In this document: positions 1-49,192 of the stretch, one piece after another
Layout of the letters: each line of letters starts with the position of its first letter
Position numbering within the stretch: the stretch's first letter is position 1
Source: Myxococcales bacterium
Lineage (GTDB): Bacteria; Myxococcota_A; UBA9042
Reading direction: 5' to 3'
Assembly: GCA_037441385.1 (NCBI GenBank)
Contig: JBBISH010000036.1
Location: 1-49,192 of the forward strand
DNA: 49,192 bases
Made by a program: the position numbers and the translations under genes
Notes under the pieces: generated by a model
Told to the model about the DNA's origin: nothing
Seen by the model: only the letters and a program-made list of their open reading frames with translations
The model's database searches: none

Positions 1-3000
1 GCGCACGTGGCATCGGCCGCGCAGCCGCCGTTGTTCGTGGCGCATTCGTTGACGTCGCTGCAGGTCAGCCCGTCGCCCGTGTAGCCGGTCTTGCAGGAGC
101 AAGCGGGCTGCAGCGTACCGTTGTTGACGCAGACCGCGTTGGCGTCGCACGGGTTGAATTGCTTGCAGATGTCGCCGCCCTGGGCCTCGATGACGCTGGG
201 ATCGCTGGTGGCCAAGGTGCTGGCCGTGCCGTCGCTGGCCGCGACCGTGACGGTGACCTTGGAGCCGACCTTGATCGGCGTGCCGTTGGCCAGCTTGGCC
301 TTGAGCAGGTCCAGAGTAAGTCCAGTTGTATTCAGCACTTCTACGCCGTCGATGAACCACTTGGCGGTGTAGGTCAGCGGGTCCCCGTCGGCATCACTCT
401 TGGCGGCCGGCGCCACGGTGGCGTTCAGCGGGTCCAAAGTCTGCACCTTGGCGGGCAGGTTGACCTGGAAGGCAGCGGGCGCCGCGTTGCCGATCAGAAC
501 AGTGGCCTCGCCCGGCAGGCTGACCGAAACCCCATCGCTGGCGGTCACTTGCAGCAGCCACAACTCGCCCTTCTTCACGCTGCCGGCCGGCAGGTCGGCC
601 GTAGTGATCCCGGTCGCACTGCCGTTCTTGAACCAAGCGTAGCTGTAGGTCAGGGTCTGGCCAGCGTCGGGATCGGTCGAGAGGGCCTGGAGCAACTGCA
701 CACCCGTCAGCGTGGTGGGCTGGTCCGGGCCCAGCTTGACTTGCGGCGCCGTGGGCACGGTGTTGCCAAAGACGTTGCCGCTGGTGCTGGCGACGACGGC
801 GCTGCCGCCGTCCACCACTTGGATCGTCCACACTTGCGTGCCCGCGACCAGCTTGGCGCTCAGGTTTTGTGCGCCGTCTGCGAGCGGGGCGCTGGCGATG
901 ACAAGGCCATTGCTGTCCAGCAGTTGCAGAACCAGCGGCTTCTTGGCGCCGGCGCCAATGGCGGCCACGGCGGTCACTTGGGTCAGCTCGCCGGCCAAGC
1001 CCATTGGGGGCACGCTGGCGGTCAGGCACACCTTGCCGTCGCCAATGCCGCCCTGGGCGCAGTCGCAGCTGGGTTGGAAGCTGCCATTTTCTTTGCAGAT
1101 GCTGCCGGCGGCGCACGGCGACAGGATCGAACTGCAGACCGCGTCGGCATCGGTGATGGTCACCGAGACGGGCTGCGACACCGCGTTCGCGCTGCCGTCG
1201 CTGGCCGTGGCCACGACGGTCACCACGGAACCGACTTGGATCAGCGCGCCGCCATTGGCCAATTCCAGCACGGCCAGCTTGCTGCCGCTGGCGGCGGCGA
1301 CGGGCACGCCGTCCACCTGCCAGGCAAAGGTGGTGGTGACCGGGTCGCCATCCTTGTCCACGGTCTGCGGATTGCTCTGGACGATGGTGATGGTGCCGAG
1401 CAGGCCCACCGTCGCCGGGTCGGCGCTGAGTTGCGGCGTGTCGGGGCCGGTGTTGCCCACCGTCCGCGTCGCCGTGCCGGCCGCGCCCATCTCCACGCCA
1501 TCGCTAGCCACCACGCTGACTTGCCACACTTGGCCCTTCTTGATGACGCCCGCCGGCACCGACTCGCCCGTGTACGAGGTGGGCTGGCCGTCCACGGTCC
1601 ACGTGTAGGTGTAGGTCAGGTTCTGCTGCAACCCGGTATCGCTGTCGGTCGCGGGCGCCGTCAGCACGGCCTTGATCTCGGAACCGGTCGCGGCGGCGTT
1701 GGGCTCGATGGCCACGGCCGGGGCGGTGGGCGGCATGTTGACGTAAACGTCGCCGCTGCGGCTACCCACGGTCTTGCCGCCGGCCTTGACCACCACGGTC
1801 AGGTGGCTGGTGCCGGGGTGAGTGGGCTTGGCTTCAACGGTGACGGTGGCGTCCGAGCTGGGCAGCACCGCCGACCCGACAAGCGCGCCATTTTCGTCAT
1901 AGATTTCGACATCGAACGGGCCATCGGTGGCGGTCCCGGCGCCGCCCAGTTGCACGGCCACGGTGGCGTTCGACGCGATGACCGGCGTGCTGTCGCTCGG
2001 CAAACCCGCGATGGGCAGGCATAGTTTTCCGTCGCCCACGCTGCTGGCGTCGCAGGCGATGGTGGGCGCGGTGGTGCCGTTGTCGGTGCAGGTGACGTGG
2101 GGCGGCAGGGCCGGTAGCGTCGGGCACAGCGTGCCTTCGCCGACCTTGGTCGTGACGGCCAGTGAGCTGACCGCGGCGGTGCCGTCCGTGGACTTGGCGA
2201 GCACGCCGATGACCTGGCCGACCGCGATCGGCTTGCCCAAGGCGGCGGCGAGCTCGGCCAACGTGGCCTGCGCGCTGGTGATTCCCGGCACGGGGCTGCC
2301 GTCGACCTGCCACTCGTAGGTGGTGGTCAGCGTGTCGCCGTCGGGGTCGCTGGCGGGCGTGAGTTCGATCGCGCTGATGCTGCTGGTCAGCGTCGTCTCG
2401 GCGGGCAGTTGCGTGAGCACCGCCGGTACCGGCGCGGCATTGCCGATGGTGAGGCTGGCAGTGGCGGCCGGGCCCTGGCCCACGCCGTCGCTGGCAATGA
2501 CGGTCACGGTCCAAACCTCGCCCTTCTTGGCCATGCCGGCGGGCAAGCTCTCGCCCGTTTGCCCGGTGGGCTGGCCGTCCTTGCTCCAAGTGTAGGTATA
2601 CGTAATGGTTTGACCGTCGGCGTCGCTGGCCGGCACGTCCAATTGGACCTTCAGCGCATCGGTGGTGCTGGCCGGCTGGGGCTGGATCGACACCTGCGGC
2701 GCAGTCGGCAAGCTGTTGACCACGAACTCGATGTCCTTGGCCGCCAGTACTTTGCCGGACGACTTGCCTTTGACCGTCACGGTCCACTTGTGGGTGCCTG
2801 GGGTGGCGGGTGCGGCCAGATCCACGCCGATCTTGCTGGTATCGGTCACATCGCCGCTGAGGACGACCGCGCCGGTCTCGTCGGTCACCACGAATTCCGC
2901 GGGCTCGCCGGCGTCGCTGGGCGTCAGGCTACCCTTGACCTGCAACGTCGCTTGCGGATTGACGACCTGCCCCTTGGTGGGCGCCGTCAGTTCCAGCGTA

Positions 3001-3434
3001 TAGGTAGTCGTGGTGTCGCCCTGCGTGTCGGGCGCAACCTCTTGCACCGCGTCCGTCCCGGCCGCGTCGGCGTCCACTTGGGTATCCACTGGCGCGACGT
3101 CGGGCTTGGCGATGTCCAAGATTGTCGAGTCGAGCACGGCGCTGTCGCTGCCGGTGCCGTCCAGCGCTCCGGTGTCCAAGTTCGTGGTCGTGTCGGTGGT
3201 GGCGGTGTTGCCACCCGCGTCGTCGGGCTTGGCGATGTCCAAGATTGTCGAGTCGAGCACGGCGCTGTCGCTGCCGGTGCCGTCCAGCGCTCCGGTGTCC
3301 AAGTTCGTGGTCGTGTCGGTGGTGGCGGTGTTGCCGCCCGCGTCGTCGGTGACGCCGTCGCCACAGCCCGCCGTGGTCAGCGCCGCGGCGAACGATGCCA
3401 GAATAACCCACAGTTTCAAGCTATTGACCTTCAT
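1..3434 (-). CDS. Large surface lipoprotein (runs off the left edge): lipobox, acidic D/T linker, ~6 Ig-like repeats with DxDG-type motifs, then EGF / Ca-binding EGF-like repeats
   Basis: Absent from the ORF track because it is open at the edge. ATG at 3434 reads MKVNSLKLWVILASFAAALTTAGC-GD. Repeated D-x-D-G-(D/Q)...TYTYxW motifs lie at ~2600, 2330, 1620, 1340, 660 and 380. The in-frame end reads CKQFNPCDANAVCVNNGTLQPACSCKTGYTGDGLTCSDVNECATNNGGCAADATC. Confidence 0.85.
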   Translation of the reverse strand, partial: MKVNSLKLWVILASFAAALTTAGCGDGVTDDAGGNTATTDTTTNLDTGALDGTGSDSAVLDSTILDIAKPDDAGGNTATTDTTTNLDTGALDGTGSDSAVLDSTILDIAKPDVAPVDTQVDADAAGTDAVQEVAPDTQGDTTTTYTLELTAPTKGQVVNPQATLQVKGSLTPSDAGEPAEFVVTDETGAVVLSGDVTDTSKIGVDLAAPATPGTHKWTVTVKGKSSGKVLAAKDIEFVVNSLPTAPQVSIQPQPASTTDALKVQLDVPASDADGQTITYTYTWSKDGQPTGQTGESLPAGMAKKGEVWTVTVIASDGVGQGPAATASLTIGNAAPVPAVLTQLPAETTLTSSISAIELTPASDPDGDTLTTTYEWQVDGSPVPGITSAQATLAELAAALGKPIAVGQVIGVLAKSTDGTAAVSSLAVTTKVGEGTLCPTLPALPPHVTCTDNGTTAPTIACDASSVGDGKLCLPIAGLPSDSTPVIASNATVAVQLGGAGTATDGPFDVEIYDENGALVGSAVLPSSDATVTVEAKPTHPGTSHLTVVVKAGGKTVGSRSGDVYVNMPPTAPAVAIEPNAAATGSEIKAVLTAPATDSDTGLQQNLTYTYTWTVDGQPTSYTGESVPAGVIKKGQVWQVSVVASDGVEMGAAGTATRTVGNTGPDTPQLSADPATVGLLGTITIVQSNPQTVDKDGDPVTTTFAWQVDGVPVAAASGSKLAVLELANGGALIQVGSVVTVVATASDGSANAVSQPVSVTITDADAVCSSILSPCAAGSICKENGSFQPSCDCAQGGIGDGKVCLTASVPPMGLAGELTQVTAVAAIGAGAKKPLVLQLLDSNGLVIASAPLADGAQNLSAKLVAGTQVWTIQVVDGGSAVVASTSGNVFGNTVPTAPQVKLGPDQPTTLTGVQLLQALSTDPDAGQTLTYSYAWFKNGSATGITTADLPAGSVKKGELWLLQVTASDGVSVSLPGEATVLIGNAAPAAFQVNLPAKVQTLDPLNATVAPAAKSDADGDPLTYTAKWFIDGVEVLNTTGLTLDLLKAKLANGTPIKVGSKVTVTVAASDGTASTLATSDPSVIEAQGGDICKQFNPCDANAVCVNNGTLQPACSCKTGYTGDGLTCSDVNECATNNGGCAADATC
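3098..3349. repeat. Near-perfect 123-bp in-frame tandem duplication (2 copies, 41 aa each)
   Basis: Copies start at 3098 and 3221 and differ at one synonymous base (cca/ccg). They encode DDAGGNTATTDTTTNLDTGALDGTGSDSAVLDSTILDIAKP. Confidence 0.95.
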
Positions 3435-3565
3435 CCGACTCCAAAACGTCGCCACAAGGACTGGGCCGACGCCCGCAGTGTAGCGATCCCCGCCCGCCAG
3501 TGCGAAAAATCGGACCAAAATGGTCCGTTCGGGCACAGGTCCGAGTATCAAAAACTACATGGAAG

Positions 3566-4324
3566 TCATACGGAAAACCACGGACACACCCAAACGTACT
3601 TGACGTTCAGGGCCAGGCGCAGCGCCATCTTGACCACAATGCCGGCCATCGACAGCCACAAGAACGCCACGATGGCATAGCGCGCCGCTCCCAACTGCAC
3701 CATGGCCAGCGACTTGCGCTTCCACAGCCAAAACCCAGCGCCCAAGCCGTACCAAGCGGCCACCAACAAGCCCCCCAGCCACGCTGCCGCGGTCGCGTCG
3801 TGTACGCCCAGCAGGTCGGTCAGGTTCACGTTGCGCAGGTCGGCGTGCTTGGCGATGTCCCAACTCTCCCACGGCCAGTACCAATTCCAGCCCGGGCCGC
3901 GGCAAAACACGCCAATGACGATGGGAATGACCCACAACCCAAGAAAGCCGAACAGGAATGTCGCGATCGCAAACGGCCGCTGCTTCAGCGTGAAGTAGCC
4001 GTTGCCCGCCGGATTGCGATCCAAGTACGGGATGGCCATCAAGCCCACGATGATGAGCAGCGGCACCATCACGCCGGCGATCCAGGGATCGAAGTAGACC
4101 AGCAGCTCTTGCAGGCCCAAGAAATACCAAGGCGCCTTGCTGGGATCCGGGGTGCGGTTGGGGTTGGCCGCCTCTTCCAGCGGCGCGTCCAAGACGATCG
4201 ACCACACCGTCAGCAGCAGCATCGCCGCGAGCGCCACCAGGAATTCCACGCGCACCAAGTGCGGCCAGGTGGTCAGGCCGTCGCTGAGCTCGGACGAATC
4301 CGCTTTTTGCCTGGTCTCTTCCAC
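3566..4324 (-). CDS. petD: Cytochrome b C-terminal subunit (subunit IV/PetD-like) of a split Rieske/cytb complex
   Basis: TWPHLV..EF, APLEEAANPNRTPDPSKAPWYFLGLQELL (Qo-site loop), several TM helices; downstream of cytochrome b6. Confidence 0.85.
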   Translation of the reverse strand: MEETRQKADSSELSDGLTTWPHLVRVEFLVALAAMLLLTVWSIVLDAPLEEAANPNRTPDPSKAPWYFLGLQELLVYFDPWIAGVMVPLLIIVGLMAIPYLDRNPAGNGYFTLKQRPFAIATFLFGFLGLWVIPIVIGVFCRGPGWNWYWPWESWDIAKHADLRNVNLTDLLGVHDATAAAWLGGLLVAAWYGLGAGFWLWKRKSLAMVQLGAARYAIVAFLWLSMAGIVVKMALRLALNVKYVWVCPWFSV

Positions 4325-4491
4325 TACTTGCGCATCTCCTCGGCGACCGCTTCTTCGCCGCCCTGCTGCAGCAGTCGGTCGTGGCGCAGCGCTTGCCGCA
4401 ACCAGACGCCCAGCAAGAACACCACGGCGCCCAACATCGCCACGATGGGGATGTTGTCGGGCATGGTCAGGATCGTCCAGAAGGCCTCCAC
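4324..4491 (-). CDS. Small single-TM membrane protein (55 aa), probable bc-complex subunit
   Basis: GTG at 4491 preceded by AAGGAG; MEAFWTILTMPDNIPIVAMLGAVVFLLGVWLRQ...; its stop overlaps the petD start (TAGTG). Confidence 0.7.
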   Translation of the reverse strand: MEAFWTILTMPDNIPIVAMLGAVVFLLGVWLRQALRHDRLLQQGGEEAVAEEMRK

Positions 4492-4495
4492 GCTG

Positions 4496-5275
4496 CTACT
4501 CCTTGGGTGCCGGTGGCCCCGAGATGCCGCCGTCTTTGCGGATCCGCCAGAAGTGCACGGCCATGAGCAGCACCGCCAGCAGCGGCAGCGCCACACAGTG
4601 CAGCACATAGAAGCGCAAGATCGCCGGGTCGCCCACTTGGGGACCGCCCAGCAAAAGTGCCCGCAGGTCCGTCCGTTCCGTCACGCCGGTCAAGCTCGCG
4701 CCCGGGCCCTGGTGGCCCAAGAACGGCGCGGCCGCCGCCATGTTGGTGCCGACCGTGATCGCCCAGCGCGCCAGCTGATCCCACGGCAGCAGGTAGCCGG
4801 TAAACGACAGCAACATCGTCAGCACCAGCAGCGCCACGCCCACCACCCAATTGAACTCGCGCGGCGCCTTGTACGAGCCCGACAGGAACACCCGCAGCAT
4901 GTGCAGCCACACGAGGATGACCATGGCATGGGCGGCCCAGCGGTGCATGTTGCGCTGGATCATGCCAAAGGGAATCTCGTGTTGCAGGTTCTTCATGTCG
5001 ATGTAGGCCCACTGCGCCGTGGGCCGGTAATAGAACATCAGCACCACGCCGGTGACCACGGTGACCAAGAACGTCAAGAAGCTCAGGCCGCCCATGCCCC
5101 AGGTAAAGCGCAAGCGCAGCCCGTGGCGGCGCACCGTAGCGGGGTGCAAGTGCAAGAAAACGCTAGAGGTAATCTGCAGCATGCGGTTGCGCGGCAGATC
5201 CTCAAAGCGGTGGCGAAAGACCGAGCGCCAGATCTGGCGGGCCAGGCCTTCGCGCGGCGGCGGAGTGGCCTTCAA
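4496..5275 (-). CDS. petB: Cytochrome b6-type (N-terminal) subunit
   Basis: Heme-b ligands [15 protein letters not shown] (13 residues apart) and [16 protein letters not shown] (14 apart, b6-type spacing); [19 protein letters not shown]. Confidence 0.93.
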
Positions 5276-5826
5276 GCGCGACCTCCGCCGCGGATAGCTG
5301 CGATCCGACTGGGAAGTTTCACGCTGGCGCCGGGTTGGTCAAAGGCGGTGTGCGCAAACTTTTGCCCCACGTCGATCCACAGCTCGCCCGCGTCGTCCAG
5401 CCAGACCCGCACGCGTTCCAGCGGCCGCGGCGCCGGCCCCTCAAAGTTCACGCCCGCACTGGTAAAACCCGAGCCGTGACACGGGCACTTGAACTTGTCT
5501 TCGCGGCCGTACCAGCGTGGCGTGCAGCCAAGGTGGGTGCAGCGGGCATAGATGGCGTACAGCTCGGCTCCCTGGCGCACCACGTAGACGCGCCAGGTTT
5601 TCAAGAAGCGGTCGCTGACCTGGCCCACTTGGTAGTCGCTGGGCTTGCCGGCGCGAAACATCGTGGGATCTTCCACGGGTGCGCGGCGCACGGCCAGCCG
5701 CGCCACCGACACGACGCCGGCAAAGGTCGACGCGGTCAGGGCGCCCCAGCCCAGGCGCGTGAACAACTCGCGGCGCCCCCACAGGTGCTCCAACTTCGAG
5801 GTCGGGTGAACGGCCGTCTCGCTCAT
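5272..5826 (-). CDS. petC: Rieske [2Fe-2S] subunit
   Basis: ATG at 5826 after GGAGG; Tat-like GRRELF plus TM helix; CTHLGC and CPCHGS boxes; GPAPRPL. Confidence 0.93.
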
Positions 5827-8093
5827 GGCGCCTCCTGCCCCGGGGTGGCCGGGTCGCTGCCGACCGGCAACAGTCCAAGATGCATCAGGTACTCGACCAG
5901 CAGGTCCATTTGCAGCGCAGCCGATCCACCCAGTACGTCTTGCGCCGGGCTCTGCCCGTCCGGGAAGAACTGCGGCATCTTGGTCCCCGGCAGTACTTTG
6001 CCTGGATCCTCCAAGAAAATCCGCACCCACGCGGGGTCCAGGCGCTGGCGGGCCAGTCCCAGATCGGGCGCCAACTGCGCGGTCTCCACGCCGTCGCCCC
6101 GCACCAAGCGGTGGCACGTCACGCACTTCATCCGCTCGAACAGCTGCGCCCCCAGGGCCGCGCGCTGTGGCGACACCGCCCGCACCGGCAAGGGTCGCAA
6201 CCCCGGATTCTTCCCGGCACTTGCCGCCAGCCAACCGGCCAGCAGCTCGGCGTGCGCCGGGGTCAGCCGGAACTGCGGCATGCGCGCCTGCAGCCAAGGC
6301 CGCACCGGCCCCGGCTCAAGCAAATAGCCATACAGCCACTGGGGTTGCAACCGCGCGCCCGCCACATCCAGCGACGGCGGGGCCAAGTGCGCTTGGTCGT
6401 AGTAGCGCAAGATCGCCGCGTCTTGGCCCACCAGGCGGTGACACTGGGCACAACCCCGCTCGCGGACGATGCTTTCGGCCTGCAGACCTGCCCACCCACC
6501 CTGCGGATCGCGTTGGAAATTTGCCGGCGGCCGCTGCTCGCGCAGGCCCCGCAAATACACGGCCAGCGCCTGCACTTGCATGGGCTGCAGCCCATAGTCA
6601 GGCATGACGAGCTGGATGGTCCCGGCCGAAAGGGCCTGGGGCGCGGCGATCTTGGCTTCGGTCGCCCGCTCCCAGGTGCGCTGGGCCTTGGGCGGCGGCG
6701 GCGTGGCAAACAGCAGGTCGCGCGGGTCCTTGGCGCCGTAGTCCGTCAGGTCGGGTCCTGGGCGGGCGTCGTCGGCAAAGCCAGGGATCTCGTGGCAGCC
6801 CGAACAGCCATAGGTCGCAATGAGTTGCCGGCCGCGCTCGACCAGCTTGGGGTCGCGCGGCGCCGCCAGCTCGGCCGGAGTGACCGGCGCAGGCAGCGCC
6901 GACCCGGCAAACAGATAGCTCTGCACGTCCAGCGCCTCGTCCTCGGTTAGCCGCGGCGTGGGCATCCGCGCTTGGGGCCAGTAGGCGGCCGGGTCCAACA
7001 GCCAGGTGGGCACAAAGCCAGGCTGCAGCCGCTGGGCCACGTCGCCCAGTGGTGGACCAAAGTCGATCGTCGCGGGCGCCGCCAAGGCGGCCGGACTCGC
7101 TTCGGCCGGTGCGTCGCTGCCGCCAAAATCGGCCCACGCATCGCCCGATCCCGCGGCCTTGGGTTCGGCGATGTGGACGGCGTCGCGCCCGCTGCCCAGC
7201 GCATGGCAGCCGCGGCAACCCACCGTGTCAAAGACCCCTTTTCCGGCGTCGGCGCGCTCGGCCACCAGCAGGGTCGCCGCCGTGGGCATGGCCAGGGGTT
7301 CGCTCTTCTCTAGCAAATAGGCGGCAATCGCGCGCACTTCGCCGTCGCGCCGCTGCGCCTCGGCCGGGTCGCTGGCCGCCCTGGGCCAAAACTGCGGCAT
7401 TTGATAGTGGGCGCGGCGCCGCGCCGGGTTGGCAACCCACGCAACCATATAACCGGGCAGCAGTTTTTGGGCCACGTGTCGCAGCGAGGGACCGCGCCGC
7501 GCTGGCGTCTCGCCCCCCGTGGCGTGGCAGCCGCTGCAGCCCAAATCGGCAAAAAGTTGCTTACCTTTCGCCAGGATCTCGGCCCCCGGCAGGTGCTCTG
7601 GGCCAGCATGGCAGGCCAGGCAGCTGGCTTGAACGTACGGGCCGGGCAGCAGCGGTTCCAGCCAGTGCGGGTCCCCCGGACCGTGCGCCGTCTCGGCGGT
7701 GAGCGCCAGACCCTGGCCGTGGTGGCAGGGCGTGCAGCCAAACCGCAGCGGCGGATGCGACTTCAGCAGCGTGTCGCGGTGCGGATGCACGCGCAAGACC
7801 TTGGGAATTTGGTCGCCCACCATGCTGGGGTCGTCGATGCCCGCGTGGCAGGTGGGGCAGCGGTCCACCACTTGCAGGTCGGGGACGACCAGTTGCGCGA
7901 CGGCCTCGCCGGAGGCGCGTTGGGGCCGCAACTGGGCGTATTCACATTGCCAACGTTTCCAAGGCCGGCGTGTGTAGCCTTCGTCCAAGAACGCCCAGAC
8001 CACGCTGGCGGCCACGCCGAGGCTCAAAATCATAAAGATGATCTTGTAGTTTCGGTGCTCGTCGGCGACGAAGCGGCCCACGGTCGGTCCCAA
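5823..8093 (-). CDS. Membrane-anchored octaheme cytochrome c
   Basis: N-terminal TM helix; 8 CxxCH motifs (CPTCH, CTPCH, CLACH, CSGCH, CRGCH, CSGCH, CAQCH, CVTCH); the C-terminal five resemble class I domains with GPxL and MP motifs; exact start uncertain. Confidence 0.9.
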   Translation of the reverse strand: MGPTVGRFVADEHRNYKIIFMILSLGVAASVVWAFLDEGYTRRPWKRWQCEYAQLRPQRASGEAVAQLVVPDLQVVDRCPTCHAGIDDPSMVGDQIPKVLRVHPHRDTLLKSHPPLRFGCTPCHHGQGLALTAETAHGPGDPHWLEPLLPGPYVQASCLACHAGPEHLPGAEILAKGKQLFADLGCSGCHATGGETPARRGPSLRHVAQKLLPGYMVAWVANPARRRAHYQMPQFWPRAASDPAEAQRRDGEVRAIAAYLLEKSEPLAMPTAATLLVAERADAGKGVFDTVGCRGCHALGSGRDAVHIAEPKAAGSGDAWADFGGSDAPAEASPAALAAPATIDFGPPLGDVAQRLQPGFVPTWLLDPAAYWPQARMPTPRLTEDEALDVQSYLFAGSALPAPVTPAELAAPRDPKLVERGRQLIATYGCSGCHEIPGFADDARPGPDLTDYGAKDPRDLLFATPPPPKAQRTWERATEAKIAAPQALSAGTIQLVMPDYGLQPMQVQALAVYLRGLREQRPPANFQRDPQGGWAGLQAESIVRERGCAQCHRLVGQDAAILRYYDQAHLAPPSLDVAGARLQPQWLYGYLLEPGPVRPWLQARMPQFRLTPAHAELLAGWLAASAGKNPGLRPLPVRAVSPQRAALGAQLFERMKCVTCHRLVRGDGVETAQLAPDLGLARQRLDPAWVRIFLEDPGKVLPGTKMPQFFPDGQSPAQDVLGGSAALQMDLLVEYLMHLGLLPVGSDPATPGQEAP

Positions 8094-8094
8094 C

Positions 8095-8829
8095 CTACTT
8101 GTACACTTGGGTCAGGTCCTGTGCCGCACCGGGCTGCACGATCACTTTTTGGCTGCCCTTGCCCAGCTTCTCGTGCCAGAACATCAGGTTGTACTGGCCG
8201 GGCGGCACATCGGCCAAGCTGAACTTGCCGTCCTTGTCGGTCACCGCAAAGTACGGGTGGTCAAAGACGGCAATCCAGGCCCCCATCCACACGTGCCCGG
8301 CATCGCAGCCCACCTTCATCAGCCCGGCGCGGCTCACCTTCTTCTTGATGACTTGGCCCTTTTCGGGCAGCGCGTAGTTGAACACATCGCTGTTGGGCAG
8401 CCGAATGTGGGTGTTGTGCAGCACGCCGTCGCTATTCTTGACCGCCAGCTCCGTGCCCACCGAGAAGGCCTGCAAGTGAGGAATAAACCGACACTTGTGA
8501 TTGTCCAGCTCGGCCTTGCCGGGTGCTAGCGGCTTGCCCTTTTCGATCTTGTCGATGAACACGACCACGTTGGCCAGGCCTTGCCCGGCTCCCACTTGCA
8601 GCGACTCGTCGTATTTGGGCTCGGTGCCGCAGACGTCGTTGTCTTTGACGATGTCCAGCTTGACCGGCGCCGGCACGGGCCCGGAAAACTTCACGACACC
8701 GCGGACCGTCGCACCGCCCGCCACCGCCCCCGGGGTGTAGGCCACCGCCGCAGCCGGCAGCAGGGTCAGACCTACCGCCAATGCTGTGATAAGCCTTGCG
8801 ATTTGCGCCAACTTCCTCTGCATACCCAT
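8095..8829 (-). CDS. Periplasmic cupredoxin-like / carboxypeptidase-regulatory-like domain protein
   Basis: ATG at 8829 after GAGG; signal peptide ending AVA; HN...GCDAGHVWM type-1-Cu-like ligand set; C-terminal HPYFAVTDKDGKFSLADVPPGQY..WHEKLG. Confidence 0.75.
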   Translation of the reverse strand: MGMQRKLAQIARLITALAVGLTLLPAAAVAYTPGAVAGGATVRGVVKFSGPVPAPVKLDIVKDNDVCGTEPKYDESLQVGAGQGLANVVVFIDKIEKGKPLAPGKAELDNHKCRFIPHLQAFSVGTELAVKNSDGVLHNTHIRLPNSDVFNYALPEKGQVIKKKVSRAGLMKVGCDAGHVWMGAWIAVFDHPYFAVTDKDGKFSLADVPPGQYNLMFWHEKLGKGSQKVIVQPGAAQDLTQVYK

Positions 8830-8860
8830 CGTTTCGCCCTCGCGGCCCCGCCCAAAGGTT

Positions 8861-8889
8861 AGCGTGCGGGCCACCGGCGGGCCTGTCAA
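8861..8889 (-). promoter_or_regulatory. Possible internal sigma70 promoter for the cupredoxin-cytochrome genes
   Basis: Minus strand TTGACA (8889-8884), 17 nt, CACGCT (8866-8861); overlaps a CTGTCA direct repeat (8883, 8896). Confidence 0.25.
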
Positions 8890-8928
8890 GGCAAGCTGTC
8901 ACGCAATTTCAACGTGTTTTCGGCGTTA

Positions 8929-9420
8929 CTACGAAAGCGTGACACGATCGCGGTCCACCTCGGCGATCGCCGCCAGGGCACGTTCGTGCGCAGCCTGGGG
9001 CGACCAGGTGCGCAGGTCCAGCGGCCGCATGTGCACCGCGCCCTTGATGCAGACCGTGGCACAGTCGCCGCACGAGACGCACTGCAATGGCTCGGCCAGA
9101 ATGACGGCGCCCAGGTAGCGCGTCCCGACCAGCCCGAGGCAGGCAAACGCGCAGAACTCCGTGCAAAGGTTGCAGCCATTGCAGCGCTGCAGGTCAAACA
9201 CGGGCCGCAGTCGCTGGTCGCGCGGCACGCGCTGGGCGAGCTGCCCGCTGGGATCGAACACCGCATCCACTGGGCAGATTTGCCCGCAGACCCCGCAGTC
9301 GATGCAGCGGCGCGGGTCTACCTTGTGCAACTGCCCCTCGGCCCCGGTGATCGCCGCCGTGGGACACTGGCGCAGGCACGAGGTGCAGCCGTCGCACGCG
9401 CCGCCGATCGTATAGGCCAT
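8929..9420 (-). CDS. Polyferredoxin with four [4Fe-4S] motifs
   Basis: ATG at 9420, MAYTIGG; CDGCTSCLRQCP, CIDCGVCGQICP, CNGCNLCTEFCA, CVSCGDCATVCI; no signal peptide. Confidence 0.88.
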   Translation of the reverse strand: MAYTIGGACDGCTSCLRQCPTAAITGAEGQLHKVDPRRCIDCGVCGQICPVDAVFDPSGQLAQRVPRDQRLRPVFDLQRCNGCNLCTEFCAFACLGLVGTRYLGAVILAEPLQCVSCGDCATVCIKGAVHMRPLDLRTWSPQAAHERALAAIAEVDRDRVTLS

Positions 9421-9732
9421 CGGTGCCCTCGCGGCGAACGCCGCCGCCAACTCAGGCTACGCTGGCGAACCGCAGGGCGCAAATGCTGTTCCACGGGCCA
9501 TCCCAGACTTGTTTGATTCGGATTGCAGGCCGGGCATATCTGGTGGCCTAAACCGCGGTCGCTGCCCGATTCTCGCCATTTGCAGAGCCTGCAGACAGGT
9601 GGCGCGGGCGTGAATCAGGTAGGAAGCGTGCAACTTGACTGGCACTAAGCGATATCTGCCTCGGTTGACAGGGCCGTGACAATTGCGCAACCCCATCATC
9701 ACAAATCAAGGGACTACCGCGTGGAGTAGCGG

Positions 9733-9760
9733 TTGACGGCAGGGAGCGTCCTGGTAGATT
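9733..9760 (+). promoter_or_regulatory. Candidate sigma70 promoter for the roadblock/ODP operon
   Basis: TTGACG (9733-9738), 16 nt, TAGATT (9755-9760), with an extended -10 TG at 9752-9753. Confidence 0.4.
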
Positions 9761-9870
9761 CATGATTTGAAGGCCCGCCGTCCTGGCCCCGCCGCTGAGC
9801 CATCTGGCTTGCCTTTCCGCCCCTAGACCGGGTCGTCTGCTGACATTTTTATCGCAGGAGCACCTGCTCG

Positions 9871-10353
9871 ATGTCGACCACCACTTCCACTCGACTAGCT
9901 TTGGGTCCCAGCTTGCGAAGGCTGTCGCCAGAGCAGCGGCGCAACTTCCTGGATCAAATCATGGAACGCTGCGCGGAGCGCTCGGGGACTGGCGCGGCCA
10001 GCTTCGTCCTGCACAGCGATGGCTTGATCGTCGCCGGGCACGCCCCGGGCGACATCGACGCAGAGCTGGCGGCGGCTCACTGTGCGATGGCCTGGGAGCA
10101 ATCGCAGCGGCTGGCCCAAGATGGCTTGTCGGGCAGCATGGAAACGCTGGGGATTACCATGGCTGGCCACCAGATTTGGCTCAGGCAGGTGCGCGGCGAG
10201 TTGCTGTTCGGCTTATGGCTCCCGCCACTGGCCAACTTGGGCGCGGCGTTGCTGGCGGTAGAGCAGGCCGTGGCCGACCTGCAGGTCTGGCTGGGGCCGG
10301 ATGCACAGCGGCGCCGGCGGGCGGCGGCAAAGGTGGGCGCATGGAAACACTGA
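9871..10353 (+). CDS. Roadblock/LC7 (MglB-like) domain protein
   Basis: AGGAG RBS; ASFVLHSDGLIVAG...DAELAAA...ANLGAALLAVEQAVADL matches the roadblock pattern. Confidence 0.75.
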   Translation: MSTTTSTRLALGPSLRRLSPEQRRNFLDQIMERCAERSGTGAASFVLHSDGLIVAGHAPGDIDAELAAAHCAMAWEQSQRLAQDGLSGSMETLGITMAGHQIWLRQVRGELLFGLWLPPLANLGAALLAVEQAVADLQVWLGPDAQRRRRAAAKVGAWKH

Positions 10354-11669
10354 CCGTTGCCGGAATTGCACTGCTGTCGGCTGCCGTGGGTGCCATCCTG
10401 GCGTCGCTATTGGCGAAACGGACCCTACCGCAAGCGGCCCAGGTACAGCCCGAGGCCAAGGCCACAGTCGCCGGCCAAGAGGCACAAGCCGAGTCTGCAC
10501 GCCAGGTTGTTGCGGTCGGCGCTGTCACGGCGGCGGTCGAGCCGGCGGCCGACTACACGACCGTGGAGTCCACCGAGGGCAAGTGGCAAGACCAGGCCTT
10601 GGCCGACCAACTGCACACCGCCCAGCGCGGGGCCGCGGCGGCCGAGGCGGAGCGCGACGATTTGCTGGGTGAACGAGCCGATCTGCAAAAGCAACTTGCC
10701 GCAGGCCAGGCTGCGTTGCGGGCCGCTCGCGAACAAGTTGGGCAACTGGAACGGAGCGTGGCTGACGCCAACAAGGAGCGCGAGGCCGCGGCAGGCCGTC
10801 TGCAAGCCTGCGAGACTCAACGCGATCAGCACGCAAGCCGGGCGGCGGCGGCCGAAAAGGCTGTGGCCGATCAAGCCGGCCAGCACGCCCGCAGTCAGGC
10901 CGAAATCCAGCGACTGCGCGAGGCGCTGGACGAGGAACGGCAGGCCCGCACGGCGAGCGAGGCGGAATTGGCGGCACAGTCCGAGCTGGAATCCTCGCTA
11001 AACGACTTGCGTTCCTCGCTGAGCGACCACGAGCGTTGGCTGGGCGACGAGCGGCAGCGGGCCACGGCCCTGCAAGACGAACTGGCGGGCCTGCAGCAGC
11101 ATCGGGCCAAGGTGCGGCAGTTGGCCTCGCAACTGCGCGAAGCCAAGGCCAAGCTGGCCAACCAATCGGGTGCGTTCGACCTGTCTGCGATCCTGCTGAC
11201 CGCAGAATCGCAGGTGTGCGTGGCCGATTTGGAAGGATTACTTGGGGATTGGGCCGAGTCGCCGGGCGTGCGCGCCATCGCGGTGGGCACCAAGGATGGC
11301 ATGGCGCTGGCCGGCAACACTGCGGGCACGCCGTGGCTGGCCGCCCTTGCCGCCGAAGTGGACCGCGCGGTGGCCGCTGCCGAGCCGTGGGTCGCCGCGC
11401 ACCTAGAGCTTGGCGAGCCGGAACTCATGCAAGTGCGCGACCGCCATGGCGGAGCCCTGACCGTGCGTCGCTGGGAAGGCCTGAGCGAGCCGCTCTTGCT
11501 GGCCGTGCTCAGCTCGGCGCAAATTGCCAAGGATCCAAGCAAGGTTGCCCCCCCTGTCACCGTTGCCGCCGAGCGCCCGCGTGGGGCGTCCGCCGTTCGC
11601 CTACCCCGACTTGAGCCCGCGCCAACGGCTGCGGCCTCCACCGACCCTGGACCGATTACTGACCAATAG
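10341..11669 (+). CDS. N-terminal TM anchor, long coiled coil and C-terminal roadblock-like domain
   Basis: ATG at 10341, METLTVAGIALLSAAVGAILASLLAKR; ~190 aa A/E/Q/R heptad region; C-terminal PGVRAIAVGTKDGMALAG...LAALAA...LGEPELMQV. Confidence 0.7.
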   Translation: METLTVAGIALLSAAVGAILASLLAKRTLPQAAQVQPEAKATVAGQEAQAESARQVVAVGAVTAAVEPAADYTTVESTEGKWQDQALADQLHTAQRGAAAAEAERDDLLGERADLQKQLAAGQAALRAAREQVGQLERSVADANKEREAAAGRLQACETQRDQHASRAAAAEKAVADQAGQHARSQAEIQRLREALDEERQARTASEAELAAQSELESSLNDLRSSLSDHERWLGDERQRATALQDELAGLQQHRAKVRQLASQLREAKAKLANQSGAFDLSAILLTAESQVCVADLEGLLGDWAESPGVRAIAVGTKDGMALAGNTAGTPWLAALAAEVDRAVAAAEPWVAAHLELGEPELMQVRDRHGGALTVRRWEGLSEPLLLAVLSSAQIAKDPSKVAPPVTVAAERPRGASAVRLPRLEPAPTAAASTDPGPITDQ

Positions 11670-11697
11670 CTGGCCGCCGCGCCGATCGAGAGGAAAC

Positions 11698-12459
11698 ATG
11701 CCTAGTGTAACGCTGTTCCAGTCGCCCAATCACAAGAACATCCTGCTCGAAGACTTTGGCCGCGGCTTGGCCGTGCAGGCCAATCAGCACCTCATCATCC
11801 ACGAGAACAGCGCCATCTTGCTCGATCCGGGTGGGCACAAGGTGTACTCCAAGGTCCTGGGCGAGACCTTTGCCCAGCTTGGCCGCGCCAAGTTGGAGCA
11901 CCTGTTCTTCTCGCACCAGGATCCCGACATCGTCGCCGCCGCCAACGGGTGGCTGATGACCACCGACGCCACCGGCTGGGCCCCGTCGCTGTGGATTCGC
12001 TTCATCCCGCACTTTGGCCTGGACAACCTCGTCGCCGACCGGCTCAAGCCGATCCCGGACACCGGCATGTTCCTGAACCTGGCCGGTTGCGAATTGATGT
12101 TCATTCCCGCGCACTTCTTGCACTCGCCCGGCAACCTGCAGGTCTACGATCCCGCGTCGAAGATCCTGTACAGCGGCGACCTGGGCGCGTCGCTGGGCAT
12201 GGAATACCAAGAAGTGCCCGATTTCGACGGGCACCTCAAGTACATGGAGGGCTTCCACAAGCGCTACATGACCTCGAACCGCGCCATGCACGCCTGGGCC
12301 GGCATGGTCCGCGACCTGGACATCGAGATGATCGCGCCGCAGCACGGTGCGCTGTTCCGTGGCCGGGCCATGGTGCAGCGGTTCATCGATTGGTGCGACG
12401 AACTGACCTGCGGCGTGGACCTGTTGCCCGACACCTACACGCTGCCGCGCAAAGGCTAG
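11698..12459 (+). CDS. ODP-like oxygen-binding di-iron protein (MBL fold), copy 1
   Basis: ATG at 11698 after GAGG; NQHLI, LLDPGG, SHQDPD, PAHFLHSPGN, SGDLG, FHKRYM, IAPQHG; no flavodoxin domain. Confidence 0.85.
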   Translation: MPSVTLFQSPNHKNILLEDFGRGLAVQANQHLIIHENSAILLDPGGHKVYSKVLGETFAQLGRAKLEHLFFSHQDPDIVAAANGWLMTTDATGWAPSLWIRFIPHFGLDNLVADRLKPIPDTGMFLNLAGCELMFIPAHFLHSPGNLQVYDPASKILYSGDLGASLGMEYQEVPDFDGHLKYMEGFHKRYMTSNRAMHAWAGMVRDLDIEMIAPQHGALFRGRAMVQRFIDWCDELTCGVDLLPDTYTLPRKG

Positions 12460-12498
12460 CCAGCGCGCGCTGGCGCAACGACCACTGGAGAATCCCCG

Positions 12499-14652
12499 TT
12501 GACGATGCCCCCCGCCACACCGGACCCGCAGACGCTCGTCGGCACGCGCTTTGGCCGCTACGAGGTCGAGGCACGCATTGCTGCGGGCGGCATGGCCGAG
12601 GTGTGGCGGGCGCGGTTGACGGGCAGCGCCGGCTTTGAGAAGCGGGTGGCCCTCAAGACCTTGCTCCCAGATCTGGGCCAACGCGACGACTTGGTGCGGA
12701 TGTTCATCGGTGAGGCTGCCTTGGCCGCCGAGATCACCCACCCCAACGTGGTCCAAGTCTTTGATTTTGGCTGCAAGGACGGTCGCTACTTCATGGCGAT
12801 GGAGTACGTGGCCGGGCGTTCGCTGCGCCAGCTCCTGCAAGCGAGCCAGCAGGCCGGGGCGCGCCGGCTGCCGGCGTGGGTCCTGCTCGAGATGGGCCTG
12901 CAAGTCTGCGACGGTCTTGAGCATATCCATGCCTTCCACCACGCCGATGGCGAGCCGATGGGCTTGGTGCACCGCGACGTTTCGCCCGAGAACATCCTGA
13001 TTTCGTGGTCCGGCACGGTCAAGCTCATCGATTTTGGCGTCGCCCGGGTGATCGAGGCGGCCGGCATGGCCAGTGGCCCGGTGGCAGGCAAGCCGCGCTA
13101 CATGGCGCCCGAGCAGGCGCTGGGTTTGGACATCGACGCCCGCGCCGACGTGTTTTCGCTGGGCGTGGTGATGTACGCGTGTGCGACCGGGCGCCTCCCC
13201 TTCTCGGGCAAGGACGCGCAAGAGGTGATGCAGGCAGTGGTTCAGGGCCGTTGTCCGCCGCTGGCCAAGCTCAACCCGCAGGCACGGCCCGAACTGGTGG
13301 CCCTAATCCAGCACGCCATGGCCACCGATCGCGGCGAGCGCACGCCGAATACTGGGGAACTGCGGCGCGAACTGTTGGCCTGGGCGCGGGCGGCGGACCT
13401 GGACCCTATGACGCGGCGCCTGGGCCCCCTGGTCACCGCGTTGGCCAAGGGCGACCCGGACCTACCACCGGCCCTGCGCTCCCACGCCAAAGGCGTGCAG
13501 CTTGCCAGCCTGCTCTTTGATGCCTCGAACGAGGTCCCGGCGGGGACCGCGGCCTCGCTGGCCAACGAGGCGCCGCCCATTCCGGCGCAGAGCACCTCGA
13601 CGGCCCGCAAGCTGCACCCAGCGCCCGTGGGCCGCGCCCGCCGCGCTCCCTCGGGGGCGATCGCCGCGGAAGACGCGCTGCCGCAGCTGCCGTCCGAGCT
13701 GATTGCGCCGCTCCCCACGCCAGAAAGCAAAGCCGCCCAAGCTCCTGCGGCGCCCCAGCCCCAGGCCCCAGCCACTCCAGGGCGGCGGGTCCAGCGCGAC
13801 ACGCACACGGGTTGGGGGCTGCCTGTGCTCCCGCAGGAGCTGACCGGCCCGCTGACCAACCCGCCCCTGCCCCAGAGCACGCCAGCGCCGACGACGCGCG
13901 ACACGGGCAAGCACCGTGCCACCACCGGCCCGGTTCCCCAGATTGCGGCAGCGGAGTCGTACCCCGAACTAGACGCTTGGATCCGCCCCACCGCGCCGTT
14001 GGGTTCGGCAACTCGCGCGAGCCAGTCGTCGGGCTCTCATCCGATGAGCTCGGATCGAAGGTCCGGCGAAATGCCCACGGTGGATCTGGGGCCCCTTTCC
14101 GATGCGCGACGCACGCGCGATGAACCGGCCCGGCCCTACACCCGCGAATCCGGCAAGATGCACAGTAACGACAGCGTGGCCACCGCGACCGAATCGGCGG
14201 CAGGGGCTGCAACAGCCTCGGAGTCGGCGCGCCAGGCGGAGCGCCGCTCGGCAACGGGCAAGTGGGCCGCGATCCTGAGCGAGCGCGCCGAGGCCGCCGC
14301 AGAGCCCGAACCGCGTGCCAGCACGGGCAAGTGGGCGGCCGTGGGCAGCGAAAAGACCCCGGCCCCGGCTCCCAGCCCGTCCGGTTGGGCGGCGTTTGGC
14401 CAGCGCGAGAGTCGGCCCTTGTGGGGCGTGCCGGCCGAGGAACCGCCGCCGGCCGAAGCGCCGGCCAAGGAACCCGAAATTCCGGCCGAGGCCGAACAGC
14501 TGTTCGAGACCGGGCTTGCGGCGTTCCAGCGCCACCGCTGGCAGCAGGCGGTCGACTGCTGGGAGCGGGCCTGCGCGATGGCGCCGGGCAACCGGGGATG
14601 GGCATTCAACTTGGCTCGGGCCAAGCAGAAACTGGAAGGTGAGCCGGGCTAG
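12499..14652 (+). CDS. Cytoplasmic Hanks-type Ser/Thr protein kinase with a long P/A/T/S-rich tail and C-terminal TPR-like helices
   Basis: [33 protein letters not shown]; no TM segment; C-terminal [34 protein letters not shown]. Confidence 0.92.
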
Positions 14653-14726
14653 CGTCCGCGCGGGTGCGCTGACCGGGGCCGACAATCGGAGTGCGAAGTC
14701 TGGCAAAAGCCGTGGGGAGAATTCAG

Positions 14727-15104
14727 ATGGCGCGGCGCAAGCGCGAGCCCAAGCTGGGTAAAGTACTGAACGATCTGCATCAAGCATTCCCCGCGCTCAC
14801 GGCAGCGTGGCTGCTGGATACCGACGGCTTCCATGTCGCTGGCGATCGGCTAGGTGGGCGCGACGCCGACACGGTGTGCGCCTTGTGCGCGAGTGCCCTC
14901 GCCACCGTCGAGCGCATGGGCCGCGAAATTGCGCAGGGCGAACCGACCACGATGGTCGTGGGCTTGCAGCAGGGGGCCCTGGTGCTCCACAACGTCGATG
15001 CCGAAACTTGGCTCGCGGTCGAAGTCGGCCAGCGCGAGCAGTTGGGGATGGCGCAACTGGCGGTCCGGCACGCGCGGCCACTGCTGGCAACCACGGGTAG
15101 CTAA
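14727..15104 (+). CDS. Roadblock/LC7 (MglB-like) domain protein
   Basis: ATG at 14727 after GGAGA; AAWLLDTDGFHVAG...VCALCASALATVERMGREIAQGEP...QLGMAQLAVR. Confidence 0.8.
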   Translation: MARRKREPKLGKVLNDLHQAFPALTAAWLLDTDGFHVAGDRLGGRDADTVCALCASALATVERMGREIAQGEPTTMVVGLQQGALVLHNVDAETWLAVEVGQREQLGMAQLAVRHARPLLATTGS

Positions 15105-15188
15105 CCAATCGATCCGCCTGGGGCAGGCCCAGGGATCCAAGCAACGGGGCGGTCCTCGCCCAACGACTCAACCAAGCAGGAGAACATC

Positions 15189-15554
15189 ATGTCGCGACTT
15201 CAAGATCTTACCAAAGTGCTGCGCGGTCTGCAGACGGCCACCCCCGAGCTCGAGGCCGCGGCGCTGATTTCCGAAGACGGTCTGCTGATTGCCAGCGCAC
15301 TGCCCGAAGAGATCGAAGAAGGCCGCGTCGCCGGTATGTCGGCGGTGCTGCTGAGCCTGGGTACGCGCGCGTCAGCCGAGTTGGGTCGCGGCAACCCCGA
15401 GTTGGTGCTCATCAAGGGCAGCCGCGGCTACGTGGTCATGGTCGAAGTGTCGGGCGGCGCTTTGCTCATCGTGCTGGCGACCGAGACGGCCAAGCTGGGT
15501 CTGGTGTTCTTGGAGGTCAAGCGCGCCGCGCAAGCCCTTGCCAAGATGATCTAG
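15189..15554 (+). CDS. Roadblock/LC7 (MglB-like) domain protein
   Basis: AGGAG RBS; EAAALISEDGLLIASALP...RVAGMSAVLLSLGTRASAELGRG..VLIKGSRGYVVM...AKLGLVFLEVKRAA (canonical). Confidence 0.9.
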   Translation: MSRLQDLTKVLRGLQTATPELEAAALISEDGLLIASALPEEIEEGRVAGMSAVLLSLGTRASAELGRGNPELVLIKGSRGYVVMVEVSGGALLIVLATETAKLGLVFLEVKRAAQALAKMI

Positions 15555-15653
15555 TGGCACGCGCCAAGGCTGCCGTCCTGTGCGGCACACGGTTGCGCGT
15601 TCCGTCGTCTGTTGCCTACCTGGGCTGCCCGCGCGGCCCTTCTGGAGGTGGCC

Positions 15654-16412
15654 ATGCCATCGCTCGTCCTGTTCGGGGATCATCAACATCGCAACATCCT
15701 GCTGGAAGATTTTGGCCGGGGCCAGGCCGTGCAGGCCAACCAGCATTTGATCATTCACGACGGCGCGGGCCTGTTGCTCGATCCGGGCGGCCACAAGGTC
15801 TACGGTCAGGCCTTGTCCGAGACGCTGCAACACCTGGGGCGCGGCAAGCTGGAGCACCTGTTCTTCTCGCACCAAGACCCCGACATCGTGGCCGCCGCCA
15901 ATGGCTGGCTGATGACGACCGAGGCCACGGGCTGGGTGCCCTCGCTGTGGCTGCGCTTCATCCCGCACTTTGGCTTGGACAATCTGGTGGCCGACCGACT
16001 CAAACCGATTGGCGACGGCGGCATGATCCTGGATCTCAACGGCTGCAAGATGACGATTCTGCCGGCCCACTACCTGCACTCGCCCGGCAACTGCCAGGTC
16101 TACGATCCGCACTCGAAGATCCTCTACAGCGGCGATTTGGGCGCGTCATTGGGCATGACCTACCAAGAGGTCGAGGATTTTGACGCCCACCTGCAGTACA
16201 TGACTGGCTTCCACCAGCGTTACATGACGTCGAACAAGGCGATGCGCGCCTGGGCCAAGCTAGCCCGTCAGCTGGACATCGAGGTCATTGCCCCGCAGCA
16301 TGGCGCCTTCTTCCGCGGCAAGCCGATGGTCGAGCGGTTCATCAGCTGGTGCGAAGGTCTGCAGTGCGGCGTGGACCTGATCCCAGAGAGCGGCTGGACC
16401 CTGCCGACGTAG
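15654..16412 (+). CDS. ODP-like oxygen-binding di-iron protein (MBL fold), copy 2
   Basis: ATG at 15654 after GGAGG; same motifs as copy 1 (SHQDPD, PAHYLHSPGN, SGDLG, IAPQHG). Confidence 0.85.
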   Translation: MPSLVLFGDHQHRNILLEDFGRGQAVQANQHLIIHDGAGLLLDPGGHKVYGQALSETLQHLGRGKLEHLFFSHQDPDIVAAANGWLMTTEATGWVPSLWLRFIPHFGLDNLVADRLKPIGDGGMILDLNGCKMTILPAHYLHSPGNCQVYDPHSKILYSGDLGASLGMTYQEVEDFDAHLQYMTGFHQRYMTSNKAMRAWAKLARQLDIEVIAPQHGAFFRGKPMVERFISWCEGLQCGVDLIPESGWTLPT

Positions 16413-16457
16413 GCGCCGCCGCAATCCGGGCCCGACCGCAGCTGCCTTGGTGCGGGA

Positions 16458-18116
16458 TCAATTGCCCAGCTGAACCTTGGGTGCGGCGGCAAACAGCACC
16501 AGCAAGTCGTTGTCGGTAAAGCTCAGGCCGGCGCCGTAGAACAGGCTCATGCGCGACGTGGGGTACATGAGCTCGTCCGCGCCGAGCCAAGCGTAGACGT
16601 GCGGGATGAAGGCCCACATCAGGCTGGCGCGCAGCCGCGGCCGGTCCTCGCTGAAGCGGAACAAATCCGCCGAGATGGCTAGTCGGTCGCGTAGCAGGTT
16701 GAAGTCGACGCCAGCGCCCGCCGTGCTCTCGATCAGGCCGCCGCGCAGCGTGACCGAGCCGAACCGGCGCGCATATTGCAGACCCAGGCGCAGACCGCTC
16801 GGCTGGCGCTCGGTAAAAGTCTCGCTGAGTTGCGGGGGATCACTGCCGCCCGAGCTGGCCGTCACCCGCGAAAACGTCGACACCACAGGCAGGTTGTTGG
16901 TCGTTACGGTGGCCAGCACGTACTTGTCCGGCGTGGGCTGCAACCGCAAGCTGAGGTGCGACTGCCACTTGAGCGGGTCCTTGGCATCGTACAGCGCGGC
17001 GTGCGCCGCCAGCCGATAATCCACGCCAATTTCCAGGTCGATGTACTTCTTGAGCAGCGTGCTGGACGAGGCCATGATGCCCTCGGCCGACTTGATGAGC
17101 GTCTCGTCGCGCAACAGCCGACCCACGTTGCCTTTGCCGGCGTCGATGTCGGCGGCCACGCTTTCGGCGTGCTCCATGACGCGGTCGACCCTGCCCAATG
17201 CGTCTTGAACCTTCTTGAGCGCGGTCGCGACGGTGCCGATGGTGCTGTCGACGCCAGCGCGGTTCTTGCCAATTAAATCCCGCACTTCACCCGTCACGAC
17301 CTCGATGTTCTCGATGCTGCGCACCAGCGACTTGCCGCCCACGTCGATGGTGCCCGAGGTGCGGCCGATCAGTTGATCGACGCGATCGGCCAAGTCGCTC
17401 AGCTTGGTGGCGGTGTCGGCAAAGCCGCGCATGCCGCGATCCAGGTCGCCGCCGGGAGCCAATACCCCCTCGCTCAGGCGTTGTTGCAGCGTGGCGGTGC
17501 TGCTGGCGAGCGACGCGCTGGCCCGCACCAGGTTGTCGGTGATGGTGGCGATCTTTTCCGCCCCCGAGTCGCTGCCCAAGACCGCCGCGGCGTTGTGCGT
17601 CACCTTGGCCACGTCGGCCGTGATCTCGTTGATTTTTGGGATGATGTCGGCCGCCTTCTCCATCTTGCTCAGCGTTTGCTGCAGCGCGGTTGCGGTGATC
17701 ACTCGGGGGATTTCGTCGCCGGGCCGAAGCTGCCGGCCACTCGCGCCCACGCCCAGCTCCAGGTAGAAATCGCCCAACAGCGAGGCCTGCAGGCGGGTCA
17801 GCGACGCCGAGTTGCGCAGCTCGCCCTCGGCATTGCGCACACCGCCAAAGAGCTTGACGCTCTCGACCAGCCGCACCTGCACGTCCACGGCCTGGCCCTT
17901 GAGCTGCATCGTCTCGACTTCGCCCACGCGCACGCCGGCCACCGTGATCTTGGTGCCTTCGCCGATCCCCGTCACATCGTCAAAGGTGGCGTGCAGCAGA
18001 TACGTGCCCGAACCCTTGCCGATCCCGCGGTTGCTGTAGGCGACAAAGACCACCAGGGCCACCATCGCGGCGACGACCAGCAGACCAACCGTGATGGCCG
18101 CGCGGACGTTGTTCAT
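16458..18116 (-). CDS. mlaD: MlaD/MCE family protein with long helical region and C-terminal beta-barrel-like domain
   Basis: N-terminal TM; FDDVTGIGEGTKITVAGVRVGEV...SLLGDFYLEL (MCE domain); GKGNVGRLLRDE. Confidence 0.85.
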   Translation of the reverse strand: MNNVRAAITVGLLVVAAMVALVVFVAYSNRGIGKGSGTYLLHATFDDVTGIGEGTKITVAGVRVGEVETMQLKGQAVDVQVRLVESVKLFGGVRNAEGELRNSASLTRLQASLLGDFYLELGVGASGRQLRPGDEIPRVITATALQQTLSKMEKAADIIPKINEITADVAKVTHNAAAVLGSDSGAEKIATITDNLVRASASLASSTATLQQRLSEGVLAPGGDLDRGMRGFADTATKLSDLADRVDQLIGRTSGTIDVGGKSLVRSIENIEVVTGEVRDLIGKNRAGVDSTIGTVATALKKVQDALGRVDRVMEHAESVAADIDAGKGNVGRLLRDETLIKSAEGIMASSSTLLKKYIDLEIGVDYRLAAHAALYDAKDPLKWQSHLSLRLQPTPDKYVLATVTTNNLPVVSTFSRVTASSGGSDPPQLSETFTERQPSGLRLGLQYARRFGSVTLRGGLIESTAGAGVDFNLLRDRLAISADLFRFSEDRPRLRASLMWAFIPHVYAWLGADELMYPTSRMSLFYGAGLSFTDNDLLVLFAAAPKVQLGN

Positions 18117-18940
18117 GCGCCCACCTCACGGTTCGCTGGCGCTGCGCTGGCTTGCAAGGGCCCCGTGCCGCTTACAAAGATGAAATTGCGGACAATCGGG
18201 TTGTCACTGGCGCGAAACTCTTGGGGCGAGCCGTGCTCGATGATCTGCCCCTGGTGCAGCATGGCAATCTTGTGCGCGATGCGAAAGGTGCTAGCCATGT
18301 CGTGCGAGATGACCACCGACGTCACCTGCAGTCTTGCCTGGGTTTCGGCAATCATATCATCGACTTGCTTTATCATCACTGGATCCAGACCGGTGGTCGG
18401 CTCGTCGTAGATCAGAATCTTGGGCCGCAGCACGGTCGCGCGCGCCAGAGCGACGCGCTTCTTCATGCCGCCCGACAGCTCGCCGGGAAATTTCTGAGCA
18501 GCGTGCTCCAGTTTCAGCGCAGTCAATGCCTGCATCACCGTGTCGTGCAGCTCGGGCTTGCGCAGCTTGTGATGCTCGCGCAGCGGAAACGCGACGTTGT
18601 CAAAGACCGACATCGAGTCAAATAACGCCGCGTTTTGAAACAACATTCCAAACGATCGCCGCACCTCCAGCAGCTCAGCGTCGGGCATCTGGAAAAGGTC
18701 GCGGCCAGCAAAGCGCACTTGACCGCGGTCCGGCCGCAGCAGCGCAACCAAGTGCTTGATAAGAACGCTCTTTCCCGAGCCAGACCCGCCAATGACGACC
18801 GTGATCTGCCCTTCTTCGATGTCCAGATTGACGCCGTTGAGGACGTGCTGATCGCCAAAAGACTTATGCAGATCCTCAACTTGCAGGATCGGCACCCGGG
18901 TTGGGGCAGAGTCTACGGCGCTGGACGCAAGGGCTGCCAT
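18113..18940 (-). CDS. mlaF: MlaF/Mkl-type ABC transporter ATP-binding protein
   Basis: GGSGSGKS, FQNAALFDSMSVFDNVAFPLRE, ELSGGMKKRVALARA, YDEPTTGLDP, SHD. Confidence 0.92.
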   Translation of the reverse strand: MAALASSAVDSAPTRVPILQVEDLHKSFGDQHVLNGVNLDIEEGQITVVIGGSGSGKSVLIKHLVALLRPDRGQVRFAGRDLFQMPDAELLEVRRSFGMLFQNAALFDSMSVFDNVAFPLREHHKLRKPELHDTVMQALTALKLEHAAQKFPGELSGGMKKRVALARATVLRPKILIYDEPTTGLDPVMIKQVDDMIAETQARLQVTSVVISHDMASTFRIAHKIAMLHQGQIIEHGSPQEFRASDNPIVRNFIFVSGTGPLQASAAPANREVGA

Positions 18941-18984
18941 GGCGGTGCGTGCCGGTTCCCCGCGGCAAAGCAAGCCGCGAAGCT

Positions 18985-19012
18985 AGCATACGCTGTGGCG
19001 GCCGGTCGCCAA
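18985..19012 (-). promoter_or_regulatory. Candidate promoter for mlaF-mlaD
   Basis: Minus strand TTGGCG, 16 nt, TATGCT. Confidence 0.3.
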
Positions 19013-19117
19013 GAATTCCGATCGATTTCGCGGGCAAGCAGGGCCGCGCCGCCTTGACAGCAACCGCTTGCTCCAAGCAGCATCCATGCGGGCAGCGCGT
19101 GCTGCCCCGTCTTGCCC

Positions 19118-20953
19118 ATGCCCAGCTCACCCTTCATGAAATTGCGCGCCATCGCCGGGGACCTTCAGGGTCAGCGGTATTCTATACGCAACGACGTGGT
19201 GTTGGGGCGGGCGACGGCTTGCACCATTTTCGTGCCCGACCGCCGCGTGTCGCGCGAGCACGCCCGCGTCTACATGCTGGGCGACCAGTTGATGGTCGAC
19301 GACCTGGGTAGCCACAACGGGACCTTCGTCAACGAGCAGAAAGTACAGCAGACGCGGCTGCTGCCGGGCGATCGCCTGCGCGTAGGTTCCACGGTGTTCT
19401 TGGTCGAAGGCCCGGGGAACAGCGAAAACTCGGCGGTGGTGCGCGTGGTCAGCGACGTCCACCCCGTCGAGCCGCGCATGGTGCGGCAGTTCGAGGCCAG
19501 CTCGGGTCCGCTGAACATGGCCGGCCTGGCGGCCGAGAGCCTGTACACGGCGCTAGGTGTGGGCAACACCGCCGACATACCCGATATCCTGCGCAAGACC
19601 AAGCACTTTGCCGTCTTGGTCGAGGCCAGTCGCTCGCTGCAAAACTACAGCGACTTGAATGCGACGCTGCCTGGCTTGCTCGACTTGGTCATGCAGGTCT
19701 TGGCGGCCGACCGGATGTCGCTGGTGTTGTTGGATGACCAGCAGGTCCTCATCCCCAAAGTGGTTCGCGAAAAGCCAGGCAAGCGACCGGCGTCGGCGCC
19801 GGCGGTGCAGGACGAGGTGGCGCTGGACGAGGTGGCGCTGGACGAGGTGGTGCTGAGCAAGACCGTGGCCGACATGGTCCTGAAGCAGCGCTGCGCGGTG
19901 ATCACGGCCGACGCCTCGGCGGATTCGCGGTTCGTGGGCTCCGAGTCGGTCATGATCAGCCACGTCCGATCGCTGGCCGTGGTGCCCGTGCTGGTCGGCA
20001 ATCGGCTGCTGGGCCTGATCGATGCGGAAAATCGTCAGAGTGTCAACGCGTTCGACGAGTCGGACCTGCACCTGTTGTCTGTGTTGGGCTCGATGATCGG
20101 CGTGGCTCTGGATCACTTTGCCGTGTCGACGGCGCGCGAGCAGGCCATCGCTGAACTGCGGGCGGCGCAAGCTCAATTGCTTGCCACCCAAGAGCGGCTC
20201 GTCGCGGCCGAGCGCATGGGCGTGCTGGGTCGGCTGGCCAGCGGCATTGCCCACGAGGTCAAGAACCACTTGGGCCCGTTCATGCTGGCCGACATGATTG
20301 CCAGCAAGTACCCGAATGACGAGGCAATTCAGGATGCCGCTCAGTTGATGCTAGAGGCGCAGCAGCGCATCTTCGACTTGGTCGACGAACTGCGCGAGTT
20401 TGCCGGGGGTGTCCGCAGCCACGCCGTCATCCAACCCAGCAACCTGGTGGCCGTGGTCCGCGGCGTGGTGCGTTTCGTCAGCTGCGACCGCAGCGTCAAT
20501 GCGCACGAGATCCAAGTGCGGGTGCTGGCCGAGCCGGTCGTGCCCATGGACACGGGCCGAATTCGTCAAGTTCTCATCAACTTGATTCGCAACGCGGCCG
20601 AGGCATCGCAGGCCAACAGCGCCCCCATCGTCATCACGATCGAGGGCGACGACGAAGTGGCGGTGGTCAGCGTCCAAGACAGCGGCACGGGCATCCCGTC
20701 CGAGGTGCAAGAGCGTATCTTTGAACCGTTCTTTACCACCAAGGGCGATCGCGGCCTGGGCCTGGGTCTAGACCTGTCGCGGCAAATCGTCCGCGCCCAC
20801 GGCGGATCCCTCACGTTTGCCACGCAAGCCGGCGTGGGCACGACCTTTGCCATGGCACTGCCGCTCGCGCCGCAAGTCCAGAAAGACGGCAGCGACTTCA
20901 ACGACCACATGACCGACACCACCAATCGCTCGATCCCCGGCAATCTGCCGTAG
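19118..20953 (+). CDS. Cytoplasmic FHA-GAF-histidine kinase
   Basis: FHA motifs LGR, VSREHA, SHNGTFVN; GAF (RSLAVVPV..GLIDAEN..FDESDLHLL); H-box GIAHEVKN; N/G boxes NLIRNA, DSGTGI, FEPFFTTK, GLGLGL. Confidence 0.92.
   Translation: MPSSPFMKLRAIAGDLQGQRYSIRNDVVLGRATACTIFVPDRRVSREHARVYMLGDQLMVDDLGSHNGTFVNEQKVQQTRLLPGDRLRVGSTVFLVEGPGNSENSAVVRVVSDVHPVEPRMVRQFEASSGPLNMAGLAAESLYTALGVGNTADIPDILRKTKHFAVLVEASRSLQNYSDLNATLPGLLDLVMQVLAADRMSLVLLDDQQVLIPKVVREKPGKRPASAPAVQDEVALDEVALDEVVLSKTVADMVLKQRCAVITADASADSRFVGSESVMISHVRSLAVVPVLVGNRLLGLIDAENRQSVNAFDESDLHLLSVLGSMIGVALDHFAVSTAREQAIAELRAAQAQLLATQERLVAAERMGVLGRLASGIAHEVKNHLGPFMLADMIASKYPNDEAIQDAAQLMLEAQQRIFDLVDELREFAGGVRSHAVIQPSNLVAVVRGVVRFVSCDRSVNAHEIQVRVLAEPVVPMDTGRIRQVLINLIRNAAEASQANSAPIVITIEGDDEVAVVSVQDSGTGIPSEVQERIFEPFFTTKGDRGLGLGLDLSRQIVRAHGGSLTFATQAGVGTTFAMALPLAPQVQKDGSDFNDHMTDTTNRSIPGNLP
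19811..19855 (+). repeat. 15-bp in-frame tandem repeat x3 (DEVAL DEVAL DEVVL)
   Basis: gacgaggtggcgctg twice, then gacgaggtggtgctg. Confidence 0.9.
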
Positions 20954-21028
20954 CTTGGTGAACTGTTGCCGACACGCCAATCCACGTCGGGTTCTCACGG
21001 CGACCGCAGAGTCGGCGCCCCCGTGCAC

Positions 21029-21928
21029 ATGCGCCGAGTAGCGGTGGTACGCAAAGTCAGCGCGGTCGAACAGCAATTGCGCCGTTCAGACGCCAAGCTG
21101 GCCCACGCCATCGCCGTCGGTGATCCGCTGTCGGAGCGGGTGATTTTGGCGCACCGCGAACACGTGGCCAGCGCCGCGACGGTCGAGGCCGTGCTGAGCC
21201 AGCGCCGCATCGATTTCCGGGTCGTCGAGCGGCTGACCCCGCGCCTGGCCGCCTGGGCCGATTTGGTGGTCACGGTGGGCGGCGACGGCACCTTCTTGCG
21301 CGCCTCGCACGTCCTCACCGGCCACGGGCCCGGCGATGGGCCGCCAATGCTGGGCGTCAACAGCGCAACCAGTTCATCCGTCGGCTATTTTTGCGCTTCG
21401 ACCGCCGCCACCTTCAGCGAGGTCTTGGATCGCATCTGCGACGGCAGCGTATGCAGCAGCGGACTATGGCGCATGGAGGTAGCGATCAACGGCACCCCCC
21501 TGCCCGTGTTGGTCTTGAACGACGTCCTCTTGGCCCACAGCGTGCCGGCCGAAACGTCGCGCTACGTGCTCGAAGTCGGCGGCCGCCGCCAGGACCAAAA
21601 GAGCAGCGGCATCTGGGTGTCGACCGCGGCCGGCTCAACGGGGGCAATGCGGGCAGCAGGCGGCAAAGTCCAGCCGCTGGCCGGGCGCGAACTGCAGTTC
21701 CGCGTGCGCGAGCCCATGGCCTGGACGTTTTCGGGCGAACTCCTGCTCGAAGGGTTGTTCGCAGACGCCCTGGTGGTCACGTCGCGTATGCTCGCTGGCG
21801 AGATCTATTTGGACGGCGGGCACTTGCGGCGTCCGTTTGGCTTTGGCGACCAAATCCGCTTTGCGCCCAGCGCGCGGCCCATGCCGTGGATTGCCCCGGT
21901 CGACGTCGAAACCCGCCGCCATACGTAG
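21029..21928 (+). CDS. nadK: NAD(+)/NADH kinase
   Basis: VTVGGDGTFL, VLND, QKSSGIWVSTAAGSTG; start may be further upstream (TTG at 20966). Confidence 0.85.
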   Translation: MRRVAVVRKVSAVEQQLRRSDAKLAHAIAVGDPLSERVILAHREHVASAATVEAVLSQRRIDFRVVERLTPRLAAWADLVVTVGGDGTFLRASHVLTGHGPGDGPPMLGVNSATSSSVGYFCASTAATFSEVLDRICDGSVCSSGLWRMEVAINGTPLPVLVLNDVLLAHSVPAETSRYVLEVGGRRQDQKSSGIWVSTAAGSTGAMRAAGGKVQPLAGRELQFRVREPMAWTFSGELLLEGLFADALVVTSRMLAGEIYLDGGHLRRPFGFGDQIRFAPSARPMPWIAPVDVETRRHT

Positions 21929-21941
21929 AGAACGGAGCAAT

Positions 21942-22137
21942 CTCGGGCACCGATCAGAGACCCAGTCCGGGGGGCAAGCGTCGCGACGGGCCGCGGCTGT
22001 GCCTGGTTCGTTGGGCCCGCTTGCGACCCACTGATACGAACCCCGTCTGATTCACGCCTGTACGGCTTCTCTGACCCGGTCTGCAACCTGCGAGAATCAG
22101 GCGGGGGCCCCGGTTCGGGCCCGAAGAATTGCCCGAG
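21942..22137. ncRNA. Candidate structured RNA of unknown family
   Basis: Terminal inverted repeat CTCGGGCA (21942-49) / TGCCCGAG (22130-37); CCGGGG..GC / GCCCCGG inner arm; hairpin GGTTCGT-TGGG...CCCA...ACGAACC; 17-bp stem 22041-57 / 22090-106 with one G-U pair and one mismatch. Confidence 0.4.
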
Positions 22138-22236
22138 TTTTCGATCCGATTCGGACGGAACTGGTATGAGCATCAACGAGTTTTCGTCAGCGAGTGGTTT
22201 CGTTGCTTTGAACCTCGGAGATTTGTGATTGGTGTT

Positions 22237-23094
22237 CTAGCCCTGGCCGCCGGCGTCGGTTTGGGCCGCCAACTGCGCCCACGGCCCCGGCGTGCGGCGA
22301 GCCAGGCTGTGCTGCCGCAGGCCCACGATGGCCAGGCCAGGCTGCCGCGAGTGCCCCAGCGGACATTCGTCTTGCCACAGCGCCGCCACCGCTCCTTGCT
22401 TGGTGCCGGTCACCGTGGGCCGCTCGCCGCGTTGCCAAGCATTGGCCAGATCGGCAGCCTGCTCGCCCGAAAGGCGCGCAACTTCGCGACGCACCTGATA
22501 GCGCCCACAGTTCTGGCAGCGCGGCTGCTGGGCCAGATGCCGCAACGACCGCCAAACCACCAACAAGATTCCAGCGGTACGCGCCCCCAGCCACGCCGCT
22601 CGGACCGGCAGCGTCGCGGGCAGCACGCGCAAATTGCCGCCGCCGCGTTGGATGATGATCCCCGGTTTGCCGCGCGCGAGCCAAGCCCCCAGCGTGCCGC
22701 CATGCCCGGTCTCGGCCTTCAGGCTGGCTTCGACCAGCTCTTGCGCAGTGTCGACGCCAGCCACCGCCAGGTCTTGTACTTCCAGCTCGGGGCTCGCCGC
22801 AACCCACTCGGCCTGCTCGCGGGCGAACGCTTGCGCCGCCGTCCACTCAAACGCCGCCACCTCGACCAAGGTCACCAGCAGCGCCATGGCCAGGGTGGCG
22901 CGCCCCGGAGCCAGTTGCAGCAGATGCAGCCACGCGACCGTCGCCGTGCCCAAGGCCAGCGCCGCAGCCACGTCGTACATGCCGATGAGATCGAGGTGCC
23001 GCGACGCCAAGCCCAGCGCGATTCCGGTGCCAAGTGCCAAGATCGTGGATGCAGCCGCGGCCGCTAACCACCTAAAGATTGTTGGAGTTTTCAC
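22237..23094 (-). CDS. Hypothetical multi-pass membrane protein with C-terminal Zn-ribbon-like motif
   Basis: 3-4 hydrophobic segments; RCQNCG...ECPLGH. Confidence 0.6.
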   Translation of the reverse strand: MKTPTIFRWLAAAAASTILALGTGIALGLASRHLDLIGMYDVAAALALGTATVAWLHLLQLAPGRATLAMALLVTLVEVAAFEWTAAQAFAREQAEWVAASPELEVQDLAVAGVDTAQELVEASLKAETGHGGTLGAWLARGKPGIIIQRGGGNLRVLPATLPVRAAWLGARTAGILLVVWRSLRHLAQQPRCQNCGRYQVRREVARLSGEQAADLANAWQRGERPTVTGTKQGAVAALWQDECPLGHSRQPGLAIVGLRQHSLARRTPGPWAQLAAQTDAGGQG

Positions 23095-23106
23095 GAGGAT
23101 CGGCGG

Positions 23107-24255
23107 CTAATCCGGGGGATACAGCTTGGCGCACGCCAGCGTCAACTCAACAAAGTCCACGACCTTGTCGGGGTTGGACGGCACCTGCCAGCAGGTCACG
23201 GCGCAGCGGCCATCGTGGATGCGGATGTCGATCGGGTCGAATAGGCGCGCCTGGAAGCCCAAGTCGCCAGCCAGCAACTCTTCGGCCGAAGCGCCCTTGG
23301 ACAGGCGCAGCTTGTAGCCCTCTGGCAGGCGCGGGTCGTGCACTTCCGGGGCGTCCAGGTCGGGCAGGTCCAGGCCGGTCGGCGGCGCCAGCGGCCCAAA
23401 GCGCACGATGGTATGGGGGTGCACGCCCGAGAGGACGATCACGCGCAGGTAGCGATCGTCTTGACCGGCCTCGGGTGGACTGGCCTCGATCTTGAGCGCG
23501 TAGCCCTTGTAAGTGCCGTTGACTTCGGTCGATTGCGGGCTCTGCACCACAGCAAGGCTCAGCTTCTGGCCAGCCTGCGCCACCGAGTCCAGGCGACGGC
23601 GGGTCGAACGATAGGCCACCAGCACGCCAATCCCCACGACGATGGCGCCTACGAGCACCAGCGCGGTGCCCACCGGGTCGATCGACTCGTCGCCCGTGAA
23701 ATTCTGCATGCAGTTGTCGACGTCTTCGGCCCGCTTGGTGCCGCGCGCCTTGATGATGCAGCGCTGCACGGTCTTGCCGGGGCGCTTGAGGTAGTCGGCC
23801 TTCTTGGCGTCGAACACCTTCTTGCGCGCCATCTGCCAGTTGTCGATGAAGCCCTGCTCTTTCTTGAGCGGCGCGGCGTCGTCGTACAGACGGTCGGCGT
23901 CCAGGCCCTGACGAATCGCCTGCTCTTTCTTCTTCTTCTGGTACTGAACCAGCACCGCCTCTTCTTCCAAATTGGCACGCAGTTCAGCCAGCTCGGTCGA
24001 CTCGGGCTCAGTGGCAAGGTGGATTTCGGTGCAGCCGTGCAACATGGGCGCGGCCAGGGCCAGCAAAATGGCGACCTTGCTCACGGGGCCCCAGTAGCTC
24101 CGCCCCGCGCGCGCCGCCGGACCAGGCGCCGGTGCGGGCAGCAACTGAACAGCAGAGTCGCCAGCGGTGTCGCTTCCTACCCCGTCGCTCGGTGGGCAGG
24201 ACCGAGTGCTCGATGGGCAGGTCCGAGAGTGGAGCAGGCTTGAGTGCCGATGCAT
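23107..24255 (-). CDS. Hypothetical membrane protein (possible lipoprotein with an internal TM helix)
   Basis: Protein-like composition from ~24084; ATG at 24255 has a GGAGG RBS; the alternative GTG at 24084 gives a signal peptide with an LHGC lipobox; TM GTALVLVGAIVVGIGVLVAY. Confidence 0.65.
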   Translation of the reverse strand: MHRHSSLLHSRTCPSSTRSCPPSDGVGSDTAGDSAVQLLPAPAPGPAARAGRSYWGPVSKVAILLALAAPMLHGCTEIHLATEPESTELAELRANLEEEAVLVQYQKKKKEQAIRQGLDADRLYDDAAPLKKEQGFIDNWQMARKKVFDAKKADYLKRPGKTVQRCIIKARGTKRAEDVDNCMQNFTGDESIDPVGTALVLVGAIVVGIGVLVAYRSTRRRLDSVAQAGQKLSLAVVQSPQSTEVNGTYKGYALKIEASPPEAGQDDRYLRVIVLSGVHPHTIVRFGPLAPPTGLDLPDLDAPEVHDPRLPEGYKLRLSKGASAEELLAGDLGFQARLFDPIDIRIHDGRCAVTCWQVPSNPDKVVDFVELTLACAKLYPPD

Positions 24256-24546
24256 GATGTGGTCCTCCCGAAAACCGATGCGACGCAGTGCGCGTCCCCG
24301 GCCGCAAGTTGGCGATGGCGACATTAGCACGTGCGCCGCAGCGTGGCAAACATTTGGCCACAAAGGTGGTTGCGCCCGCCTGGCGAGCGTCGCTTGTGGG
24401 GCGCTGGGGCGCGATGGCGGATCCGTTCGAATCGGGTCGGAAGACCCGGCAATTCCTCCGGCCGGATTCGGTGTCCCGGTCTGATTCTCGCCGGTTGCAG
24501 AGCAGGCCGGCCGAGCCGACCAGGCGCGAATCAGGTTGGGGTACGC

Positions 24547-26367
24547 ATGAATCCTCCACACATCTTGGCGCGTCGGAGCGAAGGGGTGTGGCCAATCGCC
24601 GCGCTCCTGGGCATAGTGGTGTCGATGAGTGCGGTCCGCGGGACAATTGGTCGGCACAGCCAGGGAATCCGTCCCAGGATTTGGCGTGGCTTGGCCGCGC
24701 AAGTGGCGGTGGCGATTGGCTTGGCCGCGGCCTTGAGCCAGCCGGCCCGCGCGGCCCGCGTACATGTCCGTGCGCGCAGCCACCTGCAACTGCAAGCCGT
24801 GGCCCGACCAAGCGGCGCGCAAATCCGCGGAAACCTGCGCGACCAGCGCGGTGACCCCATCGGCGGAGCCGCCGTGGCGGTGCATACTGTAGACGGCGAG
24901 GGACGCGGCGCCCCGCGGTCGCAACTCGCGGTCACAGCGGTCGATGGCAGCTTTGCCGTGTCGGTGCCCTCGCCGAGTGGCGACGGAGCTGCCCAGTCGA
25001 TCCACGCTGAGGCGACGTACGCCGGCGACGCCAGCCACGGCGAGGCCCAAGCCGAACTGATGGCCGACCTGGGCAAGGCGGCCGCCCAGGTGAAGGTCAC
25101 ACTGGCAAGCACTCGCTGGAATAGGGCCGGACCGGCGTGGTCGGTGACGGCAAACGCGACGTCGGACGGCGAGGTCCTGCCGGCGGTGCCGCTCGCTCTA
25201 CGGATCGACGGCAAGCAAGTACTTGAAATGCGGACGGACTCCACGGGTACTGCTCAGGCCAGCCTGGCGGTGGGCAGCGTGGGCGGCCTGGGCAATCACG
25301 TCGCCACCGTAGAGCTGGCGCCCACGGACCGCCTGAACGGTGCCCTAGACGAAGTGCGGTTTTCGCTGGTGGACGCCGTGGATGTCCAAATCCAGGTGCA
25401 GCCGGGTCGCGAAGGCCAGGCCTGTGGCAGTGACGACTGGTGCTTGTCCGGCACCGCCCGCCGTCAAGGCGAGGCCCGGCCGCACGGCACAGCCGCCGTA
25501 ACCATCTATGCGGACAAGCAGATCATTGGGACGCTGGTCACCGACGAACAGGGCCGCTTTGCGGCCGTGTTGCGCAGCGAGGCACTAGAGCGCTATGCGC
25601 GCGCCGGCAAGGTCGAGATCGCCGCCCAAGTGGCCGGCGGCCGCCCGTTTGTCGACGACGGCTGGAGCCCGGTGCTGTCTCTTGCGCTTCCCCAGGGCCC
25701 GGCGTGGCGCGAGTGGCTGGCGGCAGGCGCAGTGGGGCTGCTGCTGCTGGGCGCAGGGCTACGGGCGCTGTGGCGGCAGCGGCAGGCGCGGTTGCTCCGC
25801 CGCGAGCTAGAGGACAGTGCGGCGGGTCTGCACGGCGACGCCATCGTGTTCGGGCAGCAAAGCGCGCAGCCGTCATTCCGGCTGAGCGGCAGCGTGCGCC
25901 ACGGCGAGACCGGCCGATGGATGGGCGCAGAAATCTGGCTGGAGCGCGGCGACCTGCGCGTGGACGTGCCGTGCCCCCAGGGCCAGTTCGCGCTGGACGC
26001 CTTGGCCGAAGGAGATTGGACGCTGCGCGTGCGTGCCGCGGACCACGAATTGCTCAGCGCCGAACTCCAGATGCCGCATGACGGCCGCTACGAGGGTTGC
26101 ACGCTGCAGCCGACCAGTTGCCGGGCGGTCGTACGCGGTTCGCTGGCCGAGGCGGTGCGCAAAGCCAGCGGGCGCGGCGTGGATTGGGGCCGCGAGACTC
26201 CGCGCCAGGTCGAGCCGCGCTGGGCCCGCTATCTGCGACGGGGTCACTTGGAAGTCCGCGAGGCGGTGCGGGTGTCCGAGCGAGCGCTGTATGGCCAGCG
26301 CACCGACGAGCAGCTGGTGGTGGACGTCAAGGACGCCCTGGGCCGGGTGGAGGAGGCTCAAAAATGA
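24547..26367 (+). CDS. Exported Ig-like / carboxypeptidase-regulatory-like domain membrane protein
   Basis: Signal ending PARA; GNLRDQRGDPIGGAAV, TDSTG/TDEQG repeats; TM near residue ~390; first gene of the MoxR cluster; start uncertain. Confidence 0.7.
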   Translation: MNPPHILARRSEGVWPIAALLGIVVSMSAVRGTIGRHSQGIRPRIWRGLAAQVAVAIGLAAALSQPARAARVHVRARSHLQLQAVARPSGAQIRGNLRDQRGDPIGGAAVAVHTVDGEGRGAPRSQLAVTAVDGSFAVSVPSPSGDGAAQSIHAEATYAGDASHGEAQAELMADLGKAAAQVKVTLASTRWNRAGPAWSVTANATSDGEVLPAVPLALRIDGKQVLEMRTDSTGTAQASLAVGSVGGLGNHVATVELAPTDRLNGALDEVRFSLVDAVDVQIQVQPGREGQACGSDDWCLSGTARRQGEARPHGTAAVTIYADKQIIGTLVTDEQGRFAAVLRSEALERYARAGKVEIAAQVAGGRPFVDDGWSPVLSLALPQGPAWREWLAAGAVGLLLLGAGLRALWRQRQARLLRRELEDSAAGLHGDAIVFGQQSAQPSFRLSGSVRHGETGRWMGAEIWLERGDLRVDVPCPQGQFALDALAEGDWTLRVRAADHELLSAELQMPHDGRYEGCTLQPTSCRAVVRGSLAEAVRKASGRGVDWGRETPRQVEPRWARYLRRGHLEVREAVRVSERALYGQRTDEQLVVDVKDALGRVEEAQK

Positions 26368-27809
26368 GGCCCCACCCACGGTTGCGCGCTTGCCGCGTTG
26401 GGGTCTGCGCCCTGATGCTGCTGGCCCATCTGCTGGCTTGGCCGGCATGGGCGGGGCGCGACTTCGATCCGCAGTCTGCGGACTGGAATGGCTTGGCAAC
26501 GCTTTTGGCCACCGCGGCCCGGATCGAGGTCCAGGTGAGCCCGGTCCGCGAGCTAGACTGGTCTACCGTGTCCGAACGCGAGGTTCTGCTGGTCGTTGGC
26601 CCGCTCGCGGGACTCGTGGATCCCACGCCCATGCTCGCCTTCTTGAGTGCCGGTGGGCGTCTGATCTTGGCGGACGACTTCCGCGCCGGTGCGAGCTGGG
26701 CGGAGCCACTGGGGATCGAGCTGTTGCCGCAACCGGGGCGCGCGCCACAGACCTTTGACGGCAACCCCGCGTTCCCGGCCGTGCGCGTCCAGGCCGATCC
26801 AGAGGCCTTGCGCAAGGTGGCGAACTGGCGCCTGCCGCGGGCGCGCCTGACGCCGCCCGAATTCTTGGCCCACAACTTGAACAAGCCGGTCGTGCTGAAC
26901 CACCCGGCAACGCTGCGGATCAAAGACGGCGCCAACGCGGTCTTGTGGGGCAGCTACGGCCCAAGCGAGCTGGGCTGGCTGGCCGAGGCTGAGTACGAAA
27001 CGGGCCGCGCCCTGGTGGTGGCCGACTCGAGCCTGCTGCTGAATCAAATGCTGACGCGGGTCTACGAGAACCGGCAGTTTGCCGCGAACCTGCTGCGCTA
27101 CTACTGCGTCGTGGATCGGCCGTGCAAGGTGCGGCTGTTGGCCAATGTGGCCAGTGTCCGCGGTCAGTTCGTGCCTACGGCGGCGCCGCCACCGCCAAGC
27201 TGGCGCGCTGGCTTGGATCTGCTGCAAAAGGGGCTGAAGGTGCTCGCCGATTTGCTGCGCGGACCACTGGTAGCGCCGGGCTTGGTGGTGGCGCTGGTCG
27301 GGCTTTTGGCGATGCTCGTCTTGCGGCGCTCGCGCCTGTTGGGGCCCGAACTGCCACCGCGCGAGTCCCCGTGGCGGCGGTCGACGACGCTGGCCGAAAA
27401 CGTGGGGGCGTGGTTGGCCGATGGTGGCGCCGACTATCGCAAGCCTGCGCGGTTGCTGGCGGGCCAGTTGACGCGGTGGCTACAACGGGCTGACGCTGCT
27501 GTCGCGACGCCCAGTGCGGCCGGCGGTCTGGCTGCGCGTCGCGACGCGGGCCGCCACCCCACCCCACGTCGGCGCAGCGGCAATGTGGTCGACGACCTGG
27601 TGCAAGGCGGCCAATTTTCACCGCAAGCTGGCGAGCGCATGCGCCAGGTGCTGAGCGACATCACCCGCGCCACCAGCGAACAAGCCCCGGTGCTGACGCG
27701 CAGGCAGTTTGGCCAACTCGCCGCCGAGGTCGAGTGGGCCGAGACGCTGCTGCGGCACACCACTGCCGCGGGCGCGGGCAAGCCAAGGCTGCCACAAGGA
27801 GAATCATGA
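26364..27809 (+). CDS. DUF4350-like domain membrane protein
   Basis: ATG at 26364 overlaps the upstream stop; [45 protein letters not shown]. Confidence 0.7.
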
Positions 27810-28858
27810 TGGATCCGCAGTCTGAGTCCCACGCCGAAGCCGCCGCGGCCAGCGAGTCCGTCCCCCTGGATCACCAGCGGCTCGCCAGGGCCGGAGCATT
27901 GCGCGATCGCGTGGTGGGCGAAGTGTCGCGCGTCTACATCGGCAAGAACGAGGTCGTGCAATTGCTGCTGGCGGCGATGCTGGCGCGCGGCCACGTGCTG
28001 CTCGAGGGGGTGCCCGGTCTGGCCAAGACGACGCTGGCCAAGGCGATGGCGACGAGCCTGGGCGGGCAGTTTCGGCGCATCCAATTCACGCCGGACCTGC
28101 TACCGGCAGATATTACAGGCACATACGTGTTCAACCAGCGCAGTCAGTTGTTCGAACTGCGGCGCGGCCCGTTGTTTGCCCAAGTCGTCCTGGCCGACGA
28201 AATCAACCGCGCGCCCGCCAAGACGCAATCGGCCCTGCTAGAAGCCATGCAAGAGCGGCAGGTGACCATCGAAGGCGAGACCCAGGCGTTGCCAAACCCG
28301 TTCCTGGTGCTGGCGACGCAGAATCCGGTCGAGCAAGAAGGCGTCTATCTGCTGCCCGAGGCGCAGATTGACCGCTTTCTGGTGCGAATCCGGCTGGACT
28401 ATCCCAGCCTGATCGACGAGATGCGCATGCTGCGGACCTACGATCACCCGCCCGAGCCTGTCCACGCGGTGGCGACGATGGCCGACGTGCTGGAACTGGC
28501 CGCTTGGATCGACGGCGTGCACGTAGAAGAGCGCGTGGTGAGCTACATCGTGCGGCTGGTACAGGCGACGCGGCAACATCCGCGGGTGGCCTTGGGGGCG
28601 AGCCCGCGGGCGTCGTTGGCGCTGATGCGGCTGGCCAAGGCTTGGGCCCTGTTGGCGGGGCGCGATTTTGTCACGCCAGACGACGTGCAAGCGCTGCTGG
28701 GCCCGGCACTGGAACACCGTATCATGGTGACCACCGACGCGAGCATCGAGGGCGTGACGGCTGCGGCCGTGCTGACCGATGTGGTACACCGTACCAAAGT
28801 GGTCGAGGCGCCCACCGGAGTGGTAGTGCCCACCGAATTGCACATTGGACCCGCCTAG
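27806..28858 (+). CDS. moxR: MoxR family AAA+ ATPase
   Basis: [61 protein letters not shown]. Confidence 0.95.
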
Positions 28859-30511
28859 ATGCTGGAACCTACCGGCCGCGTGCTGCTGACAACCGGCCTG
28901 GGCCTGATGGTCGCGGGGCTGGCGCTGCCATCGCCGGCCGCCGTGCTGGCTGGCACCTTGGTGGTGGCGGCGCTCCAGCTAGAATTGCATCGTCTTCGCA
29001 GGCAGTTGCGCCCGCTGCACCCGCCCCTGGGCGTGCAGGCCGAGCTGGAGGTGATGGCGCGCGGCCGCGGAGGGCAAGGCGAGCGCTCGCACCGGGTGGG
29101 CGGCGACATCGCGCTGGTGCTGCGTCTGGACCTGCCCGATGAGTTCCTGGGAGCGCGCCTGGACATCGACCACTGGTGGCTCAGCCCGGGTCTTGCGCTG
29201 CACGGCGACGGGGTCATGACCCGCATGCTGCGTCGGCGCGACGACAGCCTGGTGGTGCGCGCTACCCCGCAGACAGCGGCCGTACACCGCGTGCTGGGGC
29301 TGCAAGGCCGCCTGACCGACGCGGCGGGTCTTTTGCAGGCCGAGGTGTTCTTGCCGACGCCGCTCGAACTGGCGGCGCTGCCGCGCTCGCTGCCGCTGGA
29401 TCTGCGGGCCGTGGCCGAGACCCGTCGGCTGTCGCCGCGGTCCGGCATGGGACAGCGGCCCGACAAGGTGCCCGGCACGGGCGACGACCTGCGCGAACTG
29501 CGCGAGCACCAGCCGGGCGATCCGTTCAAGCACATCGCCTGGAAGGCCTCGGCGGCGCGGGGTCGCCTGATGGCCCGCACGTTCGAGCGCGAACAGACCC
29601 GCTCGATGTTCGTGGTGCTCGAGACGGGCGCGACCATGCGCGACGGGGTGGCGGGTCGCGGGCCGCTGGACCAGGCGATGGACCTCTGCCACTCGCTGGC
29701 CGAAGTCTGTGCGCGGACCCACGACCCGCTGGGCCTGGCGCTGGTCGACGGCCGCGTGATCGATTCGCGACCGGTGCTAGAGGGCTTGGCTGCGCTGGAG
29801 TCAACCGACCGCGCGCTTTTGGACCTGCGCCGCGCCGTAGCCGAGGACTTGGCACCGCTCAGCGAGGCCCAACTGGTCACAACGGTCGCCCACTACCTGC
29901 GCGCGGTGGCGCGGGTGCCTTTGCCGCAGCTGCCGGTGGGGGCAGGCCGGTCGGACGAGCTGGATCACTTGCGCCAGCGCACCGTCATGGCCGCCCTGGC
30001 CCGCCTGCCCGAGCGCGAGCGCCAGCCCCTGCTCCGCGGCCCAGAGCCCAGTGGTCGAGCAGACTTGTCGATCCTGCGGCGCTTTTGCCGCGCCATGGAC
30101 TTGCCGCTGCCCTACCGCGGGGCCTTGCCGGCGCCAGCGCGGGTGGCGGGCATGGTGGCGGGGGTGCGAGCGGCGATGGGGGCACGCAAGGGTCCGTTTG
30201 CGATGGTGATCATCTCGGACTTCCGCGGGCTGCTTGGGCAACTTGAGCCGCTTTTCCAGGTCTTTGCGGCCGCGCGGCAGGCGGGGCACCGGGTGCTGGC
30301 GGTGGCCGTGCGCGAGCTGGACGCCGGCGAGACCCAGGATCTCATTGCCGAGGCCGAGGATGCTGACGCCGCCCGCGGGCTCCTGCGTGCCGACCAGGCC
30401 GCCCGGCAAGCGCTGCTGGACGAGCTGGATCAGGGCTGTCGCCGGGCCGGAGCCACCTTTGTTGGCGACGCGAATCCAAAGGAAATTCTTGCAGCGTGGC
30501 GCTATGGCTGA
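28859..30511 (+). CDS. DUF58 domain protein (MoxR-associated, VWA-like)
   Basis: LRELREHQPGDPFKHIAWKASAARGRLMARTFERE; VIISDF. Confidence 0.85.
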   Translation: MLEPTGRVLLTTGLGLMVAGLALPSPAAVLAGTLVVAALQLELHRLRRQLRPLHPPLGVQAELEVMARGRGGQGERSHRVGGDIALVLRLDLPDEFLGARLDIDHWWLSPGLALHGDGVMTRMLRRRDDSLVVRATPQTAAVHRVLGLQGRLTDAAGLLQAEVFLPTPLELAALPRSLPLDLRAVAETRRLSPRSGMGQRPDKVPGTGDDLRELREHQPGDPFKHIAWKASAARGRLMARTFEREQTRSMFVVLETGATMRDGVAGRGPLDQAMDLCHSLAEVCARTHDPLGLALVDGRVIDSRPVLEGLAALESTDRALLDLRRAVAEDLAPLSEAQLVTTVAHYLRAVARVPLPQLPVGAGRSDELDHLRQRTVMAALARLPERERQPLLRGPEPSGRADLSILRRFCRAMDLPLPYRGALPAPARVAGMVAGVRAAMGARKGPFAMVIISDFRGLLGQLEPLFQVFAAARQAGHRVLAVAVRELDAGETQDLIAEAEDADAARGLLRADQAARQALLDELDQGCRRAGATFVGDANPKEILAAWRYG

Positions 30512-31320
30512 CCGTCCAGCGGCTGCCGCAAGCGCGGGCCAAACAGGCGTTCGGCGTTCGCGGTGGTAATCTGGTCGGCCTCGGCCACGGTCCAGCCGCG
30601 CAACTCGGCCACTTTGGCCAGGGTCAGACGGACAAAGGCCGGCTCGTTCTTCCGGCCGCGGTGGGGCACGGGCGCCAAGAAGGGGCTGTCGGTCTCGACT
30701 AGCAGGCGGTCAGCAGGGGCTTCGCGCACGGCCTGGGCAATCTCGCCCGGATTCTTGAACGTGACGATCCCTGGGATCGACAGGTAAAAGCCCAGCTCGC
30801 GCACACAGGCCAGACCAAAGGCAGCCGTCCCCGAAAAGCAGTGAATCACCCCGCCAATCTGGTCGGCCCGCTCATCCCGTAGGATCTGCAGGGTTTCGGG
30901 CTCGGCGTTGCGGGTGTGGATGCACAGGGGCTTGCCCAGCCGCCGGGCCAGATCGATGTGGCGGACGAAAGCGCGCGCCTGGGCGTCCCGCGGCGATAAG
31001 TCGTAGTGAAAATCAAGACCTGTCTCACCCACGCCCACGCATAGGTCCCGGGCGCAGGCCTGCTCCACCGCCAACCACAGGCCCTGGCTGTCAGGCTCCT
31101 CTAGGCGCTGGGCGTCGTGGGGGTGGATGCCGCAAATCGCGCTGACGCCTTGGAATTGCTGGGCTGCGTCCAGAGCCGACTGCAGTTCCTCCTCGTCGCC
31201 GCCCGCGCCGACAGCCACCACGTGATGCACGCCGGCTTGGAGCGCCCGCAGTAGCTGCTCGGCCACGCGCGTCCAGTCGCCCTCGGCCGCCATCTTGAGG
31301 TGGGCGTGGGTGTCGATCAT
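30502..31320 (-). CDS. tatD: TatD family hydrolase/nuclease
   Basis: IDTHAHL, GIHPH, GETGLD, IHTR, VIHCFS, ETDSPFLAP. Confidence 0.95.
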   Translation of the reverse strand: MIDTHAHLKMAAEGDWTRVAEQLLRALQAGVHHVVAVGAGGDEEELQSALDAAQQFQGVSAICGIHPHDAQRLEEPDSQGLWLAVEQACARDLCVGVGETGLDFHYDLSPRDAQARAFVRHIDLARRLGKPLCIHTRNAEPETLQILRDERADQIGGVIHCFSGTAAFGLACVRELGFYLSIPGIVTFKNPGEIAQAVREAPADRLLVETDSPFLAPVPHRGRKNEPAFVRLTLAKVAELRGWTVAEADQITTANAERLFGPRLRQPLDGQP

Positions 31321-31338
31321 GGCTGTAATCTCGGTAGG

Positions 31339-32100
31339 TTAGGGCTCGTAGCGGTAGCCCCAGCCGCGTACGGTCACGATGTGGCGGGGGTGATCGGGCT
31401 CGGGCTCGACCCAGCGGCGCAGGCGGACGATGAAGTTGTCCACCGTGCGCTCGGTCGGGGTCGCGTCCATGCCCCAGACTTCTTCCAGGATGTCGGCGCG
31501 CGAAAGGGCCCGGCCGGGGTTGCGGGCCAAGAACTGCAGCAGAACCGCCTCTTTGTCGCTCAGTTCGTGCCACTGGCCATCGGTGGTGCGCAGTGCGCGG
31601 CGCTCCAGGTTGACCAGCGCGGTACCCACGTGAAGCTCTTGATCCGTGGGCACTTCCAGGCTGCCCTGGCTGCGGCGGATGTGCGCCCGGACCCGGGCGA
31701 GCAGTTCAGCCATGTTGAAGGGCTTGCACAGGTAGTCGTCGGCGCCGCCGTCCAGGGCCGAGATTTTGCTTTCGATCTCGTCGCGGGCGGTCAGCATGAT
31801 GATCGGCGTGCCCAGGCCCAGCTTGCGCGCGTACTTGGCGACCTCGGTGCCACTCATGCCCGGCAGGCCGATGTCGAGCAGCGCGCAGTCGTACCGCACC
31901 GTGCGTAGCACTTGCAGGGCAGCCTCGCCCGAGCGCTGCCACTCGACCTGGTAGCCATCCTGCTCCAGGTTGAGCCGCACCATGGTGCCGATCAGGTTGT
32001 CGTCTTCGACAAGCAGGACTCGCATTTCACTCTGCTCCTCGTCTTCGAAGTCGTCCGCGCCGCTGTCGTAGCTGGTATCGGCGCCCTCTTTGGTCTCCAT
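31339..32100 (-). CDS. OmpR/PhoB family response regulator
   Basis: VLLVEDD, LLDIGLPGMSG, MLTA, GADDYLCKPF, winged-helix TERTVDNFIVRLR...VRGWGY; alternative start ATG at 32025 with GAGGAG. Confidence 0.93.
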   Translation of the reverse strand: METKEGADTSYDSGADDFEDEEQSEMRVLLVEDDNLIGTMVRLNLEQDGYQVEWQRSGEAALQVLRTVRYDCALLDIGLPGMSGTEVAKYARKLGLGTPIIMLTARDEIESKISALDGGADDYLCKPFNMAELLARVRAHIRRSQGSLEVPTDQELHVGTALVNLERRALRTTDGQWHELSDKEAVLLQFLARNPGRALSRADILEEVWGMDATPTERTVDNFIVRLRRWVEPEPDHPRHIVTVRGWGYRYEP

Positions 32101-32105
32101 TGCCT

Positions 32106-32150
32106 GGGTATCCTTCGCCCGGGTAGCCTGTGCCCAGGTAACCTGTGCCC
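32106..32150. repeat. Degenerate 15-bp tandem repeat x3 directly upstream of the response regulator
   Basis: gggtatccttcgccc / gggtagcctgtgccc / aggtaacctgtgccc. Confidence 0.75.
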
Positions 32151-32429
32151 GCCTTGGCCTGCAACACAGTGCACTCTAAGCGCCTGTATCTGTACGGCAT
32201 TCTATCCTGTCGTGACACCGAACTGGGCCGTGGGGCAATGCCACGGCTTCGTCACGCGGCGTAGCTTAGGACTCGGGCCAAAATAACACAAGAACAGGGC
32301 CGCGACGCTTGGTGTCACCGATTCGGGTCCCGGATCCTCTTGGCGGCTTGTGCGCGTTGCTCGCCCGGCGACCGGCGGGCGCCCGCGTGGGCAATCGACC
32401 GCCCAAGAATCAAGCTGGGGGCCGGTACA

Positions 32430-33662
32430 CTACGCGGCGCGGTTCCAAGGCCAGAAGTACAGGGTAAAAGTAGCGCCCTGCCCTGGCCCGGCGCTGTGCG
32501 CCTCGATGCGACCGCCCATCCCGCGCATCAGCGCGCGGCAAATCGACAAGCCCAGCCCAGTGCCATGCTTGCCCACGGCCGGACCGCCGCTGGCCACAAA
32601 ACTCTCGAACAGTGCCCGGCCGCGCTCGGGCTCAAAACCCATGCCATCGTCCACGAATTCGACCTTGACGTGCCCGTCGACCAAGGCTGCCCGCGCTGTC
32701 AGCCGTTTGGCGCCGTACTTGATCGCGTTGTCGGCCAGATTCTCCAGGATCGTCCAGATGGCGGTCGGGTCGCCGCTGGCCTCCAGGTCGGCGGGGCAAT
32801 CGATCGCCAAGACCTGCTGAGCCCCCAGCGTCTCGCGCCGGTGGCGGGCAAAGCGTTCGAGCAAGGCCTGCAACTGCACCGCATCGGCCGCCAACTGCTG
32901 ATTGGGCAACCGCATGCGCTGCGCCAGTAGCATGTTTTGCACCAAGTGCTCTTCGCGCTCGACCTCGGCTAGGGCCAGCTTGACCAAGTTCTTCTGCTCT
33001 TCTGCAGGCATGCGCCCCAGTTGCAGCGTCTGCAGCACCGCCTTGATGCCCGCCAGCGGCGTCTTCATCTCGTGGGTGGCGCGACCAAGGAACTCCTGCA
33101 TTTCTCTGCGGAACTTCGTCTCGGTGCGGATCATGTGGTAGAGCATCGCCACCACCATCGCCAGCAGCGACGTCAGCAGCAGCCCCTCGCCCACCACCAT
33201 GCCCTTGCGCCGATCATAGCGCGCCGCCACCTGATCCGCCCACTGCTGGCTGGGCTGCACAAGCCAATGCCGCCGTGGGTCGATCGGGCCGGGCTTGACC
33301 TCCGTCCCGTCGCCAATCCAACGCGCAGGTTGACGAACCTCGCCGCCAGCCTCGGCAATTTCCAGGCGGTCGTCGCCCTTGACCAGCCCGACCTGCAGCT
33401 GATCGGGATGGAACGCCAGCCGCATCGACGCCACGTACACGTCGCGGTCGATGAGCTGCATCGCCATCTGATGCTGGGTGCGAATCGACTGACCGATCAG
33501 CAGGAGCCACCACACGCCCAGCGCGATGAGGAGCAGTACCGCCGCCGAAAACAGGACGCGGGGGCCGTAGTGGCGGCGCAACTCGCGGAACGACCGCCGC
33601 CGCGGCGTAGGGGCAGCTACGCGCTCTGCGGGCGCGGCCGGCGGGCGGAGGGGCTTGGCCAC
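32430..33662 (-). CDS. Membrane sensor histidine kinase (2 TM)
   Basis: GTG at 33662 just after the hemL stop; two TM helices; H-box THEMKTPL; ENLADNAIKY, DDGMG, GTGLGLSI. Confidence 0.9.
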   Translation of the reverse strand: MAKPLRPPAAPAERVAAPTPRRRSFRELRRHYGPRVLFSAAVLLLIALGVWWLLLIGQSIRTQHQMAMQLIDRDVYVASMRLAFHPDQLQVGLVKGDDRLEIAEAGGEVRQPARWIGDGTEVKPGPIDPRRHWLVQPSQQWADQVAARYDRRKGMVVGEGLLLTSLLAMVVAMLYHMIRTETKFRREMQEFLGRATHEMKTPLAGIKAVLQTLQLGRMPAEEQKNLVKLALAEVEREEHLVQNMLLAQRMRLPNQQLAADAVQLQALLERFARHRRETLGAQQVLAIDCPADLEASGDPTAIWTILENLADNAIKYGAKRLTARAALVDGHVKVEFVDDGMGFEPERGRALFESFVASGGPAVGKHGTGLGLSICRALMRGMGGRIEAHSAGPGQGATFTLYFWPWNRAA

Positions 33663-33672
33663 CGTGAGCCCG

Positions 33673-34971
33673 CTACAGAATCGTTGCGGCGGCGCGCGCC
33701 CAGGCGGCGACCAGCGCGTCGATGTCGGCTTCGCGATGGGCGGTCGAGAGGAACAGCACCTCGTACGCCGACGGCGGCAGGTAGAATCCCTGCTGCAACA
33801 TCTGATTGTACATGGCGTTGAAGCGCTGCACGGCGCGCTGCGAGATTTGGTCCGCGCGCGTGGGGATCGCGCCCTCGTCAAAGTACGGCCAGAAAATCGA
33901 CCCCAGACGCTGACCGCGGAGCCATGGGATGCCCGTCTCTTTCAGGCGGTGCTCCAGGTAGCCGCCCAGCTGCTCCAGCCGGCGATACACATGGGGATCG
34001 CTCAGCTTCTTCATGGTCGCCAGGCCCGCGGCGATCGACACCGGATTGCCGGACAGCGTGCCGGCCTGATACACCGGCCCAACCGGCGCCAACAGGTTCA
34101 GCAACTTGGCCGAGCCGAGCAGCGCGCCCAGCGGCATGCCGCCGCCGACGATCTTGCCCAGGGTCACCAAGTCGGACTGCACACCGGCCAGTTCGCCGTA
34201 GCCGCCGCACTGCAGGCGGAAACCCGAGATCACTTCGTCAAAGATCAAGAGCGCGCCGTGCTCTTGGGTGACGCGGCGCAAGCCCTTCAAGAAGTCGTTG
34301 GTCTGCAACAGTAGGCCATTGTTGGCCGGCATCGGCTCCAAGATGATGGCGGCGATCTTGCTGCCGTGCTCGGCGAACAGCGCTTCCACCGCGGGCAAGT
34401 CCGCGAACGGCAGCGTGATGGTCAGGTGCGCGAGCTCGCTGGGCACGCCGGCCGAGCTGGCTTCGCCGCCCGGATCGGCCAGGGTGATCAGGCCCGAACC
34501 GGCCTTGACCAAAAGGCTATCGAAGTGGCCGTGGTAGCCGCCCTCGAACTTGACGATCAAGCTGCGGCGGGTGGCACCGCGGGCCAGGCGGATCGCCGTC
34601 ATCACGGCTTCGGTGCCCGAACTCATCAGGCGCGCCATCTCCATGCCGGGGAAGCGGTCGACCAGGGCTTGCGCCATCGCGACTTCGCCGGGGTGGCACG
34701 CACCGTAGGTCAGGCCCTTGGGCGCTGCCTCGATCACCGCCTGCACCACGTCGGGGTGGGCGTGGCCCAGGATCAACGGGCCCCAAGACAAGCAGAAGTC
34801 CGTGTATTCGTTGCCGTCGATGTCCTTGACCTTGACGCCGCTCGCCTCGGCAAAGAATACCGGCTTGCCGCCCACGGACTTGAAGGCGCGCACGGGGCTG
34901 TTGACGCCGCCGGGGATGAGCGAAGTTGCGGTCTGGAAAAGCTCGTCGGATTGGGCGCGGGAGTAGCTCAC
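33673..34971 (-). CDS. hemL: Glutamate-1-semialdehyde 2,1-aminomutase
   Basis: IPGGVNSPVRAF, SWGPLILGH, SGTEAVM, FEGGYHG, FDEVISGFR, LGKIVGGG, YQAGTLSGNP. Confidence 0.97.
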   Translation of the reverse strand: MSYSRAQSDELFQTATSLIPGGVNSPVRAFKSVGGKPVFFAEASGVKVKDIDGNEYTDFCLSWGPLILGHAHPDVVQAVIEAAPKGLTYGACHPGEVAMAQALVDRFPGMEMARLMSSGTEAVMTAIRLARGATRRSLIVKFEGGYHGHFDSLLVKAGSGLITLADPGGEASSAGVPSELAHLTITLPFADLPAVEALFAEHGSKIAAIILEPMPANNGLLLQTNDFLKGLRRVTQEHGALLIFDEVISGFRLQCGGYGELAGVQSDLVTLGKIVGGGMPLGALLGSAKLLNLLAPVGPVYQAGTLSGNPVSIAAGLATMKKLSDPHVYRRLEQLGGYLEHRLKETGIPWLRGQRLGSIFWPYFDEGAIPTRADQISQRAVQRFNAMYNQMLQQGFYLPPSAYEVLFLSTAHREADIDALVAAWARAAATIL

Positions 34972-35002
34972 GGAGGGCTCCGTTGGGTGGGCAGCGCTGC
35001 GG

Positions 35003-35749
35003 CTAGGCCGGCAGACAGCTGCGCAATGTTTGAAGAACAGACGGAAAATCGGGCGAGGGACAGACGGCGGCCGGCTCGATGTGGGCCTCGCGCAACGCAT
35101 CGGCGGTGGTGGGGCCGATCGCCACCCAACGGCAGCTGCGGCTGTGCGGCAGCCACTGGGTCAGGCGGGCCACCGCGCTGGGCGCGGCAGCAAAGATCAA
35201 CGTTTCCGCAGAGTAGAAAATGGGGGCCAAATTCTCGTCCAAGCTGGGCGGGTCGGGCACGGCATTTTCGTACACGGTCGCTACGCGCACGTCGTGACCG
35301 GCGTGGGCCAGCCCGTCGGCCAGATCGCGCCGCGCGAAGCGGGCTTGCGCCACCAGCACCATCTTGTGGGGCAAGAGCGTGGCGGCCAGTTGCTTGGCCA
35401 GCTGGGCGCCGGTCGACGGGTCGCGCGCGACAATCCCCGCAGAGATGCCATGGGCTTGCAGGGCCGCCGCCGTGCTCTCGCCCACCGCACCCACCACCAC
35501 GCCCGGCCGCTGCAGCGGCTCCGCGCCAAACTGCTGGACAAAGCTGCTCACCGCGTTGCGGCTGGCAAAGGCGATCGCGTGCGCCCACGCCGCCCAAGCG
35601 GCGACCGACTCGAAGTCAGGTTCTGGCGCAATGGCGCGGATTTGCGCGGTGGGCACTTCGACCACCGCCGCCCCGCTGGCCTCCAACGCCTGGCGCAAGG
35701 TTGCGTTGTCCTGGGCGGCGCGGGTCAGGACAACGGGGTTGGCGCTCAC
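35003..35749 (-). CDS. hemD: Uroporphyrinogen-III synthase
   Basis: VVLTRA, FASRNAV, AVGESTAAAL, VYEN, AAPSAV, AIGPTTA; GTG overlaps the hemC stop. Confidence 0.88.
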   Translation of the reverse strand: MSANPVVLTRAAQDNATLRQALEASGAAVVEVPTAQIRAIAPEPDFESVAAWAAWAHAIAFASRNAVSSFVQQFGAEPLQRPGVVVGAVGESTAAALQAHGISAGIVARDPSTGAQLAKQLAATLLPHKMVLVAQARFARRDLADGLAHAGHDVRVATVYENAVPDPPSLDENLAPIFYSAETLIFAAAPSAVARLTQWLPHSRSCRWVAIGPTTADALREAHIEPAAVCPSPDFPSVLQTLRSCLPA

Positions 35750-36759
35750 GCCCACCGAGCCGCTGGGCGAACCCATACCTGCTCCTTGGCGATGGCCGCA
35801 CGCAGCGCTGTCTCGGCCTGGGCCGCCACTTCGTCAGTGGTACCCTCGACTTGCACGGCTACCCAGTGGTCGCGGGTGTCCACCGTTCCCGCGCGCAACA
35901 CGGCGCGGCTACCGGTCACCGTCGCCAGCGCGCCAAACGGCGAGTGGCAACCGCCTTCCATGCGCTGCAACAATTCCCGCTCGAGCGCAACTTCCAAAGC
36001 CGCGTCGGGATTGGCGATCTTGTCAAGGATCTTCAGGGTCTTGGCATCGTCGCCGCGGCACTGGATGCCCAGCGCGCCTTGCGCCGCCGCGGGCAGCCAC
36101 AGCAGCGGATCCAGGTCAAAGACCAGCAAGTCCGCAGTGTCCAGACCCAAGCGCGACACGCCAGCCCGCGCCAGGATGACGGCGTCCAACTCGCCCGTCT
36201 TGGCTTTGTTCAACCGAGTCGGCACGTTGCCGCGCAAGAACGTCGCCTCCACGTCGGGCGCCACGTACTGCAGCAGCGACTTGCGGCGCATCGACGCCGT
36301 GCCCACTCGGGCGCCTGTCTTGACCGGCAGCGGCCGGCTGGGGTCGTAAGCGTCCTTGCGCACGAACAAAACGTCGTTCACGTCGGCGCGCTCGGGCACG
36401 GCGGCCAGCACCAGACCGGGCGGCATCTGGGTGGGCAAGTCCTTGAGCGAGTGCACGGCAATGTCCACGCGGCCGTCCAGCAGCGCAGCTTCCAGCTCTT
36501 TGGTAAAGAAGCCTTTGTCCAGTTGGTGCTGCAGCGGGACGTCCAGCATCTGGTCGCCGCGCGTCTTGATGATCTGCAGACCCACGCCCGCCGCTTCGCC
36601 GCCCAGCAGGGCCTGGATGTGCCGCGCCTGCCACAACGCCAGCTCGCTGCCGCGCGTGCCGATCACCGTGGGGAAGTGGGGGCGCGTCACCGGCGCACCG
36701 TGCTGATCCCGAATGTCTTCCAACTGTTGCACTCCTTGTCCCTCGCCCGCACTCGACAT
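35746..36759 (-). CDS. hemC: Hydroxymethylbilane synthase (porphobilinogen deaminase)
   Basis: IGTRGSELALWQA, KGFFTKELE, AVHSLKD, LRGNVPTRL, EGGCHSP; ATG at 36759 after GGAGG. Confidence 0.96.
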   Translation of the reverse strand: MSSAGEGQGVQQLEDIRDQHGAPVTRPHFPTVIGTRGSELALWQARHIQALLGGEAAGVGLQIIKTRGDQMLDVPLQHQLDKGFFTKELEAALLDGRVDIAVHSLKDLPTQMPPGLVLAAVPERADVNDVLFVRKDAYDPSRPLPVKTGARVGTASMRRKSLLQYVAPDVEATFLRGNVPTRLNKAKTGELDAVILARAGVSRLGLDTADLLVFDLDPLLWLPAAAQGALGIQCRGDDAKTLKILDKIANPDAALEVALERELLQRMEGGCHSPFGALATVTGSRAVLRAGTVDTRDHWVAVQVEGTTDEVAAQAETALRAAIAKEQVWVRPAARWA

Positions 36760-36834
36760 GCGTCCTCCCACCGGCGCTCGCCGGCCCACCGCGCTAGGAT
36801 GCCCGGTCGTCGCCCCAGGCGTGTCATGCACCGG

Positions 36835-37920
36835 TCAGCAGATTGACTCGAACGTCATGTCGATGTCGGCCATCTTGGGTCCGCGATCGTGGCTTTCGGC
36901 CGGGCGCTGGAACATGGGCAGCGCCTGCCCGGCGTCGGCTACCCAGGCCTCGGCCAGGGCCAGGCTCGCCACCAGCGTCGCGGGCGTCGCCGGCTCGCCG
37001 CGCACATGGCCCACCGCCGCGGCCAAGCGCATCCCAGCCACCACGGCCTCGAACAGCTCAGCGTAGGCCCGCTGCACGGTCTGGTCGCGGTCGAACGGCA
37101 TCGCAAACACCCGCAGCGCCAAATAGGCCTCGAACGCCGGCGCCACCTCAGGTTCGCGGATCACCAACCACTGCCGCACATCGGCGCGCCAATCGCCCTG
37201 CAGCGCTTCGGCCAGGCCTGGCAGGTCGTCTGCGGTCAACTCGAGATCCGGGGCGAGCGGCAGCATCGCCGCCACGGCCTTGGCCAGCGCCGCATCGTCC
37301 AGGGCGCCGCAGCGCGACTCCAGAAAGCCGCGAAACGCCAGGAACATCCGCCCGGTCAGCGGCGCCTTGGCCGTCGCCAGCGATTGATCGGTGACCGCGG
37401 CGTCCACCAAGCTGGCGACGCGAGCCAGGCGCCCCAACAGCGCGTTGCTTGGATCGGCGACCAAGTCCAAAAGCAGCTCGCGCATGGTCTGGAAGTGCCG
37501 CCACGGCAAGGTCCGCGCGGCGGTCAGCCGCACGTCGCGCAGCTTGTCGTCGGGCGAAAACACCTGTAGCGGGATGCGCCAGCCGCCTTCGGCGCGGGCC
37601 AGGTCCACCGCCTCAGTCTGCTCGGCCAGCAACTGCCGAACCGTGGGGCACAACGTCGCAAAATACAGCTCGGCGCCGGCCGGAGTTGCCACCGCGGCGA
37701 TCGGATAGTCGCCGGTCAGGAGCATCGGCTTGGCCGGCGGCTCGTCGCCCTTGGCCAGGCGGGCAGCACCGCGCAGCATGGCTTTCTCGGCCTGCCGATA
37801 AGGGAATTTACCGGGCCCCAGCGGCTTGACCGCCGTCGCCGCCCGCAGCGCCGCCCGGCAGGCGCAGTCGGCGTCGCCGCAGTCAAAACCGTCTAGCAGT
37901 GCCGGAAAAACCACGCGCAT
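36835..37920 (-). CDS. Hypothetical protein, weakly FliB (flagellin lysine methylase)-like
   Basis: N-terminal FDCGDADCAC and LCPTVRQLL resemble FliB Cys motifs (by eye only). Confidence 0.5.
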   Translation of the reverse strand: MRVVFPALLDGFDCGDADCACRAALRAATAVKPLGPGKFPYRQAEKAMLRGAARLAKGDEPPAKPMLLTGDYPIAAVATPAGAELYFATLCPTVRQLLAEQTEAVDLARAEGGWRIPLQVFSPDDKLRDVRLTAARTLPWRHFQTMRELLLDLVADPSNALLGRLARVASLVDAAVTDQSLATAKAPLTGRMFLAFRGFLESRCGALDDAALAKAVAAMLPLAPDLELTADDLPGLAEALQGDWRADVRQWLVIREPEVAPAFEAYLALRVFAMPFDRDQTVQRAYAELFEAVVAGMRLAAAVGHVRGEPATPATLVASLALAEAWVADAGQALPMFQRPAESHDRGPKMADIDMTFESIC

Positions 37921-38004
37921 CAAAACCCCCGAATCGGTGCCACCCCGCGGCGGCATGTTTTTTAGGGGCCGGGGGCGCAAAACGCAAGCGCCGAGTCGGC
38001 TATT

Positions 38005-38391
38005 TCACGGCAACGTGGCCAGCCACACGCCGCGGCGGTCGACCAAGCCCACGGTGTGAAACACCATGAACCAACTGATGACTTCGGCGTAGTCGGCCAC
38101 AAAGTCGGGGTCCAGCCGCTGGCGCCGCCGCTGGCAGTGCTGCAGTTCGCTCCCCACGTCGCGGATCAGCTCGAGCAAGTCGCTGACTTCGCGGAGCATC
38201 CGGGTGACCAGCCCTTTCCAGTCCACGTGGATGGGCCCGGCGTCGCCCTGCACCCACAGCCGCTCGCCGTTGGGCAAGCGCGAAAAACGACTGCGCCCGG
38301 CAGCTTTGCGGAACTGCCCGGCGCGATCGCGACTGGAATTGTCGGTGTAGAAGCTGCCGGTGCCGGTTCGGACGCGGATGGTCGGCGGCAT
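38005..38391 (-). CDS. Hypothetical protein (128 aa)
   Basis: Fills the gap after rplC on the same strand with protein-like composition; no recognised motif. Confidence 0.5.
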   Translation of the reverse strand: MPPTIRVRTGTGSFYTDNSSRDRAGQFRKAAGRSRFSRLPNGERLWVQGDAGPIHVDWKGLVTRMLREVSDLLELIRDVGSELQHCQRRRQRLDPDFVADYAEVISWFMVFHTVGLVDRRGVWLATLP

Positions 38392-38414
38392 CGGCAGGCC
38401 CTATCTTGGCGAAG

Positions 38415-39113
38415 TTACTGAGCCTTGGGCGCCTTGACGGCTTCCTGGATCCACACGAGCGAACCGTTGGCGCCCGGCACGCTGCCGCGGACCACGACCA
38501 GGTTCTTCTCGGCGTCGGCCTGCACCACGGTCAGGTTCTGCACGGTGACGCGGTCGGTGCCGTAGTGGCCGGCCATCTTCTTGTTCAGCCACACGCGACC
38601 GGGCGTGGTGCGGGTACCCAGCGAGCCACCGTGCCGGAACACTTCGTGGGTACCGTGCGAGGCCTTGGGCATGTGGTAGTTGTGGCGCTTGATCACGCCG
38701 GTGAAGCCGCGACCCTTGGTGGTGCCGATGACGTCGACCTTCTGGCCGGCCTGGAACGACGCGGCGGTCAGGACCATGCCGACTTCGACCGCGGCCACGT
38801 CCTCGTCCGAGACGCGCATCTCGCGCAGGTGCGCCATGGGCTCGAGGCCGGCCTTCTTGAACACGCCGCCTTCGGGCTGATTGATGTTCTTGGTCTTTTT
38901 GGCGCCGGCAAAGCCGAGCACGATGGCGTTGTAGCCGTCGTTGCCGGCCGCGCTCTTGACGCGAACGATCGGGCAGGGGCCGACTTCCAGGACCGTGACG
39001 GGGATGCGCTGACCTTCCAGGCCGAACACCTGGGTCATGCCAACTTTGCGGCCGAACAGGCCCTTGCTCAGGGTCTTGTTGTAACCCTTGCCGATGGTGC
39101 TTTTCAGGGACAT
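38415..39113 (-). CDS. rplC: 50S ribosomal protein L3
   Basis: GRKVGMTQVF, IPVTV, DGYNA, VDVIGTTKGRGFTGVIKRH, SHG, PGRV..KKMAGHYG, RGSVPG; ATG at 39113 after GGAG. Confidence 0.97.
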   Translation of the reverse strand: MSLKSTIGKGYNKTLSKGLFGRKVGMTQVFGLEGQRIPVTVLEVGPCPIVRVKSAAGNDGYNAIVLGFAGAKKTKNINQPEGGVFKKAGLEPMAHLREMRVSDEDVAAVEVGMVLTAASFQAGQKVDVIGTTKGRGFTGVIKRHNYHMPKASHGTHEVFRHGGSLGTRTTPGRVWLNKKMAGHYGTDRVTVQNLTVVQADAEKNLVVVRGSVPGANGSLVWIQEAVKAPKAQ

Positions 39114-39297
39114 TGTGGACTCCACCTGACTTCTCCGGCCGACCAGACTCCGTTCGAACGGGCGCAACTGGGCGACAGGATTGACGCGATCGACCGTGGG
39201 CGTTGGACTCGGCCTGGGCCTGCATCGCGGCGCAGAGGCTGACGGACCGTTCCGGCCAGCGTGCGACTTGCCCTGCCTTTGGGGCAGAGGGGGCAGA

Positions 39298-39326
39298 AGT
39301 GTATGCACCGCCACGGTTCCGGTCAA
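39298..39326 (-). promoter_or_regulatory. sigma70 promoter for rplC
   Basis: Minus strand TTGACC (39326-39321), 17 nt, TACACT (39303-39298), followed by a GC-rich discriminator. Confidence 0.7.
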
Positions 39327-39489
39327 GATCGAATCGGTCGACTTGCCTGCGCTTGCCCGCGATCTTAACCTGCATCCCATCGGCCAGGTCGGGCCGTGGT
39401 CGCGGTGGCACGGCGCGCTTTTTCGGCTCGCACCCCGCCCGCGTCCCGGCGTGTGTAGCGCGGCAAACGGCAACAAGTTTGGAGTGACC

Positions 39490-40416
39490 ATGACTTCCAG
39501 CGACGCAGACCTTCCCCCGCTCGGCCCCGTGGTCGACGCACTGTGCGCCCAGGCCCTGAAGCTGGCCGGGCCACGCAGCACCAATGGCCGGCTGGAGCTG
39601 CCGTCGCGCGACGTGGTGATCGCCTGCGTCGAGGGGCTGCGTGCCGCGTTTTTCCCTGGCTACGTAGGCACTTCGGACTTGCACGACGAAGGGCTGCACT
39701 ACTACGTGGGCGCCACCCTGGATCGCACGCTCCGCGATCTGGAAGAACAGGTTCAGCGCGGCCTGGCCTTCATGGAAGCGCCCGTGTCTGGCAGTCGCGA
39801 CGATCGCGAGCAGCGCGCCTACGCCATCATTCGCAAGTTTGCACAGCGCTTGCCCGAAGTGCGGGCACTGGTCGCCAGCGATGTCGAAGCCGCCTACGAG
39901 GGCGATCCCGCGCTCGTGTCTCGCGACGAGGCGATCTTCAGCTACCCCGGCATCCTGGCCGTGACCTACCAGCGGGTGGCCCACGAGCTGTATCTGCTTG
40001 GAGTTCCACTGATTCCGCGCATGATGACCGAGCATGCCCACAGCATCACGGGCATCGACATCCACCCCGGCGCCACCATCGGCGAGCGCTTCTTCATCGA
40101 TCACGGCACGGGGGTCGTGGTGGGCGAGACAGCGATCTTGGGCCGCAACGTGCGGCTGTACCAGGGCGTTACGTTGGGCGCCAAGAGCTTCCCGCTGGAC
40201 GCGAACGGCCACCCGATCAAGGGCATCGCCCGCCACCCCGTTGTCGAAGACGACGTGATCGTCTACGCCGGCGCCACCATTTTGGGCCGGATCACCGTGG
40301 GCCGCGGCGCGTCGATCGGCGGCAACGTCTGGGTCACGAACAGCGTGCCGCCCGGCGGCCGAGTCACGCAAGCCGCGACGCGCGAACAGAAATTCGAGGG
40401 CGGCGAAGGTATCTAG
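39490..40416 (+). CDS. cysE: Serine O-acetyltransferase (CysE/EpsC type)
   Basis: AAYEGDPA, SYPG, TGIDIHPGATIG..FFIDHGTGVVVGET, YQGVTLGA, RHP. Confidence 0.93.
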   Translation: MTSSDADLPPLGPVVDALCAQALKLAGPRSTNGRLELPSRDVVIACVEGLRAAFFPGYVGTSDLHDEGLHYYVGATLDRTLRDLEEQVQRGLAFMEAPVSGSRDDREQRAYAIIRKFAQRLPEVRALVASDVEAAYEGDPALVSRDEAIFSYPGILAVTYQRVAHELYLLGVPLIPRMMTEHAHSITGIDIHPGATIGERFFIDHGTGVVVGETAILGRNVRLYQGVTLGAKSFPLDANGHPIKGIARHPVVEDDVIVYAGATILGRITVGRGASIGGNVWVTNSVPPGGRVTQAATREQKFEGGEGI

Positions 40417-40461
40417 CGTCGCTGGATCTGCCCCGCCGCCGGCTCTCCGTGGGCTCGCGGG

Positions 40462-40490
40462 TTGACACGCGGCCCGGTTTGGCCGATTGT
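40462..40490 (+). promoter_or_regulatory. Candidate tRNA promoter
   Basis: TTGACA (40462-67), 17 nt, GATTGT. Confidence 0.35.
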
Positions 40491-40527
40491 ACAGCGGTCG
40501 CGCGGCGCTTCAGGCCCCGCGAGGCGA

Positions 40528-40613
40528 GCCGGAGTGGCGGAATGGTAGACGCGGCGGACTCAAAATCCGTTGACTTTGCGGTCGTGTGGGTTCAAGTCCC
40601 ACCTCCGGCACCA
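40528..40613 (+). tRNA. tRNA-Leu(CAA)
   Basis: Acceptor stem GCCGGAG/CTCCGGC; D-loop GGAATGGTAGAC; anticodon arm GCGGA-CTCAAAA-TCCGT; long variable arm; T-loop GGTTCAAGTCC; encoded CCA. Confidence 0.97.
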
Positions 40614-40763
40614 CACCCAGACAATCACAGATTCGCATGACGCCCAGGGCCACTAGCCGTGGGCGAGCAGCGCCGCGCCGGGTCCAAGGGGCCGTGCGCG
40701 CGGGGTTCCGCGCACAGCACTCGTCGCGAGGCGTGGCCACCTCCGTCCAAGGGGTGCCGGTCC

Positions 40764-42152
40764 ATGCGTAGCCACCGAGCTTTGGGCCTGACAAGCGCAA
40801 CAATTCGGCGCGGCAGATGGCTCGCCAGGGCGTGGTTCGATTGCTTTTGGTTCGCATGGGGGTTGGCCGTGCTGATGCTCGCGCCGGCGAGCATGGCCCG
40901 TGCGGACGAACCATCTGGTCTCCCAAGCGAATCGCGCGCAGAGGCTGCTCCCCTGGCGGCCGAGTCCCTAGACACGTCGCTGCGCGGCGACGCCGAAATG
41001 CGCTTCCGCGGCATGGGCGGGGCACGTCTGCAGGCCCTGGGCCAGGGTTACGAGAACCTCAACAGCGGCTGGTACCAGCGATCGCGGCTGGGTATTTTGC
41101 TCGAGCACTCGCAGCTTTCGGCATACCTGCAGCTGCAGTCCTCGGGCGCGCTGGGAGCGGCGGGCCCAGGATCAGATCCGATGCCCTTGGGCCTGCAGCA
41201 GGGCTGGCTGCGGACGCGCGCCCAATTTGCCCAGGAATTATGGCTGGATGCTGGCCGTCTGGTGCTGGACTACGGCGCCGGGCGGCAAATCGGTGCCTAC
41301 GATTTCGACGCGATCGGCCAGGCCTTTGACGGGGTGCGTGCCCACTACGCCATCCCCAAGCGGCTGATCGCAGAGGTTTTTGCCGCCCGCCTCAAGCCAG
41401 GTGCGGCGGGCAGCGAGGTGCGGCGCGGTCTTTCGGGTACACACTTGACGGCCACGCCGAACGAGTTGTTGAAAGCCGAGGTCTACGTTCTGTATCTGGT
41501 CGATGACAACGCCGCCGAGCGCAGCGGGCTGCTGACCATGGGCTCGCGGGTGGTGGGCGGGCCGTGGCTGGGCTTGTCCGCAGAAGTGGAAGGTGCTGTG
41601 CAGATTGGCGAACGGCGCCACGCCGACAGCCAGCATCCGACTGATCGCTTGGCTTGGATGGCGGCGAGCGAGGTCAACTACCATCTGGACGGACGCATCC
41701 CCTTGACGTTTGGGCTGTTTGGCCATGTATTCAGCGGCGACGACGATGCCACCGACGCCACCGATCGCGCCTGGCAACCGCTGTACCCATCCAAGGACGC
41801 GGTGGTCGGCTTGCTGCGCGTGTTCGACCCCTCGAACCTGGCGCAGGCGGGGGCGCGGCTGCAGTGGCACTCGCCCAGCGCGGTTTGGCCGGTGACGGTC
41901 GGCGCCGACGTGCGGCGCAGCCTGGCCGCGGCCCACGGCAAGATGCCTGCCTTTGGCGGCGACACGGTGCCAGGCGATCACGGCTGGCAAGACCTGGCGA
42001 ACGAGGTCGATCTGCGGGTGCGCTGGCGGGTCCTGCCGGGCTCCGACCTCATGGTCGCGGCCTCGGGTCTGGTCGGAAGCTCTATGCTGGCGCGCACATA
42101 TGGCACCGACCGCGCGCTCCTGGCGCTGCTACAATGGACAACGCGGTTGTAG
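40764..42152 (+). CDS. Outer-membrane beta-barrel protein, alginate export (AlgE)-like
   Basis: Signal peptide ending ARA; QRSRLG, GRLVLDYGAGRQIG...GQAFDG, EGAVQ.G, SGDD, EVDL; start uncertain. Confidence 0.65.
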   Translation: MRSHRALGLTSATIRRGRWLARAWFDCFWFAWGLAVLMLAPASMARADEPSGLPSESRAEAAPLAAESLDTSLRGDAEMRFRGMGGARLQALGQGYENLNSGWYQRSRLGILLEHSQLSAYLQLQSSGALGAAGPGSDPMPLGLQQGWLRTRAQFAQELWLDAGRLVLDYGAGRQIGAYDFDAIGQAFDGVRAHYAIPKRLIAEVFAARLKPGAAGSEVRRGLSGTHLTATPNELLKAEVYVLYLVDDNAAERSGLLTMGSRVVGGPWLGLSAEVEGAVQIGERRHADSQHPTDRLAWMAASEVNYHLDGRIPLTFGLFGHVFSGDDDATDATDRAWQPLYPSKDAVVGLLRVFDPSNLAQAGARLQWHSPSAVWPVTVGADVRRSLAAAHGKMPAFGGDTVPGDHGWQDLANEVDLRVRWRVLPGSDLMVAASGLVGSSMLARTYGTDRALLALLQWTTRL

Positions 42153-42221
42153 CTGGATACCTTTCGCCCCACCTGAGCACCGCCACGGCGGGCGCGCACC
42201 GCAGCCCCTCACGAGGTCCCG

Positions 42222-43451
42222 ATGATCATCGCCCACGGCAGCCGCACCGACGTCGGCTCGGTACGAAGCAGAAACGAAGACAGCTACTTTGCCGACGGTG
42301 ACTGCCGAGTGTTTGGCGTCTGCGACGGCGTAGGCGGCCGGGCAGGTGGCGCCGAGGCGAGCCGCATCGCCGCCGACTACATCGCACGGACCGTGGCCAC
42401 CTACCGGCAGCAGCTAGATGATTTTGACCAAAACGTGGGCCAGACCGCCCGCCGCGACGTCGCGCTCATCTTGGAGCGCACGATTTCCGAAGCCAGTCGC
42501 CAGGTTCGCCAGCACGGCTTTACGGACACCAAGCTCACCGGCATGGCCACCACGGCCGCGGTGCTGCTGGTTGCGGGGCACCAAGCGTTCGTGGCGCATG
42601 TGGGCGACTCGCGCGTGTATCTGCTCCGCCAAGGCGTGCTGCACCTACTCACCGAGGATCACAGCCTTTTAAACGACATGCGCCGCCGCGGCCGCGCCAT
42701 CGACCCCAGCAGCATCGTCGCTGGCTACCACGAGTCGCTGACGCGGGCCCTGGGCGTACTGGACACGGCGCGCGTCGATCTGCTGGATCTCGAACTACTG
42801 CCGAAGGATCGCTTCGTGCTCTGCTCAGACGGCGTCCACGGCGTGGTTGGCGACGAGATGATGCAGCTGCTGGCGGGCCGCGGAACGCCGCAAGAGGCCT
42901 GCGACGAACTCATCGAAGCGGCGTTGGAGCGCGGAGCACCGGACAACGCGACGGCGGTGGTGGTCGACGTGGTCGACGACAGCACGGTCGATCGCGCGAT
43001 GCGGGTGCGGCGGCGCCTGGAAGCCATCCAAAGCGTCACCATGTTCCGCTACCTGCCGTTTGCCGATCTCATCCGCGTGGCCGGCATCGCCCGCGAGGAG
43101 ACCTGGCCGGCCGGCCAGCCGTTCTTCCGCGAAGACGAAGTGGGCGACAGCATGTACATCTTGCTCACCGGCGAAGTGAAAGTGGCCCGCCACGGCGTGC
43201 AACTGAGCGTGCTGGCACCCGGTGCGCACTTTGGCGAGATGGCCCTGATCGAGCGTGCGCCGCGCTCGGCCACCGTGACGGCCGCGTCGGCCTGCGAAGT
43301 GCTCGTGATCGATCGCGAGGGGTTCTATGGGCTGCTCAGCGAAGAAAGTGCTGCCGTCAAGCTACTTTGGGGCTTGGTGCGGATGCTCAACGCCCGCCTG
43401 CGCGCCACCAGCGACGAGCTGAGCAACCTGAAGACCGGAGGCGGCAAGTGA
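42222..43451 (+). CDS. PP2C/PPM Ser/Thr phosphatase fused to a C-terminal cNMP-binding domain
   Basis: RNEDS, VCDGVGG, HVGDSR, LCSDG, DNAT; cNMP motifs GDSMYILLTGEV, FGEMALI, PRSATV. Confidence 0.92.
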   Translation: MIIAHGSRTDVGSVRSRNEDSYFADGDCRVFGVCDGVGGRAGGAEASRIAADYIARTVATYRQQLDDFDQNVGQTARRDVALILERTISEASRQVRQHGFTDTKLTGMATTAAVLLVAGHQAFVAHVGDSRVYLLRQGVLHLLTEDHSLLNDMRRRGRAIDPSSIVAGYHESLTRALGVLDTARVDLLDLELLPKDRFVLCSDGVHGVVGDEMMQLLAGRGTPQEACDELIEAALERGAPDNATAVVVDVVDDSTVDRAMRVRRRLEAIQSVTMFRYLPFADLIRVAGIAREETWPAGQPFFREDEVGDSMYILLTGEVKVARHGVQLSVLAPGAHFGEMALIERAPRSATVTAASACEVLVIDREGFYGLLSEESAAVKLLWGLVRMLNARLRATSDELSNLKTGGGK

Positions 43452-44179
43452 ATTCCTCGATCGCACGCTGGCAGTCCGCGACCTTGGGCTGGCTGACCCT
43501 GGGCTGCCTGACTTGGCTGGGCTGTACGCCCCCTGACCCGCCGCCGCCGCGGCCTGCGCCACCCAAGGTCGCCGAAGGGGGCGAAGCGGACGACCCGCAA
43601 GCCAAAGCTGCCGGCCGCACGGACGGGCTGACAGACGGCAAGCTGGTGTTTTCGGACAATTTTGACCGAACGGAGCTGGGCAGCGACTGGACGATCAAGC
43701 ACGAGGGCGAGTGGCAGCTGCAAGACGGCCAGCTCAAGCCCGTGCGCCTGGCGAACGAAGACGAGCGCAACCAGGGCCTGTGGCTGAAACAGCCGCTGCC
43801 GGCCAAGGTGCGCGTCACGTTCGAAAGCAGGTCTTTGACCAAGATCGGCGACACCAAGTGCGAGATCTTCGGCACCGAACCCAAGCACGAAAGCGGCTAT
43901 TCGGTGATCTTTGGCGGCTGGAACAACACGATCAACGCCATCGCTCGCAAGGGCGAGCACGAGTCCAGGCGCGTCACGCAAAGCGAATTCGTCCGCGTCG
44001 AGCCCAACCGTACCTATACCTGGACCATCGTGCGCACCGACGGCGTGCTCCGCTGGTACATCGATGGCAAATTCATGATTGCCTACGACGACGCAGACCC
44101 GGTGCGCGGCACCGCCTTTGGCTTCAACAACTGGGCCAACGACGTGCGCATCGACAACCTGAAAATCTTTGCATTGTAG
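43448..44179 (+). CDS. Lipoprotein with concanavalin-A-like (lectin/glucanase) domain
   Basis: GTG overlaps the upstream stop; WLGC lipobox; Pro-rich linker; FSDNFDR..LG..W, WYIDGK, FGFNNW..VRIDNLKI. Confidence 0.7.
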   Translation: MNSSIARWQSATLGWLTLGCLTWLGCTPPDPPPPRPAPPKVAEGGEADDPQAKAAGRTDGLTDGKLVFSDNFDRTELGSDWTIKHEGEWQLQDGQLKPVRLANEDERNQGLWLKQPLPAKVRVTFESRSLTKIGDTKCEIFGTEPKHESGYSVIFGGWNNTINAIARKGEHESRRVTQSEFVRVEPNRTYTWTIVRTDGVLRWYIDGKFMIAYDDADPVRGTAFGFNNWANDVRIDNLKIFAL

Positions 44180-44272
44180 GGGGCTGTGACCTAGATTGGC
44201 GAAGGCGCCGGGGCCGGCGGCGATGCGGCTCCGAGCCAGCACCCCAGGGTTGGCGGGTCCGCCTTGGACCGG

Positions 44273-44302
44273 TTGACGCCGGGGCCGCAGAGCCCGTACA
44301 TT
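44273..44302 (+). promoter_or_regulatory. sigma70 promoter for the pph1-like phosphatase
   Basis: TTGACG (44273-78), 18 nt, TACATT (44297-302). Confidence 0.6.
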
Positions 44303-44337
44303 GCGCACGGGGCAATCCTTGCTGGCGCCCCGCAAAA

Positions 44338-44470
44338 CCGGCCGCAAAACGCCGGCTCCCCAACCGGCCCGCCAAGGCCGGCACCGGACGACCGGCCGCA
44401 GAAGCCGGAACTGAATGAAACCGGCCGTGGAGGCCGGCACTTAGATGAATCCGGCCGTGGAGGCCGGCAC
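44338..44470 (+). repeat. Array of five CCGGC(C)-loop-(G)GCCGG hairpin repeats
   Basis: Units start at 44338, 44364, 44392, 44421 and 44451 (period 26-30 nt); the last two share ccggccgtggaggccggcact. Confidence 0.85.
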
Positions 44471-44483
44471 TAAAAGGTGCTCC

Positions 44484-45257
44484 GTGGCAATTCGAGTGAC
44501 CTGTGCCGGTGAGACCAACGTTGGCCGCAAGCGCAGCCACAACGAAGACAACCTGTTGGTCTTCCCCGAGCAAAACCTGTTCGTAGTCGCCGACGGGATG
44601 GGTGGCCACGCCTGCGGCGAAGTGGCCAGCGCGATGGTGGTCGAGACGATGCGCGAGTACTTCGCGCGCGCCGCTGGCGATCCCGATGCCACCTGGCCGG
44701 GCCGCGAAGAGCGCGGCCGCACCCAAAGCGAAAACATGCTGAACGCCGGCATCCGCTGGTGCAACTACACGATTTGGGAAAAGGGCCAGAGCGATCCCAA
44801 GTTCAAGAACATGGGCACCACCGTGGTGGGATTCCATGTCGACGACACCCACTTCACGGTGGCCCACGTGGGCGACTCGCGCTGCTATCGGCTGCGCGGC
44901 CAAGACCTGCATCAGGTGACCGAAGACCACTCGCTGCTCAACGACTACAAGAAGATGGCCGTGCTGACCCCCGAGGAAGAGGCCAACTTCCCGCACAAGA
45001 ACATCATCGTGCGCGCGTGTGGTCTCAAGCAGGACGTGCAGGTCGATCTGCAGCGCGACAAGCCGCAGAAGGGCGACATCTATATGCTTTGCTCGGACGG
45101 GCTGTCGGGCGAAGTGCCGGATCCGCAAATCCGCGAGATCATGTTGCGCGAGCAGAGCAACCTGCCCGGCATGGTCAGCAAGCTGATCCAGCAAGCATGC
45201 GAAAATGGTGGCAAGGACAACGTCACCTGCATCGCCGTCCGGGTCGACGACCTGTAG
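44484..45257 (+). CDS. pph1: PP2C-type Ser/Thr phosphatase (Stp1/IreP family, Myxococcus Pph1-like)
   Basis: KRSHNEDN, VADGMGGH, DATWP, MGTT, HVGDSR, TEDHSLLNDY, FPHKNIIVRA, LCSDGLSG, GGKDNVT; GTG at 44484 after AAGG. Confidence 0.88.
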   Translation: MAIRVTCAGETNVGRKRSHNEDNLLVFPEQNLFVVADGMGGHACGEVASAMVVETMREYFARAAGDPDATWPGREERGRTQSENMLNAGIRWCNYTIWEKGQSDPKFKNMGTTVVGFHVDDTHFTVAHVGDSRCYRLRGQDLHQVTEDHSLLNDYKKMAVLTPEEEANFPHKNIIVRACGLKQDVQVDLQRDKPQKGDIYMLCSDGLSGEVPDPQIREIMLREQSNLPGMVSKLIQQACENGGKDNVTCIAVRVDDL

Positions 45258-45466
45258 CCAAGAGCGGAAATAACTGGCCGTCTGGACGCGTTGGGACTAC
45301 ACTATCTGTCTACCGCGGCACCCCGGTCCGTGTCGCGCCTGCGCCCTGGATAGCGCCGGTGGATTTCGCCTCAAGAAGATCGCATGCCCCAGCGATCTGC
45401 AACCCCTGAACAACCCGTGTCGTTTTTGGTCCGCCCCTGCGGCCGACCAGCTCGCCAAGGAGCACG

Positions 45467-46474
45467 ATGACTTCGACCCAGGCCCTGTCGCTACAGCCGG
45501 TGGCACAGATTGCCGTTGAACTTCATGCGCTTGTAGTGGAACTGCAGGAGCGACGCCAAGCCAAATTGGCCGCCCAGGCCAGCGCTCCTCACGGGCCCAG
45601 CATGGCCGAGCGTGCCCACCAACTTGCCGAAAAGGCGCGCGAGTTGGGGGCCCAGTGGCAAGCAGCCCGCCCCGAGGTGTCGGCCCTGCTCGAGCGCACC
45701 GCGGCCCGGCTGAGCGCCCTGGACCTGAGCCAAAGCGGCCTGCGGGCGCGCCGGCAAGCCTCGGTCAAGGTGGCCCAATACTACGAGGGCCTGGCACGCA
45801 CCCTGCGCCGCGAGCCCGAAGTAACTGTACCGCTTCCGGAATTGCGGCCGAAGAACTACGCCCGCAACGTGTTCCACGTGGGCAACGGCATCCTGGGCGC
45901 GACGCTGTACACGGTGTTCCCAGAGCGCAGTACGGTGCTGAAGATTGCGGGGATCTACACCGCGGTGATGGTGGGCCTGGAGCTGGCGCGCCGCCTGTCC
46001 AAGCCGCTGAACCGCTGGCTAGTCGACGTGGTGTTTGGCTCGATCGCTCGGCCCAGCGAAGCTTGGCGCATGAATTCGGCGACTTGGGGTGGCATCGCCA
46101 TCGTCCTGATGCTGAGTGCTGGCGTTCCGCGCCTGGCCTGCATCGCGGCGGTGCTGACGTTGGGCATCGGTGATCCGATGGCGGCGCTCATCGGCAAGCG
46201 CTGGGGCAAGCACAAGCTGGTGGGCAGCAAAAGCCTAGAGGGTACCTTAGCTTTTGTGGCCTCGGCCGCCCTGCTCGTGGGCGGTTGGCTGGCGATCTTC
46301 GAGCCGGCAAGCTACGGCACCTCGGGTCACTTGGCCACTTTGTTGGCTGCGGCGCCGCTGGCCTTGGTCGCCGGCATCGCCGGCGCGACGGTCGAGTTGT
46401 TCTCGAGCCATTTGGAGGACAACCTGTCGATTCCTTTGGCTGTTGCCGCGGCGACCGCCTTTTTGGCGCCGTGA
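45467..46474 (+). CDS. CTP-dependent diacylglycerol/polyprenol (phytol/dolichol) kinase family membrane protein with N-terminal helical extension
   Basis: RNVFH, RPSE, GIGDPMAALIGKRWG, KSLEGT, EDNLSIP. Confidence 0.82.
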   Translation: MTSTQALSLQPVAQIAVELHALVVELQERRQAKLAAQASAPHGPSMAERAHQLAEKARELGAQWQAARPEVSALLERTAARLSALDLSQSGLRARRQASVKVAQYYEGLARTLRREPEVTVPLPELRPKNYARNVFHVGNGILGATLYTVFPERSTVLKIAGIYTAVMVGLELARRLSKPLNRWLVDVVFGSIARPSEAWRMNSATWGGIAIVLMLSAGVPRLACIAAVLTLGIGDPMAALIGKRWGKHKLVGSKSLEGTLAFVASAALLVGGWLAIFEPASYGTSGHLATLLAAAPLALVAGIAGATVELFSSHLEDNLSIPLAVAAATAFLAP

Positions 46475-46644
46475 GCGACGAGTCCCTGGCCGCCCGCTTG
46501 GCCGAGCTGGAATTGAGGTACATGGAGTTGCAGCGCGACCTGGATACGCTGAGCGAGGTCGTGCGAGCCCTGGACCTGCGTGTGGATCGCACCGAGGCCA
46601 GCTTGGAGCGGCTGCAGGCCTGCGACGAGATGGACACGGACTAG
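46471..46644 (+). CDS. slyX: SlyX family protein
   Basis: GTG overlaps the upstream stop; RLAELELRYMELQRDLDTLSEVV coiled coil. Confidence 0.7.
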   Translation: MSDESLAARLAELELRYMELQRDLDTLSEVVRALDLRVDRTEASLERLQACDEMDTD

Positions 46645-46958
46645 CTGGAGCCGGTGCCGGTGCCCGTGGTTGGCAACAGGCGAACACGCTGTCGACTTCG
46701 CGGCGACTCGCGACAACCGGAAGAATTGTAAAGGGACGCGTGGGCGGCGCCCCGGCCCGGCGACGCGGCTCGGTCAGAACAGGTATTTCGTGATTGATTC
46801 CGACGCGTTCGCTGACAGGACTGGCTGTGACCCATCCTCATGGCGCGGCGGTCACGCTTTGGCGTTTTGCGGCGAGCGTGCGTATATGGTGGGGAGGAGT
46901 CGGCGACGCTCGCGTGCGCGCCGGGTTTGTCGATTGCGCCGCTGCGACAGGTGACCCC

Positions 46959-49192
46959 ATGGAAACCAGAATCTCGTTTACGTTTCGCAAGTTGATGACG
47001 GTTGCGGCCGCGGCCGCCTGGCTAGCGGGCTGCGGGGACGACGACACCGTGGTGGGCGGGACGCTGGCGAGCACCGACACGCAGTATTCCAGCGAAATCG
47101 ACGGCGGAGTGGACGGGGCGCCGCTGGACGCGAACCAGTCCGGCGCCGACGCCGGGGTGGGCCAAGATGGCCAAGGCGACGCGAGCCAGCCGGGCGACAT
47201 CCTGCCCCCCGACGACAGTGCCGGCGGGACCGACGACGGCAGCGTGACACCCGACGACAGCGTGACGCCGCCGCAGGACACGGTGACGCCGCCCGAGGAT
47301 ACGACCCTTCCGCCCGATAGCAGCGTGCTGCCGGACCTGCCGCCGGCCGGCTGTCAGGTGGCCGACGACTGCGGCGGCAAGGTCGCGGTGGGTACCTGCC
47401 AGGTGGCGGCCTGCATCGCCGGCGTGTGCCAGGCCATCGCCGCGCCCGACGGCAGCACCTGCGAACCCGGCAGCGCTTGCGTGCTCAAAGCCGCTTGCGT
47501 AGCGGGGACTTGCACCGCGGCGACCAACAAGACCTGCGACGACAGCGACCCCTGCACCACCGATGGCTGCGACGCGACCACTGGCGCCTGCACCTTTGTG
47601 GCCAAGCCGGGTTGCGTGCCGCCGTGCAAGGGGTCGGGCGACTGCGACGACCAGAACCCCTGCACAGCCGACCTGTGCGACGCGGCGGCTGGCGTGTGCA
47701 GCCACAGCGCCATAGCCGGTTGCCAGGGCTGCAAGGCCGACGCGGAGTGCGATGACAAGAACGCTTGCACGGCGGACACTTGCGCGGCCGGCAAGTGCGG
47801 CTGGACCCCGCTGCCGGGCGGCGCGTGCGACGACGGCAACCCATGCACCAGCGGCGATGTCTGCAGCGCCCAGGCGTGCCAGGGCCTGCCCCTGACCTGC
47901 GACGACAACAATCCCTGCACCAAGGACAGTTGCGACCCGGCCACCGGCAAGTGCGCGTCGACCCCGCAAGACGGACCGTGCCAAGACGGCAGCCTGTGCA
48001 CGCTGTCCGACGTGTGCGTCAAAGGCAAGTGCGCGCCCGGCGCCGCGGCCGTTTGCGAAGACGGCAACTCGTGCACCGTGGACAGCTGCGATCCCGCCAC
48101 GGGCAAGTGCAGCTCTGCGCCGGCCGCCACGGGCAGTCCCTGCGACGACGGCAAGCCTTGCACCCTGGGCGACACCTGCACCGCGGGCGCATGCGTGGGC
48201 ATCGGCGTCAACTGCGACGACAACAATGCTTGCACGACGGACGCTTGCATCGCCTCGACCGGCACCTGCAGCCACACCCAAATCCCCAACTGCAACCAGC
48301 AGTGCTTTGGCGGCGGCGGCGGTGGCGGCGGCGGCCAGCAGTGCAACGACAACAACCCCTGCACGCAGGACCAGTGCCAGAATGGCACTTGCGTGCACAA
48401 CCCGCAGGCCGGCAGCTGCAACGACAACAACCCGTGCACCAGCGGCGACACCTGCCAAGGCACGACCTGCGGCGGCTCGCTCGCGGTCTGCGACGATGGC
48501 AACCCCTGCACCAAGGACGCCTGCGACCCCAGCACCGGCAAGTGCTTTGCGGTGGCCGGGCCCGACAACGTGCCGTGCGACGACAAGAACGCCTGCTCGA
48601 CCGGCGACGCCTGCCAAAAGGGCCTGTGCACCGGCACGAGCGCCAAGGACTGCAGCGACGGCAACGCCTGCACGCTGGACACCTGCGACGCGGCCACGGG
48701 CAAGTGCCAGAACGTGCTGATCGAGGGCTGCGGCGGCGCCTGCACGCAAGACAGCACCTGCAACGACGGCAATCCTTGCACCAAGGACCAGTGCCTGGGC
48801 GGCAAGTGCGCCAACGGCCCGGCCGACGGCACCGCGTGCAACGACAACAACGCCTGCACCAGCGGCGACAGCTGCCTGGGCGGCGTGTGCACCGGCGGGG
48901 CCGGCAAGGTCTGCAACGACAACAACCCTTGCACCGCCGACGCTTGCGACGCGACGACCGGCAACTGCACGGCCGCCCCGGTGGCCGGCAACCCCAGCTG
49001 CGACGACGGCAGCCCGTGCACCAGCAGCGACGTTTGCAGCGGCGGCAAGTGCGCCGGCGCCCCGGTGGTCTGCAACGACAACAACGCCTGCACGCTGGAC
49101 ACCTGCAACACCGGTGGCGGCGGCGGCGGTGGCCCAGGCGGCGGCCAGCCGGGCACGTGCGTGTTCACCAAGATCCCCAACTGCGGCGCGGC
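46959..49192 (+). CDS. Large Cys-rich surface lipoprotein with Dictyostelium-type CTDC repeats (runs off the right edge)
   Basis: Absent from the ORF track. ATG at 46959, METRISFTFRKLMTVAAAAAWLAGC-GDDD; acidic D/P linker; ~19 copies of C(D/N)D(G/N)N(P/A)CTxDxC; poly-Gly inserts. Confidence 0.88.
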   Translation, partial: METRISFTFRKLMTVAAAAAWLAGCGDDDTVVGGTLASTDTQYSSEIDGGVDGAPLDANQSGADAGVGQDGQGDASQPGDILPPDDSAGGTDDGSVTPDDSVTPPQDTVTPPEDTTLPPDSSVLPDLPPAGCQVADDCGGKVAVGTCQVAACIAGVCQAIAAPDGSTCEPGSACVLKAACVAGTCTAATNKTCDDSDPCTTDGCDATTGACTFVAKPGCVPPCKGSGDCDDQNPCTADLCDAAAGVCSHSAIAGCQGCKADAECDDKNACTADTCAAGKCGWTPLPGGACDDGNPCTSGDVCSAQACQGLPLTCDDNNPCTKDSCDPATGKCASTPQDGPCQDGSLCTLSDVCVKGKCAPGAAAVCEDGNSCTVDSCDPATGKCSSAPAATGSPCDDGKPCTLGDTCTAGACVGIGVNCDDNNACTTDACIASTGTCSHTQIPNCNQQCFGGGGGGGGGQQCNDNNPCTQDQCQNGTCVHNPQAGSCNDNNPCTSGDTCQGTTCGGSLAVCDDGNPCTKDACDPSTGKCFAVAGPDNVPCDDKNACSTGDACQKGLCTGTSAKDCSDGNACTLDTCDAATGKCQNVLIEGCGGACTQDSTCNDGNPCTKDQCLGGKCANGPADGTACNDNNACTSGDSCLGGVCTGGAGKVCNDNNPCTADACDATTGNCTAAPVAGNPSCDDGSPCTSSDVCSGGKCAGAPVVCNDNNACTLDTCNTGGGGGGGPGGGQPGTCVFTKIPNCGA

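Follow-up and report, generated by a model that had tools for sequence, protein, structure and literature searches.

In DNA of an uncultured myxobacterium, two genes for homologues of ODP (oxygen-binding di-iron protein), several roadblock genes and the gene of a Hanks-type Ser/Thr kinase lie together in the window, the whole 49,192-nucleotide stretch of DNA that was analysed. Characterised ODPs have chemoreceptors and CheA as their partners. The ODPs described here differ from them: they adjoin roadblock genes and a Hanks kinase gene, with no chemoreceptor.

Gene cluster and encoded proteins

Positions 9871–16412 hold seven genes of the + strand in the order R1, TMccR2, ODP1, kinase, R3, R4 and ODP2 (Table 1). 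Consecutive genes are −13, 28, 39, 38, 84 and 99 bp apart, the first value being a 13-nt overlap of the R1 stop with the TMccR2 start. Both flanks are encoded on the opposite strand, and the gene set divergent to the cluster comprises ferredoxin, multihaem cytochrome c, Rieske and cytochrome b genes. The putative promoter is the sole sigma-70-like match on both strands of 9300–16700, where shuffled sequences average 0.5, and no terminator-like site was found on the + strand inside the cluster. The domains and the tight spacing fit one operon with one promoter-like site. The Pfam tally is two ODP, three Roadblock/LC7 and one Hanks Ser/Thr kinase; GTPase, MCP and CheA domains were detected neither in the cluster nor in the adjoining genes, and the operon contains neither a histidine kinase gene nor one of the DUF742 type. 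The sequence-only reading of this DNA had described seven co-oriented, closely spaced genes with opposite-strand flanks, including two ODP genes and a Ser/Thr kinase gene, and the coordinates and Pfam HMMs confirm this description. Its count of four roadblock domains stands for three of them by Pfam (R1, R3 and R4), whereas the fourth is only probable.

Table 1. Positions of the genes and sequence features at the locus.
Feature	Length	Positions	Strand	Basis
4Fe-4S ferredoxin (flank)		8929-9450	−	
Putative promoter, TTGACG-16 nt spacer-TAGATT		9733..9760	+	~110 bp 5' of R1; sigma-70-like consensus match
R1, roadblock/LC7	160 aa	9871-10353	+	Robl_LC7, E 6.5e-7
TMccR2, membrane anchor, coiled coil and probable roadblock		10341-11669	+	Hydropathy, weak HMM matches, model
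ODP1	253 aa	11698-12459	+	ODP PF19583, E 2.4e-67
Hanks-type Ser/Thr kinase	717 aa	12499-14652	+	Pkinase, E 1.6e-36
Kinase C-terminal TPR-like motif	last 62 aa, core ~50 aa	14464..14649	+	HMM/hhalign
R3, roadblock/LC7 (alternative start possible at 14727)	137 aa	14691-15104	+	Robl_LC7, E 1.3e-9
R4, ODP-partner roadblock	121 aa	15189-15554	+	Robl_LC7, E 3.3e-13
ODP2	252 aa	15654-16412	+	ODP PF19583, E 1.6e-65
MlaD (flank)		16458-18116	−	

ODP1 and ODP2 are 75% identical to each other, and the FFSHQDPD stretch is kept in both. The solved ODPs align with both over the full length (6qrq/6qwo, E 9e-66; 6qnm/6r9n, E 6e-59). The identity to these O2/Fe sensors is ~50%, and the invariant His/Asp columns of the family are kept. 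Both proteins thus resemble the ODPs of Treponema denticola and Thermotoga maritima in family, full-length alignment, and HQDPD with the downstream His/Asp residues. Neither a flavodoxin nor a rubredoxin domain was detected in them by Pfam. According to a citing paper, ODPs have been recruited as O2/iron sensors by several signal transduction pathways (PMC7319448). In the whole genome, both ODP matches and all three Robl_LC7 matches fall in this cluster.

Near its N-terminus, TMccR2 carries a single stretch of strong hydrophobicity (residues 6–24, Kyte–Doolittle 2.36), and its long middle part is coiled-coil-like, with weak SMC/Filament-type matches. The C-terminal domain (~aa 300–400) matches Robl_LC7 with an E of 0.046, below the cut-off, and the R4 family with an hhalign probability of 58% (E 1e-4); an HMM of this domain weakly matches roadblock ORFs at other loci. 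The AF2 model of the C-terminus, of low confidence (pLDDT 56), has the order alpha-beta-beta-alpha-beta-beta-beta. The PDB matches that Foldseek lists for the model are weak (best E 7e-4, TM ~0.45–0.5) and are all roadblock/LC7/LAMTOR/MglB, with LAMTOR and MP1–p14 chains among them. These weak scores suggest that the TMccR2 C-terminus is probably a fourth, divergent roadblock domain. R1 and R3 form a group that aligns to the R4 family with an hhalign probability of 99.2%. The mean column identity of the R4 family is 66% (40 sequences from several phyla); judged by this alignment, the family is unusually conserved, and its sequences vary far less than those of MglB-type roadblocks.

The kinase consists of a kinase domain (aa ~20–290), a long Pro/Ala-rich linker and a conserved C-terminal motif. 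Six orthologues share the catalytic K, HRD, DFG and APE columns without variation. A hydropathy scan found no window above 1.6, and the kinase is soluble as judged from its sequence.

Roadblock–ODP cassette and its kinase-bearing relatives

An R4-type roadblock gene is located directly upstream of the ODP gene, on the same strand, at 65 of 78 related loci, with a median distance of 58 bp. These pairs occur in Myxococcota, Acidobacteriota, Pseudomonadota, Chloroflexota, Thermodesulfobacteriota, Calditrichota and Aquificales-type genomes. The gene order indicates that the core of the module is the two-gene R4–ODP pair; as this pair recurs in so many phyla, the module is no isolated invention of the present locus. 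The output genes vary: a histidine kinase with REC-PATAN and a ParA-like ATPase, GGDEF-EAL or HD-GYP proteins, AAA-ATPase fusions and, in Chloroflexota, an MglA-like GTPase with protoglobin. A ParA-like ATPase with REC-DUF4388 and OmpA-type proteins are further neighbours, and an MCP domain is found within 8 kb at one of the 78 loci. Natural fusions join R4-type roadblocks to AAA ATPase, REC, HAMP and PATAN domains. Signalling neighbours whose kind varies by lineage would be expected around a reusable sensor cassette. From these comparisons, the roadblock–ODP cassette appears to be widespread and seemingly undescribed in the literature, and the kinase-bearing cluster is apparently a rare version of it.

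The order kinase–roadblock–ODP is kept in four related Myxococcota genomes. Locus L001 keeps all seven genes, with R1 and R3 counterparts 81% and 89% identical to those of the cluster. Loci L002 and L003 keep the order kinase, roadblock (same type as R3), TM-coiled-coil protein, R4 and ODP, and TMccR2 has orthologues at all three loci. In G191, from a distant myxobacterial family, the genes ODP, R4, ODP and one for a 250-aa protein precede the kinase gene, whose product is 30% identical to the cluster kinase and carries the same C-terminal motif. One natural Pkinase-R4 fusion (613 aa) was found, and R4-fused or R4-linked kinases accompany varied sensors, namely ODP, NiFe-hydrogenase-like genes and a V4R protein. 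As 75 of the 78 ODP loci lack the kinase, it cannot be a component of the system in general. Among the matches listed in a metagenome scan for kinase relatives, all at 47% identity or less, ODP/roadblock genes were present at none of 79 loci. The expectation that the kinase would be found in homologous operons thus holds for the four related genomes and G191, and fails for most operons. By its distribution, the kinase is a lineage-specific and rare output.

In a quick tree, ODP2 clusters with the R4-linked ODP of L002 (SH-aLRT 81), and ODP1 with the lone ODP of another locus, L043 (SH-aLRT 98). L043 has the same flanking genes and a single ODP, with neither roadblock nor kinase; thus, an ODP of this clade can stand alone.

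C-terminal motif of the kinase

The kinase C-terminus matches TPR_2 with an E of 1.3e-4, under the cut-off of that family. An HMM made from kinases only matches the C-termini of seven REC-TPR proteins (E 4e-9 to 4e-5). By hhalign, the kinase motif aligns with that of REC-TPR at 97.8% and of REC-PATAN type A at 96.7%; the control, the type-B C-terminus, gives 0.1%. The motif is therefore also found at the C-terminus of output proteins of the REC-TPR and REC-PATAN types in other ODP–roadblock operons. Motif-bearing ODP loci have R4 in 24 of 24 cases, and the motif occurs in none of the 13 ODP loci that lack R4.

In the own genome (6.6 Mb, 91% complete), only this kinase scores high for the motif (81.7 bits). 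The next-best ORF is a multi-TPR protein with 38.3 bits in total, and single domains of the own genome reach at most 21.6 bits. Above 60 bits, five ORFs were found among 59,269 from the own genome and 80 kinase loci. All five are kinases: three in ODP/R4 loci, one with an R4-type roadblock next downstream and one on a short contig. The motif was also searched for in 301 Myxococcota genomes; among the best 29 non-own loci, ODP/R4 lies within 1.5 kb in 16, and another five are on or beside kinases. The combined motif profile was trained on ODP-linked proteins. At E 1e-5, the motif is matched in 181 of the 301 genomes, mostly with 33–45 bits; the motif is TPR-like, and the tail of weak matches comes from generic TPR proteins. 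It is absent from three of five other sampled genomes of the same genus. According to these profiles, the shared motif appears to link the kinase with the outputs of other ODP–roadblock operons. The Ser/Thr kinase as output, and the motif common to it and the REC-TPR/REC-PATAN outputs, are new.

Proposed mechanism and alternatives

We slightly favour, over all other readings taken together, a mechanism in which a membrane-tethered, GTPase-independent roadblock scaffold would couple O2/Fe(II) sensing by the ODPs to Ser/Thr phosphorylation. ODP1 and ODP2 would sense O2 and/or Fe(II) through a bound di-iron centre, and each would work with roadblock-fold adaptors, among which the R4-type roadblock would be the dedicated ODP partner. 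R1, R3 and TMccR2 would be lineage-specific extra subunits building an inner-membrane scaffold, and the complex would be cytoplasmic and tethered to the membrane. The kinase, as the output, would dock on the scaffold via the C-terminal TPR-like motif, and the state of the di-iron centre would alter its activity or its access to substrates. A small GTPase would play no part. The sequence-only reading had proposed a functional link of ODP, roadblocks and kinase. Gene order, G191, the motif and the fusion argue for this link, whereas its direction and the physical contacts, together with ligand sensing by ODP1 and ODP2 and the substrates, are what we infer.

The scaffold may be compared with Ragulator and MP1–p14 (LAMTOR), in which a helical or anchored subunit tethers several roadblock subunits to a membrane; by analogy, the scaffold here would hold a Ser/Thr kinase pathway. 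MP1–p14 scaffolds MEK/ERK, and Ragulator recruits mTORC1 (see also PMC5680233). The sequence relationship is limited to the fold; in the present cluster the sensor is a di-iron protein, and the Rag GTPases through which Ragulator acts are missing.

The signal may also run in reverse, the kinase being the input that phosphorylates the roadblock scaffold or the ODP and, for example, switches the complex on or off or shifts it towards or away from the membrane. Besides its catalytic domain, the kinase has only the long disordered linker and the docking-type motif, and thus no sensor domain; elsewhere the motif sits on receiver proteins, which are phospho-acceptors. We nevertheless regard this direction as unlikely: elsewhere the motif protein is the final signalling element of its operon, the ODP is the sole obvious sensor, and the pairing of R4-linked kinases with ODP, NiFe-hydrogenase-like genes or a V4R protein is in keeping with a single output served by exchangeable inputs.

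Signalling operons with Roadblock/LC7-fold proteins are also known from the MglA/MglB polarity systems of Myxococcus and Thermus and from the actinobacterial conservons (CvnA-D), and PATAN-domain neighbours occur both in the cassette relatives and in some MglA/MglB systems (PMC4316618). The roadblocks may serve an MglA-type GTPase whose gene lies elsewhere or in the 9% of the genome that is not assembled, with ODP and kinase modulating a classical GTPase switch of polarity or motility. In the same survey, MglA-coupled roadblock/MglB proteins are typical (421 of 749), whereas orphan MglB homologues are also common (328). MglA/MglB and conservons are defined by a cognate GTPase beside the roadblock; here none is found at the locus or is detectable in the genome, and the operon lacks histidine kinase and DUF742-type genes. 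The sole Ras-family match in the genome is IF-2. Two Arf matches (E 0.002–0.006) are a 551-aa frame and a 973-aa frame that is again IF-2, and tblastn with the operon-linked GTPases of Chloroflexota gave no match. By two Pfam families and tblastn, a stand-alone Ras, Arf or MglA-like gene was not found in the 91%-complete genome, and such a gene could sit in the missing part. The claim that the locus has no GTPase or chemoreceptor holds, and on HMM and tblastn searches extends to the genome as assembled. Across homologous loci, the absence of MglA stands for most outside Chloroflexota and fails for 12 of 78, those of Chloroflexota with the MglA-like GTPase. Outside Chloroflexota, the genes within 8 kb of the ODP–R4 pairs yielded no further conserved GTPase cluster, and a scan of the neighbours at 15 representative loci gave no GTPase. 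Service to a GTPase is therefore considered improbable.

That the ODPs act as small di-iron enzymes, or buffer iron or oxygen to protect, for instance, the neighbouring respiratory complex, with the kinase adjacent through shared regulation, is the least probable reading: the divergent redox genes, the lone ODP at the equivalent place in L043 and the metallo-beta-lactamase/flavodiiron-like fold, whose members are mainly enzymes, would suit it, whereas the neighbours across phyla are signalling proteins and not redox enzymes, the ODPs lack flavodoxin and rubredoxin domains, and their nearest solved relatives are deposited as oxygen-binding sensor proteins.

Genes and domains of the cluster

The window is the complete contig C36 (49 kb), and its source genome consists of 6.6 Mb in 221 contigs and is 91% complete; related records carry the names Myxococcota, Myxococcales or 'Deltaproteobacteria' MAGs. 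Seven plus-strand genes are located in the cluster in the order R1, TMccR2, ODP1, kinase, R3, R4 and ODP2, with intergenic spacing of -13, 28, 39, 38, 84 and 99 bp, and the genes on either side are on the opposite strand. Thus, the seven-gene cluster described in the sequence-only reading was confirmed by Pfam matches, gene spacing and flanks, and the three families named there (ODP, Robl_LC7 and Pkinase) were all matched by the Pfam models. An NCBIfam search of the seven proteins gave nothing specific beyond Pfam. The 13-nt overlap between the R1 and TMccR2 genes points to coupled translation. The single sigma-70-like site is the sole match on either strand in 9300-16700, and no plus-strand terminator-like site was found inside the cluster.

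ODP1 and ODP2 match PF19583 with E 2.4e-67 (227 bits) and E 1.6e-65 (221 bits), respectively. The curated cut-off is 27.2 bits, and both proteins cover the profile positions 1-194 of 194. The stretches SHQDPD, PAHxLHSPGN, SGD and APQHG, which we take to be the metal-ligand stretches of ODP, are present in both proteins in alignment with the solved ODPs 6qnm and 6qrq. In an alignment of 60 sequences, these stretches lie in invariant columns.

The 717-aa protein matches Pkinase with E 1.6e-36 and 126.5 bits. The catalytic Lys, HRD, DFG and APE positions are all kept, and K53, D160, N165, D178 and E205 are invariant columns among six orthologues. According to the domain match and the catalytic residues, the protein is predicted to be a Hanks-type Ser/Thr kinase. 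No membrane segment was detected in the kinase by hydropathy, and its C-terminus shows a sub-threshold TPR_2 match by Pfam.

Four roadblock domains had been counted from the sequence alone. Three of them stand, as R1, R3 and R4 match Robl_LC7 above the Pfam cut-off (E 6.5e-7, 1.3e-9 and 3.3e-13, respectively), and the fourth, at the C-terminus of TMccR2, is probable with weak scores. TMccR2 starts with a hydrophobic helix (residues 6-24, Kyte-Doolittle 2.36), followed by a coiled-coil-like middle region rich in Ala, Glu, Gln, Leu and Arg. The C-terminal domain matches Robl_LC7 with E 0.046 by Pfam and the R4 family at 58% with E 1e-4 by hhalign, and an HMM of this domain weakly matches roadblock ORFs of other loci. 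The AF2 model, of low confidence (pLDDT 56), has the order alpha-beta-beta-alpha-beta-beta-beta. The Foldseek list for this model is made up of roadblock/LC7, LAMTOR and MglB chains, with weak matches (best E 7e-4). These weak and consistent results indicate that the domain is probably a roadblock.

The R4-ODP pair and its outputs in other lineages

In a scan anchored on ODP1, with one genome per species, 78 loci with 56-95% identity were kept. In 65 of these loci, ODP is preceded on the same strand by an R4-type roadblock gene, the median distance being 58 bp; as for all neighbour counts here, this is a lower bound, many loci ending at contig ends, and the loci are relatives and hence non-independent samples. 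The count was obtained by tblastn with the seven proteins and by all-against-all ORF clustering of the 78 loci, and both agree. Genes in the foreign loci were called by a simple GC3/length heuristic, and Pfam was run on representative loci. The same arrangement is found in the cluster itself, where R4 ends 99 bp before ODP2.

The pair is carried by genomes labelled as Myxococcota, Acidobacteriota, Chloroflexota, Thermodesulfobacteriota, Calditrichota, Sulfurihydrogenibium, and Gamma- and Alphaproteobacteria including Nitrosomonas and Competibacter. The mean column identity is 66% for the R4 family (40 sequences) and 69% for ODP (60 sequences). An MCP signalling domain is located within 8 kb in only 1 of the 78 loci, and therefore this ODP clade is not the chemoreceptor-linked one. 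Of the two partners whose co-occurrence the sequence-only reading had put forward for scoring, MCP was found at this one locus, and a small GTPase cluster was detected in 12 of the 78 loci, in the Chloroflexota versions.

The output proteins differ among the lineages. In L008, L012, L018 and L020 (Myxococcales and Acidobacteriota), the order is histidine kinase, R4, ODP, REC-DUF4388 (PATAN), ParA/MinD-like ATPase and a protein of ~190 aa; L020 is from Minicystis rosea DSM 24000. In L046, L058 and L074 (Thermodesulfobacteriota), R4 and ODP are followed by a PAS histidine kinase, REC-PATAN, a ParA-like ATPase, a second roadblock-like protein and then REC-TPR; in L074, which is from Geomonas sp. 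Red32, an HD-GYP protein is located between ODP and the PAS histidine kinase. The Anaerolineae loci L031 and L039 encode a REC-histidine kinase, a small Arf/Ras/Gtr1-like GTPase, a roadblock, a PATAN-roadblock fusion, protoglobin, ODP and a REC protein. In 13 Chloroflexota loci, a protoglobin gene (7420-7989 in L039) is located between ODP and the roadblock genes, so that two different O2-binding proteins share an operon with a small GTPase. The gammaproteobacterial loci L016 and L036 carry a fusion of AAA_22/AAA_16 ATPase and roadblock, ODP and an OmpA-family protein, and L005 (Acidobacteria) carries R4, two ODPs and PAS-GGDEF-EAL.

An R4-type domain (E <=1e-8) was also detected in 110 proteins longer than R4. 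Most of these fusions are to AAA_22/AAA_16 ATPase; a PF00111 2Fe-2S ferredoxin domain is present in addition in three, REC in three and HAMP in one. P0017, P0024, P0053 and P0099 are the fusions to ferredoxin and, for one protein, to HAMP. The R4-like domain of Anaerolineae forms a fusion with PATAN. One fusion, P0106 (613 aa), was found on one metagenome contig of 2.3 kb; here Pkinase is followed by a linker rich in Pro and, at the C-terminus, by an R4-type roadblock with 51% identity to R4. Between the kinase domain of P0106 and that of the window kinase, identity is only 27%. The roadblock of P0106 is located where the window kinase has its C-terminal motif.

The C-terminal motif and the kinase-bearing loci

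Six kinases end in a conserved stretch of ~50 residues after variable low-complexity linkers. According to the alignment of 26 tails, the pattern of this motif is F..L.E.G, aromatic, A, W/F-E.A, P, D/N, then N-L..h. Among 6,393 ORFs from the ODP loci, an HMM constructed from four kinase tails alone matches seven REC-TPR proteins in Thermodesulfobacteriota operons at their very C-terminal ends (E 4e-9 to 4e-5) and, more weakly, the C-termini of REC-PATAN proteins encoded after ODP in Myxococcota and Acidobacteriota. Using hhalign, the kinase tail was aligned to REC-TPR at 97.8% (E 9e-13) and to REC-PATAN type A at 96.7% (E 4e-10), and REC-TPR to REC-PATAN type A at 97.1%. The C-termini of the type-B REC-PATAN proteins of Thermodesulfobacteriota were rejected as motif carriers (0.1% in the hhalign control); in these operons the motif is located on the separate REC-TPR protein instead. 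In Chloroflexota and Gammaproteobacteria, fusions to roadblock are found in place of the motif. An output protein was assigned to the cassette when it ends in the motif or is fused to a roadblock, and the window kinase ends in the motif.

With the combined profile, the motif was found in 24 of the 78 ODP loci, namely in 24 of the 65 with R4 and in 0 of the 13 without R4 (Fisher's p 0.007, relatedness not corrected for); this profile was trained on ODP-linked proteins, and the kinase-only HMM and hhalign results are less circular. The C-terminus of the window kinase scores 81.7 bits. Specificity was evaluated on 59,269 ORFs of the own genome and 80 kinase loci. Scores above 60 bits were obtained for just five ORFs, namely the window kinase with its two orthologues and the L083 and L082 kinases, and the generic TPR proteins of this set reach at most 25 domain bits.

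When 301 Myxococcota genomes were searched with the motif, 29 matches reached at least 50 bits, above a tail of weak TPR matches. Among the best 29 non-own motif loci (1.5 kb flank), ODP is present in 12 and R4 in 4 more. In 5 others the motif is part of a kinase or adjoins one, 5 encode REC-PATAN proteins and show no ODP or R4 within the flank, and 3 have nothing recognised. In the own genus, the motif is strong in the own genome and one other (G189), weak in G159 and absent from three genomes. At L274 (G214:C58, 3535-8573), the genes are arranged in the order R4, ODP, HTH_17/MerR-like protein and a multi-TPR protein of 980 aa, of which the last ~55 residues are the motif. This multi-TPR protein would represent a further type of output or scaffold.

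In the neighbourhood search for ODP, roadblock and Ser/Thr kinase proposed by the sequence-only reading, R4 and ODP were widely paired, and the kinase adjoins ODP in three of the 78 loci (L001, L002 and L003). All seven genes are kept in L001 with 72-98% identity. L002 and L003 have a five-gene order of kinase, R1/R3-type roadblock, TM-coiled-coil protein, R4 and ODP. In a quick maximum-likelihood tree (SH-aLRT supports only), these ODPs fall into one clade of 8 rows (SH-aLRT 97). ODP2 groups with L002 (SH-aLRT 81), and the partner of ODP1 in the tree is the ODP of L043 (SH-aLRT 98). L043 has both flanks of the window cluster around this single ODP, with neither roadblock nor kinase. The window arrangement thus seems to have arisen by duplication and rearrangement of the five-gene unit, at a position where a relative has only one ODP.

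A genome scan anchored on the kinase yielded 80 loci. ODP is present in two of them, L079 and L081 (the contigs of L001 and L002), and no further ODP-linked kinase orthologue was found. A roadblock is present in L083, and all other loci lack both genes, among them the paralogue L080 with 72% identity and the short contig L082. In L083 (~4899-9089), a 43%-identical kinase with the motif precedes, in this order, R4-type roadblock, OmpA-family, 362-aa and V4R-domain proteins, and no ODP was found within the 13 kb of sequence. In a metagenome scan using the 6-orthologue alignment, an ODP or roadblock gene was found in 0 of the at least 79 loci listed; the kinases among the matches listed are all at most 47% identical. 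In G191, which belongs to another family, the order is ODP, R4, ODP, an uncharacterised protein and a kinase; this kinase is 30% identical and ends in the motif. At L270 (G110:C545, ~4580-11290, minus strand), a PATAN protein, a motif kinase and a 168-aa protein precede homologues of the NiFe-hydrogenase small and large subunits, and an R4-type roadblock is located further downstream. No ODP was found on this 11.8-kb contig. Possibly, this locus is a counterpart of the cassette for the sensing of H2.

Possible mechanism, alternatives and surroundings of the cluster

We judge it slightly better than even that the cluster represents a reusable three-part sensor cassette with a Hanks kinase as the output in the window lineage. 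In this cassette, ODP would be the O2/Fe(II) sensor, a role established for the solved relatives and presumed for the window ODPs. From its adjacency and conservation, the R4 roadblock would be the obligate adaptor of ODP. The output protein would be joined to the roadblock by fusion or by docking of the C-terminal motif. In the window lineage this output would be the Hanks kinase, and the scaffold would be enlarged by the R1/R3-type roadblocks and the membrane-anchored coiled-coil roadblock protein.

Three main alternatives are considered. In the first, the same complex is formed, and the scaffold is the target of the kinase instead of its upstream partner.

In the second, a GTPase partner is hidden elsewhere. 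Small GTPases are present in Chloroflexota ODP operons, and R1, R3 and R4 resemble the MglA/MglB GTPase-GAP module as Robl_LC7 proteins. An MglA-like GTPase within a few genes, by which MglB homologues count as 'coupled' in PMC4316618, is not found at the locus. The earlier observation that the operon has no GTPase or chemoreceptor holds for the cluster and its neighbours by Pfam, with no MCP or Che domain detected there, and the sole MCP of the genome is located on another contig. Genome-wide, the ODP model matches ODP1 and ODP2 only, and the Robl_LC7 model matches R1, R3 and R4 only. Searches of the 91%-complete genome using Ras and Arf models and tblastn revealed no stand-alone small GTPase, and the tblastn search with the small GTPases of Chloroflexota ODP operons gave no match. 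The only Ras-family match, on contig C19, was rejected as MglA, since this 973-aa frame is IF-2 between nusA and truB. The Arf model gave two weak matches, to a 551-aa frame and to the same IF-2 frame. PATAN (DUF4388) is found in two large frames elsewhere in the genome. Thus, no GTPase or chemoreceptor partner is visible in the assembled sequence, from which 9% of the genome is missing. The cluster also differs from known systems. A conservon (CvnA-B-C-D) combines histidine kinase, roadblock, DUF742-type protein and GTPase, and the cluster shares the roadblock only; no HisKA/HATPase, DUF742 or GTPase match was found among the seven proteins by Pfam and NCBIfam. In the Treponema denticola-type system, ODP is encoded with a chemoreceptor and che genes, and the cluster has neither.

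The third alternative is a non-sensory role of ODP. To our knowledge, ODP is one of few known bacterial non-haem oxygen/iron sensors and has so far been tied experimentally to chemotaxis only. According to PMC7319448, recruitment of ODPs as sensors of O2 and iron took place in several signal transduction pathways.

A wider extension of the cassette reading is tentative, and we consider it rather unlikely as a whole: bacterial signalling would have a general plug and socket, independent of GTPases, in the R4-type roadblock and the motif. R4 would pair with ODP, protoglobin, the NiFe-hydrogenase-like pair, the V4R protein or a fused 2Fe-2S ferredoxin. The outputs, via motif or fusion, would be the Hanks kinase, REC-PATAN, REC-TPR, AAA ATPase and c-di-GMP enzymes. 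MP1-p14 and Ragulator are eukaryotic kinase scaffolds, and by analogy the window cluster would be their bacterial counterpart. Kinase scaffolding, not GTPase regulation, would then be an old role of the roadblock fold.

The present results suggest that a large ODP clade has a dedicated roadblock adaptor (65/78 loci) and that very different outputs can be wired to the pair, a eukaryote-like Ser/Thr kinase in the case of the window. The inputs of hundreds of myxobacterial kinases are a long-standing gap, and if the cassette reading is true, a sensor-less bacterial Ser/Thr kinase gains a defined input. In that case, a GTPase-free function would also be at hand for the many 'orphan' MglB-like roadblock proteins, as would a docking motif that is short and can be tested. 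ODP forms a peroxo species. The claims lend themselves to direct tests, as the cluster consists of small, soluble proteins and ODP can be brought into the relevant states in vitro. In PMC4316618, 328 of 749 MglB homologues are orphan, none characterised at the time, and PATAN neighbours of MglB homologues are noted. Among the papers listed by full-text searches, none was found to connect ODP with roadblock proteins or Ser/Thr kinases, and within this scope the roadblock-ODP sensor cassette is undescribed; roadblock neighbours may be given in the tables or supplements of Muok et al. 2019.

Features of the window by position
Feature	Position	Strand	Remarks
Repeat protein	3-3551	-	one of two running off the contig ends
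Ferredoxin 4Fe-4S, CarboxypepD_reg-domain protein, 756-aa multihaem cytochrome c, Rieske, cytochrome b	4496-9450	-	domain matches
Sigma-70-like site	9733-9760
Seven-gene cluster	9871-16412	+	R1 to ODP2
MlaD and ABC ATPase		opposite to cluster	downstream flank
FHA-GAF-HATPase_c protein	19112-20953	+	without HisKA match; NAD-kinase-like gene next
DUF4350, MoxR-type AAA_3 ATPase, DUF58 row	26097-30511	+	CarboxypepD_reg/Big_1 protein before
OmpR-type response regulator and histidine kinase	31339-33881		beside haem-synthesis genes
Haem-synthesis genes	33673-36831	-	class-III aminotransferase (hemL-like), hemD, hemC
PP2C phosphatase	42222-43451	+	fused to cyclic-nucleotide-binding domain
Second PP2C phosphatase	44445-45257	+
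Repeat protein	46794-49190	+	other of two running off the contig ends

The divergent gene set next to the cluster looks like an unusual bc-type respiratory complex, and this flank also adjoins the ODP1-type gene in L001 and L043. As a speculation, it is a possible physiological target of the module. The FHA domain of the FHA-GAF-HATPase_c protein could read phospho-Thr made by the cluster kinase. As a dedicated reader, however, this protein was rejected: its neighbourhood is common to the kinase-less L043 and is thus local context outside the module, and its gene is not adjacent to the module in L002 or L003. It is a candidate kinase substrate, as are targets shared with the two PP2C phosphatases, whose genes are ~26-29 kb from the kinase; neither is tied to the module by conservation. 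Of the two large repeat proteins at the contig ends, one shows EGF/Filamin-like matches and the other has seven Dicty_CTDC repeats.
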